Origin: an uncultured Thermotogae bacterium
GTDB lineage: Bacteria > Bipolaricaulota > Bipolaricaulia > UBA7950 > UBA9294
DNA: 64,000 bases
Assembly: GCA_964582285.1 (NCBI GenBank)
Contig: CAZORQ010000003.1
Location: forward strand, 12,559 to 76,558
Reading direction: 5' to 3'
Shown here: positions 1 through 64,000 of the stretch, in pieces
Layout: each line of letters opens with the position of its first letter
Position numbering within the stretch: position 1 is the stretch's first letter
Program-made: the position numbers and the translations under genes
The notes under the pieces: model-generated
Databases searched by the model: none
What the model saw: only the letters and a program-made list of their open reading frames with translations
What the model was told of the DNA's origin: nothing

Positions 1-196
1 GGCGGACCAGGTCACCGTGGACTACGAGACGCGATACGCGATCTGGGAAACGATCACCGTGCTTCTCAGGACGTATGATCTCAACCATATCAAGCTTGGC
101 AATCTGTATGCCCTGAATGGTCGACAGAGCTACGTCAAGGGAACTTCTCAGAACTACAGCATCTCACACTTCTTTGGCGTCTGGATAGAGAAGTAG
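1..196 (+). CDS. 3' fragment of a probable ABC-transporter substrate-binding protein (family-5 peptide/nickel type); 5' end outside window
   Basis: Frame 2 is open from the window edge to TAG 194-196 (..NLYALNGRQSYVKGTSQNYSISHFFGVWIEK*). It sits directly upstream of DppB/DppC-type permease genes, the canonical SBP slot. The call is positional. Confidence 0.4.
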   Translation, partial: ADQVTVDYETRYAIWETITVLLRTYDLNHIKLGNLYALNGRQSYVKGTSQNYSISHFFGVWIEK

Positions 197-331
197 AGGG
201 GCGAGGCATAAGTCGGGATGAGGCGAGTAGGACGAGGTCTACGTCGCCTCATCCCTTTATCGGCTATGCTGGAACCTGCCGCATCGATTAGGCGGAGCGA
301 AGTGTATCGGGGAAAGAGGGATGGACGTTCA

Positions 332-1276
332 ATGGCAGCGTACCTCGTGCGAAGACTCTTGTGGGCACTACTGATTCTCTTCTTGTTGTCGATATTCGCG
401 TTTGTCATGGTCCGGCTGATTCCCGGTGACCCAGTGGTCCTTCTGTTGGGGCTCGAGGCTTCAGAGGAGAGCCTTATCGCTGCTAGGGAGAGCCTTGGTC
501 TGGATCGGCCGCTGCTTTTGGCGTATGGCGATTGGCTGGCGGCTATCGCGCGGGGCGATCTCGGGCTCTCGATATTTCAGAGGAAGGCTGTGTGGCAGCT
601 GCTGTGGGCGAAGATCCCCGTGACTTTCACACTTGCGACAGCTGGATTACTGCTTGCCTTGCTCATTGGGATCCCGGCGGGGATTCTCGCGGCTCTCAAG
701 TACGGCAGTTGGTTCGATACGACGGTGATGTTTGGCAGTACACTTGGCTTGTCCATGCCTAGCTTCTGGCTTGGCTTGGTGTTGATCTTCACGTTCTCTG
801 TGCGGTTTCGATGGTTCCCAAGTGGCGGCTATGTTTCGCTTACGGAGGACTTCGTTGAGGGCCTGACACGACTTTGTCTTCCTGCGTTCTCGATCGGTAT
901 CATCCAGGCGGCACTGATCGCTCGAATGACGCGATCGAGCATGTTGGAGGTCCTTTGGAAGGACTACATCAGAACGGCTCGGGCAAAGGGCCTGCGGGAG
1001 CGAGCTGTTGTGCTGAAACACGCGTTGCGAAATGCCCTAATCCCGATTGTAACGACCATAGGGATGGTCTACGGAGTGCTCCTCGGGGGCGCGATCATCA
1101 TCGAGACGGTGTTTACCATACCGGGGACTGGGCGCCTATTGATCACCGCGGTCGCCACGCGGGACTATCCCATCATCCAAGGAGTCATCCTTTTGTTTGG
1201 GTTGACGTATGCAGCGATAAACCTACTGGTCGACGTGTTGTATGTCTCAATCAACCCGACGATCACCTATTCGTAG
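332..1276 (+). CDS. ABC transporter permease, DppB/OppB type
   Basis: ORF 218-1276. Start moved to ATG 332 (GGAAAGAGGG at 311-320). N-terminus MAAYLVRRLLWALLILF and the loop ..SSMLEVLWKDYIRTARAKGL.. are typical of peptide/nickel permease subunit B. Confidence 0.85.
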   Translation: MAAYLVRRLLWALLILFLLSIFAFVMVRLIPGDPVVLLLGLEASEESLIAARESLGLDRPLLLAYGDWLAAIARGDLGLSIFQRKAVWQLLWAKIPVTFTLATAGLLLALLIGIPAGILAALKYGSWFDTTVMFGSTLGLSMPSFWLGLVLIFTFSVRFRWFPSGGYVSLTEDFVEGLTRLCLPAFSIGIIQAALIARMTRSSMLEVLWKDYIRTARAKGLRERAVVLKHALRNALIPIVTTIGMVYGVLLGGAIIIETVFTIPGTGRLLITAVATRDYPIIQGVILLFGLTYAAINLLVDVLYVSINPTITYS

Positions 1277-1288
1277 AGAGGACCACGC

Positions 1289-2191
1289 ATGGAGGCAAGA
1301 GCGAGCCGTATGAAACTGGTCAAGGCAGTTTCCCATAGGTGCTCAGTCGGGCTGCGGGTCCTTTGCCGATGCAGATCGCTCTTGATTGGGACATCGATCC
1401 TCGTTGTCATCTTTCTCTGTACGGTCCTCGCTCCGATCATCAGCACATACGATCCGCTTGCCCTCAATTTCAGGGATCAGCTCCAGGCACCTTCCGTGCG
1501 ACACTTCTTCGGAACGGACAACTACGGGCGAGATATCTTCAGTCGTGTAGTGTACGGGGCACGTGTCTCGCTGATGGTGGGGGCGACCACCATGGTATTC
1601 ACTGGCTTCCTTGGCTTTGTGTTGGGCTCTTTGGCAGGCTATTACAGCGTGCTTGACAACATCATCATGCGGTCGATGGATATGCTCATGGCTTTGCCGG
1701 CAATCCTGCTTGCGATTGCCATCATGGCAATCCTTGGACCCTCAGCGCTCAACGCAGTGATAGCCTTATCGATAGTCTATCTGCCGAGGACAGCGAGGAT
1801 TGTGCGTGGATCGACGTTGGCGATCCGGGAACAGGGGTTTGTCGAAGCTACGCGAGCAGTCGGCGCGAAGGATGCTTGGATCATCTGGAGGCATGTCCTG
1901 CCGAATTGCTTGGCGCCGCTGATGGTGCAGCAGACAGTTGTGTTCGCCTACGCTGTCCTGACGGAAGCAGCATTGAGCTTCCTTGGTGTGGGTGCCCCGC
2001 CTCCCGTGCCCAGCTGGGGGAACATCTTAAGCGAAGCTCGCGCGCTGATTCGCATTGCGCCCTGGGCATCAATCTTCCCGGGAGTGGCTATTGTGCTCAC
2101 GGTGGTGGCACTGAACCTCATTGGCGATGGTCTCAGGGATCAACTCGACCCGTATCTCAAGGGAAGGATGAGCAGTTGGGACGGGGGGTAG
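1289..2191 (+). CDS. ABC transporter permease, DppC/OppC type
   Basis: ..HFFGTDNYGRDIFSRVVYGARVSL.. and ..REQGFVEATRAVGAKDAWIIWRHVLPN.. are DppC/OppC signatures. Multiple TM segments. GAGAGGA lies upstream of ATG 1289. Confidence 0.85.
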   Translation: MEARASRMKLVKAVSHRCSVGLRVLCRCRSLLIGTSILVVIFLCTVLAPIISTYDPLALNFRDQLQAPSVRHFFGTDNYGRDIFSRVVYGARVSLMVGATTMVFTGFLGFVLGSLAGYYSVLDNIIMRSMDMLMALPAILLAIAIMAILGPSALNAVIALSIVYLPRTARIVRGSTLAIREQGFVEATRAVGAKDAWIIWRHVLPNCLAPLMVQQTVVFAYAVLTEAALSFLGVGAPPPVPSWGNILSEARALIRIAPWASIFPGVAIVLTVVALNLIGDGLRDQLDPYLKGRMSSWDGG

Positions 2192-2193
2192 AC

Positions 2194-3522
2194 TTGCAGA
2201 GGACGGATGTGGAAAGGACAGGAATCACTCGGATTGTCGGGCTGTCGCTCTTCGACGGAAGCGACACGCTGGCATCTGACGTTTCTCTGGAGCTGTGTGG
2301 TGAGCGAATCTCGAGAGTCTCATCGACGGCTGAGCGATCGCAGAGTCCGGCAAACTTGGTGATTGATGGGAGCGGGCTGACAGCTGTGCCGGGTCTCATC
2401 AATCTTCATGTACATCTTTGTCTTGACATCAATCGGGCAGGCGATAGAACGGACCCCTCGACTCCGCTTCTTCCAACCACGGAAGGCGATCTGGTAGCGC
2501 GGATGCTTGAGAACGCCAAGGAAACCCTCGAAGGTGGGATCACAACCGTGAGGGATCTTGGAGCGCCAGGGGGCAGTATCTTCCTGGTGCGGCGGCTGAT
2601 TGAGGCCAATCTTGCTGTTGGCCCCCATATCTCGGCAAGCGGCCCAATGATCACGCGGACAGGGGGGCACGGCTGGTTCATGGGTGAGGAAGCAGATGGA
2701 GTTTCGGAGATACAGAAGGCAGTCAGGCGCCGGCTCAAATCAGGCGCTGATGTGATCAAGCTGATGGTGACGGGAGGCTATCTAACGAAGGGAACTTCTC
2801 CGTCCCAGCTCGCGTTCTCTCCTCGAGAGATCCGCGGTGCAGTTGCAGAAGCTCGCCGTGCGAACGTACAGACGACAGTCCATGCAGCCGGTGCGGCTGG
2901 CATCGAAGCCGCGCTGCGTGGCGGAGTCGACTGCATCGAGCATGGCGCCGCAATGACTCCCGAGCTCGCAGCTCGTGTCGTCGATCAGGGTGCGATCTGG
3001 GTGCCGACTGTGGGGGTTGCCGTGACCGCACAGGCACCGGAGAACCAAGAGATCATCCAACGACGGCAATCCCACCAAGATCAGGGTATTCGGAGTGTCC
3101 GACGGAACAGCGGAAAGCTGGATGACGAGCGGCGGCTGAAGAGCAAATTGGACACATTTGCACGCTTGTGTCATCTGGACGGTCTGCAACTTGGAGTTGG
3201 CGATGACGCGGGCACGTTGTTCGCGATGCACGGAAACCTTCTGCCGGAGATGGAGGCATTCGCAGATGCCGGGTTCTCAAACGCCGAGATTTTGCGGATG
3301 GCGACCTCTGGAAATGCCGAAATTCTGCAGATACAGCACGTAACAGGAACGATCCAAGCAGGACTGCTCGGGGACATTGTGCTTGTCGATGGCGATCCGC
3401 TGAGTGACTTGTGCTCCATTCGGAGGGTCGCGATCGTTCTGAAGGAGGGCCGTGTGCGGTTCGTCCGAAACAGAGACAGACGCCGGATACGCGAAGGTGA
3501 TGCATTCGATGCAGATGATTGA
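2194..3522 (+). CDS. Amidohydrolase-superfamily metallohydrolase
   Basis: The long ORF 1876-3522 overlaps the permease gene. A plausible start is TTG 2194 (G-run 2183-2188) or GTG 2209. HxH motif PGLINLHVHLCLD, then ..VIKLMVTGG.., ..VHAAG.., ..CIEHG.., ..GVGDDAG... Confidence 0.7.
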   Translation: MQRTDVERTGITRIVGLSLFDGSDTLASDVSLELCGERISRVSSTAERSQSPANLVIDGSGLTAVPGLINLHVHLCLDINRAGDRTDPSTPLLPTTEGDLVARMLENAKETLEGGITTVRDLGAPGGSIFLVRRLIEANLAVGPHISASGPMITRTGGHGWFMGEEADGVSEIQKAVRRRLKSGADVIKLMVTGGYLTKGTSPSQLAFSPREIRGAVAEARRANVQTTVHAAGAAGIEAALRGGVDCIEHGAAMTPELAARVVDQGAIWVPTVGVAVTAQAPENQEIIQRRQSHQDQGIRSVRRNSGKLDDERRLKSKLDTFARLCHLDGLQLGVGDDAGTLFAMHGNLLPEMEAFADAGFSNAEILRMATSGNAEILQIQHVTGTIQAGLLGDIVLVDGDPLSDLCSIRRVAIVLKEGRVRFVRNRDRRRIREGDAFDADD

Positions 3523-4570
3523 CCTCAGAAGCGATACTGTAACGCAGCCGACGCCTGAGATGTTGCACGCGATGGCCGCTGCAAAGCTCGGAGACGATGT
3601 GTTTCGAGAGGATCCGACCGTGATCGAATTGGAACGGCTTGCGGCCGATCTCATCGGCAAGGCGGAGGCTCTATTCGTGGCCAGCGGCACGATGGGCAAT
3701 CTCGTCTCGCTGATGACGCATGCGCAACCGGGGAACGAGGTGATCCTCGAACGTAGCTCTCATATCTCAATTGGAGAAGGGGGCGGGATCACGAGGATTG
3801 CCGGGCTGATGCCACGGCCGTACGATGCTTCTGACGGTACGGTGCCAGTCGAGCGAATTCGCGGGCTCATCCGGCGTAGTGGAGGCCATTTCGAAGGGCA
3901 CACGAAGCTCATCTGCCTTGAGAATACGCACAATGCGCTCGGTGGTGTTCCGATCTCCGTTGAGGAAACGCAGCGGCTGGCGGCGCTGGCAGCGGAGCAC
4001 GGACTGAAGCTTCACGTAGACGGAGCGCGTCTGTTCAATGCTGCGGAAGTCCTCGGTGTAAGCGCGGCTGATTTGGCCGCTCCAGCGGACTCAGTGATGT
4101 TCTGCCTTTCGAAGGGGTTGTGTGCCCCCGTAGGGTCAATTATCGCGGGTTCTGGCGATTTCGTTGCCCGCGCGCGCCGGAACAGAAGGTTGCTCGGAGG
4201 GGGAATGAGGCAAGCAGGGGTGCTGGCAGCCGCGGGAATCATCGCACTGAGGGACATGGTTCACCGGCTATCTGAGGATCGCCTGGTCGCAGAGCAGCTT
4301 GCCAGTGGGCTGACCCTGGTTCAAGGCATATGCGTCGAAAGCGTATCGCGGCGCACCAATATGGTGTATGTGGATTGCCGTGAGCTCGGGTGCGATGTGA
4401 CCGAGCTGGTGAACCTCCTCGCAGCGATGGGCGTTCGCCTCCTCGCGCTTGGATCCCACAGACTGAGGATGGTAACACACCATGGGATTTCCATCGCTGA
4501 CGCCGATCGTGTATGCGGGGCTTTCAAGGACGCGGCACAGTCTCTGCGTGCCGACGGACCGGTTGAATGA
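3509..4570 (+). CDS. ltaE: Low-specificity L-threonine aldolase (beta-eliminating lyase family, PLP)
   Basis: MIDLRSDTVTQPTPEML, LGDDVFREDPTV, ASGTMGN, PLP-lysine context FCLSKGLCAPVGS. Start is ATG 3509 or 3515 after GAAGGTGA 3493-3500. Confidence 0.8.
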   Translation: MQMIDLRSDTVTQPTPEMLHAMAAAKLGDDVFREDPTVIELERLAADLIGKAEALFVASGTMGNLVSLMTHAQPGNEVILERSSHISIGEGGGITRIAGLMPRPYDASDGTVPVERIRGLIRRSGGHFEGHTKLICLENTHNALGGVPISVEETQRLAALAAEHGLKLHVDGARLFNAAEVLGVSAADLAAPADSVMFCLSKGLCAPVGSIIAGSGDFVARARRNRRLLGGGMRQAGVLAAAGIIALRDMVHRLSEDRLVAEQLASGLTLVQGICVESVSRRTNMVYVDCRELGCDVTELVNLLAAMGVRLLALGSHRLRMVTHHGISIADADRVCGAFKDAAQSLRADGPVE

Positions 4571-4671
4571 TGCGGAGCTGGCGAGAACCGGCGGGCTCCA
4601 GTAGGCACCGAAGGGCAGCGCGAGTCACACACAACAGCCGAGTATCCAAATAGCAGGCGGCAGTCTGGAGG

Positions 4672-5853
4672 ATGGTTGCTTTGGCACAATCTCATGCGTC
4701 TAAGGGGGGGCTGCCTGATCTTGGAGTTAGCTCGGAGGCTGTGTTCCGGCTGGACTCCATGTCCTTCGCGCCGGGCACCGTCCTGATCCGCGACGGGTTG
4801 GTTCTCGGTTTGCAGGACAGCATGCTGCGAGAGCCGTTCCCGTTGGCGCGCTTCGGTGATTCCCTCATCTTGCCGGGACTTGTCGATTTGCATGGACATC
4901 CTGGGACCGAGGGATGCTTCTCTGTCGACCCAGACTCCTACTTCCTCAGAAGAGGGACAACGGCAGTTCTCGCTCAGGGAGAGGCAGGATCCGCAGCGTG
5001 GGAATCGTACCGCGATGGAGTGATACAAACCGCCGGTACGCGGATTGCGCTTGCGTTGAACGCGTCGGCAGAGGGGTATCCGTCAGCGTCGAATCATCGT
5101 TCATACTGCATCGAGCACGTTGAGGATATCGATGTGGACGCCTGTGTGGCAGCGATTGACGAAGGACGTGACGTGATTTGGGGAATCTCGTTGTGTACAT
5201 CGATTGGGCCGGGGGCTTGTGCTCCGAGTGTCGATCCAATGAAGGCAATGGAACGGACGCTACGAGTTGCGGAAACAGCCGGATGCCCAATCCTTCTGGG
5301 GACTCGGATGAAGGACGATTGGCCTCTTGAGTCGCAGCTCTCATTGCTGCGCCCTGGGGATGTAGTGACGTACTGCTTCCACAGCTTCGCGCAGGGCATT
5401 CTCCGTGATGGGCGCATCAGGGACTCGGTGTGGAGAGCTCGAGAAAGAGGCGTTCTGTTCGATCTTGGTTTCGGAACCGTGTCATTCAGTTACCAAGTTG
5501 CAGAAGCTGCAGTACAACAAGGCTTCTGGCCTGACACCATTTCCAGTGATCTCCATTCTCGTCACGTCGGCAGAATGCCACAGCATGATCTTCCGCTTGT
5601 CCTTTCCATCGCCATTGCGGCAGGCATCCCCGAATCCGAAGCATTCCTCGCGGTCACGCGACGACCAGCCGAGATCCTTGGTCTTTCCGAACCGATCGGA
5701 GTTCTGGAGCCGGGGCGTATAGCGGATCTGACGGTTCTGGACAAGAGCAATGACCTGGTCGAACTCCGAGATGGAGAAGGGGTGTTGCGCGGGGGTCATC
5801 GCTATTCCGTTCGAGCTGCCTTCAGATCTGGGGAGCAGGTTGAGGTCCTTTGA
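4672..5853 (+). CDS. Amidohydrolase/deacetylase-family metallohydrolase (dihydroorotase-like)
   Basis: ..LILPGLVDLHGHPG.., ..VLFDLGFGTVSFS.., ..DTISSDLH.., ..RIADLTVLD... CTGGAGG precedes ATG 4672. Confidence 0.65.
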   Translation: MVALAQSHASKGGLPDLGVSSEAVFRLDSMSFAPGTVLIRDGLVLGLQDSMLREPFPLARFGDSLILPGLVDLHGHPGTEGCFSVDPDSYFLRRGTTAVLAQGEAGSAAWESYRDGVIQTAGTRIALALNASAEGYPSASNHRSYCIEHVEDIDVDACVAAIDEGRDVIWGISLCTSIGPGACAPSVDPMKAMERTLRVAETAGCPILLGTRMKDDWPLESQLSLLRPGDVVTYCFHSFAQGILRDGRIRDSVWRARERGVLFDLGFGTVSFSYQVAEAAVQQGFWPDTISSDLHSRHVGRMPQHDLPLVLSIAIAAGIPESEAFLAVTRRPAEILGLSEPIGVLEPGRIADLTVLDKSNDLVELRDGEGVLRGGHRYSVRAAFRSGEQVEVL

Positions 5854-5895
5854 GAAGCATGATGAGGAGAGCATCCGAGATGCGGTGGCTGCTGC

Positions 5896-6501
5896 TCAGC
5901 GCAGCAGGTCTTGGAGCGGTCCGGGGAGCGGATCGCCCCGCACCAGCCGGCTTGGCCGGACTGTCGCGTCGAGGATGGCGGACGGACCGGCTCCCACCGG
6001 ACCTGTAATGATCAGATCGACACTAGCGAATCGATCGATGATTGCATCGATGTCGCCAAGCGGCGGCTGCCCACGACGGTTGACGCTGGTTCCGAAGATT
6101 GGTCGATCGAGCGATGTGAGCGTGGATGCGAAGAACGGATGATCAGGGACACGGATCCCGATCTTCCCGTCGAGTACCGCTGACGCAGGCGCCCCCGCTG
6201 CCGCGGGAAGCAGCAGCGTGTACGGACCGGGAAGGAGTCGTCGGATCATCTTCCGCAAGCACTCGTCCAGTTTGACGTAGCGCTCAAGGCTGCTGCACGT
6301 CGGCATGTGAAGAGTGAACGGCTGGTCGGGAGGGCGCTGTTTGATCGCTCGGACGCGCTCCAGGCAACGTCTATCCCATGGGTTCCCCCCAATCCCATAG
6401 ACTGTATCGGTTGGGAAGATCAGCGTCTGCCCCATCTCCAGTGCCTCTCGGACGGCATCTTGAACGGACGAGGACGCGTGGGAAAGAACGGTTGGCATCA
6501 T
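5896..6501 (-). CDS. tsaC: L-threonylcarbamoyladenylate synthase, YrdC/YwlC/Sua5-domain protein
   Basis: ..LIFPTDTVYGIGGNPWD.. and ..LLLPAA.., ..IGIRVPDHP.., ..GTSVNRRGQPP.. are YrdC-domain motifs. Start overlaps the ychF stop by 4 nt. Confidence 0.8.
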   Translation of the reverse strand: MMPTVLSHASSSVQDAVREALEMGQTLIFPTDTVYGIGGNPWDRRCLERVRAIKQRPPDQPFTLHMPTCSSLERYVKLDECLRKMIRRLLPGPYTLLLPAAAGAPASAVLDGKIGIRVPDHPFFASTLTSLDRPIFGTSVNRRGQPPLGDIDAIIDRFASVDLIITGPVGAGPSAILDATVRPSRLVRGDPLPGPLQDLLR

Positions 6502-7586
6502 GCGCAGATGAAGTGGATGACGTCACCGTCGGAGACGACGTAATCGTGGCCTGAGTGGTGAACCCTGCCGGCATCGCGGAGGCTCTTCTCGGATCCGTGA
6601 TCAAGCAGATCATCGAGCCCCATGACCTCTGCAGCAACGAATCGATCGGAGAAGTCGGAGTGGATCCTCCCCCCGGCATCTGGCGCCCTCGTCCCGCTCG
6701 GAACGGTCCATGCACGAACCTCGGGGCCTTCGAACGTGAAGAAGGTGATCAAATCGAGCAGACGGTGACCGGCCTGGACCAGCGCATCGAGCCCTGTCCG
6801 CTCGAGACCGTATTCGTGGAGATAGTCGATGCGTTCTTCCGGGGAGCCTGCAGCCTCGGCGATCTCCGCTTCCAATCGGCCGCGGATAGCGATCGTTTCG
6901 GTGCCTCGGTCCCGAGCGACCTGTGACACCGTCGCAGCGCAGTCGTCTTTCGGTTCGTCGTCGACGTTCGCGACGAACAGGCATGGCTTTGCTGTCAGGG
7001 GGGACGTTTCGCGTAGAAGGTCCTCGATGGCGTGATCGATCGACGTACAGCGGATCGGGTCTCCGGATGCGACCCCGTCAAGGAGCCGATCCCACGCTTC
7101 GGCGCGTGCCGAGGCCTTCCGATCGGTTCCCTTGATCTCTTGATGAAGGCGCTTCGCCACGCGGCTCAGTGTTTCGTGATCCTTGAGTAAGAGCTCCGTC
7201 TCGACGATTTCGATATCCCGGATAGGATCGACGGTTCCAGTGACATGTGCGACGTTCGGGTCATCGAAACAGCGCACGATGTGAAGGATCGCGTCGACCG
7301 CGCGGATCTCCGACAGGAACTGGTTACCCATCCCCTCGCCGGTACTTGCGTGTTCGACAAGCCCGGCGATATCGATGAACTCGAGGTGAGTGGGAACCTT
7401 CTTCTTCTCCGGGAACAGCTCTGCAAGCCGGTCGAGCCGCGCATCGGGGACGAAAACGGTCCCGACGTTCGCATCGATCGTGCAGAACGGATAGCTCTCG
7501 ACGCGCGCACCGGCGTTGGCCAACGCGTTGAAGATCGTGGACTTGCCGGCATTCGGAAGACCGACCAGACCGCACGTGAATCCCAT
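6498..7586 (-). CDS. ychF: Ribosome-binding ATPase YchF
   Basis: MGFTCGLVGLPNAGKSTIFNAL.., ..YPFCTIDANVG.., ..EFIDIAGLV.., C-terminal TGS-like ..DGDVIHF... GGAGGG SD upstream. Confidence 0.92.
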   Translation of the reverse strand: MGFTCGLVGLPNAGKSTIFNALANAGARVESYPFCTIDANVGTVFVPDARLDRLAELFPEKKKVPTHLEFIDIAGLVEHASTGEGMGNQFLSEIRAVDAILHIVRCFDDPNVAHVTGTVDPIRDIEIVETELLLKDHETLSRVAKRLHQEIKGTDRKASARAEAWDRLLDGVASGDPIRCTSIDHAIEDLLRETSPLTAKPCLFVANVDDEPKDDCAATVSQVARDRGTETIAIRGRLEAEIAEAAGSPEERIDYLHEYGLERTGLDALVQAGHRLLDLITFFTFEGPEVRAWTVPSGTRAPDAGGRIHSDFSDRFVAAEVMGLDDLLDHGSEKSLRDAGRVHHSGHDYVVSDGDVIHFICA

Positions 7587-7602
7587 CTTCCCTCCTCTGC
7601 CA

Positions 7603-7630
7603 TTGTGCCGTCAGTGACCGAACCTACTAT
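7603..7630 (+). promoter_or_regulatory. Putative sigma-70-type promoter of the lipoylation operon
   Basis: TTGTGC (7603-7608), 16-nt spacer, TACTAT (7625-7630), in the ychF/lipoyl-protein divergent spacer. Pattern match only. Confidence 0.3.
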
Positions 7631-7695
7631 AGATGGAGCCTGGAGAGGGCACAAGGTGAAGGACACTGGTTGATCGGCTAGACTTTCCGATTGGA

Positions 7696-7950
7696 GTGAA
7701 CATGGAGAGCAAAAAGACAGAGATTAGACTTCCCGACCTCGGCGAGATTGACGAGGCTCGGGTCGTTCAGTGGCTACGAGACGTGGATGCGGTGGTTGCC
7801 ACGGATGAGGATCTCCTCGAAGTGGAGACGGAAAAGACCACGTTTGTCGTTCCATCGCCGATTGCGGGTCGCCTGATCGAGATCGTTGCACCCGAAGGGG
7901 AGAGCGTCAAGCGAGGGGGCGTTCTTGGCCGGATCGAGCAGTCTGGATAG
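7696..7950 (+). CDS. Stand-alone lipoyl/biotinyl-attachment domain protein (84 aa)
   Basis: ..DEDLLEVETEKTTFVVPSPIAGRLIEIVAPEGESVKRGGVLGRIE.. is a single lipoyl domain with the modifiable Lys in ETEK. Start is GTG 7696 or ATG 7702. Confidence 0.75.
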   Translation: MNMESKKTEIRLPDLGEIDEARVVQWLRDVDAVVATDEDLLEVETEKTTFVVPSPIAGRLIEIVAPEGESVKRGGVLGRIEQSG

Positions 7951-8626
7951 CCAGGCATTTCATCTTCCACTCGGACAGGCCGACTATGGGGAGACGCTTG
8001 AGCTTCAGCGTGTGCTTCACGCCCGGCGGAGGGCCGGTCTCATCCCCGACGTCGTGATCTCTGTCGAGCACAACCCAGTGATCACACTCGGCCGAAGCGG
8101 ATCCCGTGAACATCTGCTCGTATCGTCACAGGAGCTTCAGCGGGAGGGCATCGAGCTGTTCGAGGTTGAACGAGGCGGCGATGTGACGTACCACGGCCCA
8201 GGGCAACTTGTCATCTATCCGATTGTCGATTTGCGCGCCCACGGTCGAGATGTGAAGCGGTTCATCGAAAGACTGGAACAAGCGACGATCGCGGCGCTCT
8301 CCGGTTTCGGAATCGAAGCCGGGCGGAGGGATGGATACCCGGGCGTGTGGATCTTGGATCGGAAGATTGCATCGATCGGTGTCTACGTCAGAGGATGGGT
8401 CTCACGACACGGGCTGGCGATCAACGTGGACGTCAATCCAGCGCACATCGCAATGATCAACCCGTGTGGGCTTTCGGTCGAGATGGTTTCCGCGTGCGAC
8501 CTGTCCGATCGGCCGATGGCCATCGATCAGGTCCGTCGGCTGTTCCTCGATCGGCTTGCAGAGCAGTTCGGGTGGACGCTGGAAGAAATGGATCCGGCTT
8601 TGCTCTTGGGAGACGACGATGACTAG
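7886..8626 (+). CDS. lipB: Octanoyl-[ACP]:protein N-octanoyltransferase LipB
   Basis: ..LGQADYGETLELQ.., ..EHNPVITLGR.., ..VERGGDVTYHGPGQLVIYPI.., ..KIASIGV.., ..HGLAINV... Start uncertain: ATG 7886 (65-nt overlap with the upstream gene) or TTG 7925. Confidence 0.85.
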   Translation: MHPKGRASSEGAFLAGSSSLDSQAFHLPLGQADYGETLELQRVLHARRRAGLIPDVVISVEHNPVITLGRSGSREHLLVSSQELQREGIELFEVERGGDVTYHGPGQLVIYPIVDLRAHGRDVKRFIERLEQATIAALSGFGIEAGRRDGYPGVWILDRKIASIGVYVRGWVSRHGLAINVDVNPAHIAMINPCGLSVEMVSACDLSDRPMAIDQVRRLFLDRLAEQFGWTLEEMDPALLLGDDDD

Positions 8627-9494
8627 ACACCCCGAGTGGATCCGAGTTCGTGCTCCGAACGCATCTGAGGCTGCCGGCATGCGCGCGGTGCGAGAGCTGC
8701 TACTGCGGCACCAGCTGACCACGGTTTGCCAAGGAGCGATCTGTCCAAACGCGGTGGAGTGCTGGGGAGCGCGAACGGCGACATTCATGTTGCTGGGGGA
8801 CATGTGTACGCGCGCATGCCGTTTCTGCGGCGTGAAGACAGGGGATCCGGGTGGCAACGTGGACTCCGGCGAGCCCGAGCGGCTGGCCGATGCTGTGGCC
8901 GAGCTTGGGTTGCGGTACACGGTTCTCACATCGGTCGATCGTGATGACCTCCCGGACGGAGGCGCGAGTCTGTTTGCCGCAGCAGTTGACGGACTGAAAG
9001 CACAAGCTCCCGACACTCGCGTCGAGGTGTTGATGCCCGACTTCCAGGGCAGTCGGAATGCGCTCGATCGTCTGCTTGAGACGGAGACCGACGTTTTCGG
9101 TCACAACGTGGAGACTGTCCGCCGATTGACGCCAACGATGCGGGACTCCAGAGCTGGCTACGAGCAATCGTTGGCTGTGCTCGCGTATCTCAGCCAACGG
9201 AAGGGTTCCTGCAAGGTCAAGAGCGGCGTGATGCTCGGGCTTGGGGAGACCCACGATGAGATCCTCGAGCTGCTTCGGGACCTTCGAGCTGTCGGCGTAG
9301 ATATCCTAACCATTGGGCAGTACCTGCGTCCGACGGAGTTCGCTGTTCCGGTCGAGCGGTACGTTCCGCCGGAGGAGTTCGACGAGATCGCAGCCGCTGC
9401 TTCGAAGCTCGGATTCGGGGCGGTCGTAGCCGGGCCGCTTGTGCGGAGTTCGTATCATGCGCTGGAAGCCTTCCTGGAATCATGCGCTTGCTGA
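8619..9494 (+). CDS. lipA: Lipoyl synthase LipA (radical SAM)
   Basis: MTRHPEWIRVRAP.., ..TVCQGAICPNAVECW.., radical-SAM CTRACRFCGV. ATG 8619 overlaps the lipB stop (ATGACTAG). The upstream ORF extension from 8466 is discarded. Confidence 0.92.
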   Translation: MTRHPEWIRVRAPNASEAAGMRAVRELLLRHQLTTVCQGAICPNAVECWGARTATFMLLGDMCTRACRFCGVKTGDPGGNVDSGEPERLADAVAELGLRYTVLTSVDRDDLPDGGASLFAAAVDGLKAQAPDTRVEVLMPDFQGSRNALDRLLETETDVFGHNVETVRRLTPTMRDSRAGYEQSLAVLAYLSQRKGSCKVKSGVMLGLGETHDEILELLRDLRAVGVDILTIGQYLRPTEFAVPVERYVPPEEFDEIAAAASKLGFGAVVAGPLVRSSYHALEAFLESCAC

Positions 9495-10225
9495 CTGAGT
9501 TCGATTCGCGGGATCCGCGGCGCGGTCTGGCGATCGACGAAACGCTTCTCGAATCCGTCCGACATGGGGGGGATGATGCCATCCGCCTGTGGGTGAACGA
9601 TCCGGCGATCGTTGTCGGCCGATCGCAATCGGTCTGCGATGAAGTCGATATGGATGCCGCGATGGCGCAGGGCATCGCGGTGCTTCGGAGGATCTCAGGT
9701 GGGGGTACGGTCTACCACTACGGAGGGAACCTCAATGCAACGGTCGCGCTACGCGATGGACGGCGGATTGGCTCGGTTCTTGAAACGTTCCGTTTCTTCG
9801 GCAGTGCGGTTGCGGCCGCGCTCGACGAACTCTGTTCAGCGATTCGCTTCGACGAGAACGATCTCTTGATTGGCGAAGCGAAGGTTGGCGGTGCGGCACA
9901 GGCACGTCGCGGAAACGCGCTGCTCTACCACACGACGGTGTTGATCCACCCTCCCGCGGTGGCGATGGATCGGCTGCTACTTGCGATGCGCCCCGGGTAT
10001 CGCCCGCGGCATGTGGCGTCTCGTCCGCGACAAACCGCCTCGTTGAGCGAGGCGATCGGCTCCCACGTGTCAATGGATCGGGTTGCAGCGCTTGTCGCGG
10101 AAGGTATGGCCAACGCGCTAGGTTTGGCTCTCGTGGCGTCATCCCTGACCGTTGGGGAAGAACGTCGAGCGCAGGAGCTTGTGGAGGCGAAGTACGGAGA
10201 CGACGCATGGAATCGATCTCTCTAG
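9482..10225 (+). CDS. Lipoate-protein ligase family protein (BPL/LPL catalytic domain only; LplA/LipM/LipL-like)
   Basis: ..IRLWVNDPAIVVGRSQ.., ..VLRRISGGGTVYHYGGNLN.., ..EAKVGGAAQARRGNALLYHTTVL.. (conserved Lys). 247 aa, so no LplA C-terminal accessory domain. Overlaps the lipA stop. Confidence 0.75.
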   Translation: MRLLTEFDSRDPRRGLAIDETLLESVRHGGDDAIRLWVNDPAIVVGRSQSVCDEVDMDAAMAQGIAVLRRISGGGTVYHYGGNLNATVALRDGRRIGSVLETFRFFGSAVAAALDELCSAIRFDENDLLIGEAKVGGAAQARRGNALLYHTTVLIHPPAVAMDRLLLAMRPGYRPRHVASRPRQTASLSEAIGSHVSMDRVAALVAEGMANALGLALVASSLTVGEERRAQELVEAKYGDDAWNRSL

Positions 10226-10740
10226 ACGACCGCGGTGTGATCGAACGTCAGATTGGCCGATCCGCGCGCGGAGTCGCCGGGATCCCGGTGCGGTGTTCGT
10301 ACGGATACCCGCAAGTGATCCGTGTTCAGCCACTCATTGATCGGGAACCGTTTCCGACGTTGTACTGGCTTACCTGTCCCTATCTGGCGAAGGAGATCGA
10401 TCGACTCGAAGCCGATGGATGGGTTGGCCGTCTCGAGCGACGAATGAACGAGGACCCACAGCTTGGCACAGAGATGGCGCAAGCGCATGCGCGCTACATT
10501 GTCGAGCGTACGGCGATGCTGACCGACACGGAGCACATTGAGCTGGAGTCGTCAGGGATGAGACGAAGTCTTCTTGAGAAGGGAATTGGCGGGATTGCCG
10601 ACCGACGACGACTGAAGTGCCTCCACCTGCATGTCGCCCATCACCTCGCTTCGGGAAACCCGATTGGGGCCATTGTGTGCGCCATGCTTCCGTCATCTGA
10701 GTGCGAATCCGAAGAAGTGATCTGCTCCGCCCTGACTTAG
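10207..10740 (+). CDS. DUF501 domain protein
   Basis: ..EPFPTLYWLTCPYL.. and ..LKCLHLHVAHHLA.. match my memory of the DUF501 family. Overlaps the preceding gene by 19 nt. Confidence 0.5.
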   Translation: MESISLDDRGVIERQIGRSARGVAGIPVRCSYGYPQVIRVQPLIDREPFPTLYWLTCPYLAKEIDRLEADGWVGRLERRMNEDPQLGTEMAQAHARYIVERTAMLTDTEHIELESSGMRRSLLEKGIGGIADRRRLKCLHLHVAHHLASGNPIGAIVCAMLPSSECESEEVICSALT

Positions 10741-10750
10741 GGCGGAGCAG
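10722..10750. terminator. Hairpin between convergent genes (possible bidirectional terminator)
   Basis: CTGCTCCGCCC / 7-nt loop / GGGCGGAGCAG. The DUF501 stop codon lies in the loop. No clear U-tract on either strand. Confidence 0.35.
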
Positions 10751-10788
10751 ATCGGGCATGTCGGATCGATCAATGGTCGACCGATCGG

Positions 10789-13164
10789 CTACGGATCGGC
10801 GTGGACCTTCGGAGGCTGGTTGATGTTCTCTACAAGCACCTGAATGGAGTCGGTGGCCGAGAGCCCACACGGGTCGGTCACGGTCAGTGTGATGGTCGTG
10901 TAGATGCCTTCACAGGTGTCCGTTGCCGGCGCGGTGTAGAGCGTCGACGAGGCGCCCATGTCGGCGAATGTCCCCGCCGTGGCGCTCCAGGAGAATATCA
11001 ACGGATCGCCGTTGGGATCACTAACGATCGGGCAGAGAAGGACGCTGTCGCACTCCAGCAGGCAGAGATCCGATCCGAGATCAACCGTCGGAGCAGCGTT
11101 CACATTGCCGACGCGAATCCCGACCGAGTCGCTTGCCGAGAGACCACAAGGATCGGTCACGGTGAGCGTCACAACCAGCGTTTCACCAGCACACACGTCC
11201 GTCATCGGGATGCAGAGCGTTGGGCATGCGCTGTAGGGATCGTCAAACGTCCCGCCAGTGGTCGTCCAGCAGTAGCGTAGCGCGTCACCCTCGGCATCGG
11301 ATACGGCCGGGGTCATCTGGATGATTACTCCCTCGTCGACCGTGAAGTCCGATCCGAGTTCCGCGGCGGGCGCTGTGTTGACATTTCGCACGTGGATGAG
11401 CACCGTGTCGCAAACCGTCGCTCCGCATGGGTCGGTCACTGCGAGCGTCGCAATGATGTCGACACCGTCGCAGGCGTCGATTTGCGGTGCAACGAAGACA
11501 GCCTGCAGGATGTAGGGGTCCTGGAACGAGCCCAGATTTCCATTCACGCTCCACTGATACATCAGTCCTTCGCAGTCCGGATCCGATGCGCTTGCCGCGA
11601 GCACGATCGACGTTCCTTCGTCGATGCACACGGTGTCTCCTGCATCTGCGATCGGCGTATGATTCACGTTGCGAATATGAAGGATGAACGCGTCGCTTGC
11701 GGACTCGCCACAGCTATCGACGGCGGTAAGGATGACTTCGACGTCAAGATCCTCGCAACCGCTGAGCATCGGTGCCGTGTACACCGGATGGAGAGAGCAC
11801 GCGTCGTCGAATGTGCCGGCACTTGCCTGCCATGCTGACGCAACGACATTGCAGTCCGCGTCGCTCACCACGCCGTGCAGCTGAATCGATGCGCCCTCAT
11901 CGAGGGTCTTCATGGGGGACGCAGTCGGGACCGGGCAGATTGGCTCGACTGTAACGGGGGGCGGGCAGGGTGTCGGGACCGGGCACAGCGGTGCGATGGG
12001 GGGCGGCGGGCACACGATCGCCGGAGGGCACGTGGGTTCGCACATCGGACAGCGGTTGTACGACCCGGCCAGGATGGATCCTTCAAGCAGCGTATCAAGG
12101 CCGTCCGCCGCATAGAGCACGTCGTAGCCATGTCCCCCAAGAAGGATGTCAACACCGTCGCCGCCATCCATCACGTCGTCTCCGAGATCGCCTTCAAGCG
12201 AGTCGTTCCCTCGACCTCCACAGATGTGGTCGTTGTCGGGGCCGCCGAAAATGAGGTCGTCGCCGTCGCCACCATCGATGAGGTCATTGCCATTGCCCCC
12301 CTCGAGGATGTCGTCTCCAGGGCCACCACACAGGACGTCATTCCCGTCAAGGCCGATCAGGAAATCATCTCCGCCGAGACCGAGAATCAGATCTCCTGCA
12401 GCGGTTCCGTAAATGATGTCGTCGCCTTCGGTTCCATAGATAACGTTGGTTACGCCCAGGCAGGCGAACTGCGACGGAATCATCGTTGTGGTCGGCTGGA
12501 CCACCGCTGTGTCTTGATCGGATACGGCCGCAGAGTAGAGGGCGGCATACAGGCCATCCGCCGCTTCGACGCCGTAGTAGCTTCCACCGGTCGCTCCAGC
12601 AATGAGCGTGAGTGCGTCGCGTGCATCCGAATCGACAGCCAGTCCCACGATGTGAAGCGTTACTGGAGGATCGAGCGTTCCGAGCATCTCGGCGACCACG
12701 AGCGGGTCACCCCCGCACGTCTCCTCTCCGTCGGTGATCAGTACAATCACGCTTTCCCCACCGTAGGACATCAGGTCGTTCGAGACGGCGATCAGAGCCT
12801 CAGCAATGGGTGTCTTCCCCATCGCTTGCAGCGCCTGGATTGCCCCCACGACCTGCGCGTTGTCCGCAGCATCCTTCGGAAGGATAGGGAATAGCGCTTC
12901 GATATCCTGACAGCTCTGTACTTCGCGATCCTTATCAACTCGATGGCCGTACACATAAAGGCCGGTCTGGTCGATCGATGCCACCACGCCGAGCAGGTCG
13001 ATCAGCGCAGACTTCGCAACATCGAGTCTGGATTCCACGCCGAGCGGCTTGTTCATGCTGTTCGATGCATCGAGAATGAAGACCACATTGTCGGGTGTTG
13101 AGCTCGCAGCGATGGCAGTAGTCAAGACCAATACCGCTGCGAGCAACAGGCTTCGGGTTCGCAT
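10789..13164 (-). CDS. Secreted multidomain protein: vWA domain, RTX-type Ca-binding repeats, Cys/Pro linker, 4 PKD/Ig-like repeats
   Basis: Start moved to ATG 13164 (AAGGAGG upstream, signal peptide MRTRSLLLAAVLVL..). vWA motifs VVFILDASNSM.. and ..VLITDGEETCGGDP. GGxGxD repeats (GGPGDDILEGGNGNDLIDGGDGDDLIFGG..). Linker CPMCEPTCPPAIVCPPPPIAPLCPVPTPCPPP. Then four ~93-aa repeats ending ..LTVTDPCGLSASD..V.NVN.AP. Confidence 0.85.
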   Translation of the reverse strand: MRTRSLLLAAVLVLTTAIAASSTPDNVVFILDASNSMNKPLGVESRLDVAKSALIDLLGVVASIDQTGLYVYGHRVDKDREVQSCQDIEALFPILPKDAADNAQVVGAIQALQAMGKTPIAEALIAVSNDLMSYGGESVIVLITDGEETCGGDPLVVAEMLGTLDPPVTLHIVGLAVDSDARDALTLIAGATGGSYYGVEAADGLYAALYSAAVSDQDTAVVQPTTTMIPSQFACLGVTNVIYGTEGDDIIYGTAAGDLILGLGGDDFLIGLDGNDVLCGGPGDDILEGGNGNDLIDGGDGDDLIFGGPDNDHICGGRGNDSLEGDLGDDVMDGGDGVDILLGGHGYDVLYAADGLDTLLEGSILAGSYNRCPMCEPTCPPAIVCPPPPIAPLCPVPTPCPPPVTVEPICPVPTASPMKTLDEGASIQLHGVVSDADCNVVASAWQASAGTFDDACSLHPVYTAPMLSGCEDLDVEVILTAVDSCGESASDAFILHIRNVNHTPIADAGDTVCIDEGTSIVLAASASDPDCEGLMYQWSVNGNLGSFQDPYILQAVFVAPQIDACDGVDIIATLAVTDPCGATVCDTVLIHVRNVNTAPAAELGSDFTVDEGVIIQMTPAVSDAEGDALRYCWTTTGGTFDDPYSACPTLCIPMTDVCAGETLVVTLTVTDPCGLSASDSVGIRVGNVNAAPTVDLGSDLCLLECDSVLLCPIVSDPNGDPLIFSWSATAGTFADMGASSTLYTAPATDTCEGIYTTITLTVTDPCGLSATDSIQVLVENINQPPKVHADP
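10792..11910 (-). repeat. Four tandem ~93-codon PKD/Ig-like domain repeats inside the vWA/RTX gene
   Basis: Repeat consensus by eye: ..(V/I)DEG..I.L....SD..G..L.Y.W....G.F.D.......AP......G.....LTVTDPCG.SASD...I.V.NVN.AP. The repeats are conserved at protein level and diverged at DNA level. Confidence 0.8.
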
Positions 13165-13257
13165 CCTGTACCTCCTTGTCGATCGATCCAACTTCCAGGG
13201 GGATTCTAGCCGATTGAGTGGGTCGGAATCTGTGATCTGGATTACAGAATCGCAGAT

Positions 13258-13740
13258 TCAGTCTCGCGGATCAGCAGTCAATGCACCGAGAAGCTCGCGC
13301 CGCCTTCCGGTAGGAATCAGTGCCTGAAGCATCTCGCCGCGAATCCTGCCGCATCCGATGACGTCTCTGCGGAAGCACAGCGCGACGTATCCATCCTCGA
13401 GCGAGGATGGATATGGAATCCTCTGCCCGAGCAGAACGCGTCGAAGGGTATCCACGCTCAGATCGATTCGAGAGGTTGTAATCCTGTTCCCAAGGGCAAT
13501 GAGGAAGGTGCTCGTGGGTTTCAGCCGCTCGCCGTGTCGACGCAGTGCGCGGAGCCCTGGCGGACGGTTGGAGGCAATCCCAGCAGGCGCGATCGACCGA
13601 TACGCCCAGATCTCATCGCGCAGTTCGATGAACGTTATCTGCGCGAGGAATGTGCGATCGACACCGAACCGCCCCTCGAACAGGCGGAGGGCTTCATCTT
13701 GGACACTGCCTGCATCAAGGCCGCTCGAGTCGGGCAACAA
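13258..13740 (-). CDS. RsmF C-terminal-domain-like (PUA-like RNA-binding) protein, encoded separately from the methyltransferase
   Basis: The frame is open from 13782. The most plausible start is TTG 13740 (or 13737), 5 nt after GGAGG (13750-13746), inside the 3' end of the methyltransferase gene. The position matches the C-terminal domains of single-chain RsmF. The family call is tentative. Confidence 0.5.
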   Translation of the reverse strand: MLPDSSGLDAGSVQDEALRLFEGRFGVDRTFLAQITFIELRDEIWAYRSIAPAGIASNRPPGLRALRRHGERLKPTSTFLIALGNRITTSRIDLSVDTLRRVLLGQRIPYPSSLEDGYVALCFRRDVIGCGRIRGEMLQALIPTGRRRELLGALTADPRD

Positions 13741-14596
13741 ATCCACCTCCGCTGTCGATGTGATGAGGGTAGATGCGAGCACAGCCGTGGGTATCCGAAG
13801 GGTAGTTTTCGTTCCCCCACGCTCTCAGTCCCGGGGATGCCTCGAAGGGTAGCGAAATGGGACACAGCCTGGCATCTCGGAGCTTGAGGAGATGCGCTAC
13901 GACAGCTTCGTTCTCCTCCGGTGCGAACGTGCACGTCGAGTAGACGAGAATTCCGCCGGGGCGGAGAAGATCGTATGCACGGAGAATCAGGCGCTTCTGC
14001 AGCCGGGCGAGTCGGCTGATGGTTCCCATGGATGCGCCTGAGCGGACCGACGATTCCTTGCGGAGCGTCCCCTCGGCCGAGCAGGGGGCATCGACGAGGA
14101 TGCGATCGAAGCGTGTGCGAAGCGGGAAGCTCTCTCCACGATAGGCGGTGATCGTCGCATTGAGGATTCCCAGTCGGTTGACATTCGCGAGCAGCGCTTG
14201 CTGTCGGCGTCCACTCGGTTCGTTGGCGATCAGCGGACCGGCGCCTTCCATCCGAGCTGCGATCTGCGTTGTCTTCCCCCCCGGCGCCGCGCACAGATCG
14301 AGCACGGCATGATGTGGTTGTGGATCCAGGACGGTGACCGGAAGAACCTGCACAGCCTCCTGGATGTAGAGCAGGCCAAGCCAATGCTCGATTGTGTTCC
14401 CGACGGAGCGATCGACCTGGAGCAACGTGTCCTCCCACGGGAACTTCGAGGCGGAGATTCCCTGCTGCGCGAGTCGTTCGAGCACATCCTTCGAGGTGGT
14501 CCGAAGCGTATTCGTTCGAACGACGCTAGGAAGAGGGCGACCACAGGCGTCTCGAAATCGCTCCCAATCGGGAATGATCCCGCGGTAGCGGGGCAT
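13715..14596 (-). CDS. 16S rRNA (cytosine-C5)-methyltransferase, RsmB/RsmF (NOL1/NOP2/Sun) family, catalytic part
   Basis: ..VLDLCAAPGGKTTQIA.., ..FDRILVDAPCSAEGTLRKE.., ..LVYSTCTFAPEENE.., ends ..GGGFVARLERP*. Start moved to ATG 14596 (MPRYRGIIPDWERF..) to remove the overlap with the upstream gene. Confidence 0.85.
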   Translation of the reverse strand: MPRYRGIIPDWERFRDACGRPLPSVVRTNTLRTTSKDVLERLAQQGISASKFPWEDTLLQVDRSVGNTIEHWLGLLYIQEAVQVLPVTVLDPQPHHAVLDLCAAPGGKTTQIAARMEGAGPLIANEPSGRRQQALLANVNRLGILNATITAYRGESFPLRTRFDRILVDAPCSAEGTLRKESSVRSGASMGTISRLARLQKRLILRAYDLLRPGGILVYSTCTFAPEENEAVVAHLLKLRDARLCPISLPFEASPGLRAWGNENYPSDTHGCARIYPHHIDSGGGFVARLERP

Positions 14597-14621
14597 CAGC
14601 CCGCCGGTGCCTACGGGAGGC

Positions 14622-15410
14622 CTAGCCGAGTGCATGAATGAACCTGTCATGAACTCGACCGTTCGATGCAGCGATCCCATGATCGGGATCCCGCAGTTTC
14701 GCACCGCGTAGGTCGCTTACTTGCCCGCCGGCCTCTTCGACAAGGAGCGCCGCAGCGGCAATGTCCCACGTGTGCAGCGAAAGGTACCAGACTGCATCAA
14801 AACGACCTGCAGCGACGTAGGCGAGGTCAAGCGCGGCTGAGCCCAGGGTCCGAAGGACACCGGCCTGAGATAGAAGCGGCGGAAGCTGTCTGAGCAGCTC
14901 GATCCGGCGGGCCGGGTCGTACGAGAGACCGATCCCGATGACCGCACCATCGAGCGCTGTGCGACGGCTCACACCGATCGGTTGACCATTGAGATACGCT
15001 CCGTGACCTCGCACAGCGGTGAACGTTTCTTCGCGAACCGGATCGCATACGCAGCCAAGCACGGGTTTCTCTTCGATCAGTAGTGCGATGGAGACGGCAA
15101 AGTGAGGAATCCCAGCGATGAAATTGCTGGTCCCATCCAGCGGGTCGATGACCCAGCAACGGCCGGACGTGCCCTCGGATGTGGCGGACTCCTCGGATAG
15201 GATTCCGTCTTCGGGGTGTGCATCGGCGATGACGCTGACGATGGCCTCTTCCGCCTTCCGATCATAGACCGTCACGCGATCGTTCGGATGGCTCTTCGTA
15301 CGGACTTGTTTGTCCAAGGAGTCAAAGCCTTGCACGAGAATATCGGCTGCCGCTGAGGCCGCTGTGATCGCGCTTCGAAGCGCGTAATCAATGTGCGGTG
15401 GCATGATCAT
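14622..15410 (-). CDS. Inositol monophosphatase family protein (SuhB-like)
   Basis: ..ILSEES.. and ..CWVIDPLDGTSNFIAGIPHFAVSIAL.., ..WDIAAAALLVEEAGG... Confidence 0.85.
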   Translation of the reverse strand: MIMPPHIDYALRSAITAASAAADILVQGFDSLDKQVRTKSHPNDRVTVYDRKAEEAIVSVIADAHPEDGILSEESATSEGTSGRCWVIDPLDGTSNFIAGIPHFAVSIALLIEEKPVLGCVCDPVREETFTAVRGHGAYLNGQPIGVSRRTALDGAVIGIGLSYDPARRIELLRQLPPLLSQAGVLRTLGSAALDLAYVAAGRFDAVWYLSLHTWDIAAAALLVEEAGGQVSDLRGAKLRDPDHGIAASNGRVHDRFIHALG

Positions 15411-15448
15411 CCGGCGACGGGGAAGCGGAAGGTGGCACGAGACAGAAC

Positions 15449-15943
15449 TCAGCGGTCACGTTGCCAGTAGACGCGAACCAATGCGGCATCATCGGCGTGT
15501 TTGATCGTCAGCGATCCCTTGCACGCGCTCTCGATTGCCTTCCCGATGCGAAGCGCGAGATGGCTGCTTGTCGTGGCGATCTCTATGGCACCGTCCTTTT
15601 CATCGATCCACATGATCCGCTGGAGGGGGCGATGCGATGCGGCGGATGCGGCTTGGTTCTTGGCGATGCTGCGGATCTCTTCACGGTGCTGACTGAGGTA
15701 CGCGCCGGCCAGAAACAACAGTCCTGCAGGGAGTTGGTCGGTTTCTCGTCTGCAGGCAGGACATGGGCTTCTGTTGACGGGTTGATCTGCTTGCCGATCC
15801 CGTGTGGTTTCGTTTTGCCAGCGACCATTCCTATAGACAAGATGACATCGGGGACAGACGGTCGGTTCGTGGTACTTCCTGTCCTCATGATAGGGGTTCG
15901 CGCTCTTCCCTCCGATTCGTCCGCGCTTCTCTCCTTCGGTCAT
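15449..15943 (-). CDS. Zinc-ribbon protein, NMD3-like / BCAM0308-type (tentative)
   Basis: Two CxxC pairs (CPRCHLVYRNGRW.. and ..CPACRRE) are followed by a ~90-aa alpha/beta domain. G-rich SD upstream of ATG 15943. Family name is from memory only. Confidence 0.4.
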   Translation of the reverse strand: MTEGEKRGRIGGKSANPYHEDRKYHEPTVCPRCHLVYRNGRWQNETTRDRQADQPVNRSPCPACRRETDQLPAGLLFLAGAYLSQHREEIRSIAKNQAASAASHRPLQRIMWIDEKDGAIEIATTSSHLALRIGKAIESACKGSLTIKHADDAALVRVYWQRDR

Positions 15944-16037
15944 GCTCCCCCCCCTTGCATCATGCCTCTATCGGCGTCCTAAACGAAAAGGGGGCAACGA
16001 ACGACACGTTGCCCCATGGATGCAGAACGGATCTGCC

Positions 16038-16286
16038 TCAGCCGTCCTTCTCTGCCAAGAGCTTCTCAAGGTAGGCGGCTGCCTCTCCAACGGTGGAAAT
16101 CTGCTCAGCCTGCTCATCGGAGATCTCTATACCGAATTCATCTTCGAACTCCATGATCAGCTCCACTGTGTCGAGAGAATCTGCACCCAGGTCCTCGACA
16201 AATGAAGAGTCGTCGTTGATCTCCTCAGGCGCCACCATCAGCTGGTCGCAGATGATCGCCTTGACCTTGTTCGAAATCTCGCTCAT
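16038..16286 (-). CDS. acpP: Acyl carrier protein
   Basis: ..[27 protein letters not shown].. with the phosphopantetheinyl Ser in DSLD. Confidence 0.95.
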
Positions 16287-16316
16287 GCTCGATGAACCTC
16301 CCTAGCATTGCGTTGT

Positions 16317-17048
16317 TCAGGGATGAATGCCCCCGTTCACTCCAACCACTTGACCAGTTATATAGGAAGCCCCATCGGAAAGCAAGAAGCTCACGACCGA
16401 TGCCACTTCGTCCGGCCTGCCTGCCCTTCCGAGGGGCACGCTTCCAAGATACGAGGCGCGAATCTCGTCGGGTAGGACGGAGGTCATTTCGGTCTCGATG
16501 AACCCGGGTGCGACGGCGTTCACGCGGATTCCGCGGCTGCCGACCTCTTTCGACACGCTCTGGCAAAGCGCGATGATCCCGGCCTTGGAGGCTGCGTAGT
16601 TCGCCTGACCGACGTTTCCAATCTGGCCGACCAGCGATGAGATGGCGACGATCGAACCGGATCGTCGTTTCATCATGTGTCGAATGACGGCCTTGATGCA
16701 GTGAAACGTTCCGTTGAGATTCACATCAAGCACGCGGGCCCAATCGGCAGATGTCATGCGCATGAGGAGTTGGTCGGAGGTGATCCCGGCGTTGCATACG
16801 AGCGAATCGATCCGACCGAATTCCTCGATGACAGCTGCAAACGTCTCTCGAATCTGATCTGCATCCGTAACATCGGCACGCCGGAATCTGAACCCACTAA
16901 GCTCCTCTTCGATGGACGTGCCAAGCCGCACATCGCGTCCAATGCCAATCACCGTTGCTCCCTCACGGCATAGCGTCTCGGCGATGGCTCGCCCGAGTCC
17001 GCGGGTTGCGCCGGTGACAATGCTTACTCTCTGACTAGGCGTGCTCAT
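16317..17048 (-). CDS. fabG: 3-oxoacyl-[ACP] reductase FabG
   Basis: ..[15 protein letters not shown].., ..NAGIT.., ..YAASKAG.., ..GQVVGVNGG... Position between fabD and acpP. Confidence 0.9.
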
Positions 17049-17916
17049 CGATTGCCTCCTCGTACGTCATGAAACGGATCTCCGTCTGCATGCGTTGTCC
17101 CATCCGCGTGAGGACATCACCTGAGCCGGCCTCCACTGCGACATCAACTCCAAGATACGACAGACGATGAATTACGTCGACCCAACGGACTTGCGCAGTG
17201 ATCTGGCGACAAAGGATACCACGGAGCTGTTCGGGATCACGCTCGACGGTTCCCGTGACACCGGACACTATGGGGATCGTTGGCGCGTGGAAATCAAGCT
17301 GTCTCAGGAACGGCTCGAGTGCGTCTTGGGCAGGGCGCATGAGAGGGGAGTGGAACGGCCCTGAAACCTGCAATGCAATACTTCGGCCGCCCATCTCCTC
17401 TGCACGGCGGGTCAGTTCCTTCACTGCGTCAGCCTCCCCGGAGATGACGATCTGCGTCGGGCTGTTGTGATTGGCGATGCAGACGCCGGATCCGATCTCT
17501 GTGCACAGCGACGCGACGGCATCGATATCAAGCTTTAGCACGGCGGCCATCGTGCCTTCGACGCCGCACATCGCTTGCCCACGCTCCATCACGGCGCGAA
17601 GCCCGTCGATGGCGCTTAGCGCCCCGGAGCTGACCAGCGCGGCATACTCACCGAGACTGTGGCCGGCGACAAAAGAAGGGGACCACCCGGCTTGGCGTAA
17701 CAGCTCCTCGCGAGCGAGACTGTCGACAAGCAGCGCGGGCTGCGCGTTCTCGGTTCTGACCAGCAGGTCGGTCCGGGCCTCCGCGATCCACTGTCGAAGC
17801 GCACAACCTTGTGCCCCGGCCATGTCGAGCAGCCCAGAGATACGCTTGGATTCCGGTAGCATGGATTTGGGTGTCTTGCCCTGTCCGGGAAACAGAAAGG
17901 CGATTGTCTGAGGCAT
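17035..17916 (-). CDS. fabD: Malonyl-CoA:ACP transacylase FabD
   Basis: ..FLFPGQG.., active site ..[13 protein letters not shown].., ..SGPFHSPLM... Confidence 0.92.
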
Positions 17917-17933
17917 GTCGAACCGTCCTGGGC

Positions 17934-18911
17934 TCAGATGCGCACGACGACTGCTCCGTACGTCACGCCGGCGCCGAATCCGGTCAGTACGAGGACATGA
18001 CCCGGCTGAATCCGCCCGTCGCGGAGCGCTTCGTCCATGGCCAAGGGAATGGACGCGGCAGATGTGTTCGCGACGCGATCGAGGTTCGTGATGACGCGCT
18101 CGGGTGGGACGTTCAAGCGGCGGATAAGAGCGTCGATAATCCGAACATTGGCTTGGTGCGGGATGATCCAGTCTACGTCGTGCAGGTCGATACCTGCTGT
18201 GCTCAACGCACTGAGTGTCGCCTTCTCCATCATCGGTGCGGCGCTACGAAACACGCCGGATCCTTCCATCTTGACGAAGTGCTGGCGAGCTGCAACCGTC
18301 TCAGCGCTTGCGGCAACTCGCGTTCCGCCCGCTGGAATGTGGAGAAGAAGCGCCTTGTCGGCGTCGCCATAAAGGGAGGCGCCCAGAACGCCTTCGTTCT
18401 CCTCTCCCGGGCCGATCAACGCGGCACCGGCGCCGTCTCCGAAGACCACGCAAGTCTGTCGATCAGTCCAATCGGTTACGCGCGAAAGCGCCTCGATTCC
18501 GATGAGCAGCACATGCTTGTAGAGGCCGGATCGAACCAAGGCGTCGGCGACGGCAAGACCGTAGACGAAGCCGGTGCAACCGGCCTTCAGATCGAAGAAC
18601 GGTGTGTCGCGGAGACCGAGACCGGCAGCGATGAATGCCGCCGATCCGGGGCAGATCATGTCGGGGAAGGTGGTTGCGACCAGCAGCAGGTCGACATCTT
18701 CCGGCTGGAGCCCGGACGCTGCGATGGCACGAGCACCGGCGTCGACACCCATCGTGGATGGAAGCGCATCATCGGGCAGAATGTGGCGCGTTCGTATCCC
18801 CGTGCGCTGCACGATCCATTCGTCCGATGTGTCCACAAGTTTCTCAAGATCAGCGTTCGTCAGCGTCCTATCTGGGGTGTGGCTACCGGTTCCGAGAATC
18901 CTAGAGCCCAT
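17934..18911 (-). CDS. fabH: 3-oxoacyl-[ACP] synthase III FabH
   Basis: ..TSDEWIVQRTGI.., catalytic Cys in ..LKAGCTGFVYGL.., ..IPHQANVRI.., ..ANTSAASIPLA.., ..GFGAGVTYG... Confidence 0.92.
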   Translation of the reverse strand: MGSRILGTGSHTPDRTLTNADLEKLVDTSDEWIVQRTGIRTRHILPDDALPSTMGVDAGARAIAASGLQPEDVDLLLVATTFPDMICPGSAAFIAAGLGLRDTPFFDLKAGCTGFVYGLAVADALVRSGLYKHVLLIGIEALSRVTDWTDRQTCVVFGDGAGAALIGPGEENEGVLGASLYGDADKALLLHIPAGGTRVAASAETVAARQHFVKMEGSGVFRSAAPMMEKATLSALSTAGIDLHDVDWIIPHQANVRIIDALIRRLNVPPERVITNLDRVANTSAASIPLAMDEALRDGRIQPGHVLVLTGFGAGVTYGAVVVRI

Positions 18912-19914
18912 CTTCCCTCCATCCGGACATTCCCTTCGAGAGGCGGTCGATCAGACCCACCTCGACCTCACGGCAAGCGACCTCGATGGCGCTTCCGATG
19001 GCCATGGCATCCGATCGGCCGTGCGCGATGACGACAACCCCGTTGACTCCGAGAAGTGGGGCTCCACCGCGCTTGCGATACGAGAGAGACTTCTTGACGC
19101 GTGCGAACGAGCCGCTCATCAGGACTGCGCCTATCATCGCAAGCGCTCGTCCTCGGACGGTTCGCTTCAAGAGACTGGTGACGGCGGAAATGCCGCCTTC
19201 GACGGCCTTGAGGAAGATATTCCCGACGAATCCATCACACACAACAACATCCACCGGACGCCCAATGAGAAGATGATGTGCCTCGACGTTCCCGGCGAAG
19301 TCCAATGGCCCGGCCTCGAGTTGGGCGAACGTATCGGCAATCAAACGATTGCCTTTCCCGCGCTCAGCGCCGATATTGAGAAGGCCAGCTGTGGGGTGTT
19401 CGATCCCGAGCACCTCGCGCGCGTACGTTGCACCCATGAGCGCGAAGTGTATGAGCTGCTCCGGTGTGCAATCGCTGTTGGCCCCTACATCGATTACGAG
19501 AATGTCGTCGCCGGTAAGCGTCGGAAGGGAAGCGAGGATTCCTGGCCGGGGGATTTCGGGAATCCGACCGAGAGTGAAGATTGACCCGGCGACAGTGGCT
19601 CCCGTGTTCCCCGGTGAGACGAATGCATCCATCTCGCCATCGCGGATCGCGTTGAGGCCGACAACCAGGGAAGAGTCCTTCTTCTCGCGGACCGCCTTGA
19701 CCGGCGCATCCTCCATGCGAATCGTCTCAGAGCTCGGGAGAATGTCGAACTGCCCCCCGGGTTTCTTGCCGGAGTCGGAGAGGGCTTGCTTGATTTGCTG
19801 GGGGTCTCCGACGAACACGATGTCAATGGACCGTCGTCGTGCGACAACGACGCCTCCCTTGACCAACTCGGAACTCGGCAGATCGCCACCCATAACATCC
19901 AGAAGGATTCGCAT
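18901..19914 (-). CDS. plsX: Phosphate acyltransferase PlsX
   Basis: MRILLDVMGGD.., ..AFVSPGNTGA.., ..IDVGAN.., ..FVGNIFLK.., ..GVVVIAHGRS... Precedes fabH as usual. Confidence 0.92.
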   Translation of the reverse strand: MRILLDVMGGDLPSSELVKGGVVVARRRSIDIVFVGDPQQIKQALSDSGKKPGGQFDILPSSETIRMEDAPVKAVREKKDSSLVVGLNAIRDGEMDAFVSPGNTGATVAGSIFTLGRIPEIPRPGILASLPTLTGDDILVIDVGANSDCTPEQLIHFALMGATYAREVLGIEHPTAGLLNIGAERGKGNRLIADTFAQLEAGPLDFAGNVEAHHLLIGRPVDVVVCDGFVGNIFLKAVEGGISAVTSLLKRTVRGRALAMIGAVLMSGSFARVKKSLSYRKRGGAPLLGVNGVVVIAHGRSDAMAIGSAIEVACREVEVGLIDRLSKGMSGWREDGL

Positions 19915-19939
19915 CGACGTCTACTCCCATAGAACGGAA

Positions 19940-20029
19940 TGGTGCCGAGGGCGGGACTTGAACCCGCACGGACGTTTAATGTCCACATGGCCCTCAACCA
20001 TGCGCGTCTGCCAATTCCGCCACCTCGGC
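19940..20029 (-). tRNA. tRNA-Leu (anticodon GAG), CCA encoded
   Basis: Reverse complement folds as a class-II cloverleaf: acceptor GCCGAGG/CCTCGGC, anticodon stem CATGG/CCATG with loop TTGAGGG, long variable arm (GGAC..GTCC), T-arm GCGGG-TTCAAGT-CCCGC, then ACCA. Confidence 0.92.
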
Positions 20030-20136
20030 AACGGAAGCAATGGTAGCGGACCCTTACAGGACGGTCAACCGGACCGTGATTGGCACCGCGTGGGGGCGAC
20101 GCGCGACCCGAGAAGCTGGTGCTGTACGGGCGCAAC

Positions 20137-20165
20137 TTGTCTTCTGTAGCAAATCGGCCTATGAT
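20137..20165 (+). promoter_or_regulatory. Putative sigma-70-type promoter of the vWA gene
   Basis: TTGTCT (20137-20142), 17-nt spacer, TATGAT (20160-20165), about 50 nt upstream of ATG 20218 (SD GGCGGAGGTGA). Confidence 0.45.
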
Positions 20166-20217
20166 GAACTGCAATGCTAGAGTGAGATACTCCATCCCAT
20201 AGGGCGGAGGTGACGGG

Positions 20218-21669
20218 ATGAATGGCAGGATCTATGCCGGTTGTCTATTGCGCGGATTGCTGATCCTCTCTTTGGTGTTCGTCGTGGGTCTGGTGGCGGT
20301 TTCTGAGTCTGCGACGTATTTCGGTGTCACATATCCTCAGGGCGACCTTGCATTCGCTGATCGAGTGGTCGACTACGTCGCGGCAAGCTGTGTCCGGGAT
20401 GCATACGACGATCCCGAGGAGGCTCTTGGGCCTCCGGATTCTTGCTCCTCAGGCAACAGCTGTACGTCGGGATGTGAAGGCTGCAACGGTTGCGATACCA
20501 ATGCCGTATCGCTAGGATTCCGCGTAAGTGTGCTTGACAACCGCGGCTACCTGATTGTCGAATTTGTGGACAACGTTCTGATCAATGTCGCGGGAGCGGA
20601 TTTGTTCGTGTACATCACAAACGATAAGCCATGTCGCGTGGAAATTAGCTCGGACGGATTCAACTACATCTTCGTTGGCGAGACCGTTGGATACCCGGGT
20701 GCGATCGACATCGCCCCCTATGTGGCGGATGGGAGCGTGTTCCGCTTTGTGCGATTGAGCGACGTTCCTGCTGATGAAGACCACTCTGAGTGCCCCGGTC
20801 CAAGCATCGACGCCATTGGAGCGATGGGGCCTGCGATCCAAACGGCCGAGGGAGAAGCGTTCGGGAGTCTCGAACTCCAACCGATCGGAGACTTGGCGTT
20901 CGCGTTCGAGCGGATCCCCACGACGTTCTACATCATCCTCGACTCATCTTCGAGCATGGGTGAAGTAATTGACGGCGAGGTCAAACTCACGATTGCCAAG
21001 GATGTCATTGTCGACTTGCTACAGAACCTGCCCAGTGAAGCCGTTGTGGGCGTGAGAACATTCGGCGGACACTGCTCGAGCAATCTCCTTGCACCGGTGG
21101 CACCGATCGACCACGAGGCGCTTCGAAGCGAGATTCTGAAGCTGACTCCAAGAGGCGCGACGCCCATTGCTCTTGCTCTCGAGGAGGCGAAGGAAGATCT
21201 CACGGAGATATCCGGCCCGAAACTCATTTTGCTTGTGAGCGACGGGATTGAGACATGCAAAGGGGATCCTGTCGCGGCTGCGACGGAGTTCATCGGATCC
21301 GGCTTGGATCTGAGGATCCACGTCGTCGGATTCGACATTAGCAGGAACATGCCGGCACGCGATCAGCTGATCTCGATTGCCAAATCGACCGGCGGACTCT
21401 ACTTCGATGCCAACAACAGCGAAGAGCTTCGTCAGGCCATGAGTATCGCCGCACCGTTTAGCTACACGGTGTACGATGGAGACGGCAACGTCGTGTTCGA
21501 AGGCAGAATCGGGCAGGATGGTCCGTCCCTCCCTGCGGGTGTATACGACGTGGTGATCGACACCAGTCCTCCAATCATGATGAATGGTGTGGTTGTGGAG
21601 GACCAGTCCACAACGCTTATCACAGTGGAGCAAGAGAACGGAGGATTCCACGCCGAGGTGGAAGACTAG
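20218..21669 (+). CDS. Secreted protein: unknown N-terminal beta domain with Cys-rich insert, C-terminal vWA domain
   Basis: Signal/TM segment LLRGLLILSLVFVVGLVAV. N-terminal part ..EEALGPPDSCSSGNSCTSGCEGCNGC..VSLG..LIVEF..GADLFVY... vWA motifs ..FYIILDSSSSMGE.. and ..LILLVSDGIETCKGDP... Confidence 0.75.
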   Translation: MNGRIYAGCLLRGLLILSLVFVVGLVAVSESATYFGVTYPQGDLAFADRVVDYVAASCVRDAYDDPEEALGPPDSCSSGNSCTSGCEGCNGCDTNAVSLGFRVSVLDNRGYLIVEFVDNVLINVAGADLFVYITNDKPCRVEISSDGFNYIFVGETVGYPGAIDIAPYVADGSVFRFVRLSDVPADEDHSECPGPSIDAIGAMGPAIQTAEGEAFGSLELQPIGDLAFAFERIPTTFYIILDSSSSMGEVIDGEVKLTIAKDVIVDLLQNLPSEAVVGVRTFGGHCSSNLLAPVAPIDHEALRSEILKLTPRGATPIALALEEAKEDLTEISGPKLILLVSDGIETCKGDPVAAATEFIGSGLDLRIHVVGFDISRNMPARDQLISIAKSTGGLYFDANNSEELRQAMSIAAPFSYTVYDGDGNVVFEGRIGQDGPSLPAGVYDVVIDTSPPIMMNGVVVEDQSTTLITVEQENGGFHAEVED

Positions 21670-21734
21670 GCGCGCGTGGGACTGACGCATTAGCCAAATC
21701 GATCCGCTCTGAGCTGTGTTGTTGACGTATGCGG

Positions 21735-22463
21735 CTACAGGAGTGCGCCGCCGTGGACTTCGAGATTGCTTCCCGTGACATAGGCGGCGTCGTTGGATGC
21801 GAAGAAGGCCACGGCTGCTGCGATATCGCTTGGTTGTGCAATCCTTCCGAGAGGAATCTCCGCTGCCGCATCTGACGACGGGAGATTCTCACCGGTATCG
21901 ACGAAGCCGGGAGAGATTGCGTTGACGCGAATCCCATACGATCCCTCCGTCTTCGCAAGAGTTCTTGTCAGAAGTGAGACACCGGCTTTGGCGATAGCGT
22001 ACGGAAGCGTATTCGGGGTCGCGCGCCGTCGATCTGCGTGCATCGAGGCGATGTTGACGATCAGTCCCTTCCCTCTGGCTCGCATCAGGGGGAGAATCGC
22101 ACGACAGCAGAGGAACGTGCTCGTAAGATTTGATGCAATGATTTGATTCCACTCATCAAGGGATGTCGCGAGGAACGGTTTCAGCAGGAACGCTCCGGCG
22201 TTGTTGACCAAGAGGTCGATGGGACCCGCTTTCGATGCATCGTCGATCATTCGGACGACATCCTTCTCCTGCGTGATGTCGGCGCGGATCAGCTCGGTCT
22301 CAGGGCAAAGCTTCTGAAGCGACCTGAGGGCGATTGACGCACCGTCGCAATTGCGCGCGTGATTGAGGATGGGGATCCAACCATCCCGTGCCAGTCGCTC
22401 GGCGATGGCAAGGCCTATGTTTCGTGTACTCCCAGTGATAAGCGCGCGGCGGGACATGGTCAT
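21735..22463 (-). CDS. SDR-family oxidoreductase
   Basis: Start moved to ATG 22463 (MTMSRRALITGSTRNIGLAIAERLARDG). ..NNAG.., ..YAIAKAG... The upstream ORF extension to 22637 is discarded. Confidence 0.85.
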   Translation of the reverse strand: MTMSRRALITGSTRNIGLAIAERLARDGWIPILNHARNCDGASIALRSLQKLCPETELIRADITQEKDVVRMIDDASKAGPIDLLVNNAGAFLLKPFLATSLDEWNQIIASNLTSTFLCCRAILPLMRARGKGLIVNIASMHADRRRATPNTLPYAIAKAGVSLLTRTLAKTEGSYGIRVNAISPGFVDTGENLPSSDAAAEIPLGRIAQPSDIAAAVAFFASNDAAYVTGSNLEVHGGALL

Positions 22464-22465
22464 TG

Positions 22466-22750
22466 CTATGGAATTGCGGTCTGTCGGATCTGCTCTATGA
22501 CGACCGTCAAGTCGTCCTGCACGTGATGGAGACTGGCTCGGACCTTGGCCGGGTCGACGCGCGCAAGAGGCACGAGCGGATCGTCGGCAAGTCGATCGAG
22601 GTAAGCATCGATATCGGCGATGACTGTGGACAGACAAGACAGGCCGACCGGGTTGTCGGCTGCATCGAAATGCCGGATTCCACGTTGGAGATGGCCAATC
22701 GCACTGCCAATCAGTGTGAGAAGGTCCACTGTGTCACTTGGTTCTTTCAC
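22466..22750 (-). CDS. Hypothetical 94-aa acidic helical protein
   Basis: GTG 22750 is preceded by GAGGGAG at 6-nt spacing. It lies 47 nt downstream of the sigma gene, with its stop 2 nt before the SDR start. No family recognised. Confidence 0.55.
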   Translation of the reverse strand: MKEPSDTVDLLTLIGSAIGHLQRGIRHFDAADNPVGLSCLSTVIADIDAYLDRLADDPLVPLARVDPAKVRASLHHVQDDLTVVIEQIRQTAIP

Positions 22751-22797
22751 TCAGATCTCCCTCGGTCCGATTCGATTATGCCTCACAACGGCACGTC

Positions 22798-23595
22798 CTA
22801 GTTGCCTGAGCCCTGTTCGAGACTGTCCCTCATCTCGCGGAGGATCTTATCCTTCAGTCTAGAAATCTGGCGTTGGGACAGACCAAGCTCGGCTCCTATT
22901 TCTGATTGACTCTTCTTGTCGTAGAACAAGCCTTCGACGATCTGCTGCTGGATCTCGCTCAATCGCTCGATCGCCACGAGCACCCTCATGCGGACATCGT
23001 GCGGCAGGTCCTCAGAACCTGTCATCAATCTCTCAGCGGTTGGCGCCGACGGGTTGGGATCGGTGGTCCGGCGTTGCTGGTCTATCGAGACGTAGGTCAT
23101 CGTGTCGCGTCCCCTAAGCAAAGCGGTTAACTGGTCGTCGGTGAGTCCGAGATCGGAGGCGAGTTCGGCAAGCGTCGGCGGTCGTCCCTGTTGCTGGAAG
23201 AACGTCTCTTCAGCTTCCTTGATACGGCGGTTCATCGTCTGAACCCACTGAGGAATCCGGATTGTGGAGTGCTTGTCACGGATGTAATGCCGGATTTCTC
23301 CTTGGATCAGATAGCTGGCGTAGGTGCTGAATCGCGTGTTGCGTGCCAGATCGAAGTTGGACGCGGCATTCAGAAGACCGATGTAGCCCGCTTGGATCAG
23401 GTCATCGAGCAACTCACCTGAAATCAGGAACTTGATGGCGATCGATTTCACCAGTCCGATGTTCCGACGAACGATTTCCTCACGCAACTCCGCGGGGTCC
23501 AATCCTAGCGGCTTGTCATCGTCCAAGCAGTTCAGGAGCTCAAGGAGCTCTTCATTCGTCAGTGTGCCAGGGACTACTCGTTCCGCTTTGGGCAT
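22798..23595 (-). CDS. RNA polymerase sigma factor, group 3 (SigB/SigF/SigG-like)
   Basis: Region 2 ..DLIQAGYIGLLNAASNFDLARNTRFSTYASYLIQGEIRHYIRD.., region 3 ..PTLAELASDLGLTDDQL.., region 4.2 HTH ..KSQSEIGAELGLSQRQISRLKDKIL... Confidence 0.85.
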   Translation of the reverse strand: MPKAERVVPGTLTNEELLELLNCLDDDKPLGLDPAELREEIVRRNIGLVKSIAIKFLISGELLDDLIQAGYIGLLNAASNFDLARNTRFSTYASYLIQGEIRHYIRDKHSTIRIPQWVQTMNRRIKEAEETFFQQQGRPPTLAELASDLGLTDDQLTALLRGRDTMTYVSIDQQRRTTDPNPSAPTAERLMTGSEDLPHDVRMRVLVAIERLSEIQQQIVEGLFYDKKSQSEIGAELGLSQRQISRLKDKILREMRDSLEQGSGN

Positions 23596-23689
23596 CGCAG
23601 TTCGTCACTCCGGACCGTGTTGTGATTCCATTGTCAGCTAGAGTGTGCGGTCCGCAAGACCCAAATGGCATGATCTACGACCTCGACTT

Positions 23690-24139
23690 CTAGGACGTCT
23701 GCCACCACAACAGGAGGGCAAACAACACGGCGAACAGGGTCAAGCGGATGATGCTGGAGCGATAAGCAAGAGAGGGCGCCCGTTTCAGCGGGGATTCGCA
23801 TCCCAAGACCATGCAGTCGCCAATGGCATTTCTAAGCTCGAATTCCTCAGCACGCCCGGCGCCGAGGATCGCAGCGTCTCCAACGAACACAACGGGAACG
23901 CTTGACGTATCCACATTGTATGCGCGGACAAGCTCTCCCAGAAGGTCAAGCGCCTCGGGATCTGAGATATCGTACCGAACGATTGCGGTTGGGGGCAGCT
24001 CGGATGTGAGTCCCGCGAGCAGCTCCTCGACTTGAGAGCAGTCGGGGCAGCCTTCCTCGTAGAAGACGACAATCCATGGCAACTCGGCCGCAGAGATTGC
24101 CATGCAGGCACAGCCGAGAAGAAGCGTGGTACACAACAT
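23690..24139 (-). CDS. Exported thioredoxin/glutaredoxin-like CxxC protein with C-terminal TM anchor
   Basis: Start moved to ATG 24139 (signal MLCTTLLLGCACMAISA). ..VVFYEEGCPDCSQVEELL.. CxxC. C-terminal ..IIRLTLFAVLFALLLWW... Paralogous to the N-terminal domain of the next gene. Confidence 0.7.
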   Translation of the reverse strand: MLCTTLLLGCACMAISAAELPWIVVFYEEGCPDCSQVEELLAGLTSELPPTAIVRYDISDPEALDLLGELVRAYNVDTSSVPVVFVGDAAILGAGRAEEFELRNAIGDCMVLGCESPLKRAPSLAYRSSIIRLTLFAVLFALLLWWQTS

Positions 24140-24162
24140 GAGTAGCCGCAGATGACGGATCA

Positions 24163-25311
24163 CTACATCCACCCCACAAGAACGGCAAGGAGCATCCCTG
24201 CTCCGAGCAGGAACATGATGATGCCGGACACCAGGTGAAGCTTCCCGAGCCGTGCAGAACGCCAGCGCTCTGCGCGAGCTGTGGTCGTGAATCCGAAGTG
24301 GACCGCCAGCGTGATCGCGATCAACGGCAGAACGAAGATGAAGTTGTACAACAGAAGATACAGGATGCCTGTGCGATGCGTCGTGGTCTTCGTCAAGAGG
24401 GCGAGGATGGCGATATAGGGCCCCGAGGAGCAGGGCAGAAGGAACAGAGAATCGAGAATGCCGACGAAGAACGCTCCAGGCACACTGACCACGGATGCGG
24501 TCAGACGCTTCACGGTAGGGCGCCAACGCTTGGGAACCTCAATGGTGAACCACTTGCCATAGGCAAAGTAGTCTTTCATGTTCCACAAGCCGAGGAGGAT
24601 CGCGAGCGACGAAACGGCCATGATGAACGGTCGTTGAACTCCGGCCGCCTGGATGGCGGAGAAAATCCCGATACCCATCAGGAAGTACGAGATGAACACA
24701 GCCGCCGTGAAGGCAAAACCGGCTTTCAGGACAAGCGCCCTCGATTGGCTGCGCTGTGCGACAAGAAGCGTTCCTAGCAGAAGAACGAGGACTGCGAACG
24801 TACATGGGTTCACGGAATCCGCCGCTGCGGCGAGGATCACCGCAGGAACTGTCAGGTTCTCCGCGAGGCTGGCGCTGGATGATTCATCGACTCTCGATAG
24901 TGGGGAGGGAACACCTGAATCGCATGCCAGGCGGATTGCCCTCTCCAGCGCGAGATCCTCGCTGCGGCCGATCGGAGCGAACGGCTCCTCTTCCAGGCCA
25001 TAGAAGACCCCGTTCACGAACGAAACGTCGCCAACAAAGACAATGGGGACAGCGCCTTCCTCCACACCGTAGGCCTCGAGCAGCTTCGGGAGAAGATCCA
25101 ACGCGTCAGGTTCGTGGATCTCATAGTGCAGAATCTCGAGCTCCGGGTAGTTAGGACGAATGGACTCGAGGAACGCCTCGGTGTGCGCGCAATGCGAGCA
25201 CCCAATTTCATGGAAGAATACAAGCGTCGTCTGCGCAGCAGTCGCCACAAGGGCAAGAGCGGACAGCATGACAACGGTGAAACAGACGATCACGGGAAGC
25301 TTCGCTCTCAC
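24163..25311 (-). CDS. Fusion of exported Trx-like CxxC domain with CcdA/DsbD-type thiol:disulfide electron-transfer membrane domain
   Basis: GTG 25311 after GAAGGGAG. N-terminal ..VFFHEIGCSHCAHTEAFL... Membrane core has the two CcdA Cys motifs ..DSVNPCTFAVLVLL.. and ..FLLPCSSGPYIAIL... Confidence 0.8.
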   Translation of the reverse strand: MRAKLPVIVCFTVVMLSALALVATAAQTTLVFFHEIGCSHCAHTEAFLESIRPNYPELEILHYEIHEPDALDLLPKLLEAYGVEEGAVPIVFVGDVSFVNGVFYGLEEEPFAPIGRSEDLALERAIRLACDSGVPSPLSRVDESSSASLAENLTVPAVILAAAADSVNPCTFAVLVLLLGTLLVAQRSQSRALVLKAGFAFTAAVFISYFLMGIGIFSAIQAAGVQRPFIMAVSSLAILLGLWNMKDYFAYGKWFTIEVPKRWRPTVKRLTASVVSVPGAFFVGILDSLFLLPCSSGPYIAILALLTKTTTHRTGILYLLLYNFIFVLPLIAITLAVHFGFTTTARAERWRSARLGKLHLVSGIIMFLLGAGMLLAVLVGWM

Positions 25312-25348
25312 TCAGGGCTCCCTTCAGCGCTCCATTGCGACACGTGCT

Positions 25349-26431
25349 CTAGTACGGATCGTCGACCACGAACCGCTCTCCGAACTGCCGGACCCACTCG
25401 TCGAGTCCGCCGAGCAGGCTCCGCGCCTGATTGTAGCCTGCATTCTGCAGCATCTGGACGACGGCGTCACTCTGTTCGTTTGCCTGATCGTAGAGGATGA
25501 CGAGGACGTCCTTCGGCAATGTGTCAAGCTGTCCGGTAATCGTCGTATACGGGATGTTAATTGCGCCGAGCAAGTGAGACGTCACATAGTCTGCGGGATC
25601 ACGAAGGTCGACCAACACATAGGCCAGGTATCTTACCTGTTCGACCTCCGTGCACAGAAGATCGTCGCTTGGGCAGCTCAGCCGGATCCTCCCCTCGCGG
25701 CCGGGCAGAAGCAGGTTCTCAAGGGTTGGCTGAATCAGGAACGTTTCATACCAGCGCATCCACTCGTCGAGCCCACCAAGCGTATAGTACACGGTCGAAA
25801 ACCCGGCACTCGTGAGATCGTCCGCCGCCTGTTTGCTAAACTGGCCCTCCTGGTCGTAGAGAACCAGAAAGGCGTCTGTGGGGACGTTCTCGGACCACTC
25901 GAGCAGTTGTGCCGCAGGGACGTTGATCGAGCCGAGCAAATGCGCCTCGTCATACGCGACAGGCTCTCGGAGGTCGACGAGAACGTAGAACAGGTAGTTC
26001 ATGTCGCTGATCGATGTATGGTAGGGCTGTGCCTTCAGTACGTCTCCAGTAACGCGCAACGTGAACCGTGGCCGATTCGATGCATGGGAATCGGCGTACT
26101 CGGGATCGTTCGTGTACAGGTAGATCGATTTACTGATTCGGCCGCCGAAACCGGCTGTGTCGACCAAGACCTCCAGATCAACCGATGCGCCCGGCGCGAG
26201 ACGGTCAGTTTCCAGCGCAGTTGTAGTGCATCCACAAGACGCTGCGACGCGGTCAATCTCGAGTGTCTTGTTCCCGAGATTCACGATAGTGAACACATGG
26301 CTGACCGCGAAACCTTCCAAGATCGACCCGAAGTCGTAGGTTGGTTCTTCAACATGAATCTGCGGCGATGCGCAGACCGGCGCGGCGATGACTGCACATG
26401 AAATGATGACTGCAAGCAGGACTCTCTTCAT
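25349..26431 (-). CDS. Exported DUF1573 domain protein with two rhodanese-homology domains lacking the catalytic Cys
   Basis: Signal MKRVLLAVIISCAVIAAPVCA. DUF1573 ..YDFGSILEG..VFTIVNLGNKTLEIDRVAASCGCTT... Two rhodanese-like units (..VLVDLREPVAYDEAHLLGSINVP..LVLYDQEGQFS..GGLDEW and ..VLVDLRDPADYVTSHLLGAINIP..VILYDQANEQS..GGLDEW) have Asp where the active-site Cys is expected. Confidence 0.75.
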   Translation of the reverse strand: MKRVLLAVIISCAVIAAPVCASPQIHVEEPTYDFGSILEGFAVSHVFTIVNLGNKTLEIDRVAASCGCTTTALETDRLAPGASVDLEVLVDTAGFGGRISKSIYLYTNDPEYADSHASNRPRFTLRVTGDVLKAQPYHTSISDMNYLFYVLVDLREPVAYDEAHLLGSINVPAAQLLEWSENVPTDAFLVLYDQEGQFSKQAADDLTSAGFSTVYYTLGGLDEWMRWYETFLIQPTLENLLLPGREGRIRLSCPSDDLLCTEVEQVRYLAYVLVDLRDPADYVTSHLLGAINIPYTTITGQLDTLPKDVLVILYDQANEQSDAVVQMLQNAGYNQARSLLGGLDEWVRQFGERFVVDDPY

Positions 26432-26575
26432 CGGAAACCCTCCCTGTGATCGTCTCTGGCGTTATTGTACCCACAACTCCGCTTTTGTTCCTCTGAGCCG
26501 AATGGCTGTTACCGCATCTACCCGCCATGCCCCAATCCGTTGCACCATGCCTGCTGCTTGCAGGGCGCAGGCTTT

Positions 26576-26604
26576 TTGCGTGCACGGAGGGCGGCCCGTA
26601 TCAT
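26576..26604 (+). promoter_or_regulatory. Putative sigma-70-type promoter of hypB-hypA-hypF
   Basis: TTGCGT (26576-26581), 17-nt spacer, TATCAT (26599-26604), then GAAGGAG (26612-26618) and ATG 26626. Confidence 0.45.
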
Positions 26605-26625
26605 CCCGCCCGAAGGAGCGATGCA

Positions 26626-27288
26626 ATGCATGATGTGCGAATGAGCGGAGAGGATGTCCTGAAGCGACAGCTTGAATTGGCTGATGCAAACTACCGTCGG
26701 TTGAAGGAGAAGGGGGTCCAGGCGATCAGCGTCCTCGGTGCGATCGGCAGCGGCAAGACCACGCTGATCGAGCGGTTGATCGATCGGCTATCGGCGTGCG
26801 GTCAACGGGTTGGAACGATCGCCGCCGATTCCGCAGGGGACGACGACCATCGGCGATTTGAGGCGCGTGGGGCACAGTCGGTCAACCTAAACACGCAGGA
26901 TGACTGCCATTTGGATGCACATCGAGTCGATCACGCACTGGAGCGCCTTCCGCTCGACGCGTTGGATGTCGTGTTCGTGGAGAACGTCGGAAACCTGATC
27001 TGCCCGGCCGACTTCCCTCTTGGCGTGGACCGAGAGATCGTCGTCATCTCTGTGACAGAGGGAGACGACATGGTCCGCAAACACCCCAAGATTTTCGCGC
27101 AGACGGATATCATGGTTGTCAACAAGATCGATCTCTCGGATGCGGTTGGTGTTGATCCACAACGAATCGTCGCCGACTACAGACAGCTGAATCCGCATGG
27201 TGAGGTGGTGCTGACCGACGCACGCCACGAGCACGGAATCGGCCGGATCATTGAGGCATTGGGAATCGAATGCACGAGTACTCTGTAG
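26626..27288 (+). CDS. hypB: Hydrogenase nickel-incorporation GTPase HypB
   Basis: Start moved to ATG 26626. P-loop ..VLGAIGSGKTTLIERL.., ..FVENVGNLICPADF.., ..VVNKIDL... No His-rich N-terminal stretch. Confidence 0.9.
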   Translation: MHDVRMSGEDVLKRQLELADANYRRLKEKGVQAISVLGAIGSGKTTLIERLIDRLSACGQRVGTIAADSAGDDDHRRFEARGAQSVNLNTQDDCHLDAHRVDHALERLPLDALDVVFVENVGNLICPADFPLGVDREIVVISVTEGDDMVRKHPKIFAQTDIMVVNKIDLSDAVGVDPQRIVADYRQLNPHGEVVLTDARHEHGIGRIIEALGIECTSTL

Positions 27289-27659
27289 TCAGCGAACTGA
27301 TCTCGGCGCTTGTGCCGATCCTTGACGATCATCCCGGACGTGTGCGGGCCGTGGTTCTTGTCAAGGGTGAGCTGCGAATCCTCTCCGATGTTGCGCTTCG
27401 AAACGCGTTCGAACTTCTGTGCAAGGGGACTCGCCTTGAGGGATCTGAGCTTGTCATCGAGCCGGTCGACGTTCGCGTTCGGTGCACGTCATGCGACTAC
27501 GTGGGACCGGCGAGTCACACGAGCGAAGCGTCGTTCCATTTCGCGATTCCGATCCTGAGCTGCCCGAATTGCGGTGCTGAGGTTGATGTTGAGGCTGGAC
27601 GAGAGCTGTATGTCGACCGAATGACGATTCAAACGGAGACGGCAGCTGAGGCTCGATGA
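27270..27659 (+). CDS. hypA: Hydrogenase maturation nickel metallochaperone HypA
   Basis: N-terminal MHEYS Ni-binding motif. Zn site CTSCDY..(n)..CPNCG. Confidence 0.88.
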   Translation: MHEYSVVSELISALVPILDDHPGRVRAVVLVKGELRILSDVALRNAFELLCKGTRLEGSELVIEPVDVRVRCTSCDYVGPASHTSEASFHFAIPILSCPNCGAEVDVEAGRELYVDRMTIQTETAAEAR

Positions 27660-29959
27660 CCGTTTTCCGGAAACGCCTTCTCGTTCAGGGTGTGGTTCAA
27701 GGTGTGGGATTTCGTCCATTCATTTACCGTACGGCTGTGGAGCAGCGACTTGGTGGGTCGGTGAGAAATCGCGGTGACGCAGGCGTCGAGATCTTTGTCG
27801 AAGGTGCGTCCGATGCGATTGAGTCATTCGTGAGTCGCTTTAGGGGCAGTCTCCCGCCTTTGGCACAGGTTGAGTCGATTGAAATGACCGACCAGACACC
27901 GATTGGGGAGACCGAATTCGTCATCCTCCCGTCGATAGAAGATGGCGAGCGAAGTGGTGTTCTCCCTCCCGATGTGGCGATCTGTGATGCCTGTGTGCAA
28001 GACGTTCTTGGGGACTCGCGATTCTCGGGGTACTGGGCGACCAGCTGCACCGACTGCGGTCCGCGATTCACCGTGATCGAATCGCTTCCATACGACCGCC
28101 CGAGGACATCGATGCGCGAGTTCCCGATGTGTAGCGTGTGCGCGAAAGAGTATTCCGACCCGCTCGACCGAAGGTATCACGCACAGACGACCGCGTGTGA
28201 AGCGTGTGGTCCGAGATTGACCTTTGATGCGACGCAGCGCGGAGCACTCGATCGAGCCGTTGAAGCGCTACGGGATGGCGAGACGATCGCGATCAAGGGA
28301 ATCGGAGGAACGCACCTCGCTTGCGACGCGACGCGTGAATCCGCCGTGGCTCGCCTTCGTGCCAACATCGGACGTCCCTGGCAGCCGTATGCTGTCATGG
28401 CGACGCAGGAGATGGTCCGATCGTTTGCAGTGGCCGATGATGCGGAGCGGAAAGCACTGCGAGGGTTGGCGCGCCCCATTGTCGTCCTGGTGAAGCGGGC
28501 CGGACGATTGGCCGAGTCGGTTGCGCCGGGATTGCATACGGTGGGTGTGATGCTTCCGTACACGGGACTGCACCATCTGCTGTTCGATCGATTCGATGGG
28601 CCGCTTGTGATGACGAGCGCCAACCTTCCCGGCCGGCCGATGCTGATTGAGAGCAGTGAGATCGAGCAGCGCTTGGCCGGCATTGCCGATCATCTGTTGC
28701 TGCACGACCGGCAGATCGTTGCTCGATGCGATGACTCTGTGCGCCGGCGCGTTGCTGATCGGCTTGTCTTCCTGCGGCGGTCGAGAGGCTGGGTCCCGCA
28801 ACCGGTCCGCACCGACCTTGGCAGCGAGACAATTCTCGCCCTCGGTCCGGAGACGGATCTAACGTTCACGATCTACGAGAACGGCATGGCAACTCCATCT
28901 CAGCACATCGGTTCGGTCGACAACATCGAGACGATCGAGTTCCTTCGGGAGGCGATCGAGCACCTATATCGGATCACACGAGCGCAGATGCCGGAGATCC
29001 TGGCAAGCGATCTCCACCCCCAGTTTGCGACGACGAAGCTTGCCGACGAACTGGCGGAGAGAAATGGCGCCCGCGTTGTGCGAGTCCAGCATCATGCGGC
29101 ACATCAGCTCTCGGTGATGGCCGAGCACGGATTGGATGACGCTGCCGGGATCGTTCTGGATGGCTACGGGTACGGGTGGGACGGTGACGCATGGGGCGGC
29201 GAGCTGTTTGCCGTCCGCCGCGGAAAGATCGAACGGGCCGGCTCCCTCAAACCGGTCCGACTGCCAGGTGGCGACATGGCGGCGCGCGAGCCGCTTCGCA
29301 TGGCGGCCGCGTTCCTCTGCTCAGCGGGCATGGATAGCGGGAAGGTGAACATGTTGCTCGAAGCGCATGGAGTTGTTGGAGATGGCTTGGAGCTTCTTCT
29401 ATTGCAGATCGATCGTGGTGTGAACGCTCCATGGACGACAAGCGCCGGGCGTTTTCTCGATGCAGTGGCGGCGTGGCTCGGTATCTGCCGCGAGCGAACC
29501 TACGAAGGAGAGCCGGCCATGCGCCTTGAGGCCGTCGCTGCACGTGGAACTGCACTGCCGATCGAAATGGAGGCGACCTACGATGGTGATTTCAGGATTC
29601 TGAACACGGCGGCGCTGTTCGCGCGACTCATCGATTTGGCGGAAGCGCACCCGGTGGAGGACGTTGCGGCGACTGCGCAAAAAGCACTCGCAGTCGGTGT
29701 CGCTCAGGCGGCGGTGGCAATTGCAGGGGAGCGAGGCATCCGTGACATCTGCTTCAGCGGTGGCGTTGCGTACAACGATGCCATAGCGTCGGCAATCCGT
29801 GACGTGATCGTGTCCAGCGGATTCTGCTATCACACAAACGAAGCTGTCCCGTGCGGTGACGGTGGCGTCTCGTTCGGCCAAGCGGCCTACAGCGGTCGCG
29901 GGATCGAGAGTCTAGAAGCAGATCGGGCCGATGCAGCACCCAGCGATCATCACCAGTAG
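27656..29959 (+). CDS. hypF: Carbamoyltransferase HypF
   Basis: Acylphosphatase-like ..VQGVVQGVGFRPFIYR... Two Zn-finger pairs (CDAC..CTDCGPRF, CSVC..CEACGPR). YrdC-like ..IAIKGIGGTHLACDA... C-terminal Kae1-like domain. ATGA overlap with hypA. Confidence 0.92.
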   Translation: MTVFRKRLLVQGVVQGVGFRPFIYRTAVEQRLGGSVRNRGDAGVEIFVEGASDAIESFVSRFRGSLPPLAQVESIEMTDQTPIGETEFVILPSIEDGERSGVLPPDVAICDACVQDVLGDSRFSGYWATSCTDCGPRFTVIESLPYDRPRTSMREFPMCSVCAKEYSDPLDRRYHAQTTACEACGPRLTFDATQRGALDRAVEALRDGETIAIKGIGGTHLACDATRESAVARLRANIGRPWQPYAVMATQEMVRSFAVADDAERKALRGLARPIVVLVKRAGRLAESVAPGLHTVGVMLPYTGLHHLLFDRFDGPLVMTSANLPGRPMLIESSEIEQRLAGIADHLLLHDRQIVARCDDSVRRRVADRLVFLRRSRGWVPQPVRTDLGSETILALGPETDLTFTIYENGMATPSQHIGSVDNIETIEFLREAIEHLYRITRAQMPEILASDLHPQFATTKLADELAERNGARVVRVQHHAAHQLSVMAEHGLDDAAGIVLDGYGYGWDGDAWGGELFAVRRGKIERAGSLKPVRLPGGDMAAREPLRMAAAFLCSAGMDSGKVNMLLEAHGVVGDGLELLLLQIDRGVNAPWTTSAGRFLDAVAAWLGICRERTYEGEPAMRLEAVAARGTALPIEMEATYDGDFRILNTAALFARLIDLAEAHPVEDVAATAQKALAVGVAQAAVAIAGERGIRDICFSGGVAYNDAIASAIRDVIVSSGFCYHTNEAVPCGDGGVSFGQAAYSGRGIESLEADRADAAPSDHHQ

Positions 29960-30083
29960 GCTCCCGAGGATCCCGGCGGAAAGAACCCAACGAATCATGA
30001 CCAGGATTGTACGCAGAGGTGTGCAGAGCACAAGGACGGTCGTCGAGCCTCCTATGGGCGCGCGTGACCCTGTTGGAAGGCGG

Positions 30084-30701
30084 CTAGGGAGCGGAGATCG
30101 GTTGAAGTAGCCATGCGGCGATCTGAGACTCCCAACGTGCTTGCTCAGCAGAGTGGTTGCCGTGGCTGGTTTCGTCGTCGTACCGCGATTGCATCGCCTG
30201 GAGTTGTGCAAGGATCTCCCCCGCGCACTGATGGATCGCGGCGTTGAGCGCATCGATGGACGCTTCCTTGGTTGCGCCTTGTGCCTGAAGACAAGGAAGA
30301 AGCGCCTCGAGCTTCCGACGGTAGACCTCGTTGAGATCGAAGTGCCCTTGCTCGTGGCCGAGGACGCGGTTGTCCGCCTTGCCTGGAACCACCCACGAAA
30401 GCGAAGGCTCCATTGTGTTGGTGACAGTCACGCTCGTGATCTGGCCGGTCCACGTACTGCCATTCGATCTGACGGAGTAGCCTGTGTGCCAGCGGATGGT
30501 CATGTGGATCGCGGCGGCTTCGTTTCGATGAATTGCATCGGCGGGTGGTATGGCCTGGAACATCGACCAACGTATCGGTGTCGATACATCCCACGGAATG
30601 CAGGGGGACGATGTTCCTGCGAGAGCGATGAAAGCTGTGAGACAGGAGAGGATGAGAATGGTGACGGTGCGTACGGTTGATCGGCGAGCCGTATGCTGCA
30701 C
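30084..30701 (-). CDS. DUF922-type predicted secreted Zn-metallopeptidase
   Basis: Start moved to GTG 30701 (GGGGGAG 7 nt upstream), followed by a TM/signal segment. HExxH in ..VLGHEQGHFDLNEVYRRK... Family name from memory. Confidence 0.6.
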   Translation of the reverse strand: MQHTARRSTVRTVTILILSCLTAFIALAGTSSPCIPWDVSTPIRWSMFQAIPPADAIHRNEAAAIHMTIRWHTGYSVRSNGSTWTGQITSVTVTNTMEPSLSWVVPGKADNRVLGHEQGHFDLNEVYRRKLEALLPCLQAQGATKEASIDALNAAIHQCAGEILAQLQAMQSRYDDETSHGNHSAEQARWESQIAAWLLQPISAP

Positions 30702-30747
30702 GTCGTATCTCCCCCTTCCAGGCGATGATAGCAGAGGTTGGCCGGCC

Positions 30748-32505
30748 CTACCAGCCTCCGCCTCCGCCTCCGCCGAAGCCACCGCCGGAGAAGCCACCGC
30801 CGAACGAGCTTCCGCCTCCCCAGGCAGAGCGTCCGCCGGATGCCGCCCGTGGTGCGGTGACGAACGCGTGTTCCATGCCGGACGATAGGTGGAGCATCGA
30901 AAGCGTAAACAGGTGTGGATGGAAGACTGTCTCTCGACCGACGTACCAGTCCGGCGGTTCCTGCAGCAAGCCCTCGAACTGCCTCGTCCAGATCGATGTC
31001 AGGTTGAGGGCGATTGCATAGGGAAGGAGCTTCTCGAACTCCTTCGGGCTTTGCTGCGGGGCGTCATGGAACTCGATCCGGTCAACCTCGGCGCGGCGGA
31101 TGTACTCTGAGAGGCCCAGCACCTGCTCAAGCGCTCGCACCCCGAGCTGCGTCTTGCGTGGCATGATCCACGAGAATCCAGCTACGATCAGCCCACAGAG
31201 ACCCAGCGCAACGGCCAGGTACAGCGAGCTGTTGGCGATACCAGCAGCCACCCCACAACCCGCGCCGATCAGGCCTAATGACAGGTATGAGCGGCGTGTG
31301 CGTTCCGGATTGTGCGGATAGTAGCGTTTCGCGATCAGGCTACCATAAAGCTTCGACTTCAGGTTCGGCAGCGTCTTGTAGAACTCACACTCGAGCGATG
31401 AGATCGTTCTCTCGTCGGGATGTTCCTCGTTGAAGATCGCATCGAGCAAGAGCTTTTCGGCCTTGGATAGGCTTGCTGCCGGTAGCGGCTGACGGACGAA
31501 ACGGTAATCTCCAGCTGACTTGTCCAACGTCGTTCTCGCTCGATCGCCGGACGTCTCATCCTCATGGATCTCCTCGATGCGCAAGTGCCCATCCACTGCG
31601 AGACCGATCACCATTGCGCTGATGTCGCGCAAGTCAGCATGGTCATCAATTAAAACGCCGACTTCCCCAGCGTGCAGGTCCTGCGGCGGTTCAACCTGAG
31701 GTGCGATGGTTCCCTTTCTTGGATCCCTTCCCACGCGAGCCCACAGCAGGATCATCCCTGCAAGCACGACGATCGGCAGGGCGGCCCACTTGTTTGCATC
31801 GAGGAACCACAGAATCCGGCTTGCGATGCTCGGTGGTGCGATCGGAAGAACATCGCGGGGAATCGAGACATCGATGGTCAATCCTTCCCCGAATGAGAGG
31901 TGTGTCGCGGTGAACAGCAGACCCCCGTCCTCGGTCATGGAGGCGGGCAGTCCGCGCGATGTGCTCCCGTAGCGGCCGGTGTACGACGTTGAACGTACCG
32001 GAGACATGTCGATCCCGCTTGGCAGGCGAAAGATGCAGGTCGCTTGGTCGATCGGGATCCGCCACTCGTTGCCGGTCACATTCCAGTAGACCTGAAGGTA
32101 GTCCTCGTGGAACAGAATGGCACGTCCGACAGTGTAGACCATCGTGTAGACATGCGTTCCGGTGATTCGGCGATCCGGATCGCCGATACGGAGGACGATG
32201 TCGCTTCCCTTCCGACGCTGAGTAAACGGAACCGAACGATCGTCCAGGGTGACCTCGACAAGATCGAGGTCAATCGTCGTTCGGGTCTTCGTGTTTGGAT
32301 TGCGGTAGGAGACGGGGATCTCGCGTTCGATCCCATGGTGCGGCGAGTAGAAGACAACCGCGAGGCGTTCTGTGACGTGGAGGATTCCGTTCTCATCCAG
32401 GTCGATCGTTGCATCGAACCGATCGATGCGCAGCGTTGCCGAAACGGTGACCCCGAACAGCACGAGCGAGAGCGCGATGATGGGGAGAATCGATCGGACG
32501 CGCAT
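30748..32505 (-). CDS. DUF2207 membrane protein with Gly-rich C-terminal tail
   Basis: Signal peptide plus a ~230-aa extracytoplasmic domain, central TM segments, tail ..GGRSAWGGGSSFGGGFSGGGFGGGGGGGW. Start overlaps the lemA stop by 1 nt. Confidence 0.7.
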   Translation of the reverse strand: MRVRSILPIIALSLVLFGVTVSATLRIDRFDATIDLDENGILHVTERLAVVFYSPHHGIEREIPVSYRNPNTKTRTTIDLDLVEVTLDDRSVPFTQRRKGSDIVLRIGDPDRRITGTHVYTMVYTVGRAILFHEDYLQVYWNVTGNEWRIPIDQATCIFRLPSGIDMSPVRSTSYTGRYGSTSRGLPASMTEDGGLLFTATHLSFGEGLTIDVSIPRDVLPIAPPSIASRILWFLDANKWAALPIVVLAGMILLWARVGRDPRKGTIAPQVEPPQDLHAGEVGVLIDDHADLRDISAMVIGLAVDGHLRIEEIHEDETSGDRARTTLDKSAGDYRFVRQPLPAASLSKAEKLLLDAIFNEEHPDERTISSLECEFYKTLPNLKSKLYGSLIAKRYYPHNPERTRRSYLSLGLIGAGCGVAAGIANSSLYLAVALGLCGLIVAGFSWIMPRKTQLGVRALEQVLGLSEYIRRAEVDRIEFHDAPQQSPKEFEKLLPYAIALNLTSIWTRQFEGLLQEPPDWYVGRETVFHPHLFTLSMLHLSSGMEHAFVTAPRAASGGRSAWGGGSSFGGGFSGGGFGGGGGGGW

Positions 32506-33059
32506 CAGAACTGGACGCGCGGAGCCTCTCGCTGTTCCTCACCGGGCAGTGCATAGAACTCGCGTTCGCGGAAGCCGAAGAGGTTGGCCACGATGTTCCG
32601 TGGGAACACCTGGATCGCCGTGTTCAGATCCCGAACGACTGCGTTGTAGTATCTCCTGGAGCGTTGGACGGCATCTTCGACCTGTTCGAGCGTTTCCTGC
32701 AGTCCAAGGAAGTTCTCGTTCGCCTTCAGCTCGGGGTACGCTTCCACGACGGCAAACAGCGATTTGAGGGCTCCTCTGAGGCCTTCCTCGGCCTCCGCCT
32801 GCTCTCGCGGTGTGGATGCGTCCACTGCTCGGGATCGAGCCAGGGTGACCTTCTCGAACACCTCGGATTCGTGCGACGCATAGCCCCGAACTGTCTCAAC
32901 AAGATTGGGGATAAGATCCCAACGGCGCTTGAGCTGCGTGTCGATGTCGCGCCATGCCTCCTCGGATCGGACTCGGAGCCGAACGAGCCGATTGTACGTG
33001 AGTCCGCCCCACAACAAGACGATACCGCCGATAACGATCACATAGCCGATTGCGCCCAT
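32505..33059 (-). CDS. lemA: LemA family protein
   Basis: N-terminal TM, then ..YNRLVRLRVRSEEAWRDIDTQLKRRWDLIPNLVETVRGYASHE.. and ..AYPELKANENF..LQ..LE..E..V..SRRYYN... Confidence 0.85.
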   Translation of the reverse strand: MGAIGYVIVIGGIVLLWGGLTYNRLVRLRVRSEEAWRDIDTQLKRRWDLIPNLVETVRGYASHESEVFEKVTLARSRAVDASTPREQAEAEEGLRGALKSLFAVVEAYPELKANENFLGLQETLEQVEDAVQRSRRYYNAVVRDLNTAIQVFPRNIVANLFGFREREFYALPGEEQREAPRVQF

Positions 33060-33221
33060 TCTCCCTCCTTCAACAACGCGCGAACGATTCTAGCGAAGCA
33101 TGGGCTGATTGGCCAATCCAAGCGATGCACAGGCGTCTCCAATTTCCCATTGCGGTGCCCGAATCGGCGCAGTATCCTCCCGATGTTTGCAAACAGATCT
33201 GGAGTCATTCAGGAGGGTAGG

Positions 33222-34289
33222 ATGCACAAGAGGCTGTTCACACCTGGACCGACGCAGGTTCGGCCGGAGATTCTCAAAGAGCTGGCGACACCACAGATTC
33301 ACCACCGCACACCGGAGTTCGGAGAGCTCTACGCACAGATCCAGACGAAGCTCCGTCAGGTGCTCTTCACCGAGAATCCGGTGTTGCTGTACACATCATC
33401 ATCGACCGGTGCGATGGAATCCGCCGTGACGAACCTGGTCGCCAAGCGATGTCTCAATCTTGTCAACGGTGCATTCTCCAAACGGTGGCATGAAATCACC
33501 GTTGGCAATGGTGTTCCGTGTGATGCATTCTCGATTCCGTGGAATACTGCGATGAAGCCGGAGATGGTCGATGAGCAGCTTGCGACAGGTCAATACGATG
33601 CCGTGACGCTTGTGTACAACGAGACTTCAACGGGGATGCTCAACCCTCTCCAAGAGATTGCCGAAGTCGTCCAGCGCTACCCGGATGTCTTCTTGCTTGT
33701 TGACGCGGTCAGTGGGATGGCTGGAGCGGAGATCCAGACCGACGCATGGAAGATCGATTTCGTCCTCGCCGGACTTCAGAAAGCATTCGCACTGCCGGCT
33801 GGACTTGCTGTGGCGGCGGTGAGTGAGCGTGCGGTGGAACGGGCGAAGACGGTCCCGCCGAGAAGCTACTACTTCAGCCTGCCGTTGATGCACAAGTCGC
33901 ATCTGAAAAATCAGACGCCTTCGACGCCGGCGATCCCGCACATGTACGCCCTGAATGCCCAGTTGGATGACATGCTCGCTGAGGGAATGGAAGGGCGGTT
34001 CACACGGCATGCGAAGCTCGCGGGCATCGTGCAAGCCTGGGCGAAGAAGCACTTCGACATCTACCCCGAGGAGGGCTACTGGTCTCCGACGCTGACCTGC
34101 ATCAGCAACACAAAGGAAATCGGTGTCGCGGAGATGATCAAGACGTTGGCGGACGAGTACAACGTGCGTATTGCCAACGGCTATGGCGATATCAAGGGCA
34201 AGACGTTCCGTATCGCCCACATGGGAGACAGCCAAGTGGACGAAATCGAAGGACTGCTCAGGGTCATCGAGGCAGTCCTCGGTCTGTAG
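33222..34289 (+). CDS. Class V aminotransferase (serine-glyoxylate / phosphoserine aminotransferase-like)
   Basis: ATG 33222 after AGGAGGG. MHKRLFTPGPTQVRPEIL..HHRTPEF.., ..LLVDAVSG.., ..AGLQKAFALPAGLA.. (PLP Lys). The ORF extension from 32664 is discarded. Confidence 0.8.
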   Translation: MHKRLFTPGPTQVRPEILKELATPQIHHRTPEFGELYAQIQTKLRQVLFTENPVLLYTSSSTGAMESAVTNLVAKRCLNLVNGAFSKRWHEITVGNGVPCDAFSIPWNTAMKPEMVDEQLATGQYDAVTLVYNETSTGMLNPLQEIAEVVQRYPDVFLLVDAVSGMAGAEIQTDAWKIDFVLAGLQKAFALPAGLAVAAVSERAVERAKTVPPRSYYFSLPLMHKSHLKNQTPSTPAIPHMYALNAQLDDMLAEGMEGRFTRHAKLAGIVQAWAKKHFDIYPEEGYWSPTLTCISNTKEIGVAEMIKTLADEYNVRIANGYGDIKGKTFRIAHMGDSQVDEIEGLLRVIEAVLGL

Positions 34290-34298
34290 GGGGTAGGC

Positions 34299-35219
34299 AT
34301 GGCATTCAAGGTACTGGCTTCCGATACACTTGCGGCTGCATCGATTGCCGCAATGCGTGATGCGGGGCTCGAGGTCGACGAGAAGACGGGTCTGTCGGTT
34401 GATGAGCTGAAGGCAGAAATCGGCGCCTACGATGCGATCGTCATTCGTAGCGCGACGAAGGTCCGCGCAGAGATCATCGACGCAGCGGCGAACTTGAAGT
34501 TGGTCGTTCGCGCTGGAGTTGGACTGGACAACGTCGACGTCGAGTACGCGAAGACGAAAGGTGTCGAAGTTCGCAACACGCCAGCGGCAAGTTCCAATTC
34601 CGTTGCTGAGCTGGCGCTTGGGCACATTCTGTCACTTGCGCGGCACATCGGCCGGGGCACGGCATCGATGAAGGCCGGCAACTGGGAGAAGAAGCAGTTG
34701 AAAGGGATCGAGATCGAGGGCAAGACGCTCGGAATTGTCGGGATCGGCCGCATCGGCCAGATGCTGGCGCGCAAGGCAGTCGCACTCGGGATGCGCGTGA
34801 TCTGCCACGATGCGTATCTGACAGAGAGCCCGATCCCGGATACTGCACCGATGGTTGGATTCGACGAATTGATTGCAGAGAGCGATTTCATCTCCTTGCA
34901 CATCCCGTTTGATCCGGCGGTTGGAGCGACATTCGGAGCAGTCCAATTCGCCTCCATGAAGGACGGTGTCCGACTGGTGAATTGCGCCCGCGGCGGCGTG
35001 GTCGATGAGACGGCCTTGGTTGATGCGATCCAGAGCGGCAAGGTTGCCGGGGCGGCACTTGACGTGTTCGAGTCGGAGCCGGCGTCTCCGGATCATCCGC
35101 TGTTCTCGCTCGATGCGGTGTCATTCACACCGCATATTGGGGCATCGACTGTCGAAGCACAGACGCGGGTAGGACGCGAGGCGGCACAGATCGTCATCGA
35201 TTTCGCGAAGAGCCAGTAG
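34299..35219 (+). CDS. serA: D-3-phosphoglycerate dehydrogenase-type 2-hydroxyacid dehydrogenase (short form, no ACT domain)
   Basis: MAFKVLASD..DAIVIRSATKV.., NAD motif ..LGIVGIGRIGQMLA.., ..NCARGG.., ..DVF..EP.., ..TPHIGAST.. Confidence 0.8.
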   Translation: MAFKVLASDTLAAASIAAMRDAGLEVDEKTGLSVDELKAEIGAYDAIVIRSATKVRAEIIDAAANLKLVVRAGVGLDNVDVEYAKTKGVEVRNTPAASSNSVAELALGHILSLARHIGRGTASMKAGNWEKKQLKGIEIEGKTLGIVGIGRIGQMLARKAVALGMRVICHDAYLTESPIPDTAPMVGFDELIAESDFISLHIPFDPAVGATFGAVQFASMKDGVRLVNCARGGVVDETALVDAIQSGKVAGAALDVFESEPASPDHPLFSLDAVSFTPHIGASTVEAQTRVGREAAQIVIDFAKSQ

Positions 35220-35236
35220 GAAATCCAAGGAGAGCT

Positions 35237-36538
35237 ATGGCTAGAATCATCCCGTTTCGAGCGTTTCGTTTCGATCCGGACAAGGTCGGGTCGATCAGCG
35301 ATGTTGTGACGCCGCCGTACGACCGCGTGTATCCGGATGTGCAGGCTGTGTGCTACGAGCGCAACCCAGACAACATCGCCCGGATCATCAAGGGCAAAGC
35401 AAGTCCGGACGACAGCGAATCAGGGAACGTCTATACGCGTGCGGCGGAATTCCTTCGAGAGCGCATCGCTTCGGGTGTGCTGATCCGCGACAACGAACCT
35501 GCGTTGTACGTGTATCACCAGTCGTACCAATTCGAGGGCGAGCAGCTAACCCGCAAGGGGGTCATCGCGCTTGGAAAGCTGGAACCGGAAAAAGTGCACG
35601 CTCACGAGAAAACCCTGAGGGGGCCGAAGGAAGATCGGCTGAAACTCATGCGCGCAACCGAGGCGAACTTCGGACACATCTTCATGCTCTACAGCGATCC
35701 GGAGCGAGCGGCGGACAAGCTGCTGACGGCGGCGGTGGAAGGTGCTTCCCCGTTGATCGAAGCGGCCGATGACCATGGCAACGCGCACCGCGTGTGGCGA
35801 ATCGTCGATCCAGCCGTGATCGAGCAGGTGCAGAGTGTCCTGTCCGAACGTGATCTGTATATCGCTGATGGTCATCACCGCTACGAGACGGCGGTCAACT
35901 ACATGAACGAATGCCTCGGAAACGGGTGGAAACCGGCGGCTCCCGAATCGTTCGATGTTCGGATGATGACGCTGTTCAACGTCGATGAGCCCGGAATGTC
36001 CGTTCGGCCCATCCATCGCCTGGTGCATGGGGTGGACGGTTTCGGGATGGACGCGTTTCTCGACGCCGCGGGAGAGCATTTCAATGTGGCGTGTCATCCG
36101 ACGTGTGACGCGATGGTTGACGCAGTACGCGCGGGTCGGGAGCGACATACCTTTGGGTGCTACGCCGATGGAACGTTCGCCACACTTGAACTTCGAGACG
36201 CTTCAATCATGGATGACCTGGTTGAGGCGAGGTGGTCCGCCGACTACCGGCAGCTTGATGTCACGATTCTCCATACAGCGGTTCTCGAACGGCTGCTTGG
36301 GATCGATTCCAAGGCCCTGGAGGAGCAGAGGAACGTTACCTACACCGTGGATTCGGCCCAGGGGGTCGAAGCGGTCGATCGTGGAGAGGAGCAGCTCTTC
36401 CTATACTTGAATGCAACCGCGGCGGGAGAGGTCGTCCGCGTTGCAGACCATGGGGAGAAAATGCCTCAGAAGTCGACCGACTTCTACCCGAAGCTTCTGA
36501 CGGGATTGGTGCTTTCGACGATGGAGATCGAGAAGTAG
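35237..36538 (+). CDS. DUF1015 domain protein
   Basis: MARIIPFRAFRFDPDKV..VVTPPYD.. and ..LYIADGHHRYETA.. are DUF1015 hallmarks as I recall them. Confidence 0.7.
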   Translation: MARIIPFRAFRFDPDKVGSISDVVTPPYDRVYPDVQAVCYERNPDNIARIIKGKASPDDSESGNVYTRAAEFLRERIASGVLIRDNEPALYVYHQSYQFEGEQLTRKGVIALGKLEPEKVHAHEKTLRGPKEDRLKLMRATEANFGHIFMLYSDPERAADKLLTAAVEGASPLIEAADDHGNAHRVWRIVDPAVIEQVQSVLSERDLYIADGHHRYETAVNYMNECLGNGWKPAAPESFDVRMMTLFNVDEPGMSVRPIHRLVHGVDGFGMDAFLDAAGEHFNVACHPTCDAMVDAVRAGRERHTFGCYADGTFATLELRDASIMDDLVEARWSADYRQLDVTILHTAVLERLLGIDSKALEEQRNVTYTVDSAQGVEAVDRGEEQLFLYLNATAAGEVVRVADHGEKMPQKSTDFYPKLLTGLVLSTMEIEK

Positions 36539-36573
36539 CCACGGCACAAGCGTGCCGTCTTGCGATACGCAGC

Positions 36574-36607
36574 GAAGGGGAGCGTCAGCGTTCCCCTTCT
36601 TGCTTTT
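36574..36607 (+). terminator. Rho-independent terminator after the DUF1015 gene
   Basis: 11-bp stem GAAGGGGAGCG / CGTTCCCCTTC (one G-U pair) with a 4-nt loop, followed by TTGCTTTT. A smaller hairpin ACGGCAC-AAGC-GTGCCGT at 36541-36558 precedes it. Confidence 0.7.
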
Positions 36608-36730
36608 CGGGAGCAGTACATGTGTCCCGGGCACCGGGGACAAACCCACGACCTGTTCCTCGCCCATTTCCCGTTGGGGCGGTCGATTCTCATCTACGCT
36701 TCGAGCGGTGAGATCATGGAGGAGGTCATC

Positions 36731-37912
36731 ATGCGACGGTTATGCGCGAGGATTGCGTTCTGCGCTGTCCTGGTTCTTCTTGTTTGCAGCGGACTTGGAA
36801 TCGCCGACGATGCAGGGTTCTCGGGGTTTGTCGGGCTGGGGATCACGTACACGCCGGTACCTCCGACGTCCTACAATATCGGCGCGGATCTCAAGCTAGC
36901 GTTCGATGTCTCAGGATTCACATTCAGCTCGGAGACAGGATTCGATCTTGCCGGCTTCCAGTCTCAACGCGTGATTCTTGGGATCGATCTCGGAGCCGTC
37001 CGGATCAGAGAGGAGATGCTATTCGACCCAAGTTTCGGTTGGAACGAATTGAATGTCGACCTGGCGATTGCCGGGATCGATATTGGCGTGGACTTCATTC
37101 TGGCGGATATCGGCAGCGTGCAGACGCCGGTCTACAGTATGGGGGCGGTCATTGAGCTCTCGAGCGGGATCGTGTGCGGGTTTTCGATAGCGAGTCTCAC
37201 CGGATTCGGCGCGGTCGATCTGGTCAATATCCTCGAGGGAATCGAGGCGCCGTTCTCGTACGAGCTTCTTCATCTGTTCAATCGACTGGACACGCTATGC
37301 ACGCTGCCTCTGGATCTGGATGTGACGATTGTTCCGGACTTCTACTTCGAGGAGCAGCTTGTCCGATTGGAAGCCGACTTCATGGGGATGATCTCGAGCA
37401 ACACGACATGGTTCGACTCCACGGGGCTCTCACGCATGCTGTTCGAGCTTGGATATCGGTTTGAGGAACCGTCGCTCAGCTTCCTTGCAACCATGGGATT
37501 GGATGGATCCTTCGTGATCACCGATATCGCATTCATCGTGGACCTCCAGATCGATGTGATACGCTTCACGTCTCATACGTGGTTTGAGGAGAACCCGCTT
37601 CCAGCTCCGATTCCAACCGTGTTTGGCGGCCAGGGATTCGCGGTGTCGTTTGAGCTGTGCGGCGTCTTGATCTCCACGGAGACCGGCTTCGACGGGTCGT
37701 TCCTGTTCACACAGCAGCTGATTGCGATCGAGGCGACATTCGATCCGGTGACCTTTAGAAGCCTTACGGAATTCGACGCGAGCGGCTTTGCCGGCCAGTG
37801 CATCTATGCTGATGTCACTTTCTGCGGGGCGAAGCTGTACACGAAAGCGGAGTTCACCTTCTCGGGCATCGAACTCGTCACATTCGGATTCGATTTCTCC
37901 TTCGGTTCATGA
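36731..37912 (+). CDS. Hypothetical secreted beta-rich protein (possible outer-membrane/surface protein)
   Basis: ATG 36731 after GGAGGAGG. Signal peptide MRRLCARIAFCAVLVLLVCSGLGIA. Acidic, rich in aromatic/aliphatic residues, with recurring ..(S/T)ETGFD..F.. segments. Ends ..VTFGFDFSFGS. No family recognised. Confidence 0.6.
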   Translation: MRRLCARIAFCAVLVLLVCSGLGIADDAGFSGFVGLGITYTPVPPTSYNIGADLKLAFDVSGFTFSSETGFDLAGFQSQRVILGIDLGAVRIREEMLFDPSFGWNELNVDLAIAGIDIGVDFILADIGSVQTPVYSMGAVIELSSGIVCGFSIASLTGFGAVDLVNILEGIEAPFSYELLHLFNRLDTLCTLPLDLDVTIVPDFYFEEQLVRLEADFMGMISSNTTWFDSTGLSRMLFELGYRFEEPSLSFLATMGLDGSFVITDIAFIVDLQIDVIRFTSHTWFEENPLPAPIPTVFGGQGFAVSFELCGVLISTETGFDGSFLFTQQLIAIEATFDPVTFRSLTEFDASGFAGQCIYADVTFCGAKLYTKAEFTFSGIELVTFGFDFSFGS

Positions 37913-38574
37913 GCGAACGAGCAGATCTACCAGGGCTGGACGTGGAAGAGCTCCTTCGGCTCCTTGGACAAGAAGGCGAAGACACCGACGGCATACGAGA
38001 GGAGCTTCTTCGGCGGGGAACGCCGATCATTGGAGAGGTCATTGCATCATCGTTTGCCAATACGGGATTCACCAGCGAGGAGCTGTACCGCCCGGGCTAT
38101 CTTGGGCTTCTCAATGCAGTTTACAATTACGATCTCTCTCACGGCAAAGGCTTCCGTGAGTACACGGAAAACCTGATCAAGGGAGAGATCAGGAGCCACA
38201 TTCGCGACCAAGTCCGGCATGTCACGATCCCGGCATGGATGAGCGACCTGAACCAGCAAGTTGAGGTCGCGGAGGCACGGCTTCTACGGGAGACGGGGCA
38301 GCTGCCGAGCCTTGGTCAGCTATCCGACACGGTCAATATCACCGAGGAAGGACTGGCCGAGGTGTTCAAGGCGCGTGAGGCACTCAGCTATGTGTCGCTT
38401 GACGTGAGCAAACGGGAAAACGATCCGGTGCCCGTGATCGACTTATCCAAAATCCGAGCCAAGCGATCCTGCCCCTTCCCCATCGAGTATCGAATCAAGC
38501 TTGCCTCGGCCCTGGAAAGGTTGGCTGAGCTGCAGCAGTACCTCCTTCATAGCCTGTTCCGAGTGGCCGAGTAG
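37909..38574 (+). CDS. Sigma-70-family paralogue (regions 2-4.1) lacking the region 4.2 helix-turn-helix
   Basis: ATGA overlap with the upstream gene. ..GYLGLLNAVYNYDLSHGKGFREYTENLIKGEIRSHIRD.. aligns with the sigma at 22798-23595. Ends ..LERLAELQQYLLHSLFRVAE* exactly where the paralogue continues with its HTH. Confidence 0.7.
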   Translation: MSERADLPGLDVEELLRLLGQEGEDTDGIREELLRRGTPIIGEVIASSFANTGFTSEELYRPGYLGLLNAVYNYDLSHGKGFREYTENLIKGEIRSHIRDQVRHVTIPAWMSDLNQQVEVAEARLLRETGQLPSLGQLSDTVNITEEGLAEVFKAREALSYVSLDVSKRENDPVPVIDLSKIRAKRSCPFPIEYRIKLASALERLAELQQYLLHSLFRVAE

Positions 38575-38721
38575 CCGGACACTTGAGGCCGCATCGACAG
38601 ATGAGACCACGACTTCATTCCATGCTTGTTGTGCAATCGTCGTGATTTCCCCGTGGAGCGACGGTATTCCGCAGCTGCGTCCGCTGCTATAATGGCCGAG
38701 TATCCTGCCGAAGGGGGCGAG

Positions 38722-39375
38722 ATGAAGCGAACGATTATCGGATTGAAGATAAGTCTTCTGGTGGCCGCTCTGGCGGCCGTGGCTGGCTGCGCTCTGTTCA
38801 ATCAGGCGCCGGTGGTGAACTTCACGTGGACACCGTCGGATCCCATGGCACGGTTTGACGTTCAGTTCACGGACTTGTCCACCGATTCCGGCGGCCTGTT
38901 CGGGGGTGGCGGGATCGTGTCGTGGAACTGGGACTTCGGCGACTTTGACACATCCGCTGCTCAGAATCCGAGACACGAATACGAGAAGGGCGGAACCTAC
39001 ACCGTTCGACTGACCGTCACCGATGACGGTGGGGAAACGGCCACACTGACGCGCACGATCACGGTTACGGCGAGCGTCGACGGCCTGTGGACGGGCTCGA
39101 TCACCAACATCTTCTTCGTCCCGATTTCCTTCTCGCTGGATCTCAACCACTCCTCGGCTGGGAACATCAGCGGAACGATGACCATCGGGAACGTGACGCA
39201 GCCTCTGACCGGTGGATCTTACAACCCCATTACGCGAGAGGTTCAGATCAACTGTGCAGGCTTCGATCTCATCCTGCGTGGAGACCTGGACCTGTCGGAG
39301 ACAAGAATGGAAGGGCTCTGGTGGGACGACAACACGGGTCAGGAAGGGGAAAGCTGGAGCGTTACCCTCCTGTAG
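38722..39375 (+). CDS. Lipoprotein with PKD domain and unknown C-terminal domain
   Basis: ATG 38722 after AAGGGGG. Lipobox ..LAAVAGC. PKD signature ..WNWDFGDFDTSAAQNPRHEYEKGGTYTVRLTVTDDGGETAT... Confidence 0.75.
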   Translation: MKRTIIGLKISLLVAALAAVAGCALFNQAPVVNFTWTPSDPMARFDVQFTDLSTDSGGLFGGGGIVSWNWDFGDFDTSAAQNPRHEYEKGGTYTVRLTVTDDGGETATLTRTITVTASVDGLWTGSITNIFFVPISFSLDLNHSSAGNISGTMTIGNVTQPLTGGSYNPITREVQINCAGFDLILRGDLDLSETRMEGLWWDDNTGQEGESWSVTLL

Positions 39376-39392
39376 CCACGATGTAGCTGATG

Positions 39393-39418
39393 GCGGCCGC
39401 GCTTGGCGCGGCCGCTTT
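39393..39418. terminator. GC-rich hairpin terminator between convergent genes
   Basis: GCGGCCGCGC-TTG-GCGCGGCCGC followed by TTT on the plus strand. Confidence 0.5.
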
Positions 39419-39438
39419 CCGCTTGAGCCGAAGCCACC

Positions 39439-40488
39439 CTAGCTGGCGGGTTTCGCTGCACCGAACGTGAACGGACAGGCGGCGATGCAATTCGAGCAGG
39501 CGGCCGTGTTCTTTGCCCAGAAATCGTAGCATCGATCGGCATTCACCGCCCAACGCAGGATTCCGGTGTTGTTTGAGGGACAGGCCACGTCGAACGAAGG
39601 ATCCCGTACTGTGCTGATGGCGTCCGCCTCGCAGGCATCGGCACATCGGCGGCAGTCGCGGCATGTCTCGACCAGTCCGAAATCGACCGGCTGGTCGGGT
39701 TCGAGTGGTAGGTCGGTGAAGACCTTGCACAACCGAATGCATGAGCCGTACTCCGGTGTGATCAGAAGGCCGTTTCGGCCCAGCTGCCCCAGTCCGGCAT
39801 CGACGGCTAGCGGAATGCTCAACGCGGTGTCGTTGCCCATCGGGATTGCGTTGTAGCGAAGATTTCGAAGGAACTGCGCCATGCAGGCGATCGCGAACGC
39901 CATCTTCGAGTATCCCACTCCGGTGGTCGCGGCAGACTCATACGTCGGGGAGGTCATGACGCCGTCACGATCCATCGCGATTCCCATGACGATCGCGAAA
40001 CGGTACTCGCGGGGGATCGCAACCGGGTCACCGCTCCGGTCGTGCGAGTAGATCCAACGTTCATCGACCTGGCAGATGCCAACCAGATCCGCCCCGAACA
40101 TCTTGGCGGTCTTCTTGATCTCGGCGCTCATCTCGGCGGGATTGCCCACCGGATGTCGGCCGAGCTGCATCATCGCGGGATCGGCCTGCCCGAGCCGCTT
40201 CCACGAGAAGGCACCGCCGAAGCAGTCGTGAACGGTCCAGGAAGCGAGGACACGTGCGAAATCGAGTCGGGAGTAGCCCGGCGCGCCTTCAGAGATCCGA
40301 GAGGCTGCAGCGCTCCGATACTCCTTCTCGAAGAAGGAAGCTTCACGATCCCAATAGCGGCGCATGAAGACCGTCTGTCGTTCGTCGAACCGTCCATGTC
40401 TCTCTGGGTCGATGGTGTGGTGACTGCTGCCGCTGTCGAGCATTCGCTCCTCCTGTCCATCCAATTTGGCACGCCGTACAGGGCGCAA
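39439..40488 (-). CDS. Reductive-dehalogenase-family (RdhA-like) Fe-S protein, cytoplasmic type
   Basis: ..KKTAKMFGADLVGICQVDERW.., ..PLAVDAGLGQLGRNGLLITPEYGSCIRLCKVFTDLPL.., two cluster motifs CRDCRRCADAC and CSNCIAACP. No twin-arginine signal seen. Start may be ATG 40443. Confidence 0.55.
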   Translation of the reverse strand: MRPVRRAKLDGQEERMLDSGSSHHTIDPERHGRFDERQTVFMRRYWDREASFFEKEYRSAAASRISEGAPGYSRLDFARVLASWTVHDCFGGAFSWKRLGQADPAMMQLGRHPVGNPAEMSAEIKKTAKMFGADLVGICQVDERWIYSHDRSGDPVAIPREYRFAIVMGIAMDRDGVMTSPTYESAATTGVGYSKMAFAIACMAQFLRNLRYNAIPMGNDTALSIPLAVDAGLGQLGRNGLLITPEYGSCIRLCKVFTDLPLEPDQPVDFGLVETCRDCRRCADACEADAISTVRDPSFDVACPSNNTGILRWAVNADRCYDFWAKNTAACSNCIAACPFTFGAAKPAS

Positions 40489-40559
40489 TCGTAGGAGGAC
40501 GGCGCGTTCGGCGCAAGCGGCTTGAACGAGATGTGGTTTCGGTCAGAATCACATCCACC

Positions 40560-41810
40560 ATGTCCGCGCCCCAGCTCGCGCTTACCGACGCCCGATGGCT
40601 TGCGCTACGCTGTCAGCTGCTGTTGGGGGATATGGCGCTTCCATCGAACAAGGAGGGCGTGGCACAGGCGGTGGAGCATCTCGGCTATGTCCAGATCGAC
40701 ACCATCTCGGTCGTTCAGCGTGCACATCACCATACCTTGTGGACTCGCTGTCCGAGCTACGAACCGTGGATGCTGCACGAACTCCAAGCGACCGATCGGC
40801 TCGTGTTCGAACATTGGGCTCATGCACTGGCAATCCTTCCGATGTCCGACTACCGCTACTACGTCCCTCAGATGGAGCGGATCAAGACGCACCGCTCGGA
40901 ACGCATGCAAGCCTGGTATAGCCAAAATCGCGATGTCGTGGAGGAGGTTCTAGGACGGGTTCGCGCCGAAGGCCCTTTGACATCGAAGGACTTCGAGCTA
41001 CCGCCGGGAGCGAAACGTGGAACATGGTGGGACTGGAAACCGGCGAAACGTGCACTCGAGCTTCTATTCATGCAGGGGGATCTGATGGTGGCGGAGCGCC
41101 GAGGGTTCCAGAAGGTGTACGACTTGACCGAACGTGTCCTTCCGGCAAGTGTGGACGCAGTGGCACCGTCCGCTTCCGAATGTGGTCGGTTCCAGGTACG
41201 TCGTGCGCTTCAGGCGTTTGGGGTTGCGCAAGAGCGAGAGATCGTAGCGTTTCTCAAGCTGGTTGATCCATTAACGGTTCGGAAGGTGCTACACGATCTG
41301 GTTGCACTCGGCGATGTCATCGCGCTGGAGGTCGTCGGGTCGACAAGGATTCCGTGCTATGCGATGAAGGAATCGCTGGAAGCAGCTTCCAGACAGCCGA
41401 TACAGCGCAACGTCCGCATCCTATCCCCGTTCGACAACATGATCATTCAGCGATCTCGAACGTCATGGCTGTTCGAGTTCGATTACGCGCTTGAGTGCTA
41501 TGTCCCGGCGGCAAGACGGAAGTATGGATACTTCGTCCTTCCGATCTTGCTCGAGGATCGGCTGGTGGGACGAATCGATCCGAAGGCGGATCGAAAGCAG
41601 TGCACCTTGATCGTGCGGAAGCTATGGGTGGATACGTGTGCCGAGAGGAGCGACGAGTTCCTCCTTCGCTTGGGGCAGGAACTCGCCCGATTCGCGGTAT
41701 TCAACGGGTGTTCGTTGATCCGTGTGGAACGCGCATCGCCAGCGAAGCTACGGGGCGCTGTGTCACGGCATGCCCGCAGAGCGCTGGCTACAATGGCGGA
41801 CGAATCATGA
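40560..41810 (+). CDS. YcaQ/AlkZ-like winged-helix DNA glycosylase family protein (DUF1006)
   Basis: ..VEHLGYVQIDTISVVQRAHHHTLWTR.., ..LVFEHWAH.., ..GYFVLPIL... Start is ATG 40560 or GTG 40533. Confidence 0.6.
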   Translation: MSAPQLALTDARWLALRCQLLLGDMALPSNKEGVAQAVEHLGYVQIDTISVVQRAHHHTLWTRCPSYEPWMLHELQATDRLVFEHWAHALAILPMSDYRYYVPQMERIKTHRSERMQAWYSQNRDVVEEVLGRVRAEGPLTSKDFELPPGAKRGTWWDWKPAKRALELLFMQGDLMVAERRGFQKVYDLTERVLPASVDAVAPSASECGRFQVRRALQAFGVAQEREIVAFLKLVDPLTVRKVLHDLVALGDVIALEVVGSTRIPCYAMKESLEAASRQPIQRNVRILSPFDNMIIQRSRTSWLFEFDYALECYVPAARRKYGYFVLPILLEDRLVGRIDPKADRKQCTLIVRKLWVDTCAERSDEFLLRLGQELARFAVFNGCSLIRVERASPAKLRGAVSRHARRALATMADES

Positions 41811-42397
41811 TGCGAACCGTCTCGATCGCGGCCGTTGTGACGACGAACCTTGTGATTGGGATCCGGTATTGTTGGCTGATCCGCAAGAGGCGCATTTCCC
41901 CGGCGCTCGCGATGTGGGTGTTCTTCACGATCGCTGCTATCGTGAGCTTGCTGACGTACCTCTCGGAGAGCAGCTACGGCCCGCTGGACAACATTCTTAA
42001 CACCGCCGACATCGCGCTTGTTGGGTTCGTGTCGGTCTGGATTGCGCTGTTCGGGGATCGGAACACGCGATTCAACCGGTTCGATCTTGGCTGCTTGGGT
42101 GCGGTCTTGCTGATTGTTGTGTTCTGGGCGATAACGCGTCAGCACGTGGCCGCACATGCTGCGATCCAGGCGATCATGGTCATTGCCTACCTGCCGGTCA
42201 TCCGCCGGATGTGGACGACGCAACGGAACACGGAGTCGTTCTTCATGTTTGGCGGACTGCTTCTTGCGCCGATCTTCTCGCTTCTCTCGAGTGAGGGGAC
42301 GCTGGCCACGGTCTATGCAGTGCGCACGATTGCCTGTACCGCGGTGCTTCTTGGGCTGATGATTCGCGCGGAGTGGAGGGCGAAGCGGACTCGGTAG
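41807..42397 (+). CDS. Hypothetical integral membrane protein (about 6 TM)
   Basis: ATGA overlap with the upstream stop. MMRTVSIAAVVTTNLVIGI.. and further hydrophobic segments. No family recognised. Confidence 0.55.
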   Translation: MMRTVSIAAVVTTNLVIGIRYCWLIRKRRISPALAMWVFFTIAAIVSLLTYLSESSYGPLDNILNTADIALVGFVSVWIALFGDRNTRFNRFDLGCLGAVLLIVVFWAITRQHVAAHAAIQAIMVIAYLPVIRRMWTTQRNTESFFMFGGLLLAPIFSLLSSEGTLATVYAVRTIACTAVLLGLMIRAEWRAKRTR

Positions 42398-42427
42398 ATT
42401 GGTTGGTCGGCGTCGTCCACGTGATGC

Positions 42428-43786
42428 TCAGCTTCCATGCGGTGCCCCATTGGCGGATTCGGTCAGGCACTGTTCCGCATGAGCTGCGGCGGCGATCCCC
42501 GATCGAACCGCCCCCTCGATCGTCGACGGCCATCCGGTTGCCGTCCAGTCGCCAGCAAGGTACAGGCCGCGGATCGGTGTCTTGGACGGGGGGCGGAGTT
42601 GGTCCGCCTCCGGCTGCGGGATGAACGTTGCCTGCGGGTGGCGAACGACGAGCGTTCGCTTGAGTCCAGCCTCTCGTGCGGAGGGGAGAAGCTTGCTGAG
42701 TTCGGCGAGCAGTAATTGCACGATGACGGCGTTCGGGTGCTCTAGCCACTCATCGGCAGCGCTTTGAGAGAAGACGAGATGGGTCACCCCATCTCGCAAA
42801 GGCTCTCTGTGGAGCTGCGTCACATCGAAGAGGGCCTGCACGGGTGAGTTGACCGCGACCACGAATGCATGATCGAGCACTGGCCGATCGAACCAAACGT
42901 GAAGGTTGACAATCGGTGCCCAGCGAATCTGGGCAGCTCGCGCAATCAGGCGGTCGAGTGCCGCGTCCTCCTTCTCGCGCACGAGGCGGGCGAACTCGGC
43001 TGGAGGAACTGCACAGACGGCAGCTGTACACTCGATGGTTTCTCCGGTCACAAGCTGAACCCCGCGGATGCAACCGTCCTCCACGATCAACTGACGCACG
43101 GGTGCAGAAAGGCGAATCGCTCCGCCTCTCTGCTCAATGTAGTCCCGGGCCGCCTCGAAGATCTGCGAAAGCGCCACAGTGAAGAAGCCCATGTTCGCAC
43201 CATCAGCGTGAAAGAATGCGTCACGGAACACCTTGCGTGCAGCGTGCAGGCCGACAGCACTCGTCGGAGCATTCAGCGTGGCGATGGAGATCGGATCCCA
43301 CAGACAGCGAATTGTTGCCTCGGTTTGCCCATGGTTGGCGAGCCAATTACCGAAGGGCGGATCCTTCTCTCCGCCATGCAACGACAGCGTCAGACCGGCT
43401 TGAATCGTGCGAAGCCGATCCGGGAACGAGAGTACCCGATAGCGAAGAAGCGCCGGTGCGAGGTGAAGTATCCCGGGGAGAAGAGACGAGCGGAGAACTG
43501 CCGTGGCATCGGGTGATGCGATCGGGATAGCAAGGCGCGACTGGAATTGCACGGTATCGGGCATACCGATCCGAAGAAGGAAGCCGGTTGCAGCGGTGCA
43601 GCACTGCATCAGCACATGATGCCCGTAGTCGACTGTCTCACCTGCGTCGGCAAGCTGGAACGATGCAGCGCGACCGCCGAGCCGCGGTGCGCGTTCGAGC
43701 AACAACGGGCGACGGCCTTCGCCGGAGAGCCGACAGGCGGCGGCGGCTCCCGAAAACCCGCCACCGATGACGACGACTCCACTCAT
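42428..43786 (-). CDS. hpnE: Hydroxysqualene dehydroxylase HpnE (FAD amine-oxidase fold)
   Basis: MSGVVVIGGGFSGAAAACRL..LLLERAPRLGGRA... Position after hpnC-hpnD. ..LYLAGDWT... Confidence 0.8.
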   Translation of the reverse strand: MSGVVVIGGGFSGAAAACRLSGEGRRPLLLERAPRLGGRAASFQLADAGETVDYGHHVLMQCCTAATGFLLRIGMPDTVQFQSRLAIPIASPDATAVLRSSLLPGILHLAPALLRYRVLSFPDRLRTIQAGLTLSLHGGEKDPPFGNWLANHGQTEATIRCLWDPISIATLNAPTSAVGLHAARKVFRDAFFHADGANMGFFTVALSQIFEAARDYIEQRGGAIRLSAPVRQLIVEDGCIRGVQLVTGETIECTAAVCAVPPAEFARLVREKEDAALDRLIARAAQIRWAPIVNLHVWFDRPVLDHAFVVAVNSPVQALFDVTQLHREPLRDGVTHLVFSQSAADEWLEHPNAVIVQLLLAELSKLLPSAREAGLKRTLVVRHPQATFIPQPEADQLRPPSKTPIRGLYLAGDWTATGWPSTIEGAVRSGIAAAAHAEQCLTESANGAPHGS

Positions 43787-44790
43787 GTGCGTCTCCAGGA
43801 TGAAGACAGCAAGAGCCAGAGCTTCTCACGTGTGGGGAGCGACACGCGACCGCCGAATACGTCGCAATCGCCGGCGATGATTCTAGAGAGGATCCGACTG
43901 TAGATCTCGGACAGCAGCCAAGGACACGCTCGGCTTCGGCGCGGAAGTAGTGCAAGGAGACGGCGGCCCCGGTCGAGCAAGTCGGTTGCTCGGGCGGCAT
44001 GCGCGGCGAGAAGATCGCGCAGTCCGTCGCTCATCCGCCGTTCTTCCATCTGTGTCCTCTCCACACCGTGGCCCGCGAACTCCTCTTCCGGAAGGTAGAT
44101 CCGTCCCAAGGAGAGATCTTCATCGACATCGCGAAGGATGTTGACGTACTGCATCCCGAGACCAAGGTCGATGGCTGCCTCACGCATCGCATTGGTAGGC
44201 GTTGCGGCGTTGGTGAGGATCGGAAGCGTGGCCAGCCCGACGGCGGAGGCGACGTGGTAGCAGTAGGTCCGAAGCTCATCGTAGGTTTGGATATGAGCCG
44301 GGGTTAGGTCCATCTCGACGCCGCTGATGACATCGCGCAAGTCCTCCTCGCGCACGCCGAATCGATGGATCGCATCAGCGAGTGCGAGATCGCGTGGTGT
44401 GGTTGGCTTGCCGCGCCCCGCGCACGCCAGGCGCGCTCGCATTGCCTTCAACTCCGCCCGGCGTCTCTCCAGGTCTGCCGAATCACGACTGCCCGCACTA
44501 GAACCAACATCCTGTACGTCCCCCACCGAGAGAACGGCTGTGCTGTTCTCTCCCCCGAATGTCGTATCGAGAGGATTCGGGCGAACGGCTGTGCTGTTCT
44601 CTCCCGCGGACGAAGGTACTTCTGTGCCTTCGTCCGCGATATCGTCAGCTTCGTGGCAGAACGCATACAGGGCATACACGGCTCGGCGTTGATCCCGGGG
44701 AAGACTGAGAAACGCGAAGTAGAAATTCCGGGCGGCCCGGCGTGCGGTGCGCTCGGACACGCGATAGGAGCGCTCTAGATCTGTCGCCAT
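43783..44790 (-). CDS. hpnD: Presqualene diphosphate synthase HpnD, with a ~45-aa low-complexity insertion
   Basis: ..RAARNFYFAFLSLPRDQRRAVYALYAFCHEADDIADE.., ..YCYHVASAVG.., ..NILRDVDEDLSLGRIYLP... The insertion ..GENSTAVRPNPLDTTFGGENSTAVLSVGDVQDVG.. comes after the first Asp-rich motif. Confidence 0.8.
   Translation of the reverse strand: MATDLERSYRVSERTARRAARNFYFAFLSLPRDQRRAVYALYAFCHEADDIADEGTEVPSSAGENSTAVRPNPLDTTFGGENSTAVLSVGDVQDVGSSAGSRDSADLERRRAELKAMRARLACAGRGKPTTPRDLALADAIHRFGVREEDLRDVISGVEMDLTPAHIQTYDELRTYCYHVASAVGLATLPILTNAATPTNAMREAAIDLGLGMQYVNILRDVDEDLSLGRIYLPEEEFAGHGVERTQMEERRMSDGLRDLLAAHAARATDLLDRGRRLLALLPRRSRACPWLLSEIYSRILSRIIAGDCDVFGGRVSLPTREKLWLLLSSSWRRT
44532..44605. repeat. 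Diverged 51-bp in-frame tandem duplication inside hpnD
   Basis: GAACGGCTGTGCTGTTCTCTCCC occurs at 44532-44554 and 44583-44605. Copy 1 is embedded in an 8-bp-arm palindrome GAGAGAAC-N9-GTTCTCTC. Confidence 0.85.
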
Positions 44791-45674
44791 CGTTTCGAGG
44801 AGAGCGCATAGAGCGCAAGGCCGACCTTCTCGGCGCCGGACAACGACGGCCGTTGGGAGAGCGTGTCGTAGCCCTGCCGTTCGATCTTCCTGAGGATGGC
44901 AAGGCCGCCAAGGGAGAACAGCGAGAGGTCGACTCGGAGACGACCTACCACCCGGTCGAGCAGCGGGAGACCGGCACGGAAGTAGGAGCGGGTCCGGTCG
45001 ACCTGGAAGCGCATCAGATCCTTCAGAGCTGGTGATGCGCGATCCTCGCGCAGCTGCGAACGCGCGAGTCCGTACTCCACCATCTCATCCGCAGGTAGAT
45101 ATACGCGACCAATGGCGGCGTCCCGCTTCACATCCTGCCAGAAGTTTGCGAGTTGGAGGGCCGTGCAGGTAGCGTCGGAGAGAGCGAAACGCTGTTCATC
45201 ACGGTGGCCATTGATCATCAAGACGAGGCGACCGACCGGATTCGCAGAGTGTGCGCAGTAGCGAAGTAGCTCGTCAAATGTGGGGAACGTGTCCGTTCGT
45301 TGGTCGATCCGGTTTGCCTCGATCAGCAGGGCGAACGGCTCGCGCGGAAGATCGAATTGGACGATCGTCTGCTGAAGTGCTACAAGCACAGGATGACGTG
45401 GCTGTGCCGTAAATGCGGCATGGAGCTCCTCCTCAAATCGATCGAGAAGTGCCAATCGGTCGCCGGGGGCCTCGTCGCCGATGTCATCCACGGTACGGCA
45501 GTACGCGTACAGCGCGGCAAGATGACGCCGCATCGCACGTGAGGAAAGCCACGACAAGACGGTGAAATTCTCGTAATGAGAGGTGGCCAGTGCCATGCAG
45601 AACCGATGGGCTTCCTCGATGGAAGCGGGTACCGGAGGCGGGCGGAGCAGAGCGTCCACGTGCGCTGCTACCAT
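44775..45674 (-). CDS. hpnC: Squalene synthase HpnC
   Basis: ..ALATSHYENFTV.., ..LYAYCRTVDDIGDE.., ..YCAHSANPVGRL.., ..NFWQDVKRDAAIGRVYLP... Confidence 0.82.
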   Translation of the reverse strand: MVAAHVDALLRPPPVPASIEEAHRFCMALATSHYENFTVLSWLSSRAMRRHLAALYAYCRTVDDIGDEAPGDRLALLDRFEEELHAAFTAQPRHPVLVALQQTIVQFDLPREPFALLIEANRIDQRTDTFPTFDELLRYCAHSANPVGRLVLMINGHRDEQRFALSDATCTALQLANFWQDVKRDAAIGRVYLPADEMVEYGLARSQLREDRASPALKDLMRFQVDRTRSYFRAGLPLLDRVVGRLRVDLSLFSLGGLAILRKIERQGYDTLSQRPSLSGAEKVGLALYALSSKRWRQI

Positions 45675-46141
45675 CCGTGAGCCTGGATGATGACCTCGCG
45701 AGGCCGAGGACGATCGAGTTCAATCAGGAAGATCCGCTGCCAGCGCCCCAATAGCACAGCACCGTCAGAGATCGGAATCGTCTCGCTGGCGGATAAGAGG
45801 AGGTGTTGGCAGTGTGAGTGACCGTTCGGACACTCATCCTCCGTCATGTTCGCTGTCCGGATGGTGAAGTCATTGTGCCGGTACTCTCCATCCTGTGGGG
45901 CGATCTGTTCGAGGAACTGAGCCATGTCTTCAAGCAAGAGCGGCTCATTCTCGTTGATCTTGATCGCCGCGGTCGTGTGCCGTGAGAAGACAGTCACCGC
46001 TCCCTCGCGGATTCCGGATTCCTCGACGGCGTCGGCAACGTGATCCGTGATGTCGAAGAACTCAGGTGCACAAGATGCTTCATGCCGAATCACGGACCGG
46101 TGGAGCTTCATCGCTACGTGATCTTCCATCGTTGTTCGCAT
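45668..46141 (-). CDS. yjbQ: YjbQ/UPF0047 family protein (secondary thiamine-phosphate synthase-like)
   Basis: ..FFDITDHV.., ..VFSRHTTAAIKINENEP.., ..NGHSHCQHLLLSASETIPI..G..LGRWQRIFLIELD... Confidence 0.75.
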   Translation of the reverse strand: MRTTMEDHVAMKLHRSVIRHEASCAPEFFDITDHVADAVEESGIREGAVTVFSRHTTAAIKINENEPLLLEDMAQFLEQIAPQDGEYRHNDFTIRTANMTEDECPNGHSHCQHLLLSASETIPISDGAVLLGRWQRIFLIELDRPRPREVIIQAHGW

Positions 46142-46162
46142 GTCTCTCTCCTACCCCCGGGT

Positions 46163-47041
46163 CTAGTGGTCGGTTGTCTTTACGGCCTCTTCGTGAGCCT
46201 CTGCGTCTTCCAGCCGTCGAACGACGGCATTGATGACGTTGTCCGGCGTCGATGCCCCAGCGGTGACGCCGAACCGGCTTGTGTCGGCCAGCCAGCTGCT
46301 GTCGATTTCGTCAGCCGATTCAATGTGATACGTGCGGATTCCCGCCTCGCGGCAGGTCTCGGCCAGCTTGCGCGTATTGGCCGATGTGCGGCTTCCCACA
46401 ACGATCAGCGCCTCGACCGAACGTGCCAACTCCTTTGCCGCCTGGTAGCGGCGCCCCGTCTCCGGACAGGTGGTATCGATAATCCGTATCTCCTGTGCTG
46501 TTCCGGTGAACCGCTTGACGAGTGTTTGGGCGAACTCGGCAAACCGTGTCGGATTCTTCGTGGTCTGCGCAATTAACGCGATCCCGCGGTCGCCGATCGG
46601 TATCTCGATATCGGGAGACTGCGTTGCCATGCCGCGGCCGCGCGTCCAGGAAAGAATCCCACGTACTTCGGGATGTTCAGCCTCCCCGTACAAGATGACT
46701 GTGAAGCCTTCCTCGACGAGCTGCGCGGCGGTTTCTTGCGCGCGGCGGACGATCGGACAGGTCGTGTCGACGAGTCGAAGACCGCGGCGCTCGATTTCGG
46801 AGAACACCTCTTCGCCGGCGCCGTGAGCGGTGATCGCCACGGTGCCGTTCTCGGGGACCTCATCAAGGTGGGTAGCCATCTGAGCACCCTTTTCAGCCAA
46901 AGCATCGACGACATGGGCGTTGTGAACGATTGCGCCGAGTGTGTGGAGCGGGCCTCGCTCTGCCAGCTCGGTCTCGATCATCTGAACGGCACGCCGAACC
47001 CCGCCGCAGAAGCCCAGGATACTTGCCTTGTCAATGCTCAT
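46163..47041 (-). CDS. ispH: 4-hydroxy-3-methylbut-2-enyl diphosphate reductase IspH
   Basis: Start moved to ATG 47041 (ATGA overlap with shc). ..GFCGGVRRAV.., ..GAIVHNAHVV.., ..TCPIVRRAQ.., ..DTTCPET... Confidence 0.88.
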   Translation of the reverse strand: MSIDKASILGFCGGVRRAVQMIETELAERGPLHTLGAIVHNAHVVDALAEKGAQMATHLDEVPENGTVAITAHGAGEEVFSEIERRGLRLVDTTCPIVRRAQETAAQLVEEGFTVILYGEAEHPEVRGILSWTRGRGMATQSPDIEIPIGDRGIALIAQTTKNPTRFAEFAQTLVKRFTGTAQEIRIIDTTCPETGRRYQAAKELARSVEALIVVGSRTSANTRKLAETCREAGIRTYHIESADEIDSSWLADTSRFGVTAGASTPDNVINAVVRRLEDAEAHEEAVKTTDH

Positions 47042-48966
47042 TCCAGCTTCTCCAATCCGCGCCTGTAGCGTCCGAGTGCCATGAGCGGGAACACGTCCCG
47101 ATAGATGTGGTAGCGGATCATGAAATCGGTTGGAAATCCGGTCCCGGTGAACTGCGGCTCGTCCCATCCTCCAGTCTTGCGCTGCGTTGCGATGAGGTAG
47201 TCGATGCCTCTGCACGTAGACGGGTGTCCTAGCTGCTCGGCGGCGAGAAGGCCGAGCAAAGCCCACGCTGTCTGCGAAGCCGTAGATGGGCCGCGACCTC
47301 GGCTTTCTGCATCGTAGTATCCCTCGATTCGCTCTCCCCATCCGCCGTCATCGTTTTGATGTTCGACCAGCCAGTTCACTGCACGACGCACGTACGGTGA
47401 GTCCATTCTCTCGCCGACGGCCGCCAGGCCGGGAAGCACGCTGCCGATGCCATACGTGAGATTCGTGCCCCATCGTCCGAACCAGGCGCCATCAGAATCC
47501 TGTTCGCGTTTCAGATAGGTGACGGCTCGGTCGATGGTGCGCTGGCCGATCCGGTATCCGCGTCGACCGAGGCATTCGATGATGTGACCGGTGACGTCAG
47601 CAGAGGGGGGGTCGATCATCTCGCCGAAGTCGGCGAACGGAATGTCTCGAGTCCATGTCTGGGTGTTGTTCCGATCGAACGCGCCCCAACCGCCGTTTCG
47701 GCTCTGCATTGCGATCAGCCAGTCTTCAGCGCGCGCGATCGCATGCTTTGCTCTCTTGGGATTGGCCTTTGCGTTCAGCAACGCCATGATCACCACCGCC
47801 GTGTCGTCGGTGTCGGGGTACTTGTCGTTGGCGAACTCAAATGCCCATCCTCCAGGCGGGGCGGCGCAGCGAGCCTGCCAGTCGCCACCGGTGAAGATCT
47901 GCTCCGCAAGCAACCACTCTGCCGCCCGAGTGACCGCTGGGTGGTCCGAAGGGAGGCCGGCGTCTTCGAGGGCCATCAGGGCAAGACCCGTGTCCCAGAC
48001 GGGAGACAGACACGACTGGAGGTGGAACGTCTCGTCGTCCTCGACGGCGAAACCTTGCGGCCCGTAGAAACCGGCGAAACCGTTGGCGAGCGCGCCTCCG
48101 GAATCGATGTTGTCTCCAAGTAGATACAGCGCTATCAGCGAATACACCCAGGGTGGCTGGATCCCCCCCCATGACCCATCTGCCTCCTGTCGATCGAGGA
48201 TCCATTGCTTGGCACGACGGATGGCGCCGGCGCGGAACGGCTTCCATCGCATCCGATCGTACACGTGCAAGAGGCGATCGGCGATGAGGAAACACCGAGC
48301 TCTGGCACTCCGTCGCGTTACGGGAACTGCGAGATCTGCGTTCTCCCGGCCGCGAGCGAACAGCTCATCGATTTGCTGCTCACGCCGAAGCGGAACGACG
48401 GGCTTGTACGCCATGACAATGGCCAGCGGGACGATCGTCTGTCGTGCCCAGCAGCCAAACGAGTAGATGCTCATCGGGAACCACGACGGCAGGGCTGTGA
48501 ATTCGACGGGGAGGATAGGCAGCCCGCGCCAGTCCCACTCGCCGAGCATCGCGAACCAGATCTTGGTGAACACGCGGACTCGCTCGACGCCCCCTTGGGA
48601 CAGGATGTAGTCGCGTGCCTTCATCATCTCGGGGGCATCGGGCGAGATGCCGATCATCTTGAGTGCAGCGTACGCTTCGATCGATGTTGACAGCTCGGGT
48701 GGCCCATCGTACCAGTTGCCCCATGTCCCATCGTCACGCTGCTGCGAGAGAAGATATCTGCCGGCTTTGCGGGCCTCGGCTTCGTCGGGAATACCGAGAA
48801 TGTGGCGAAGGAAGATATGCTCGGCAGTGATCGTGACGTTGGATTCCAGCTCAGCCCACCAGTACCCGGACTCGTATTGAAGCGACAGGAGATGATCCGT
48901 CGCTGTGCCAATCGAGGCATCGATGTGGCTCATTGCAGCTGAAGGTTGCGTCACCGAGCTACGCAT
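47038..48966 (-). CDS. shc: Squalene-hopene cyclase
   Basis: ..LQYESGYWWAELESNVTITAEHIF.., catalytic ..YPDTDDTAVV.., repeated QW-type motifs (..DGSWGG.., ..NGGWGAF.., ..DGGWGE.., ..TGGW..). Confidence 0.92.
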   Translation of the reverse strand: MRSSVTQPSAAMSHIDASIGTATDHLLSLQYESGYWWAELESNVTITAEHIFLRHILGIPDEAEARKAGRYLLSQQRDDGTWGNWYDGPPELSTSIEAYAALKMIGISPDAPEMMKARDYILSQGGVERVRVFTKIWFAMLGEWDWRGLPILPVEFTALPSWFPMSIYSFGCWARQTIVPLAIVMAYKPVVPLRREQQIDELFARGRENADLAVPVTRRSARARCFLIADRLLHVYDRMRWKPFRAGAIRRAKQWILDRQEADGSWGGIQPPWVYSLIALYLLGDNIDSGGALANGFAGFYGPQGFAVEDDETFHLQSCLSPVWDTGLALMALEDAGLPSDHPAVTRAAEWLLAEQIFTGGDWQARCAAPPGGWAFEFANDKYPDTDDTAVVIMALLNAKANPKRAKHAIARAEDWLIAMQSRNGGWGAFDRNNTQTWTRDIPFADFGEMIDPPSADVTGHIIECLGRRGYRIGQRTIDRAVTYLKREQDSDGAWFGRWGTNLTYGIGSVLPGLAAVGERMDSPYVRRAVNWLVEHQNDDGGWGERIEGYYDAESRGRGPSTASQTAWALLGLLAAEQLGHPSTCRGIDYLIATQRKTGGWDEPQFTGTGFPTDFMIRYHIYRDVFPLMALGRYRRGLEKLE

Positions 48967-49603
48967 TGGACCTCCCTAGCAGCGCAGCAATTGCTTTGTC
49001 GATTGCCTCACCGAGTGCCCGCCCCGAAGCGATTGCGTCGTGAGTCACACGTGCTGCAAGGATGGGGTGGGAGACGGCAGAGAGCCAAAACGGACGATTG
49101 GCGGCAAATGGCAAGTCCTCCTCGACTGGGTCGAGTACGATCCTCAGCGTCAGAAACGGGATCTCGCGATCCGCTGCCCAGCGGGCGAGTGGCCCGCTCT
49201 CCATGTCAGTCACCAGCGCTCCACGGGCAGCAAGTGCACGCTTCTCGCTCGAGGAGAGAACGTGGTCGACGGACTCGCACAGACCGAGATGCACATCGCC
49301 GGATCCGCTGTTCAGTGTTCGGTGCACTTGTTCGAGAATTTCGGGGGAAACCCGGATCTCCTCATCATTGTGGCGGATGGCCGTCGCAAGGAACAGGGTC
49401 CCCTTCTCAATGTCTGGGTGGATACCTCCGCAGAACCCTGTTGAGAGGAGGAGGGATACGTTGGATGACGCACTGCCCAGCTCATCCATTGTCTGGCGTG
49501 CTTGCTCGCCGATCGCCGTATGGACAACACGAACTCCCGGCTGTCGGGAGATCCATCGCGATTCGACTGAGAAGCACGCCGTGATGAGAATCATCGACCC
49601 CAT
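48959..49603 (-). CDS. hpnG: Hopanoid-associated phosphorylase/nucleosidase HpnG (PNP/UDP-1 fold)
   Basis: ..LLLSTGFCGG.., ..ALVTDMESGPLA... Position between hpnH and shc. Confidence 0.65.
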   Translation of the reverse strand: MGSMILITACFSVESRWISRQPGVRVVHTAIGEQARQTMDELGSASSNVSLLLSTGFCGGIHPDIEKGTLFLATAIRHNDEEIRVSPEILEQVHRTLNSGSGDVHLGLCESVDHVLSSSEKRALAARGALVTDMESGPLARWAADREIPFLTLRIVLDPVEEDLPFAANRPFWLSAVSHPILAARVTHDAIASGRALGEAIDKAIAALLGRSNA

Positions 49604-50595
49604 GCCCCCCGAGCCAGTCGCGCCAGCGCCTTCGGTTTCCGAAGTGCATCGAGGATGCTGGCCCCCTCAAATGCCGAATGCATCATGCAGTTCGCGCATC
49701 GCGCATCGCGTCCCGGCCCGTAGCGTTCCCACACATCATCGGTGAACAACTCGTCGATGTCGTGAACGTGCTGATCAGCGATGGCATAACAGGGGAGCCT
49801 CCATCCGAGGACTGTGTATGTGGCGGTGGTCCAGGCGGCGCAATCGTAGTCGCGCTCCCCGCGGAGGAAATCGAGATAGAGTGGGTTGTTGTAGAACGGG
49901 AAGCCCGTGGAGGGATCGAGGACCTGCCGGAACACGGAGATCGACTCCTGGCGACGAAGAAACAGATCCTGATCGGGAGCATCCTCATAGGAGTATCCCG
50001 GCGAAACCATCAAACCCTCCACCCCAAGATCGACCAACGTGGCGAACAGGGTGTGAAGGTCGCCGATATCGGAGCCGTGAAATAGCGTGGTGTTGGTGCA
50101 GACGCGATGCCCACGGGCAACCGCCTCGCGGATTGCATCGATGGCCGTGGCATAGGTCCCGGGTCGCTCCGTGATCTTGTCGTGGGCTGATTCCGTTCCG
50201 TCGAGATGGACGACGAACGCCAGGCGCACCGATGGGGTAAACAGGTCGAGCTTCTCCCTCAGCAGTAGCCCGTTGGTGCACAGGTAGATGAAGCGGCGAT
50301 CCTCGGTAATCGCTCGAGCGATCTCGCCGATCTGATTGTGAAGAAGTGGCTCTCCGCCGGAAAGCGAGACGATTGGCGCGTCGGACGCCTGCACGGCCGC
50401 CAGGCATTCGTCGACGGTCAATCGTTGATCCATAACGTCACGGTATTCACGAACACGACCGCATCCGGTGCACGCAAGATTACATGCCTCGAGCGGCTCG
50501 AGCATCGTGACGAGAGGGAAACGCCCGCCCCGCCATGCGGTGCGCCCGATCAGGTGCCGAGCGACGGAAAGGTCAAGTTGAAACGGACGGCTCAT
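49591..50595 (-). CDS. hpnH: Adenosyl-hopene transferase HpnH (radical SAM)
   Basis: ..LEPLEACNLACTGCGRVREY.., ..SLSGGEPLL.., ..LCTNGLLL... C-terminal ..CANCMMHS... Confidence 0.82.
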   Translation of the reverse strand: MSRPFQLDLSVARHLIGRTAWRGGRFPLVTMLEPLEACNLACTGCGRVREYRDVMDQRLTVDECLAAVQASDAPIVSLSGGEPLLHNQIGEIARAITEDRRFIYLCTNGLLLREKLDLFTPSVRLAFVVHLDGTESAHDKITERPGTYATAIDAIREAVARGHRVCTNTTLFHGSDIGDLHTLFATLVDLGVEGLMVSPGYSYEDAPDQDLFLRRQESISVFRQVLDPSTGFPFYNNPLYLDFLRGERDYDCAAWTTATYTVLGWRLPCYAIADQHVHDIDELFTDDVWERYGPGRDARCANCMMHSAFEGASILDALRKPKALARLARGAWGR

Positions 50596-51581
50596 GTCTC
50601 CCTCCTCGCGAGGAACTCAATCAGTTCCTGCATCTGAGACTGCCCGTTCGCGGAGAACGGGAGTCCCCTGAGTGCATCGATCGCTTTGCCTAGGTTGTCG
50701 TGGACCATCGCCTCGCACCGAGTGCGCACGTCAAGTTCATCGAGACGCTCCACAATCCAGCGGACATCGCTCTCACGCATTCCTGTGTCCGACAGTGCAT
50801 CCCCGCTGTAGAGCGTAGCTACGCGGGCATCCTCTTGCTGGAGAAGCAGAAGCACGGGAAGCGTCTTCTTTCGTCTCCGGATATCGGATCCGGTGGCTTT
50901 CCCGAGCATGTCTTCGCTGCCCCAAATGCCGAGGAGATCATCCTTGATCTGGAACGCACGTCCCACAGCCCGCCCCAGCTCGACAAGTGTCGAGCGCACC
51001 TTCTCGTCAGCTCCGGCAGCCAAGCCCCCCAGTTCGAACGCGCAACGGAGGAGCGCTCCGGTCTTCCGATCGATCATCTCCAGATACTCGTCCACAGAGA
51101 CGTTGCGCTGTTCGAACGCCACATCGAGGCACTGCCCTTCGATCATCTCTCGGGTTGCATCGAGGAGGCAGATCGCTTCCGCAGCCGAGGATGCGAGGAC
51201 TTCTGAGATTGCGAGATTATGCATAAGATCGCCGGCGTTGATGGCTTGCTCGATGCCGCAGACTGTCCACACGGCCGGTCGGCCTCGGCGGACGTGGTCA
51301 CGATCTTGAATGTCGTCGTGAATGAGAGAGAAGCTGTGGATCAGCTCAAGAGCGACGGCGCCGGGGAGGGCGTCCTCTATGCCCGCTCCAAGCTGCTCGG
51401 CGACGAACAGGACAACGCTTGGGCGGAGGAACTTCCCGGTTGCGCATGCAGGCATGCCATTCTCATCCTCCAGCCCTATGTGGTATCGAAGAAGTGAGGC
51501 CATCGCCCCATCTCCGTGCAGGGCAGCGCGAACCCCTCCTTCAATCTGCGATCGATACGTCTCAAGAATCGCCTGTTTCAC
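50592..51581 (-). CDS. Polyprenyl diphosphate synthase family protein (FPP/GGPP synthase-like)
   Basis: First Asp-rich motif ..SLIHDDIQDRDHVRRGRP... The second reads ..FQIKDDLLGIWG.. (DDxxG rather than DDxxD). Confidence 0.82.
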   Translation of the reverse strand: MKQAILETYRSQIEGGVRAALHGDGAMASLLRYHIGLEDENGMPACATGKFLRPSVVLFVAEQLGAGIEDALPGAVALELIHSFSLIHDDIQDRDHVRRGRPAVWTVCGIEQAINAGDLMHNLAISEVLASSAAEAICLLDATREMIEGQCLDVAFEQRNVSVDEYLEMIDRKTGALLRCAFELGGLAAGADEKVRSTLVELGRAVGRAFQIKDDLLGIWGSEDMLGKATGSDIRRRKKTLPVLLLLQQEDARVATLYSGDALSDTGMRESDVRWIVERLDELDVRTRCEAMVHDNLGKAIDALRGLPFSANGQSQMQELIEFLARRET

Positions 51582-51596
51582 GCAGTCTCCCCTCTG

Positions 51597-52199
51597 TCAA
51601 ACGGGCCACCGTAGAAGTCCCTGCTCCTCGGCGAACGAGACAAGCTCCATTGCGCTTCGAGCTCCCAGCTTCCTCATCAAGCGGGCACGATGACTGCGGA
51701 CAGTGTGGATGCTCCGGCTGATGATGTCTGCGATCTCTTGGTTTCGTTTCCCTTCCGCAATCAGCTGGAGAATCTCTTGCTCTCGTGCCGTGAGAACATC
51801 CTCGTCTTCCGGCTCGTCCAGCGCGATACACTGCTCACCAGCGGCAACTCGTCGGATGATCTCGATCAATCGGTCCGGCGTCTCATCCTTCGTGACATAG
51901 CCACGCGCCCCGGCGCGTCGCGCGATGCGGGCAAGATGAGCATCGGAGTGCATCGTAAGAATCACGACCGACGTCTCGGCGGAAAGCTTCGTGATCCGCC
52001 GTGTCGCCTCGATGCCATCGAGAAGCGGCATCGAGACATCAACGAGCGCGATGTCGGGGCGATGCTCTCGCACATCCCGAAGCAACGCACGGCCATCGCC
52101 GGCTTCCGATACCACATCGATACCATGAGCACAGAGCAACATACGTATGCATGTGCGCACGAGATCATGATCGTCAGCCAGGACCACCCGGATGGCCAT
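51597..52199 (-). CDS. Response regulator, NarL/LuxR type (REC + HTH)
   Basis: MAIRVVLADDHDLVR.., acceptor ..IALVDVSMP.., ..LTAREQEILQLIAEGKRNQEIADIISRSIHTVRSHR... Its stop is 15 nt upstream of the polyprenyl synthase start. Confidence 0.88.
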   Translation of the reverse strand: MAIRVVLADDHDLVRTCIRMLLCAHGIDVVSEAGDGRALLRDVREHRPDIALVDVSMPLLDGIEATRRITKLSAETSVVILTMHSDAHLARIARRAGARGYVTKDETPDRLIEIIRRVAAGEQCIALDEPEDEDVLTAREQEILQLIAEGKRNQEIADIISRSIHTVRSHRARLMRKLGARSAMELVSFAEEQGLLRWPV

Positions 52200-52263
52200 T
52201 GCGAACCCATTTTACGGATGCGACAAGGCAAGGGAAATGGGGGAGTGTGCTAATTGGATTCAA

Positions 52264-52836
52264 CTAGAGCCCGATCCTCCGGGCGTAGCCGACGAGGCCG
52301 GCCCGCGTATGGATTGAGAGTTTGCTCATCAACTGCTGGCTGTACGCCTCGATGGTCTTGGGGCGCAACTGAAGCCTCTCGGCGATCTCGCAATTTGTGG
52401 CCCCTTGGGCAATCTGTTGCAGGACCTCTCGCTCCCGCTCTGTGAGCTCACCGGCAAACGGAATGGCGTTGCCTGCCGCCACGGCGTGAATGGCATCAAT
52501 CAGCTCCTCGATTGGAGCTGATTTCGCGATCAGCCCGCACGCGCCGCGGGCACAGGCCGTCACAGCGTATTCCGGCTCCGAGTGCATGGAAAGCATGAGA
52601 ATCCGAGTGGTCTGGCTGGCGTCATGGATTTGAGCAATCACATCGAGTCCACTCGTGTCCGGAAGGGCGATGTCGAGAAGCAAGACATCGGGCCGGTACT
52701 CCGCTGCGATCTGAACCGCTTCGGCTCCGTTGCCGACGGACGCGACAACGTCGATTCCAGGTTGCGAGCGGATCAGATCCGACAGCGCATCACGAATCAA
52801 TCCGTGGTCGTCAACGATTGCGACGCGGATCTGCAT
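52264..52836 (-). CDS. Response regulator, NarL/LuxR type (REC + HTH)
   Basis: Start moved to ATG 52836 (GGAGG upstream). MQIRVAIVDDHGLIR.., ..VLLLDIALP.., ..LTEREREVLQQIAQGATNCEIAERLQLRPKTIEAY... Confidence 0.88.
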   Translation of the reverse strand: MQIRVAIVDDHGLIRDALSDLIRSQPGIDVVASVGNGAEAVQIAAEYRPDVLLLDIALPDTSGLDVIAQIHDASQTTRILMLSMHSEPEYAVTACARGACGLIAKSAPIEELIDAIHAVAAGNAIPFAGELTEREREVLQQIAQGATNCEIAERLQLRPKTIEAYSQQLMSKLSIHTRAGLVGYARRIGL

Positions 52837-54055
52837 CGAATGGAACCTCCACGGAGACAATCGTACCGCTGCTCGGAGCTTGTCGGAGCGAGAAAACGCC
52901 GCCGCTGATCTCAACACGTTCACGAATGCTACGGAGGCCGAGTCCCTGAAGGTTCCCTGGTTGGCATCCGATTCCGTTGTCTTCAACTACCAGGCGGCAA
53001 ACGCTGCCTTCGGCGCGAAGTGTGAGGGATACATGCGTGGCATCGGCATGGCGAACCACGTTTAGCATGGCCTCTTGTGCGACGAAGAACAGAAGACTCT
53101 CGATGCTAACATGCGGGCGGTCTGCAAGACGCAGATCCGTATCTACCGCAATCCCGTGCTCCGCAGCAACCGATTCGGCGAGACGCTCGAGCGAAGGAAG
53201 CAATCCCAGATCGTCGAGGAGTGGCGGGCGGACGGAGTACGCCAGACGTCTCGTCTGCTCGATGGATTGATCGACGATGCCGCAAACCTCGCCATAGGCC
53301 TCGGACCCAAGGCGCTCCTTCTGTGGCGTCAGGCGGAGTTTGATTGCAGCGAGCGTTTGGATCAGATCGTCGTGGAGGGTGCGTGCGATCCGTCGGCGTT
53401 CCTCATCTTGGGCTGTTAGCAGACGCCGCGACAGCCGGGACAGCTCTCGTTCGCGTCGGGCGAGCATCCGGTTCTTGTGTGCGAAGACATCGGCGAACGA
53501 GCGGACAGTGAGGGCGATCACTGCGTACATGCCGACTGCGCCGGCGAGAATCGTTGCCAACGTGTACGCTAGGCTTCGGTGGGGCTCGCCGACAAACGAG
53601 AACAGTGACCGGTGCGGGATCAGCGCAGCATATTCGAGCAGCACCAGTGCAGAATAGGAGAGCACGACAAGCAGCGTGACCAGTGAGCCATGAAACCGCG
53701 TAAGGAATATGTTGGCGTAGATGACGGTGAATATGTAGAAGGTTACGCCGATCCACTCGCTTCCGCCCATGAAGTGAACAAGGAACGTAATGAGGAGGAC
53801 CTCAGCGAGAAAGAAGCCGGTGTGAACCCAGTGCAGAGAACGGAGCGTTCGCTGGCGGTCCACGAGATACTTGAACGGGAAGGTTAGTAGGAACCAAACA
53901 AGAGGGGAGTAGAAGAGCGGATTGAGATAGCTCATCCGACTTGCGAAAAGAACGACGAGGGCAACCGCGGAGAAGACGCCAAGGGTCATCCTTCGGACGA
54001 AGATCGTGCGGGCGATCCCCCGCCGAAGCTCGTCGAAATCGGTGATGTCATACAT
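52811..54055 (-). CDS. Sensor histidine kinase, HisKA_3 (NarX/DesK-like) with six closely spaced TM helices and no obvious periplasmic domain
   Basis: Start moved to ATG 54055 (AAGGAGAG upstream). H-box ..RRRIARTLHDDLIQTL... HATPase ..VRHADATHV..VEDNGIG..GLGLRSIRERV... Confidence 0.85.
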   Translation of the reverse strand: MYDITDFDELRRGIARTIFVRRMTLGVFSAVALVVLFASRMSYLNPLFYSPLVWFLLTFPFKYLVDRQRTLRSLHWVHTGFFLAEVLLITFLVHFMGGSEWIGVTFYIFTVIYANIFLTRFHGSLVTLLVVLSYSALVLLEYAALIPHRSLFSFVGEPHRSLAYTLATILAGAVGMYAVIALTVRSFADVFAHKNRMLARRERELSRLSRRLLTAQDEERRRIARTLHDDLIQTLAAIKLRLTPQKERLGSEAYGEVCGIVDQSIEQTRRLAYSVRPPLLDDLGLLPSLERLAESVAAEHGIAVDTDLRLADRPHVSIESLLFFVAQEAMLNVVRHADATHVSLTLRAEGSVCRLVVEDNGIGCQPGNLQGLGLRSIRERVEISGGVFSLRQAPSSGTIVSVEVPFDADPRRNR

Positions 54056-54143
54056 TGTTGTTCGGCTCTCCTTTGGTCTTGTCGGACGGATCGTAGCGAG
54101 CCGACGGAGACGGCACAAGAACATGGCTGCCGATTCGCCGGGC

Positions 54144-54171
54144 TTGAGGCGAACGGTGTGGGGGATATCAT
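54144..54171 (+). promoter_or_regulatory. Putative sigma-70-type promoter of dxr
   Basis: TTGAGG (54144-54149), 16-nt spacer, TATCAT (54166-54171), then GGAGGAGG and ATG 54192. Confidence 0.35.
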
Positions 54172-54191
54172 CGCTCCGCGGAGGAGGCTCG

Positions 54192-55391
54192 ATGACACGC
54201 CAAGCCAAACGAATCGCAGTGCTCGGATCGACGGGATCCATCGGGACCCAGACGCTCGATGTGATCGAGCGCCTGGGCAACACCGGATGGCAGTTCAAGG
54301 TTGTCGGACTCGCGGCGGGGGCAAACACCGATCTGCTGATCGCTCAAGTCGAAACTCACAAGCCGAGCGTTGTGTCGATCGCAGCAGAGCACGAGATCGA
54401 ATCGCTTCGGCAGACCCTTTCCAACAACATCGAGATCCAGCACGGGGCAGCGGGGTTGATGCATCTCGCCGAGCGTGAAGATGTGGATACTCTTGTGAAC
54501 GCAGTATATGGGGCAGCCGGACTCCCACCGACGCTGGCTGCGCTCGCGCTCGGGAAGACCGTCGCATTGGCGAACAAGGAGAGCGTTGTGATCGGAGGAA
54601 GTCTCATTCGGAGGCTGCTTTCCGAGCATGGCGGCAAGCTTCTCTCGATTGACAGCGAACACCATGCCCTGCACCAGTGTCTTCATGGACACGATGCGAG
54701 CGATGTCTCGCGTCTGCTGCTCACGGCATCGGGCGGACCGTTTCTCCACGCCGATCCGGAGACGTTGGCCGATGTCACACCGGAGGCCGCGCTTCAGCAT
54801 CCAACATGGTCCATGGGGCGCAAGATCACGATTGACTCAGCGACGATGGTGAACAAGGCATTCGAGGTCATCGTCGCCCATCACCTATACGACGTGCCCT
54901 ACGATCGGATTGATGTTGTCATTCACCCGGATTCCTACATTCACTCGCTTGTCGAGTTTCGTGAAGGATCGATCAAGGCCGAGCTAGGACCGCGCGACAT
55001 GAGGATTCCGATTCAGAATCTGTTGATCGATCCGCATCGAGTGGATACAGGACTTCCGAAGTTGGCATTGGACAAGCCGCTGCAACTGAATCTCCTGCCG
55101 TTCGAGGAGAGTCGCTTTCCGGCCTACTCCACCGTGATCTCCGCGGCACGGGAGGGAGGAAGCGCATTGGCGGCGATCAATGCAGCCGATGAAGTGCTTG
55201 CCTACCGTTTCATCGACGGTGAGGTCCGGTTCACGGAGATTGCTTCCGGTTTGCAGGCCATTCTGGAGCGCTGGCGAAACGAGAAGAGACACGAGTCGGG
55301 CGACCGAGCTCCGGAGCTCACTCGGATTCTCGAGGTCGATCGTTGGGCCCGCGATGTGGCGCGCGACCTCGCGTTCGATTCCTGCGCATAA
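54192..55391 (+). CDS. dxr: 1-deoxy-D-xylulose 5-phosphate reductoisomerase
   Basis: ..RIAVLGSTGSIGTQTLDVI.., ..ALANKESVV.., ..IDSEHHAL.Q.., ..LTASGGPF.., ..HPTWSMG.KITIDSATM.NK..E... Confidence 0.92.
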   Translation: MTRQAKRIAVLGSTGSIGTQTLDVIERLGNTGWQFKVVGLAAGANTDLLIAQVETHKPSVVSIAAEHEIESLRQTLSNNIEIQHGAAGLMHLAEREDVDTLVNAVYGAAGLPPTLAALALGKTVALANKESVVIGGSLIRRLLSEHGGKLLSIDSEHHALHQCLHGHDASDVSRLLLTASGGPFLHADPETLADVTPEAALQHPTWSMGRKITIDSATMVNKAFEVIVAHHLYDVPYDRIDVVIHPDSYIHSLVEFREGSIKAELGPRDMRIPIQNLLIDPHRVDTGLPKLALDKPLQLNLLPFEESRFPAYSTVISAAREGGSALAAINAADEVLAYRFIDGEVRFTEIASGLQAILERWRNEKRHESGDRAPELTRILEVDRWARDVARDLAFDSCA

Positions 55392-55632
55392 GCGCGGCGC
55401 AAGCGGTTGCGGTGCCAAGTTGCACAGGTGAGGCACAACTGCGCATTCCACGGAAAGCAAGCTGCTGCGTTTGACGTGCCGGCTCATCCCCGCATAGAGT
55501 TCTCTGGCCCGGAAACGAGGCGGCTGTCTCGCGGAGCCTGCTAGGCAAGCGAGAAGGTCCACCGAGCCATCCGGCTTCGATACACGTTCAACCTGCCGCC
55601 CGCGTCCAAACGTCTGTATGCAAGGAGGAGGA

Positions 55633-56709
55633 ATGCAAAACGGCGATGCGATGCAACGGACGATGGAGCTGATCCGTGTGGCTGTTGCTGCGGAGGGATT
55701 TGAGGAACTCTCGAATGATGTCCTACCGCGCTTGGCGGGTTTGACCGCCGCACGATCGGCCTTCCTCTACGTGTCGGACCTCCGGCTTCACGCCCCCCAT
55801 TTCGGGAACTACGATCTTCCGTCGAGCGAGGCGTCCGTGTTGGAGCAACGATGCTCAACGTGGCTCGAGAACGCTCAGGATGCGGAGACCTCTGCAGGCT
55901 CGATGCGTATTCCTATCGAGGATGGGACTGCGTATGCTGTCCATCCGATGCAGGCGGACGGGCGAGTCATTGGAGTGGTCGGTGTGTCGGAAGACGGAAT
56001 GGCCCATCCATCTTCCGGTGGTGGGGTTTGGCCCGGACTGCTTGCGACGCTTGGTCGGGTCGCAGATCACCTTGCAGCTCATGTAAGCGCCGAACGCAAG
56101 CTCCACCACCTTAACACGTACCTGACGGTGAGTAGCATGCTTGCGAAGTCGGTCGATCTTGCGGAACTGCTGGAGATCGCCCTCTACTGCTGTATGGAGA
56201 CGTCATCTGCAGACGCGGCTTCGATCCTCCTGCTGGATGAGACGAAGGAGAACTTCCAGTTCTATCGGGTTGAAGGAGCGGCAAAGCCTCTCCTTGGCGG
56301 CTCAACATTCCCGGCGACGGAAGGCGTTGCCGGACGTGTTCTGGAGAGCCGCGAAGCCGAGATCGTTAATGATGTAGAGAGCGATCCACGTTTCTATGAG
56401 CAGATTGATCTGAAGACCGGATTTCGCACCCATAACTTGATCGCTGTGCCCCTCATTGCCGGCGACGAGAGCGTCGGCGTTCTCGAGGTACTGAATCGGG
56501 CGGACGGCGGGCTGTTTACTGCCGACGAGCGGCTGATTCTCGTTTCGGTGGCGGACGAGATTGCGTTCGCGATTCGGAACGCTACGATCTTCGACTACGT
56601 AGTGAACACGTATTGCAAGCGGCGCCAAGGTCAGAACTCATGCAAGGGATGCGAACGTCCTCTTGGATCTTGGACGCCTTGCATGCGGTATCGGGAGTAC
56701 CTGCCGTAA
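55633..56709 (+). CDS. Tandem GAF-domain protein with C-terminal four-Cys tail
   Basis: The second GAF is clear (..ASILLLDE..FPATEGVAGRVLESREAEIVNDVESDPRF..LIAVPLIAGDESVGVLEVLN..). Tail CKRRQGQNSCKGCERPLGSWTPC. Start is ATG 55633 (after AAGGAGGAGG), 55618 or 55651. Confidence 0.75.
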   Translation: MQNGDAMQRTMELIRVAVAAEGFEELSNDVLPRLAGLTAARSAFLYVSDLRLHAPHFGNYDLPSSEASVLEQRCSTWLENAQDAETSAGSMRIPIEDGTAYAVHPMQADGRVIGVVGVSEDGMAHPSSGGGVWPGLLATLGRVADHLAAHVSAERKLHHLNTYLTVSSMLAKSVDLAELLEIALYCCMETSSADAASILLLDETKENFQFYRVEGAAKPLLGGSTFPATEGVAGRVLESREAEIVNDVESDPRFYEQIDLKTGFRTHNLIAVPLIAGDESVGVLEVLNRADGGLFTADERLILVSVADEIAFAIRNATIFDYVVNTYCKRRQGQNSCKGCERPLGSWTPCMRYREYLP

Positions 56710-56837
56710 GTGTGACGGCGCAAACGGATACGGCTGGGAACTCCGGGATCCCAAGGTATCCTGGAGTTCCCGGCAGGACGTTCACGCTGTTTGGAGTGGT
56801 TGAGTTTCGGTGCAATCGTCCGATCAAGGGAGAGTTG

Positions 56838-59800
56838 ATGGTCACGGAATTACTCAGCGCCTATCTACCGATGGATCGCCGACAAGCGCTGGCAAGTGGG
56901 GTCGATCTGCCAGTCGACACCACAGGCTCAGCACTTCTTGCGGACATCTCTGGATTCACACCACTCACGGAGGCGCTCGTCGCTGGGCTTGGACCGCGCC
57001 GGGGTGCCGAGGAGCTGACTCAACTGCTGAATACCGTCTACACCGCGCTTGTCTCGCGCGTTCACCATTTCGGAGGCAGCATCGTCTGCTTCATTGGAGA
57101 CGCGCTTGTCAGTGTATTCCCTGACGACCGGGGCCTGCGCGGATTGGCCTGTGGGCTGCAGATGCAGCGGGCGATGAAGCAGTTTCAGGCGATGTCTGCA
57201 CCGCAGGGAGGGCGCGTGTCCCTTGGGATGAAGGCGGCAGTGGCCGTCGGTCCGCTCCGGCGTTTTGTGGTCGGTGATCCGGAGATCCAGCTGATGGATG
57301 TACTGGCCGGAGCGACGGTGGATCGACTGGCAGAGGCGGAGCATCTTGCAAAGCAAGGAGAAGTGATTGCTGCGCCTGAGGCTATCAGGAATACGAAGCA
57401 AGATGCTGTTGTGGAGGCATGGCGAGGGCGCTTTGGCGTGGTGGGAGGGCTCAGGACGGCTGCGGAACCTAGTCCGTGGGTGGACGCAGCCGACGATCTC
57501 AATCCAGAATGGCTTCGCCCCTACCTCCTCGTTCCCGTGCATGAACGCGTCCAACGCGAGCAGGCAGAGTTTCTCGCGGAGTTGCGGCCGGTCTCTGTGC
57601 TGTTTCTCCGGTTCACTGGCATCCATTATGACGAAGATCCTGCTGCAGGGGAGAAGCTCGACGCATTCACGGCATGGGTTCAGGGCGTGGCGGACCGCTA
57701 TGGCGGATACGTTCTGTTGCTGACGACTGCCGATAAGGGAAGTCACCTCTACATCGTGTTCGGTGCGCTCGAAGCACACGAAGATGATCGTCAGCGCGCC
57801 GTTGCTGCAGCGATGAGGCTGGCGAAGCCGCCCACAATCCTCGGTTTCATCTCCGGGGTTCAGATTGGAGTGAGCCATGGACGTGCGCGGGTTGGGGCGT
57901 ACGGCGGAGAGACTCGCAGAACATATGGAGCACTCGGAGATGCGGTCAACTTGGCTTCCCGGCTCATGGCCGTGGCGCCGATCGGTGAGATTCGTTGCAG
58001 CGAGTCGATCTACGAAGCTGCGAAGGGCCGTTGGGTGTTTGACACGCTGCCGAGCGTTGTGCTTAAGGGGATGGAGGAACCCCAGCCGGTGTACCGACCT
58101 CGAGGTCGAGAACGGGGCCACCGCAACGCGATGTCGAGCAAACTGATCGGGCGACGGGGAGAGCTGGCTGTTCTCAAGCAAGGGCTGAATGCTGCGAAGG
58201 GTGGTGAGAGGCGGATCCTGTTTGTCGAGGGAGAGGCAGGAATCGGCAAGAGCCGACTTGTTGAGGAGATCGTTCGCAGCGCAGATGCCGCAGGCTTCGT
58301 GACACTGCTCGGCGCGGCCGACAGCATCGAGCAGCATACGCCGTATCGCAGCTGGCGGGATCTCCTCAGATCATTCTTCGCGATCGACGAGGCGATGGAG
58401 GCATCACAGCGGAATGAGCAGGTCCTTCAAACGATTGGCGCAATCGATCCAACATACATCGAGCGGGCCGCGCTGCTGAACGATATCCTCGGAATTCGGC
58501 TTCCCGAATCGGATTTGACGCGAAGCTATACCTCTGAAGTTAGGCAGGAGAGCCTTGCTGCGTTGGTCGGCGATCTCCTCGTCCACCGATCCGAGGAAGC
58601 GCCTCTCGTGCTTGTCATCGAGGATACACACTGGCTCGACTCGCTGTCTTGGAAACTTGCTGTCTCAGTGGCGCGGAGTCTGTCCGGTTGTGCGGCTGCA
58701 CTCCTACTAACGCATCGCCCGTATGGCGACGTTGCGCCGGCGATGCATTCAGCGCTGTCCGCAATGAGCGGTGCTGAGAGGCTCCCGCTGGGGCCTCTCG
58801 AGCCCGGGGACACTGCCGAGCTTGCTGCCGCCCGCTTCGATCTGGATCCAGCAGCGCTGCCAGAGCAGGTGGTTGCGTTGCTGACCGAACGGGCCGAAGG
58901 GAATCCCTTCTTCGCCGTGGAGCTGATCGGGGCACTGCGTGATCAAGATCTCTTGATGATCGAAGGAGGGGCATGTCGTGTCGTGGGAGATCCAAGTGCA
59001 CTTCGGGAGAAAGTCCCCGGCACGCTTGAGGGTGTCGTGTTGTCCCGTCTTGACCGGCTTCCCGTAGAGGAGCAGCTGACAGTGAAGGTAGCATCCGTGA
59101 TCGGGAGGAGCTTCGCGCAGCGCACGGTACGTTCCATCTACCCATCACCGATTGATGAGACCACGCTTCGCGCGCATCTTGATCACACGTCGCGTCGCCG
59201 ACTGACGGTTCTCGAAGCCGAGCAGCCCGAACCGAGCTTCGCTTTCCAACACGCGGTGACGCATCACGTGACGTATGACACGCTCCTGTTCGAGCAGCGC
59301 CGTGAGCTTCATCGGCGCGTTGCCGTGTGGTACGAAGAGACATACGACGAAGAGCTAGATCCGTACGTTCCGCTTCTGGCGGTCCACTGGCGTCGGGCCG
59401 GACACGCGGAGAAAGAGTGCGCATACTCTCGGTGGGCTGGCGAACAGGCGGCGATCCGTCACGCGAACGCGGAAGCCGAGATCTACTTTAGTCGTGCGCT
59501 GGAGCTGATCGACGCGCGTAGGGATGGAGGGGAGCCGAACGATCTCGAAGCGCTCCTGCGGCAGCGTGCTCGCACCCTTGGCCTTCTCGGGCGGGTGGAA
59601 GATGAACGTAGCGACCTTGTGCGGCTATTGGAGCTTGCCGATGCATTCGAAGACGTGGAAGGACGAGCAGAGATACTTCTGCTGTGGTCCGGCTTTTGCA
59701 AGCGCTGTGGCCAATTCGACGAGGCGAAAGGACATGCGGAGTTCGCTCTGGTGACGATGGAGGAGACTGGCAATCTCTCCGGTCGAGCAAGGGCGATGGC

Positions 59801-60869
59801 TCGGATTGCCGATGCACTGGAAGGCAAAGGAGCGTTCCACGAAGCCAGGGAAGCCGCGGCGAAGGCGCTTGACGCGTTTCGGGCCGTCGGCGACCGCGGC
59901 GGGCAGGCAACCAGCCTGAAGTCCCTGGGAATCACCTGTGCGCGGCTCGGACAGCTTCCACAGGCGCTCGAGCGGTTCCGCGAAGCCCGGGAGCTGTATC
60001 GCAGGCTCGGAGATCGCAAGGGCGAGGCGGATATCCTGGGTAATCTTGGCGCGCTCAACTACTACCTTGGAGAGTATGAGCGGTGCATCGAGTACACGGA
60101 GCAAGCCCAACCGCTGTTCCACGAGATGGGGAACCGAATCGGATCAGCGAAGTGCCTGACGAACCTTGGAAACTCGTACAGCGCGCTCGGAGCATTTGCC
60201 GATGGATTGGAGCATCACCGGCGAGGATTGGAGCTGTACGTGCAGTTGGAGGACGCCAACGGGCAGGCGGACAGCCTCTGCAACATCGGCATTGCCCTCG
60301 CGGCACATGGCATTGGAGGCCAGCCTGATTTCGTGTTTCGAACCTACGGCGAAGTGGAGAGCCTCGTGGCCGCCAAGGCAGCGACAGATGAAGCAAGGTC
60401 GCTCTATGAGGAGATCGGAAGCCAGCGTGGACTGGCTATTACGGCATACAACTCAGGGCTCTTGAACGTCTGTCTCGGCGATCCTGAACGTGCTGAAAGG
60501 GAGCTGCACGGAGCACTTCAGATGGGGCGTGAATCGGAGCTTGAGCGACTTACAATACGTGCGCTGTCTGCGCTCGCGCGAAGCCACTTCGTGGCGGGGA
60601 ATCTCGAACAGGCGCTCCGCTTCTCGGCCGATGCCCTCGAATCCCTTGGCGATGACCACTCGCCGGTTGCCACCGAGATCCGGTACACGCAGTACCGGAT
60701 CCTCAAGGATCTCAAGCGGTACGATGAAGCGATACCGCACCTGGAGACTGCGTGGCACTCGATCGAAGAACAGGCTGAGCGAATCCGAGACGATGAGACC
60801 CGGAACCGGTTCCTGGGAACGTATCAAGAAATGCATGCCGAGTGGGCACAAAGGAGGACGGCGTCCTAG
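56838..60869 (+). CDS. Tandem class III nucleotidyl cyclase domains + P-loop (STAND/AAA-like) NTPase + TPR array
   Basis: ATG 56838 after AAGGGAGAG. CHD1 ..ALLADISGFTPLTEAL..CFIGDALVSVF... CHD2 ..VLFLRFTGI..GALGDAVNLASRLM... Walker A ..FVEGEAGIGKSRLV... The C-terminal ~450 aa are TPR-like (..LGNLG..Y..G.Y..AI.. repeats). Confidence 0.85.
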   Translation: MVTELLSAYLPMDRRQALASGVDLPVDTTGSALLADISGFTPLTEALVAGLGPRRGAEELTQLLNTVYTALVSRVHHFGGSIVCFIGDALVSVFPDDRGLRGLACGLQMQRAMKQFQAMSAPQGGRVSLGMKAAVAVGPLRRFVVGDPEIQLMDVLAGATVDRLAEAEHLAKQGEVIAAPEAIRNTKQDAVVEAWRGRFGVVGGLRTAAEPSPWVDAADDLNPEWLRPYLLVPVHERVQREQAEFLAELRPVSVLFLRFTGIHYDEDPAAGEKLDAFTAWVQGVADRYGGYVLLLTTADKGSHLYIVFGALEAHEDDRQRAVAAAMRLAKPPTILGFISGVQIGVSHGRARVGAYGGETRRTYGALGDAVNLASRLMAVAPIGEIRCSESIYEAAKGRWVFDTLPSVVLKGMEEPQPVYRPRGRERGHRNAMSSKLIGRRGELAVLKQGLNAAKGGERRILFVEGEAGIGKSRLVEEIVRSADAAGFVTLLGAADSIEQHTPYRSWRDLLRSFFAIDEAMEASQRNEQVLQTIGAIDPTYIERAALLNDILGIRLPESDLTRSYTSEVRQESLAALVGDLLVHRSEEAPLVLVIEDTHWLDSLSWKLAVSVARSLSGCAAALLLTHRPYGDVAPAMHSALSAMSGAERLPLGPLEPGDTAELAAARFDLDPAALPEQVVALLTERAEGNPFFAVELIGALRDQDLLMIEGGACRVVGDPSALREKVPGTLEGVVLSRLDRLPVEEQLTVKVASVIGRSFAQRTVRSIYPSPIDETTLRAHLDHTSRRRLTVLEAEQPEPSFAFQHAVTHHVTYDTLLFEQRRELHRRVAVWYEETYDEELDPYVPLLAVHWRRAGHAEKECAYSRWAGEQAAIRHANAEAEIYFSRALELIDARRDGGEPNDLEALLRQRARTLGLLGRVEDERSDLVRLLELADAFEDVEGRAEILLLWSGFCKRCGQFDEAKGHAEFALVTMEETGNLSGRARAMARIADALEGKGAFHEAREAAAKALDAFRAVGDRGGQATSLKSLGITCARLGQLPQALERFREARELYRRLGDRKGEADILGNLGALNYYLGEYERCIEYTEQAQPLFHEMGNRIGSAKCLTNLGNSYSALGAFADGLEHHRRGLELYVQLEDANGQADSLCNIGIALAAHGIGGQPDFVFRTYGEVESLVAAKAATDEARSLYEEIGSQRGLAITAYNSGLLNVCLGDPERAERELHGALQMGRESELERLTIRALSALARSHFVAGNLEQALRFSADALESLGDDHSPVATEIRYTQYRILKDLKRYDEAIPHLETAWHSIEEQAERIRDDETRNRFLGTYQEMHAEWAQRRTAS

Positions 60870-60916
60870 CATCAAGAACGCCGCCCGAACGGACTTGCCT
60901 CAGCACTCCGGGGAAC

Positions 60917-63283
60917 CTAGAAGAAAGCCACTGCAGCCTCACCTGGAGGGTCGGTCGGCAGATGCAACAGGTAGTACTTCTTGCCCGTAACGAACTGGTC
61001 TTGATGGATCCCGAACTCCACGGTGGAGTTGCCCGGGATAATGTAGTACACCTCAGCTCCGTTCGCGCGATACCCCTCGCCGTACTGGTTTGTCATCGTG
61101 ATCGCTGACGCAACGGTCTCGCTTCCGGTTTGCGTCGCATCGACGGTGAAGTGGAAGACCGACTCAGGAATCGGAACACCATCCATCGTCAGCTGGCCGA
61201 AAACAGCCAATCCCTCGATCGTCGACGTCAGCACGACCTCGCTTACGTAGTCCGATGTCACAGTGACGTCATCGGAGGCAGAGCATCCGGTATCGCGGAC
61301 GACTGTGACCTCGTAAACGCCGGCGCGACTCACGCTGATCGATTCGGTGTGTCCGACAAACTCTCCCATCGTATTCGTCCACGTGACCGTGTACGGGCTG
61401 GGGCAGCGGCTGATCGTGGCGCTAAGTACAACCATCGGCTCTTCGAGCGTGATGTCCTGGTTCGGCCCCGCATCGACAACCGGCGGTTCGGTGTCTGCAA
61501 GGACGACGACGGAGTCACTCGATGAGCAGCCATTCGAGCCAGTGACCGTGACCGTGTACGAGCCCGGATCGCTGACCGTAATCGTCGGGGAACGACAGAT
61601 GGTGATGCCGCTTGGCGTTGCCCACTCAATGTCGTATGGCGGTCGTCCTCGTGAGATGTTCGCGGTCAGGGTGACGTCCTCGACGTTGCATGTGAGGACC
61701 CCATGGACGAGAGCATCGACGAGGGGTGCCTCGATGTCTTCGGTCACGATGACGGTTCCGACGGAGGAGCAGCCGTTTGCGCCAGTGACCTCGACGGTAT
61801 AGGTCCCCGCTGCGCCGACGGTCACTACACGTCTGTTTCCAACAGGGTTTCCATCCCAGTTTTGCCACGCATACGTGTATGGGGGGCGTCCGCCATCCGC
61901 TTCGGCGCGAAGCGTTGTCTCGGTAACGGCACATGACAGCAAGTCGTCGGCCGTTACATGAACCGTGGGGCCGCCCATATCCTCTGTGACGAGAACCGTC
62001 GCAATCGATGTGCACCCGTTCGCACCCGTAACTCGGACCGTGTAGCTTCCCGGCCGATCGACCGTAATGCACGAGTCACAACCAATGACAGCCCCGCCAC
62101 GGATCCAGTCGATCGAATACGGTGGACATCCACCGGAAATGTGGGCTTGGAGCACGGCCTCGGGCAGTGCACAGGTAAGCGCTCGGTCCACGGTCGCCGT
62201 AACAGTCGGAACATCGAAGTCCGATACAACGACCACGGTATCGCTGACGGAGCAGCCGTTGGCGCCGGTTGCCGTGACCGTATAGCTTCCCGGCTCGTTG
62301 ACCGTGATCGAGAACCCGCTTCCCACAGCGCCATACCCCACTCGCGTCCACTCCACCGAGCAAGGCTCGCACGCAGGCTGACTGGGGCAGAAATCGGCGG
62401 TGAGCGTCACCTCAGGATTCGCGCACGTGAGGATCCTGTCGACGCAGGCTGCGATGGTGGGATTGCAGATTGGCGCACAGGCCGGTGTGCAGGCGGGCGT
62501 ACAGGCCGGAACGCATGTAGGCGTGCACGAAGTCGGCGCGTCAACCACCTTGAGGACATCGGTGCTCATCTCACAGTGGGAGACGGAGAGGTCGGTGAGC
62601 GGCAACGCGCATTGCCAAGGTGACGCGATCAGCGGATAGCGATCGACGACAGGGGCGTAGTACGGCTTGTCTCCGATGCCGTCACAATCGATGTCCACCC
62701 CTTGGTAGTCATGCCAGTAGTTGCCTACTTGGCCACAGTACCAGAGGTTTCGTCCGCCTGGATCGTGGGCGGCGCGTCCATTGGCCACGAAGCTGTTCTT
62801 CGTGATCGTGTTTCCACCCGCCCCGAGCGCCATCGCGGCGCCGGTGTAGTTCTCTACGATGAGGTTTCCCACAATCCCGTTATGGTGGGCGTTATCCAGC
62901 AGGATGCCATTCAGACTTCGAAGCAGTTGACAGCCTTCAATGGAGCCGTTGGTGACACTGGCCAAGCGAATAGCAGCTCCGGAAGCGCCCTCGACGACAC
63001 AGTTGCGGATCACGAAGTGAAGCGATGTGTACTCGATGTTGATCCCGAAGTCCGCGCCATTGGCTGTGACATGCCATCCCTCGATGACGTAGGGGGATGC
63101 CTTCGTGCCGCACCCGGAAACGACGCCGTTCTCGCATGTGAAGCCGGCGTTTCCATGGATGTAGATGGTCTCTCGATCCGCCCAACGGCAGCCGCTCCCG
63201 CAGTCCTGGCCGCTGGTGGGCAGAACCGTGACGAGAGCCAAAACGGCCGAGACAGCGAGCAGCATGCTCATCTTGCGCATCAT
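60917..63283 (-). CDS. Secreted surface protein: parallel beta-helix (NosD/pectin-lyase-like) domain, Cys/Pro/Thr linker, 5 SprB-like Ig repeats, C-terminal domain
   Basis: Signal MMRKMSMLLAVSAVLALV... Beta-helix repeats (..IRNCVVEG..IRLASVTNGSIEGC..GILLDNAHHNGIVGN..). Linker CTPTCVPACTPACTPACAPICNP. Five ~82-aa repeats ..LTC.....L.A..SGG.PPY...W....G......V..PGSYTVTVTGANGC.S... Confidence 0.8.
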   Translation of the reverse strand: MMRKMSMLLAVSAVLALVTVLPTSGQDCGSGCRWADRETIYIHGNAGFTCENGVVSGCGTKASPYVIEGWHVTANGADFGINIEYTSLHFVIRNCVVEGASGAAIRLASVTNGSIEGCQLLRSLNGILLDNAHHNGIVGNLIVENYTGAAMALGAGGNTITKNSFVANGRAAHDPGGRNLWYCGQVGNYWHDYQGVDIDCDGIGDKPYYAPVVDRYPLIASPWQCALPLTDLSVSHCEMSTDVLKVVDAPTSCTPTCVPACTPACTPACAPICNPTIAACVDRILTCANPEVTLTADFCPSQPACEPCSVEWTRVGYGAVGSGFSITVNEPGSYTVTATGANGCSVSDTVVVVSDFDVPTVTATVDRALTCALPEAVLQAHISGGCPPYSIDWIRGGAVIGCDSCITVDRPGSYTVRVTGANGCTSIATVLVTEDMGGPTVHVTADDLLSCAVTETTLRAEADGGRPPYTYAWQNWDGNPVGNRRVVTVGAAGTYTVEVTGANGCSSVGTVIVTEDIEAPLVDALVHGVLTCNVEDVTLTANISRGRPPYDIEWATPSGITICRSPTITVSDPGSYTVTVTGSNGCSSSDSVVVLADTEPPVVDAGPNQDITLEEPMVVLSATISRCPSPYTVTWTNTMGEFVGHTESISVSRAGVYEVTVVRDTGCSASDDVTVTSDYVSEVVLTSTIEGLAVFGQLTMDGVPIPESVFHFTVDATQTGSETVASAITMTNQYGEGYRANGAEVYYIIPGNSTVEFGIHQDQFVTGKKYYLLHLPTDPPGEAAVAFF
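61253..62443 (-). repeat. Five tandem ~82-codon SprB-like/Ig-like domain repeats
   Basis: Residues ~281-677 of the 788-aa protein. Conserved Cys pair, PPY..W and GSYTVTVTG.NGC motifs recur with regular spacing. Confidence 0.8.
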
Positions 63284-63520
63284 CGCCTCCTTGACACGAT
63301 GTAGACGAAGAGAAACTGAATTCCAGTCTTAAGATTACGAGTATAGTGTTCGTGAGCTGATTGGTCGGTAACGTCTGTCACAGATGGGGTTTGCGGGCTG
63401 CCGAACCATGGTGTCGACTACGCGAACGCGGGGCCATCTGCACGCGATGGATCATGATCGCGTGATGGATGGGTAAGGATGCGCGGACCCCGCCACGGGA
63501 GCTCGCTGCTCATGTTCCGC

Positions 63521-63949
63521 CTATTGCTCAGATGACTTCGAGTATCGGCGGGCGTCGGCCACGGCCTGGATCGTTGTCGTTTCGAGGAAGTGGACGACGG
63601 CGTCTCGAGCTGGCTTCCAGATGGAATGAAGCGAGCACGGGATATTGCAGTCGCACGGGTCAAGCAGGAGCGGGCAGTCGTTCAGGATTGCGGGGCCATC
63701 GAGAGCCACAACAATGTCCTTGATCGTGATGTCTGCGGCGGGACGAGAGAGCCTTATCCCGCCCTGCTTACCGCGAGTTGCCTGGACGAGACCGGCTCGG
63801 TGAAGCTGGTTGATGATCTTGGCGAGGAGGGGATACGGTGAGGATGTCGCCTCAGCGATTTGCCGTGTTGGGATGAGATCGTCTGTCTTGCGTGCCGCGA
63901 CATCGGCAAGTGCCAGCACGGCATACTTCGCGGTCTTCGAGTACAGCAT
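63521..63949 (-). CDS. Rrf2-family transcriptional regulator (IscR/NsrR-like)
   Basis: MLYSKTAKYAVLALADVA.., wHTH ..IAEATSSPYPLLAKIINQLHRAGLVQATRGKQGGIRLSRP... Cys cluster ..NDCPLLLDPCDCNIPCSLH... Confidence 0.88.
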   Translation of the reverse strand: MLYSKTAKYAVLALADVAARKTDDLIPTRQIAEATSSPYPLLAKIINQLHRAGLVQATRGKQGGIRLSRPAADITIKDIVVALDGPAILNDCPLLLDPCDCNIPCSLHSIWKPARDAVVHFLETTTIQAVADARRYSKSSEQ

Positions 63950-64000
63950 AGTCTCTCCTTGGCCGGGCCTGCTATGGGACCGTACACGTCCGAAGCGATG

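Follow-up and report, generated by a model that had tools for sequence, protein, structure and literature searches.

The best reading of positions 36616-38574 in a 64,000-nt window of Candidatus Bipolaricaulota (Acetothermia/OP1) DNA (contig CAZORQ010000003.1 of assembly GCA_964582285.1, 12,559-76,558 of the forward strand; referred to below as the window) is a self-contained two-gene operon specific to the Bipolaricaulota, in which a gene encoding a predicted outer-membrane barrel (gene 1) is coupled to a gene encoding a sigma-like protein that ends before region 4.2 (gene 2; Table 1). We tentatively propose, with a probability of about 45%, that gene 2 encodes an RNA polymerase factor of the sigma type that can dispense with -35 recognition and whose synthesis scales with translation of the porin-like barrel. 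If so, the pair would seem to connect the making of envelope proteins with RNA polymerase in a way not yet reported, in a little-studied phylum. The window was compared with 45 related loci from a species-representative genome collection, and the relatives that carry names are nearly all from Bipolaricaulota or Acetothermia. A first-pass annotation had instead described 36731-39375 as an autonomous operon of three genes, the third encoding a PKD-domain lipoprotein (gene 3). Its claim of autonomy from the neighbouring genes holds when applied to genes 1 and 2, which are conserved across the phylum, are under purifying selection and have their own conserved promoter and operator.

Table 1. Features of the gene 1-gene 2 unit and its flanks (window positions)
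Feature	Position	Strand	Remarks
Intrinsic terminator ending the DUF1015 gene upstream	36574..36607	+	hairpin 36574-36599, then TTGCTTTTCG; 5′ edge of the unit
Operator-like inverted repeats, GTACA-N2-TGTCC-N10-GGACAAA	36616..36644	+	TGTCC 36623-36627; GGACAAA 36638-36644
TTTCC block	36667..36671	+	22 nt after GGACAAA, 23 nt before the -10-like hexamer
-10-like hexamer TACGCT (family consensus TAnnCT)	36695..36700	+	T1, A2 and T6 invariant or at least 90% conserved
Strong Shine-Dalgarno site of gene 1	36718..36725	+	GGAGGAGG, read from the sequence; (A/G)GGAGG in all loci
Gene 1, signal peptide and acidic predicted barrel	36731..37912	+	393 aa
Gene 2, SigB/F/G-like sigma paralogue without region 4.2	37909..38574	+	221 aa
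Extended -10 promoter of gene 3, outside the unit	38685..38693	+	TGCTATAAT; conserved TG(C/G)TATAAT
Gene 3, PKD-domain lipoprotein, outside the conserved unit	38722..39375	+	PF18911, E 6e-17; VAGC lipobox
GC hairpin in the convergent interval between gene 3 and an RDH-like gene	39393..39418	.	11-bp GC stem, without U-tract

Of the 45 related loci, 43 have gene 2 directly beside gene 1, the exceptions being L039, which has no gene 2, and L011, in which the nearest start is a GTG. Start and stop geometry was scored in 43 loci. The ATG of gene 2 lies between -4 and +9 nt from the gene 1 stop in 42 of these, and in the remaining locus (L038) an ATG at +6 was read from the sequence; in the window the two codons overlap as ATGA (37909-37912), as the annotation had stated. 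Strong Shine-Dalgarno sites precede genes 1 and 3 whereas no such motif is apparent for gene 2 in 41 of the 43 loci. As the start of gene 2 overlaps or abuts the gene 1 stop and lacks a dedicated ribosome-binding site, gene 2 is presumably translated by ribosomes finishing gene 1. The conserved geometry and the scarcity of Shine-Dalgarno motifs bear out the earlier description of an exported beta protein whose translation is tightly coupled to that of a truncated sigma paralogue in the cytoplasm. The truncation and an ATG near the gene 1 stop without a Shine-Dalgarno motif recur in about 43 species-level genomes, and a deeply divergent lineage (L046) encodes a barrel of 305 aa with 23% identity to gene 1 and, starting 13 nt after the barrel gene, a 214-aa sigma-like protein that is 39% identical to gene 2 and truncated alike. 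The genes downstream of gene 2 differ between clades.

Gene 2 is 34% identical to a full-length paralogue encoded on the minus strand of the window (22798-23595), with the alignment stopping at paralogue residue 224 of 265, and a Sigma70_r4 domain is found in the paralogue but not in gene 2, in agreement with the first-pass view of a truncated, cytoplasmic sigma-like protein. Regions 2, 3 and 3.2 appear to be retained together with one region 4 helix (4.1), and the region 4.2 helix-turn-helix is never present. The last conserved motif, RI..A.ALE.L..LQ....LF, is followed by the stop codon. Among the group 3 sigma-70 factors (SigB/SigF/SigG; TIGR02980), to which gene 2 is homologous over regions 2.1-4.1 and with which it shares a predicted sigma fold, the gene 2 family differs in that every member is without region 4.2 and in that gene 2 misses all of the curated cut-offs. 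It matches TIGR02980 over profile positions 4-191 of 227 (E 1e-26; 93.8 bits versus a cut-off of 234) and scores 23.3 bits (cut-off 24) for Sigma70_r2 (PF04542) and 16.4 bits (cut-off 25.3) for Sigma70_r3 (PF04539), and for both Pfam domains there are precomputed matches in many orthologues. The best match to a solved structure is to sigma F in the SpoIIAB-sigma F complex (1l0o_C; E 1.7e-15), with region 3 aligned, and AlphaFold2 predicts a sigma fold with a pLDDT of 88.9. In contrast to rsbV-rsbW or spoIIA-type operons, gene 2 sits behind a gene for an outer-membrane protein.

The truncation is a constant feature of the family. The 120 homologues listed are 215-230 aa in length with domains of regions 2 and 3 only, and region 4 (PF04545/PF08281) is absent from all of them, as it is from gene 2. 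The 42 gene 2 proteins taken from the related loci are 215-237 aa long, end 0-19 aa past the region 4.1 helix, and share the motifs GYLGLLNAV, F..YA.NLIKGEIR.HIR, P.WM..LNRQ and YVSLD..R.NDP. Motifs of regions 2.2-2.4 are kept, and regions 2.3-2.4 (-10 reading and melting) and the 3.2 finger are strongly conserved. In region 2.2 there is an R-P in place of the Q-x of canonical sigmas, which could alter core binding. When the paralogue's region 4 was searched with phmmer against every open six-frame stretch of 40 aa or longer from the window and the 45 loci, the sole matches were the paralogue and gene 2's region 4.1 helix, with no region 4 remnant in any reading frame. With a dN/dS of 0.09-0.24 (about 0.1), gene 2 is under purifying selection and so is not a pseudogene, and its constant length and conserved motifs likewise speak against the decay of the sigma-like ORF that the annotation had considered.

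Gene 1 is predicted, from its sequence and structural model, to encode a previously undescribed outer-membrane beta-barrel with ~22 strands. All of the features first described for it are present, namely a signal-peptide-like N-terminus (MRRLCARIAFCAVLVLLVCSGLGIA/DD, read from the sequence; the N-terminus is hydrophobic in all homologues), an acidic mature protein (pI 4.05; 48 D+E versus 12 K+R), the segment (S/T)ETGFD, which occurs twice (residues 67 and 316), and a C-terminus that reads ..FGFDFSFGS. The protein has no Pfam or NCBIfam family, and PHROG and PADLOC searches also gave no match. Many family members end in ..V.FGF.L.F, the window's clade having two residues more (..FSFGS), and the family C-terminus (..FGFxLxF) resembles a beta-signal, with a terminal aromatic and alternating hydrophobic positions. 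The AlphaFold2 model (pLDDT 77.7, pTM 0.68; only moderately confident in the N-terminal half, with a pLDDT of 50-75) has 22 antiparallel strands, most with alternating hydrophobicity, and helices at residues 164-188. Foldseek comparison with the PDB gave 188 matches with E <= 0.001, of which the best 50 are all membrane beta-barrels, nearly all from bacterial outer membranes. Those with a probability of 1.00 include the Rhodopseudomonas blastica porin, the best fold match (E 3e-8), FimD usher, LptD and FrpB, with TM-scores of just 0.3-0.5. The model and these matches support the annotation's suggestion of an outer-membrane or surface beta protein, and the protein is probably located in the outer membrane. 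A highly conserved internal insert with short helices (~157-212), inside or beside which are the invariant motifs TGFGA..L and FEE.L, is reminiscent of the L3 loop of porins, and the signal peptide, the acidic, all-beta antiparallel barrel and the terminal aromatic motif are also shared with porins and other bacterial outer-membrane barrels, the Thermotogae-type Omp-alpha/Omp-beta toga proteins included. General porins differ in having 16-18 strands, and gene 1 belongs to no sequence family known from them. A profile search returned 89 matches in 1.84 billion representatives, with all named clusters from Bipolaricaulota. Members of this phylum have a toga-like outer membrane, in which Omp-beta is recognised by an SLH-domain (Omp-alpha) gene alongside, near csaB. 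Gene 1, in contrast, adjoins the DUF1015 gene and gene 2, with no SLH-domain gene.

Upstream of gene 1, the consensus GACA-N2-TGTCC-N10-GGACAAA-N22-TTTCC-N23-TAnnCT is kept with rigid spacing, inverted repeats included, in all 44 related loci that include the region. The TTTCC block forms near-invariant alignment columns, with no indels, across 23 diverse loci, and TTTCC-N23-TAnnCT would be expected by chance 0.11 times per window. The inverted-repeat element has its sole exact match in the window at this site, and for the looser core TGTCC-N10-nGAC(A/G)A there is a single match per locus in 43 loci and in the window, with one further match in 534 kb. Spacing is rigid over ~90 bp upstream of TAnnCT, with variation confined to the 30-49 nt between TAnnCT and the ATG. 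Should TACGCT serve as the -10 element, transcription putatively starts at ~36707 and TTTCC lies at about -40 to -36. Neither a conserved -35 element, at a 17-bp spacing from TAnnCT, nor a conserved TG extended -10 motif was found in the aligned loci, and the region has no match in Rfam and no RNA structure or covariation detectable by RNAalifold (-1.4 kcal/mol). The GACA, TGTCC, GGACAAA and TTTCC sites are presumably bound by a dimeric DNA-binding protein. The element stays with gene 1 where a 3-kb ABC-transporter insertion parts gene 1 from the DUF1015 gene. As no second copy of the promoter architecture was found within the ~0.5 Mb searched, there is no regulon in evidence.

These features suggest a role for the pair in transcription control. 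Under the reading that we favour, the dedicated promoter region, with its TAnnCT hexamer, no conserved -35 element and fixed upstream sites, would drive both genes, and gene 1, translated from its strong ribosome-binding site, would give rise to a Sec-exported, porin-like barrel in the toga-type outer membrane. Through termination-reinitiation, ribosomes ending gene 1 would then go on to translate gene 2, in a small, constant proportion to the barrel made. The product, having apparently kept the parts for core binding and for -10 reading and melting (regions 2.2-2.4, 3.0 and the 3.2 finger) and lacking, with the region 4.2 helix-turn-helix, the means of -35 reading and beta-flap clamping, would act at RNA polymerase as an initiation factor independent of the -35 element. 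Its targets would most plausibly be the operon itself and a small number of envelope genes, a factor bound upstream could stand in for the missing -35 contact, and transcription would thereby follow how fast outer-membrane protein is made. We infer polymerase binding, which promoters would be targeted and in which direction they would be regulated.

Precedents exist for sigma function without a -35 reader. E. coli sigma-70 truncated before region 4.2 reportedly still initiates at extended -10 promoters, and region 4 is naturally missing from the phage T4 sigma gp55, which works with gp33 and the gp45 clamp. Both bind core polymerase and recognise a -10 element, and the promoter of the gene 1-gene 2 pair likewise has a -10-like element with no conserved -35 element. 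Gene 2 differs in being cellular and phylum-wide and in keeping domain 3 and the 3.2 finger, and no gp33-like or clamp co-factor was identified for it. Truncated sigma-70 is known to act through a TG extended -10 motif, which is not conserved at the gene 1 promoter, and this speaks against the proposed mechanism since a further factor has to be invoked. Beta-flap anchoring of sigma is a further role of region 4, and core binding may be weak or unproductive where this region is missing. The scores below the curated cut-offs for Sigma70_r2, Sigma70_r3 and TIGR02980 also count against the proposal, as do the R-P of region 2.2, the modest confidence of the barrel model in its N-terminal half, the lack of a second promoter copy in the ~0.5 Mb searched and the L039 lineage, in which gene 1 has no adjoining gene 2.

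A rather unlikely alternative is that gene 2 encodes a decoy or competitor that occupies core RNA polymerase unproductively or soaks up the anti-sigma partner of the paralogue. As it would be made in proportion to barrel translation, given its coupled, Shine-Dalgarno-less start, such a protein would exert negative feedback or act as a switch on the paralogue's regulon. The complete SigB/F/G-type paralogue encoded in the same genome, the apparent retention of sigma domains 2 and 3 without the -35 reader and flap-binding part, and the structural match to sigma F in 1l0o, in which we take the anti-sigma factor to bind mainly domain 3, are all consistent with this. However, neither sigma gene has an anti-sigma (HATPase_c_2) or STAS gene beside it in the window, the strong conservation of region 2.3-2.4 and the 3.2 finger would be needless in a pure decoy, and an operon promoter without a -35 element fits an active sigma without region 4. 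It is improbable that gene 2 supplies domains 2 and 3 of a split sigma, with the -35 element read by a separate, small region-4-like protein. Bacillus subtilis provides the precedent in SigO-RsoA, an envelope-linked, two-subunit sigma regulated by a membrane protein, in which sigma functions are similarly split, or incomplete within one polypeptide; in every lineage gene 2 stops exactly where region 4.1 gives way to 4.2, and the conserved TTTCC block is a possible target for a partner. In contrast to SigO-RsoA, no nearby gene for the missing domain was found by phmmer in the window or the 45 genomes' loci, the downstream neighbours vary by clade and gene 2 is coupled to a barrel gene; moreover, TTTCC is 23 bp, rather than 16-19 bp, from the -10-like hexamer.

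Very improbable is the arrangement to which the first-pass annotation likened the locus, a three-gene module of the cell-surface-signalling type with an outer-membrane transducer, a sigma and a periplasmic regulator. The window does hold three proteins in that order, all of the neighbours of gene 2 encode envelope proteins, and in one clade a CPBP/Rce1-like membrane protease gene overlaps or abuts the gene 2 stop, loosely like a sigma followed by a membrane regulator. Gene 3 is, as annotated, a PKD-domain lipoprotein with a lipobox, but it occurs only in L001-L005 and L007, with a partial match in L016, at varying distances. On a refuting condition named in the annotation itself, the module fails because relatives do not keep the three genes together, and synteny largely refutes it. 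Gene 3 is a clade-specific neighbour outside the pair, with its own promoter: TG(C/G)TATAAT is conserved in the window and L001-L004, where the remaining intergenic sequence cannot be aligned, and this housekeeping-type TGnTATAAT is unlike the gene 1 promoter. The three-gene operon therefore does not stand. That none of the three proteins resembles FecA, FecI or FecR was correctly noted. Gene 1 has no Pfam or NCBIfam match to a TonB-dependent transducer and, at 393 aa, no plug or signalling domain in its model, gene 2 matches group 3 models rather than an ECF sigma and is without region 4, and no FecR-like anti-sigma factor was found at the locus. The sigma E response senses the C-termini of outer-membrane proteins, and the likeness of the pair to this response and to FecA-FecR-FecI is conceptual, in that the status of an outer-membrane protein is tied to an alternative sigma; the link here would be co-transcription and coupled translation rather than a proteolytic or conformational relay. 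Least probable of all is that there is no functional link, with gene 2 a decaying sigma pseudogene or its adjacency to gene 1 accidental. Gene 2 is shorter than its paralogue and scores below family cut-offs, but its dN/dS, the lengths and motifs kept in about 43 species and in the deep, 39%-identical lineage, the conserved stop/start geometry and the confident AlphaFold2 model refute this explanation.

At the 3′-side of the locus, no terminator-like structure was found in the interval between genes 2 and 3 (z = -0.3). The GC hairpin that was thought to close the unit is a genuine 11-bp stem (z = -2.4 on the plus strand and -4.6 on the minus strand) that may serve as a bidirectional stop, but its assignment as the end of the operon was not confirmed; it lies between convergent genes, is followed by only UUU and was not reported by the terminator scan. 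The strong hairpin and T-run described as ending the DUF1015 gene are, in contrast, supported by an 11-bp stem with 7 GC pairs, a 4-nt loop and a U-rich tail (dG -28.8 kcal/mol, z = -5.0), and the terminator scan finds this hairpin too. Similar hairpins are present in many relatives with a DUF1015 gene upstream.

The conserved unit at this locus is a pair of genes: gene 1, which encodes a predicted outer-membrane barrel, and gene 2, which encodes a sigma paralogue. Together they make up an autonomous, conserved two-gene operon in which a predicted new barrel family is coupled to a region-4-free sigma paralogue and preceded by a distinctive promoter/operator. A pattern-plus-tblastn scan, with one genome per species, located relatives of gene 1 at 45 loci, and gene 2 directly follows in 43 of these; locus L039 has no gene 2, and in L011 the closest start codon is GTG, not ATG. 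The three ORFs proposed by the first-pass annotation as an operon match their description, but the trio is not conserved. Gene 3, which encodes a PKD-domain lipoprotein, is absent from most relatives, being confined to those most closely related (L001 to L005 and L007, with a partial match in L016) and located at varying distances. As other clades have different genes 3′ of gene 2, the unit is the gene 1-gene 2 pair and not the trio. In one of these clades (L022, L032, L035, L038, L040 and L044), a gene encoding a CPBP/Rce1-like intramembrane protease (PF02517, E 4e-15) is located immediately after gene 2, with its start -6 to +22 nt from the gene-2 stop, overlapping or adjoining it; this arrangement is reminiscent of a sigma gene with a membrane regulator behind it. 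In the remaining clades, this position is occupied by unrelated signal-anchored or secreted proteins of unknown family, or by nothing conserved.

The block upstream of gene 1 is usually aminotransferase-serA-DUF1015. In four loci, a 3-kb ABC-transporter insertion separates this block from gene 1 and the promoter region remains with gene 1. A deeply divergent Bipolaricaulota lineage (L046; GCA_046483725.1, 4437-6011) encodes a barrel of 305 aa that has 23% identity to gene 1 and ~90 fewer residues, followed 13 nt later by the start of a 214-aa sigma-like protein, 39% identical to gene 2, that ends at the same truncation point; of the upstream element, only GGACAAAC can be recognized in this lineage. 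Three distant gene 1 paralogues (P0266, P0269 and P0332) were rejected as further examples of the pair, having no sigma-like neighbour; the P0252 lineage alone has one. Almost all named homologues of genes 1 and 2 are from Candidatus Bipolaricaulota (Acetothermia), and many other metagenome-assembled genomes with homologues are labelled 'uncultured Thermotogae'.

The hairpins said to bracket the operon differ in quality. The upstream structure, an 11-bp stem (dG -28.8 kcal/mol, z = -5.0) followed by TTGCTTTTCG, is a convincing intrinsic terminator for the DUF1015 gene. The downstream hairpin has a real 11-bp GC stem, but there is only UUU at its 3′ side, the terminator scan did not accept it and its position is between convergent genes. 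There is no terminator-like structure between genes 2 and 3 (z = -0.3). The sequence TG(C/G)TATAAT precedes gene 3 in all five genomes in which gene 3 is adjacent to gene 2, and gene 3 therefore has a housekeeping-type extended -10 promoter of its own, which provides a useful example of such a promoter in this clade.

Positions of the features of the locus and of other genes in the window
Feature	Position	Strand	Remarks
Upstream hairpin	36574-36599		terminator of DUF1015 gene
GTACA	36616-36620	+	conserved block
TGTCC	36623-36627	+	conserved block
GGACAAA	36638-36644	+	conserved block
TTTCC	36667-36671	+	conserved block
TACGCT (TAnnCT)	36695-36700	+	-10-like hexamer
Transcription start	~36707		inferred
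Shine-Dalgarno site of gene 1	36718-36725	+	GGAGGAGG, just 5′ of the gene-1 ATG
Gene 1	36731-37912	+	393-aa ORF
Gene 2	37909-38574	+	221 aa; ATG overlaps gene-1 stop as ATGA
TG(C/G)TATAAT	38685-38693		precedes gene 3
Gene 3	38722-39375	+	217 aa; VAGC lipobox, PKD domain (PF18911, E 6e-17)
Downstream hairpin	39393-39418		GC stem
TTTCC-N23-TAnnCT, second match	3083-3116	-	antisense inside a + strand gene
Surface protein	10789-13191	-	800 aa, large multidomain; VWA+RTX+PKD/cadherin-like
Complete sigma paralogue	22798-23595	-	regions 2, 3 and 4
Fe-S protein	39439-40488	-	above reductive dehalogenase model cut-off
Hopanoid biosynthesis cluster	42428-51581	-
Multidomain protein	56613-60869	+	1418 aa; nucleotide cyclase domain, AAA_16, TPR repeats (STAND-like)
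Multidomain protein	60917-63283	-	788 aa; NosD/beta-helix+PKD
Ordinary chromosome, rest of window			ABC transporter, lipoate metabolism genes, HypF, serine-pathway-like genes, then DUF1015
Ordinary chromosome, rest of window			RDH-like Fe-S protein, AlkZ-like glycosylase, hopanoid cluster

Region 4 is regarded as a standard part of sigma-70 family proteins, where it recognizes the -35 element, tethers sigma to the beta-flap and usually serves as the target for activators and anti-sigma factors. Homology of the gene 2 protein to sigmas of the SigB/F/G type is clear: it matches TIGR02980 (E 1e-26) over profile positions 4-191 of 227 and sigma F (1l0o_C; E 1.7e-15), and is 34% identical to the complete paralogue of that type encoded in the window, which retains Sigma70_r4. 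The AlphaFold2 model (pLDDT 88.9) matches sigma factors and ends with a long helix at residues 192-217. As the first-pass annotation had proposed, gene 2 is a truncated sigma-like paralogue; it ends after the region 4.1 helix. Conserved in the 42 orthologues available from the loci (215-237 aa) are GYLGLLNAV in region 2.2, F..YA.NLIKGEIR.HIR in regions 2.3-2.4, P.WM..LNRQ in region 3.0, YVSLD..R.NDP in the 3.2 finger and RI..A.ALE.L..LQ....LF in the region 4.1 helix, and all 42 end 0-19 residues past that helix. All of the listed database homologues, at least 120, are 215-230 aa long with only region 2 and region 3 Pfam domains. A frameshifted, detached or downstream-encoded region 4 was sought in every reading frame of the window and 45 loci, and none is present. 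With pairwise dN/dS values of 0.09-0.24, gene 2 is a maintained sigma paralogue without region 4 and is not decaying. Because it falls below the curated family cut-offs and lacks the region 4 that membership requires, we call it a relative, rather than a member, of the group 3 sigmas, its closest relatives by descent. Its annotation as 'sigma-B factor' is a mislabelling, and gene 1 is everywhere a 'hypothetical protein'; both can now be given usable descriptions, together with a precise promoter/operator sequence. A defence-system or phage origin was rejected, as only generic sigma matches were obtained (PADLOC MzaA, 30.7 bits; partial phrog_351). The complete paralogue is flanked by short-chain dehydrogenase and glutaredoxin-domain genes, and there are no rsbV/rsbW- or spoIIA-type partner-switching genes beside it.

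Gene 1 has no match in Pfam, NCBIfam, PHROGs or PADLOC, and a profile search of 1.84 billion representative proteins returned only 89 relatives, with all named clusters being from Bipolaricaulota. The AlphaFold2 model, built from a 28-sequence alignment (pLDDT 77.7, pTM 0.68; ~90 in the C-terminal half, 50-75 in the N-terminal half), has a signal-peptide helix, 22 antiparallel strands with short turns and a helical insert at residues 164-188. Of 188 Foldseek matches in the PDB, the best 50 (probability 1.00, low TM-scores of 0.3-0.5) are exclusively membrane beta-barrels and, with few exceptions, bacterial outer-membrane proteins; they include the Rhodopseudomonas blastica porin (E 3e-8), FimD/PapC ushers, LptD, OmpF/OmpU and FrpB. 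The mature protein (~40 kDa, pI 4.05, 11% Phe) has alternating hydrophobicity in most strands, and many family members have a C-terminal ..FGFxLxF that resembles the classic beta-signal. Conservation peaks in and around the internal insert, with invariant TGFGA..L, G..AP and FEE.L.R, and this insert recalls the constriction loop of porins. These results agree with the initial description of a beta-rich exported protein outside any family, and we read gene 1 as a predicted new family of porin-like outer-membrane barrels. Such a barrel is plausible in Bipolaricaulota, whose outer membrane is toga-like, whose staining is Gram-negative and for which Omp-alpha/Omp-beta-type tethering has been reported. 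The cultured strain J31 is reported to have a hexagonal surface lattice of 6.25 nm. No SLH-domain gene is adjacent to gene 1, such adjacency being the published operational criterion for Omp-beta. Residues 42-118 and 291-369 have weak internal similarity (29% identity over 80 aa, pairwise E 4e-4) that includes the repeated (S/T)ETGFD motif, a hint that the barrel grew by internal duplication; the L046 barrel is without the middle section.

The tight coupling of genes 1 and 2, already noted in the first-pass annotation, extends across the loci. In 42 of 43, an in-frame gene-2 ATG is located -4 to +9 nt from the gene-1 stop, in ATGA, TAATG or TAGnnATG junctions; in the remaining one, L038, for which the script chose an upstream ATG, there is an ATG at +6. 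No Shine-Dalgarno-like motif precedes the gene-2 ATG in 41 of 43 loci, and genes 1 and 3 have strong Shine-Dalgarno sites. This geometry is what termination-reinitiation requires; by that route, synthesis of the gene 2 protein would be held to a low and constant proportion of gene 1 translation.

The 5′ flank of gene 1 contains (G/T)(A/T)ACA-N2-TGTCC-N10-G(G/T)GAC(A/G)AA-N22-(A/G)TTTCC-N23-TAnnCT in the window and in each of the 44 related loci that cover it. These blocks (in shorthand GACA-N2-TGTCC-N10-GGACAAA-N22-TTTCC-N23-TAnnCT), ~110-30 nt 5′ of gene 1 in L001 to L044, have essentially no indels over ~90 bp, the sequence between them is unconserved, and TAnnCT is 30 to 49 nt from the ATG, depending on the locus. 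The rigid spacing argues for recognition at the DNA level. TAnnCT has kept the defining positions of a -10 element (T, A and the final T), and nothing is conserved among the related loci at the -35 position 17 bp upstream. Based on these sequence features, we interpret the region as a dedicated promoter preceded by an operator to which a putative dimeric factor would bind. An RNA leader or riboswitch was rejected: RNAalifold gave -1.4 kcal/mol, its four base pairs are invariant without any compensatory change, Rfam has no match at E <= 10, and the spacing is rigid, with no variable loop lengths. GACA and GACAAA do not conform to a -35/-10 pair with a long leader, as GACAAA is without the final T that is invariant in a -10 element and length varies only after TAnnCT, and TTTCC is not a SigB/F-type GTTT -35, being 23 bp from the -10-like hexamer with no GGGTAT after it. 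The inverted repeat is essentially unique to this site in the window plus 534 kb of related DNA, and a search of the window and ~0.5 Mb of related loci yielded no further operator copy that would indicate a regulon. The second exact TTTCC-N23-TAnnCT match is probably due to chance (0.11 expected per window). In L026, L027, L030, L032, L034, L035, L038, L040 and L044, an extra conserved block, ..TAGCACAATGyG..TTCAAGTCAAGTGCC.., is located 30-70 nt upstream of the TGTCC element, and DUF1015 is not the immediate neighbour in this clade.

The reading we favour, at a probability of roughly 45%, is that the gene 2 protein is an initiation factor that acts at RNA polymerase without a need for a -35 element, in conjunction with a factor bound upstream and coupled translation. 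The upstream factor would replace the missing region 4 contact, coupled translation would tie the dose of the gene 2 protein to barrel synthesis, and the probable target would be the operon that encodes it, perhaps along with a small number of envelope genes. Consistent with this, the core-binding, -10-reading and finger regions are all retained and the operon's own promoter is without a -35. Against it, a TG extended -10 motif is not conserved at that promoter, sigma normally depends on region 4 for its hold on the flap, and gene 2 has an R-P substitution in region 2.2. By likely mode of action, the closest systems are phage T4 gp55, a region-4-free sigma dependent on gp33 and the sliding clamp, and sigma-70 truncated before region 4.2, which functions at extended -10 promoters. 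To our knowledge, the known region-4-free sigmas are phage proteins or laboratory truncations, and no natural cellular sigma without region 4 was reported in the literature searched, the coverage of which was incomplete. It is a bolder and doubtful proposal that gene 2 represents a natural cellular class of sigma without domain 4, free of -35 recognition and slaved to barrel translation by termination-reinitiation, with TGTCC-N10-GGACAAA-N22-TTTCC as the site for a cofactor that replaces the domain 4/-35 contact. If true, the production of outer-membrane proteins and the specificity of RNA polymerase would be linked in Bipolaricaulota, by feed-forward or feedback, with no need for an anti-sigma factor or for signalling across the envelope.

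A decoy, with the gene 2 protein competing with the full-length paralogue for core polymerase or titrating an anti-sigma factor, is also rather unlikely: neither an anti-sigma nor a STAS gene is close by, and a decoy would have no need of the melting region that gene 2 conserves. Cellular precedent exists in the B. subtilis SigO-RsoA pair for sigma functions divided between two proteins, but a split sigma, with gene 2 partnered by an unlinked region 4, is improbable here, with no such partner found locally. The three-gene signalling module originally proposed now has very little in its favour; as was recognized at the outset, none of the three proteins resembles FecA, FecI or FecR, and FecAIR-type signalling, like the sigma E response to the C-termini of outer-membrane proteins, is only a conceptual analogue, the defining parts of both being absent here. 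The chance that gene 2 is a pseudogene, which the conserved motifs and dN/dS rule out, or an accidental neighbour of gene 1 is negligible. A sigma paralogue maintained phylum-wide without region 4 under strong purifying selection would be a natural test case for the minimum needed for bacterial promoter recognition, and could reveal how other factors replace the -35 contact. Its fixed coupling to a new family of barrels suggests that envelope biogenesis and transcription are tied in a manner not reported before, in a deep-branching and only recently cultured phylum with a toga-like envelope.

The Fe-S protein encoded beyond gene 3 scores above the cut-off of the reductive dehalogenase model TIGR02486 (189 vs 160 bits), with a weak QueG match as well and no obvious TAT signal or membrane anchor, and its gene is syntenic with the gene 1-gene 2 unit in close relatives. 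The hopanoid cluster encodes an HpnE-like amine oxidase, two squalene/phytoene synthase homologues, IspH/LytB, squalene-hopene cyclase, a radical-SAM protein with DUF3463 (HpnH-like) and a polyprenyl synthetase.

Follow-up and report, generated by a model that had tools for sequence, protein, structure and literature searches.

Can a cell encode a genuine sigma factor that stops where its −35-reading helix-turn-helix (HTH) should begin? The window analyzed here (the whole 64-kb stretch of DNA) raises this question through a 221-amino-acid open reading frame on the forward strand (37909..38574; ATG start, TAG stop), whose sigma-70-family (SigB/F-like) product we call SigT. SigT comprises regions 1.2-2.4 and 3.0-3.2 and the two first helices of domain 4 (region 4.1), and it ends just ahead of the region 4.2 HTH.

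Domain Content of SigT

BLASTP aligned residues 23-217 of SigT with residues 31-224 of a full-length paralog encoded in the window (34% identity, E = 8e-42), and the nearest solved sequences were those of sigma-F (1L0O_C, E = 4e-24) and Staphylococcus aureus SigB (8X6G_H, E = 3e-22). Pfam identified Sigma70_r2 at residues 45-103 and Sigma70_r3 at residues 116-171 of SigT, and no r4. The r2 match (PF04542; E = 5.5e-05, 23.3 bits) was marginally below the gathering score of 24, and the r3 match (PF04539) was weak (16.4 bits). When 26 members of the SigT family were scanned at a threshold of E <= 0.1, r2 (best E = 1.2e-08) and r3 (best E = 2.8e-08) were detected in 26/26, and region 4 with its HTH (PF04545 / PF08281) was detected in 0/26, confirming the absence of region 4.2.

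SigT matched NCBIfam model TIGR02980 (SigB/F/G) at profile positions 4-191 of 227 (E = 1e-26), a match that is not full length and that, at 93.8 bits, lies below the curated cut-off of 234.35 bits. The paralog, which spans profile positions 3-226, likewise scores below this cut-off (175.8 bits); its r4 match has an E of 1.3e-11. Only the first ~17 positions of Pfam r4 (region 4.1) are present in SigT, where residues 190-217 align with positions 1-17 of r4 in the paralog. An HMM built on the C-terminal region of full-length relatives matched only the r3.2/4.1 part of the SigT open reading frame. The AlphaFold2 (AF2) model has a sigma2-sigma3 fold followed by a long C-terminal helix (pLDDT 88 overall and about 90 for helix 192-217) and resembles the sigma subunits of holoenzyme structures. 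BLASTP, Pfam, TIGR02980, and HMM evidence thus backs the original prediction of a SigB/F-type paralog that ends right before the 4.2 HTH.

Table 1. Positions of features at the sigT locus and of the full-length paralog in the window.
Feature	Position	Strand	Evidence or remarks
Small conserved ORF, 94 aa, directly downstream of paralog	22466..22750	-	Homologs occupy this place in L056 (38% identity, E = 3e-13) and in L051
Full-length SigB/F-type paralog, 265 aa (comparator)	22798..23595	-	Pfam r2, r3, and r4 (208-256) with HTH
Intrinsic terminator of preceding DUF1015 gene	36574..36609	+	Terminator scan; stem 36574-36599 plus T tail
Bipartite element CA(36619-20)-N2-TGTCC(36623-27)-N11-GACAAA(36639-44)	36619..36644	+	Candidate promoter or operator
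TTTCC(36667-71)-N22/23-TAnnnT (TACGCT 36695-36700)	36667..36700	+	Second conserved pair
Shine-Dalgarno sequence (SD) of U, GGAGGAGG	36718..36725	+	Strong, conserved; AGG.GG core invariant in alignment
Gene U, 393-aa signal-peptide protein, predicted outer-membrane β-barrel	36731..37912	+	Directly 5' of sigT
ATGA overlap of U stop and sigT start	37909..37912	+	Translational coupling
Sigma region 2 (core-binding 2.2; −10 recognition/melting 2.3-2.4)	38029..38223	+	SigT residues 41-105, Pfam r2
Region 3.0/3.1 and 3.2 linker (sigma finger)	38224..38475	+	SigT residues 106-189, Pfam r3
Region 4.1, FPxEYRIRLASALEKLADLQQYLLHSLF, last conserved segment	38476..38559	+	SigT residues 190-217
Variable tail RVAE and TAG stop	38560..38574	+	Expected start point of region 4.2 HTH
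Spacer without HTH remnant	38575..38721	+	Translations, six-frame HMM; consensus −10 TATAAT at 38688-38693 for next gene
PKD-domain lipoprotein gene	38722..39375	+	Pfam PKD_4, E = 4e-17

Authenticity and Conservation of the Truncation

Four independent public metagenome runs yielded an identical assembly across positions 37800-38800, stop codon included. Homologs of SigT formed >120 clusters, and about 250 relatives share the truncation point; their named sources were Bipolaricaulota/Acetothermia without exception. In these clusters and in the complete loci of species genomes (about 45, at 41-77% identity), the protein always ends 3-20 residues past an invariant ..LF motif, with a C-terminal tail that is variable and a stop codon that is TAG, TGA, or TAA depending on the lineage. 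Translation of the downstream spacer in three frames revealed no HTH. When the window and 50 loci (about 12 kb each) were searched in all six frames with a region 4 HMM, the full-length paralog and its ortholog L051 accounted for every HTH detected, and no orphan region 4.2 HTH was seen.

The four identical runs, together with an end point conserved in every complete relative, indicate that the truncation is not an artifact. The shared end point is far beyond chance, and assembly or frameshift artifact is ruled out. The original prediction had argued against a simple frameshift or nonsense artifact and had noted that full-length orthologs would point to a recent truncation or an assembly error; the four runs, the conserved end, and the lack of a downstream HTH uphold that argument, and all ~250 relatives are truncated instead. 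Pseudogene decay, a newly arisen nonsense mutation, misassembly, or completion of the protein by frameshifting, readthrough, or DNA rearrangement is therefore extremely improbable and effectively refuted. Such events do occur, as indicated by L056, a relative of the full-length paralog with an in-frame TAG exactly at this boundary and an intact HTH downstream. However, a phylum-wide end point reached with three different stop codons, the identity among runs, purifying selection on sigT (see below), and the absence of a downstream HTH in any frame all speak against an equivalent event in SigT.

Several other candidate relationships were rejected. Full-length L051 (45% identity) was considered as an ancestral ortholog of SigT; it has no U, is found in the context yidC-jag-mnmE-sigma-secF, and is equally close to the paralog. 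A phage origin was rejected since no relatives of SigT were found in viral contigs, and membership in a defense system was rejected since the sole PADLOC match reflected generic sigma similarity to MzaA. The sequencing runs found to hold the sigT locus were DNA metagenomes only, with no RNA runs among them.

Coupling of sigT to a Predicted Outer-Membrane Barrel Gene

Gene U immediately precedes sigT in all loci for which that stretch is available (U identity 48-84%; U dN/dS about 0.25). No Pfam or NCBIfam family was identified for U. Its N-terminus is hydrophobic with an AxA-like site, and its AF2 model (one of five models confident; pLDDT 80) is all-β with about 22 strands. The best 50 Foldseek PDB matches listed were all membrane β-barrels (porin, VDAC, TOM40, LptD, FimD/PapC, and OprC), at low TM-scores of 0.3-0.4, and 22/38 U proteins end in F or Y. 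Together, the signal peptide, barrel fold, and aromatic C-terminus lead us to predict that U is an outer-membrane β-barrel.

The gap between the U stop and the sigT start ranges from −4 to +11 nt in 48/49 loci, and sigT mostly has no SD of its own. The strictness of this coupling and the very strong SD of U suggest that SigT is produced in a dosage linked to that of U. The terminator of the preceding gene, with a comparable hairpin and T-run in other loci, marks the beginning of a separate U-sigT transcription unit. The downstream neighbor of sigT is variable, and other lineages have secreted D1 and D2 instead or additionally; an intergenic comparison showed that downstream genes are preceded by ordinary TAnAAT −10 boxes. 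Neither the coupling to the barrel gene nor the conserved upstream DNA element described below was mentioned in the original prediction.

Selection on Retained Residues

The dN/dS of SigT is about 0.1-0.25, retained 4.1 helices included, indicating purifying selection in a check that had been proposed with the original prediction. By segment, values are 0.22 for region 2, 0.16 for region 3, 0.38 for 3.2, and 0.18 for 4.1. Within the shared region, SigT has kept 26/31 columns conserved in full-length relatives, and the positions kept include F82, Y85, A86, G92-E93-I94, and R99-D100 of regions 2.3/2.4 and P108 of region 3.0. Residues P108, W110, P133, S163, R169, D172, and P173 are invariant in SigT region 3/3.2, and the −10-reading helix is nearly identical between SigT and the paralog (GEIRSHIRD vs GEIRHYIRD). 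The hydrophobic stripe of the helices at residues 190-217 is invariant despite loss of the HTH that normally packs against it. Many of the retained residues may simply maintain the fold. The 3.2 linker and 4.1 helices have a use only in a sigma that is bound to RNAP, and purifying selection on them argues for a working sigma.

One substitution sets SigT apart. Residue 61 in region 2.2, where Q is the most conserved core-binding residue, is R in 118/120 SigT sequences vs Q in 110/128 relatives. As Joo and colleagues reportedly found in 1997, the change Q80R in Escherichia coli sigma-32 lowers affinity for core.

Replacement of the main core-binding residue would suit a protein for which core binding has become dispensable, such as a non-transcribing sigma mimic that sequesters the anti-sigma of the paralog, so that production of U would free the paralog. 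Sigma mimicry has an established example in PhyR, and SigT would retain the surfaces that are recognized by the anti-sigma in the SpoIIAB/sigma-F system (regions 2.1, 3.1, and 4.1). Moreover, the top PDB sequence match, 1L0O_C, is sigma-F crystallized with SpoIIAB, and a small ORF conserved 3' of the paralog in three divergent genomes is a possible partner or anti-sigma of the paralog. However, this ORF has no Pfam or NCBIfam family, and a tblastn search of the window and 50 related loci identified no RsbW/SpoIIAB or RsbV/SpoIIAA homolog, a weak test in that the queries were approximate sequences. A mimic would also have no need of a conserved 3.2 linker and −10-reading residues, and we consider this explanation unlikely.

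The same substitution bears differently on a second possibility, in which SigT is a competitive decoy that occupies core RNAP, or the −10 element of its own operon, unproductively because it makes no −35 contact. Made in proportion to translation of U, such a decoy would damp transcription by the paralog or of its own operon as negative feedback. The close match of its −10-reading helix to that of the paralog and its apparent dosage linkage through coupling to U are compatible with this role, but replacement of Q by R would weaken a pure core competitor and engineered sigmas without 4.2 are active rather than inert (PMC3173786). This makes a decoy quite improbable.

A Conserved DNA Element Upstream of U

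The upstream element of the U-sigT unit, as a whole, reads CA-N2-TGTCC-N11-GACRAA-N22-TTTCC-N22-TAnnnT. Its bipartite part was present with exact spacing in 48/48 loci that cover the region, with a single copy per 12-kb locus and a single copy in the 64-kb window. In the window as in every locus, TGTCC-N11-GACRAA was confined to the region 5' of U, a distribution that does not demonstrate a regulon. In an alignment of 38 loci, positions T60-C64, T88, A89, and T93 (window-row numbering) are invariant or >=90% conserved. TACGCT resembles a −10 hexamer, no hexamer is conserved at the canonical −35 distance from it, and a search of positions 36400-38900 revealed no canonical sigma-70 promoter. RNAalifold returned −1.3 kcal/mol and 4 pairs with no compensatory change, and Rfam returned no match; an RNA element upstream of U was rejected on these results. 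The conserved blocks, which show neither RNA structure nor covariation, are thus DNA signals. Promoter variants follow clades when compared with residues in SigT regions 2.4/3.0. The element could also be read by the full-length paralog or by an ordinary transcription factor.

An invariant TGTCC box at a fixed spacing 5' of a −10-like element, combined with a 4.1 hydrophobic stripe that is invariant although the HTH is missing, is what might be expected of a sigma that is split or assisted by a partner. A second protein that binds DNA would dock on the exposed hydrophobic face of 4.1 and supply upstream recognition (e.g., of TGTCC), and split sigmas are known (PMC7826278). Nevertheless, the six-frame search described above detected no orphan 4.2 HTH in the window or the 50 loci, and no conserved small HTH gene was found in the neighborhood of sigT, where the rest of the operon encodes secreted proteins. 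We regard a partner of this type as improbable.

A Proposed Mechanism

The original prediction had listed three modes of action, namely a decoy, a −35-independent sigma, and a partner-assisted sigma. This is still the right list, and the evidence favors an active sigma. Our reading, held tentatively but with some plausibility, is that SigT may be a functional sigma-70-family RNA polymerase subunit that has permanently lost its −35-reading HTH. Region 2.2 would bind core RNAP, region 3.2 would thread through the RNA-exit channel, and the retained 4.1 helices would dock on the β-flap tip. Promoters might then be opened through a −10-type element alone, with upstream affinity contributed by core contacts (β' zipper / spacer) or by another factor at the TGTCC box. 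The most probable target would be its own operon, which would make U-sigT a small regulatory module for envelope genes. The replacement of Q by R at residue 61, the marginal r2 score of SigT, the chance that many retained residues serve the fold alone, and an upstream element that another protein could read weigh against this reading. A precedent is provided by Thermus aquaticus sigma-A 1-390, which does not contain region 4.2 and forms a holoenzyme that relies on the β' zipper and is active on −10 promoters (PMC3173786).

A more specific proposal is conceivable but more doubtful. Bipolaricaulota might possess a dedicated cellular sigma without any −35 reader that uses its domain 4 stump as an RNAP anchor. 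Its synthesis would be stoichiometric with that of a major outer-membrane barrel protein, and it would recognize promoters of a new type (TGTCC-N11-GACRAA and/or TTTCC-N22-TAnnnT). If true, outer-membrane biogenesis would be directly coupled to non-canonical transcription initiation.

Significance and Comparison With Known Systems

SigT is a new, uncharacterized variant of the sigma-70 family. We found no family model or publication that describes its class, in agreement with the original claim that no characterized class of this kind exists, and nothing specific in the literature on natural sigmas without region 4/4.2 or on sigma factors of Bipolaricaulota. To our knowledge, all characterized cellular sigma-70-family factors have a domain 4 HTH, either their own or one from a second subunit, and examples of initiation without it come mainly from the late genes of phage T4 and from artificial truncations. 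Retention of the SigT architecture under purifying selection across a deep-branching phylum would mean either that cells naturally initiate transcription independently of a −35 element or that they have turned a sigma fold into a regulator (decoy/mimic). The fixed coupling to a barrel gene provides a handle on envelope regulation in atypical "toga"-type diderms, and the system is small, comprising two genes and a 120-bp control region. The first Bipolaricaulota isolate has been reported (bioRxiv 10.1101/2025.11.21.689855).

SigT resembles the group 3 sigmas SigB, SigF, and SigG in its homology over regions 1.2-4.1, its GYxGLxxA and GEIRxxxRD motifs, and its predicted fold. Unlike these sigmas, it has no 4.2 HTH (profile positions 192-227), has R for the near-universal Q in region 2.2, and is encoded beside an outer-membrane barrel gene to which it is coupled rather than beside partner-switching genes of the RsbW/RsbV type. 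The reference structure for sigma-F, 1L0O_C, is from Geobacillus.

The sigma-like domain of PhyR offers a parallel as a sigma fold that does not bind DNA and could act on an anti-sigma. However, that domain is ECF-like, fused to a receiver, and degenerate in its DNA contacts, whereas SigT is free-standing and keeps the 2.3/2.4 signature. SigO-RsoA of Bacillus subtilis likewise illustrates that sigma function can extend beyond one canonical polypeptide and that a missing part may come in trans (PMC7826278). That system is ECF-like and carries sigma2 and sigma4 on two adjacent genes, whereas sigT has no adjacent complementary HTH gene.

In phage T4, late transcription depends on the sigma gp55 and the co-activator gp33, the latter of which sits on the β-flap without touching DNA. 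The likeness to SigT is one of operation only, in that both feature a −10-only module without a −35 reader, and the 4.1 helices of SigT might sit on the β-flap as gp33 does. There is no detectable sequence relation, and gp55 and gp33 are distinct polypeptides of a phage and depend on the sliding clamp, whereas SigT is one cellular protein with a domain 3. Laboratory truncations of primary sigmas share its architecture more directly, with regions 2 and 3 present and 4.2 absent, and Kumar and colleagues reportedly found in 1993 that truncations of E. coli sigma-70 are active at extended −10 promoters. Those truncations are artificial deletions of group 1 sigmas, whereas SigT occurs naturally, is conserved, derives from group 3, and keeps 4.1. 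In function, SigT would be a single-chain cellular analog of T4 gp55 and gp33 or of the laboratory sigmas without 4.2.

The sigT Product Ends Before the Region 4.2 HTH

The original prediction described sigT, a gene for a SigB/F-type sigma-like protein, as encoding a sigma that stops short of the region 4.2 HTH, and this was confirmed by each comparison. SigT aligned with a full-length SigB/F-type paralogue from the same window at 34% identity (E = 8e-42); SigT residues 23-217 paired with paralogue residues 31-224, and the alignment ended at the end of the shorter protein. Pfam detected regions 2 and 3 but not region 4 in SigT, whereas all three were detected in the paralogue. Likewise, SigT covered positions 4-191 of the SigB/F/G profile TIGR02980 (227 positions), versus 3-226 for the paralogue. 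An HMM built from the last ~85 residues of full-length relatives matched SigT only over its region 3.2/4.1 part (HMM positions 8-50), whereas the match to the paralogue ran through the HTH. Translation of the 147-nt spacer after the sigT stop revealed no HTH in any frame, as had been claimed, and four public metagenome runs, spread over three studies, each assembled to the identical sequence across 37800-38800.

Coordinates of sigT and associated features
Feature	Location	Strand	Details
sigT	window 37909..38574	+	221 aa
Region 2.2 segment with Q to R site	window 38053-38098	+	SigT residues 49-64
Full-length paralogue	window 22798..23595	−	265 aa
Small ORF 3' of paralogue	window 22466-22750	−	no family assignment
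Small ORF	L056 1420-1716		no family assignment
Small ORF	L051 6735-6995		no family assignment
Paralogue orthologue with in-frame TAG	L056 594-1400		
U	window 36731..37912		~393 aa; directly upstream of sigT
Terminator 5' of U	window 36574-36609		
Conserved upstream blocks	window 36619-36700		
Conserved upstream blocks	L001 6709-6790		
D1 + D2	L001 8763-10737		~260 aa, ~386 aa
D1 + D2	L003 8780-10757		
TATAAT box of PKD lipoprotein gene	window 38688-38693		perfect match
PKD lipoprotein	window 38722-39375		
Downstream regions (gene calls of L004)	window 39439-40488; window 42428-45674	−	reductive-dehalogenase-like Fe-S protein among neighbours

Conservation of the Truncation

A search of 5.8 billion proteins recovered 252 SigT relatives. 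Members of the best 120 clusters were all 215-230 aa and 62-77% identical, and the few that carry source names were from Candidatus Bipolaricaulota. Aligned relatives were conserved up to an invariant ..LQQxLxxxLF motif and all stopped 3-6 residues past it. A species-level survey of GTDB contigs (one genome per species) identified 50 sigT loci; in every complete locus (about 45), a stop codon (TAG, TGA, or TAA) followed LF by 3-20 residues, after a variable, low-complexity tail. Distant relatives were truncated likewise (P0121, 53% identity, 227 aa; P0123, 44%, 214 aa), and P0122 (275 aa), the closest full-length sigma, was 44% identical. Pfam detected regions 2 and 3 in 26/26 SigT members and region 4 in none. 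No viral relatives of SigT were found. In many 400-480-aa distant relatives (including P0133 and P0140), a GGDEF diguanylate cyclase domain was fused to the C-terminus of a complete sigma (regions 2, 3, and 4).

Close sigT pairs yielded dN/dS values of 0.09-0.25 (Nei-Gojobori), with segment medians of 0.22 (region 2), 0.16 (region 3), 0.38 (3.2 linker), and 0.18 (4.1 helices). The checks originally proposed, against sigma region HMMs, orthologues, and dN/dS, all point to a conserved truncation. Given the conserved end point and the four identical runs, a simple frameshift or nonsense artefact, previously considered unlikely, is excluded, as is a pseudogene.

An orthologue of the full-length paralogue, on a single 1.9-kb contig (L056), is interrupted in frame by a TAG precisely between regions 4.1 and 4.2, right after ..GLF (..VAGLF, the stop, then EGRSQDEVGRSLGISQRQVSRL..), with the HTH (EGRSQDEVGRSLGISQRQVSRLRERIL) intact downstream in the same frame. 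Recent nonsense mutation, sequencing error, and readthrough are all possible explanations of this TAG. As read from these sequences, L056 is the picture of a recent truncation, of which SigT bears no sign.

A Conserved Bicistron of U and sigT

U, the gene directly upstream, adjoined sigT in every locus with upstream sequence (48-84% identity). In 48 of 49 loci its stop and the sigT start overlapped or lay ≤11 nt apart (ATGA in the window), and a separate SD for sigT was mostly absent, which indicates that the two genes are translationally coupled. The 208 relatives of U were from Bipolaricaulota only. Locus records were titled Bipolaricaulota, Acetothermia, or Bipolaricaulis, or carried coarse labels; many MAG records bearing sigT and U (L005, L007, L009, L011, and others) went under ‘uncultured Thermotogae bacterium’, and one was titled ‘Candidatus Atribacteria’. 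On a gene pair otherwise specific to Bipolaricaulota, the latter titles probably reflect coarse or mistaken taxonomic labels.

U is preceded by a very strong conserved SD and encodes a signal peptide; it matched no Pfam or NCBIfam family. Its AlphaFold2 model (pLDDT 80; one of five models confident) comprised about 22 β-strands, and the best 50 Foldseek matches listed were all membrane β-barrels (porins, VDAC, TOM40, LptD, ushers, OprC), at modest TM-scores of 0.3-0.4. The C-terminal residue was F or Y in most U proteins. The predicted U product is an outer-membrane β-barrel of ~22 strands, consistent with the Thermotoga-like outer membrane reported for Acetothermia/Bipolaricaulota (PMC6092417; bioRxiv 10.1101/2025.11.21.689855).

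On the 5' side of U, serC-like, serA-like, and DUF1015 genes precede a terminator. The 3' neighbours of sigT varied (secreted D1 and D2, a PKD lipoprotein, or both) and had their own ordinary TAnAAT −10 boxes, whereas U was constant; the conserved unit is therefore the U-sigT bicistron. D1 and D2, which belong to no family, trail sigT in most lineages, and an Ig/Fn3-like signal, though faint, was seen in D2. Both are lost in the lineage of the window, leaving the PKD lipoprotein alone. Other downstream neighbours include a reductive-dehalogenase-like Fe-S protein and, by the gene calls of L004, a carotenoid- or hopanoid-like cluster of two squalene/phytoene-synthase genes and an amine-oxidase-type desaturase.

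In the stretch from the terminator to the U start, 48/48 loci shared the series CA-N2-TGTCC-N11-GAC(A/G)AA-N22-TTTCC-N22/23-TAnnnT at fixed spacing, followed by the strong SD. TGTCC-N11-GACRAA had no second copy in the 64-kb window or any 12-kb locus. The region upstream of U yielded no RNA structure or covariation by RNAalifold, no Rfam match, and no canonical sigma-70 promoter, which argues that the blocks are DNA signals of a candidate non-standard promoter or operator. In one possible reading, GACRAA is −10-like; TGTCC would then fall at about −28 to −24, and a −35-like block containing ACA lies 18 nt upstream. In the other, the −10 would be TAnnnT and no hexamer is conserved at the canonical −35 distance; TTTCC would fall at −40 to −36, and the bipartite element would be an upstream site. 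Covariation of promoter variants with SigT residues was uninformative because the variants track clades.

SigT Anatomy and Proposed Function

The AlphaFold2 model of SigT (pLDDT 88) comprised sigma domains 2 and 3 and one long C-terminal helix (192-217). The best PDB matches by Foldseek were sigma subunits, almost always as part of RNAP initiation or holoenzyme complexes; the closest solved chains by sequence were sigma-F (1L0O_C) and S. aureus SigB (8X6G_H). Residues 190-217 are the counterpart of the first two domain 4 helices (region 4.1; positions 1-17 of Pfam region 4 in the paralogue), and both HTH helices are missing. A trans-acting DNA-binding partner might sit on these exposed 4.1 helices, but no orphan HTH is encoded nearby and we regard this as quite unlikely.

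SigT keeps 26 of the 31 columns of the shared region that reached ≥75% conservation across 59 full-length relatives, including F82, Y85, A86, I90, G92-E93-I94, and R99-D100 (regions 2.3/2.4) as well as P108 (region 3.0). The outstanding family-specific change is in the core-binding motif DLxQxG of region 2.2, where R replaces the near-universal Q in 118/120 SigT (Q in 110/128 relatives), adjoined by P in essentially the whole family. The same substitution in E. coli sigma-32, Q80R, reportedly lowers core affinity. This change would suit an anti-sigma mimic, as would a conserved small ORF (86-98 aa) found directly 3' of the full-length paralogue in three divergent genomes, itself possibly an anti-sigma or partner of that paralogue; overall, we consider such a role for SigT unlikely. 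That SigT competes for core or the −10 element, in negative feedback, also appears quite unlikely.

We tentatively favor SigT as an active −35-independent sigma, although at somewhat less than even odds, probably acting on its own operon, U-sigT. What SigT retains is precisely what a sigma requires for docking on RNAP and opening a −10 element. When T. aquaticus sigma-A is deprived of region 4.2, its holoenzyme still works at −10-only promoters via a β' zipper-spacer contact (PMC3173786). Purifying selection acts on every retained part of SigT, also on the 3.2 linker and the 4.1 helices, for which no role away from polymerase is obvious. T4 gp55/gp33 is a natural example of −35-less logic. Collectively, the selected parts and these two precedents favor a −35-independent SigT. 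The protein is real, conserved phylum-wide, and mechanistically unusual; its function is inferred.

Relationship to Known Sigma Factors

No model for SigT was present in Pfam, NCBIfam, or PADLOC and no describing paper was found, in keeping with the original statement that no characterised class of this kind was known. SigT shows homology to the group 3 SigB/F/G sigmas but differs in lacking their defining region 4 feature, in scoring under the curated cut-off, and in showing no adjacent partner-switching genes in the window or 50 related loci. It is best filed as a new and uncharacterised sigma-70-family variant with four defining features: loss of 4.2 with retention of 4.1, R for Q in region 2.2, obligate translational coupling to a predicted outer-membrane barrel gene, and a private upstream DNA element.
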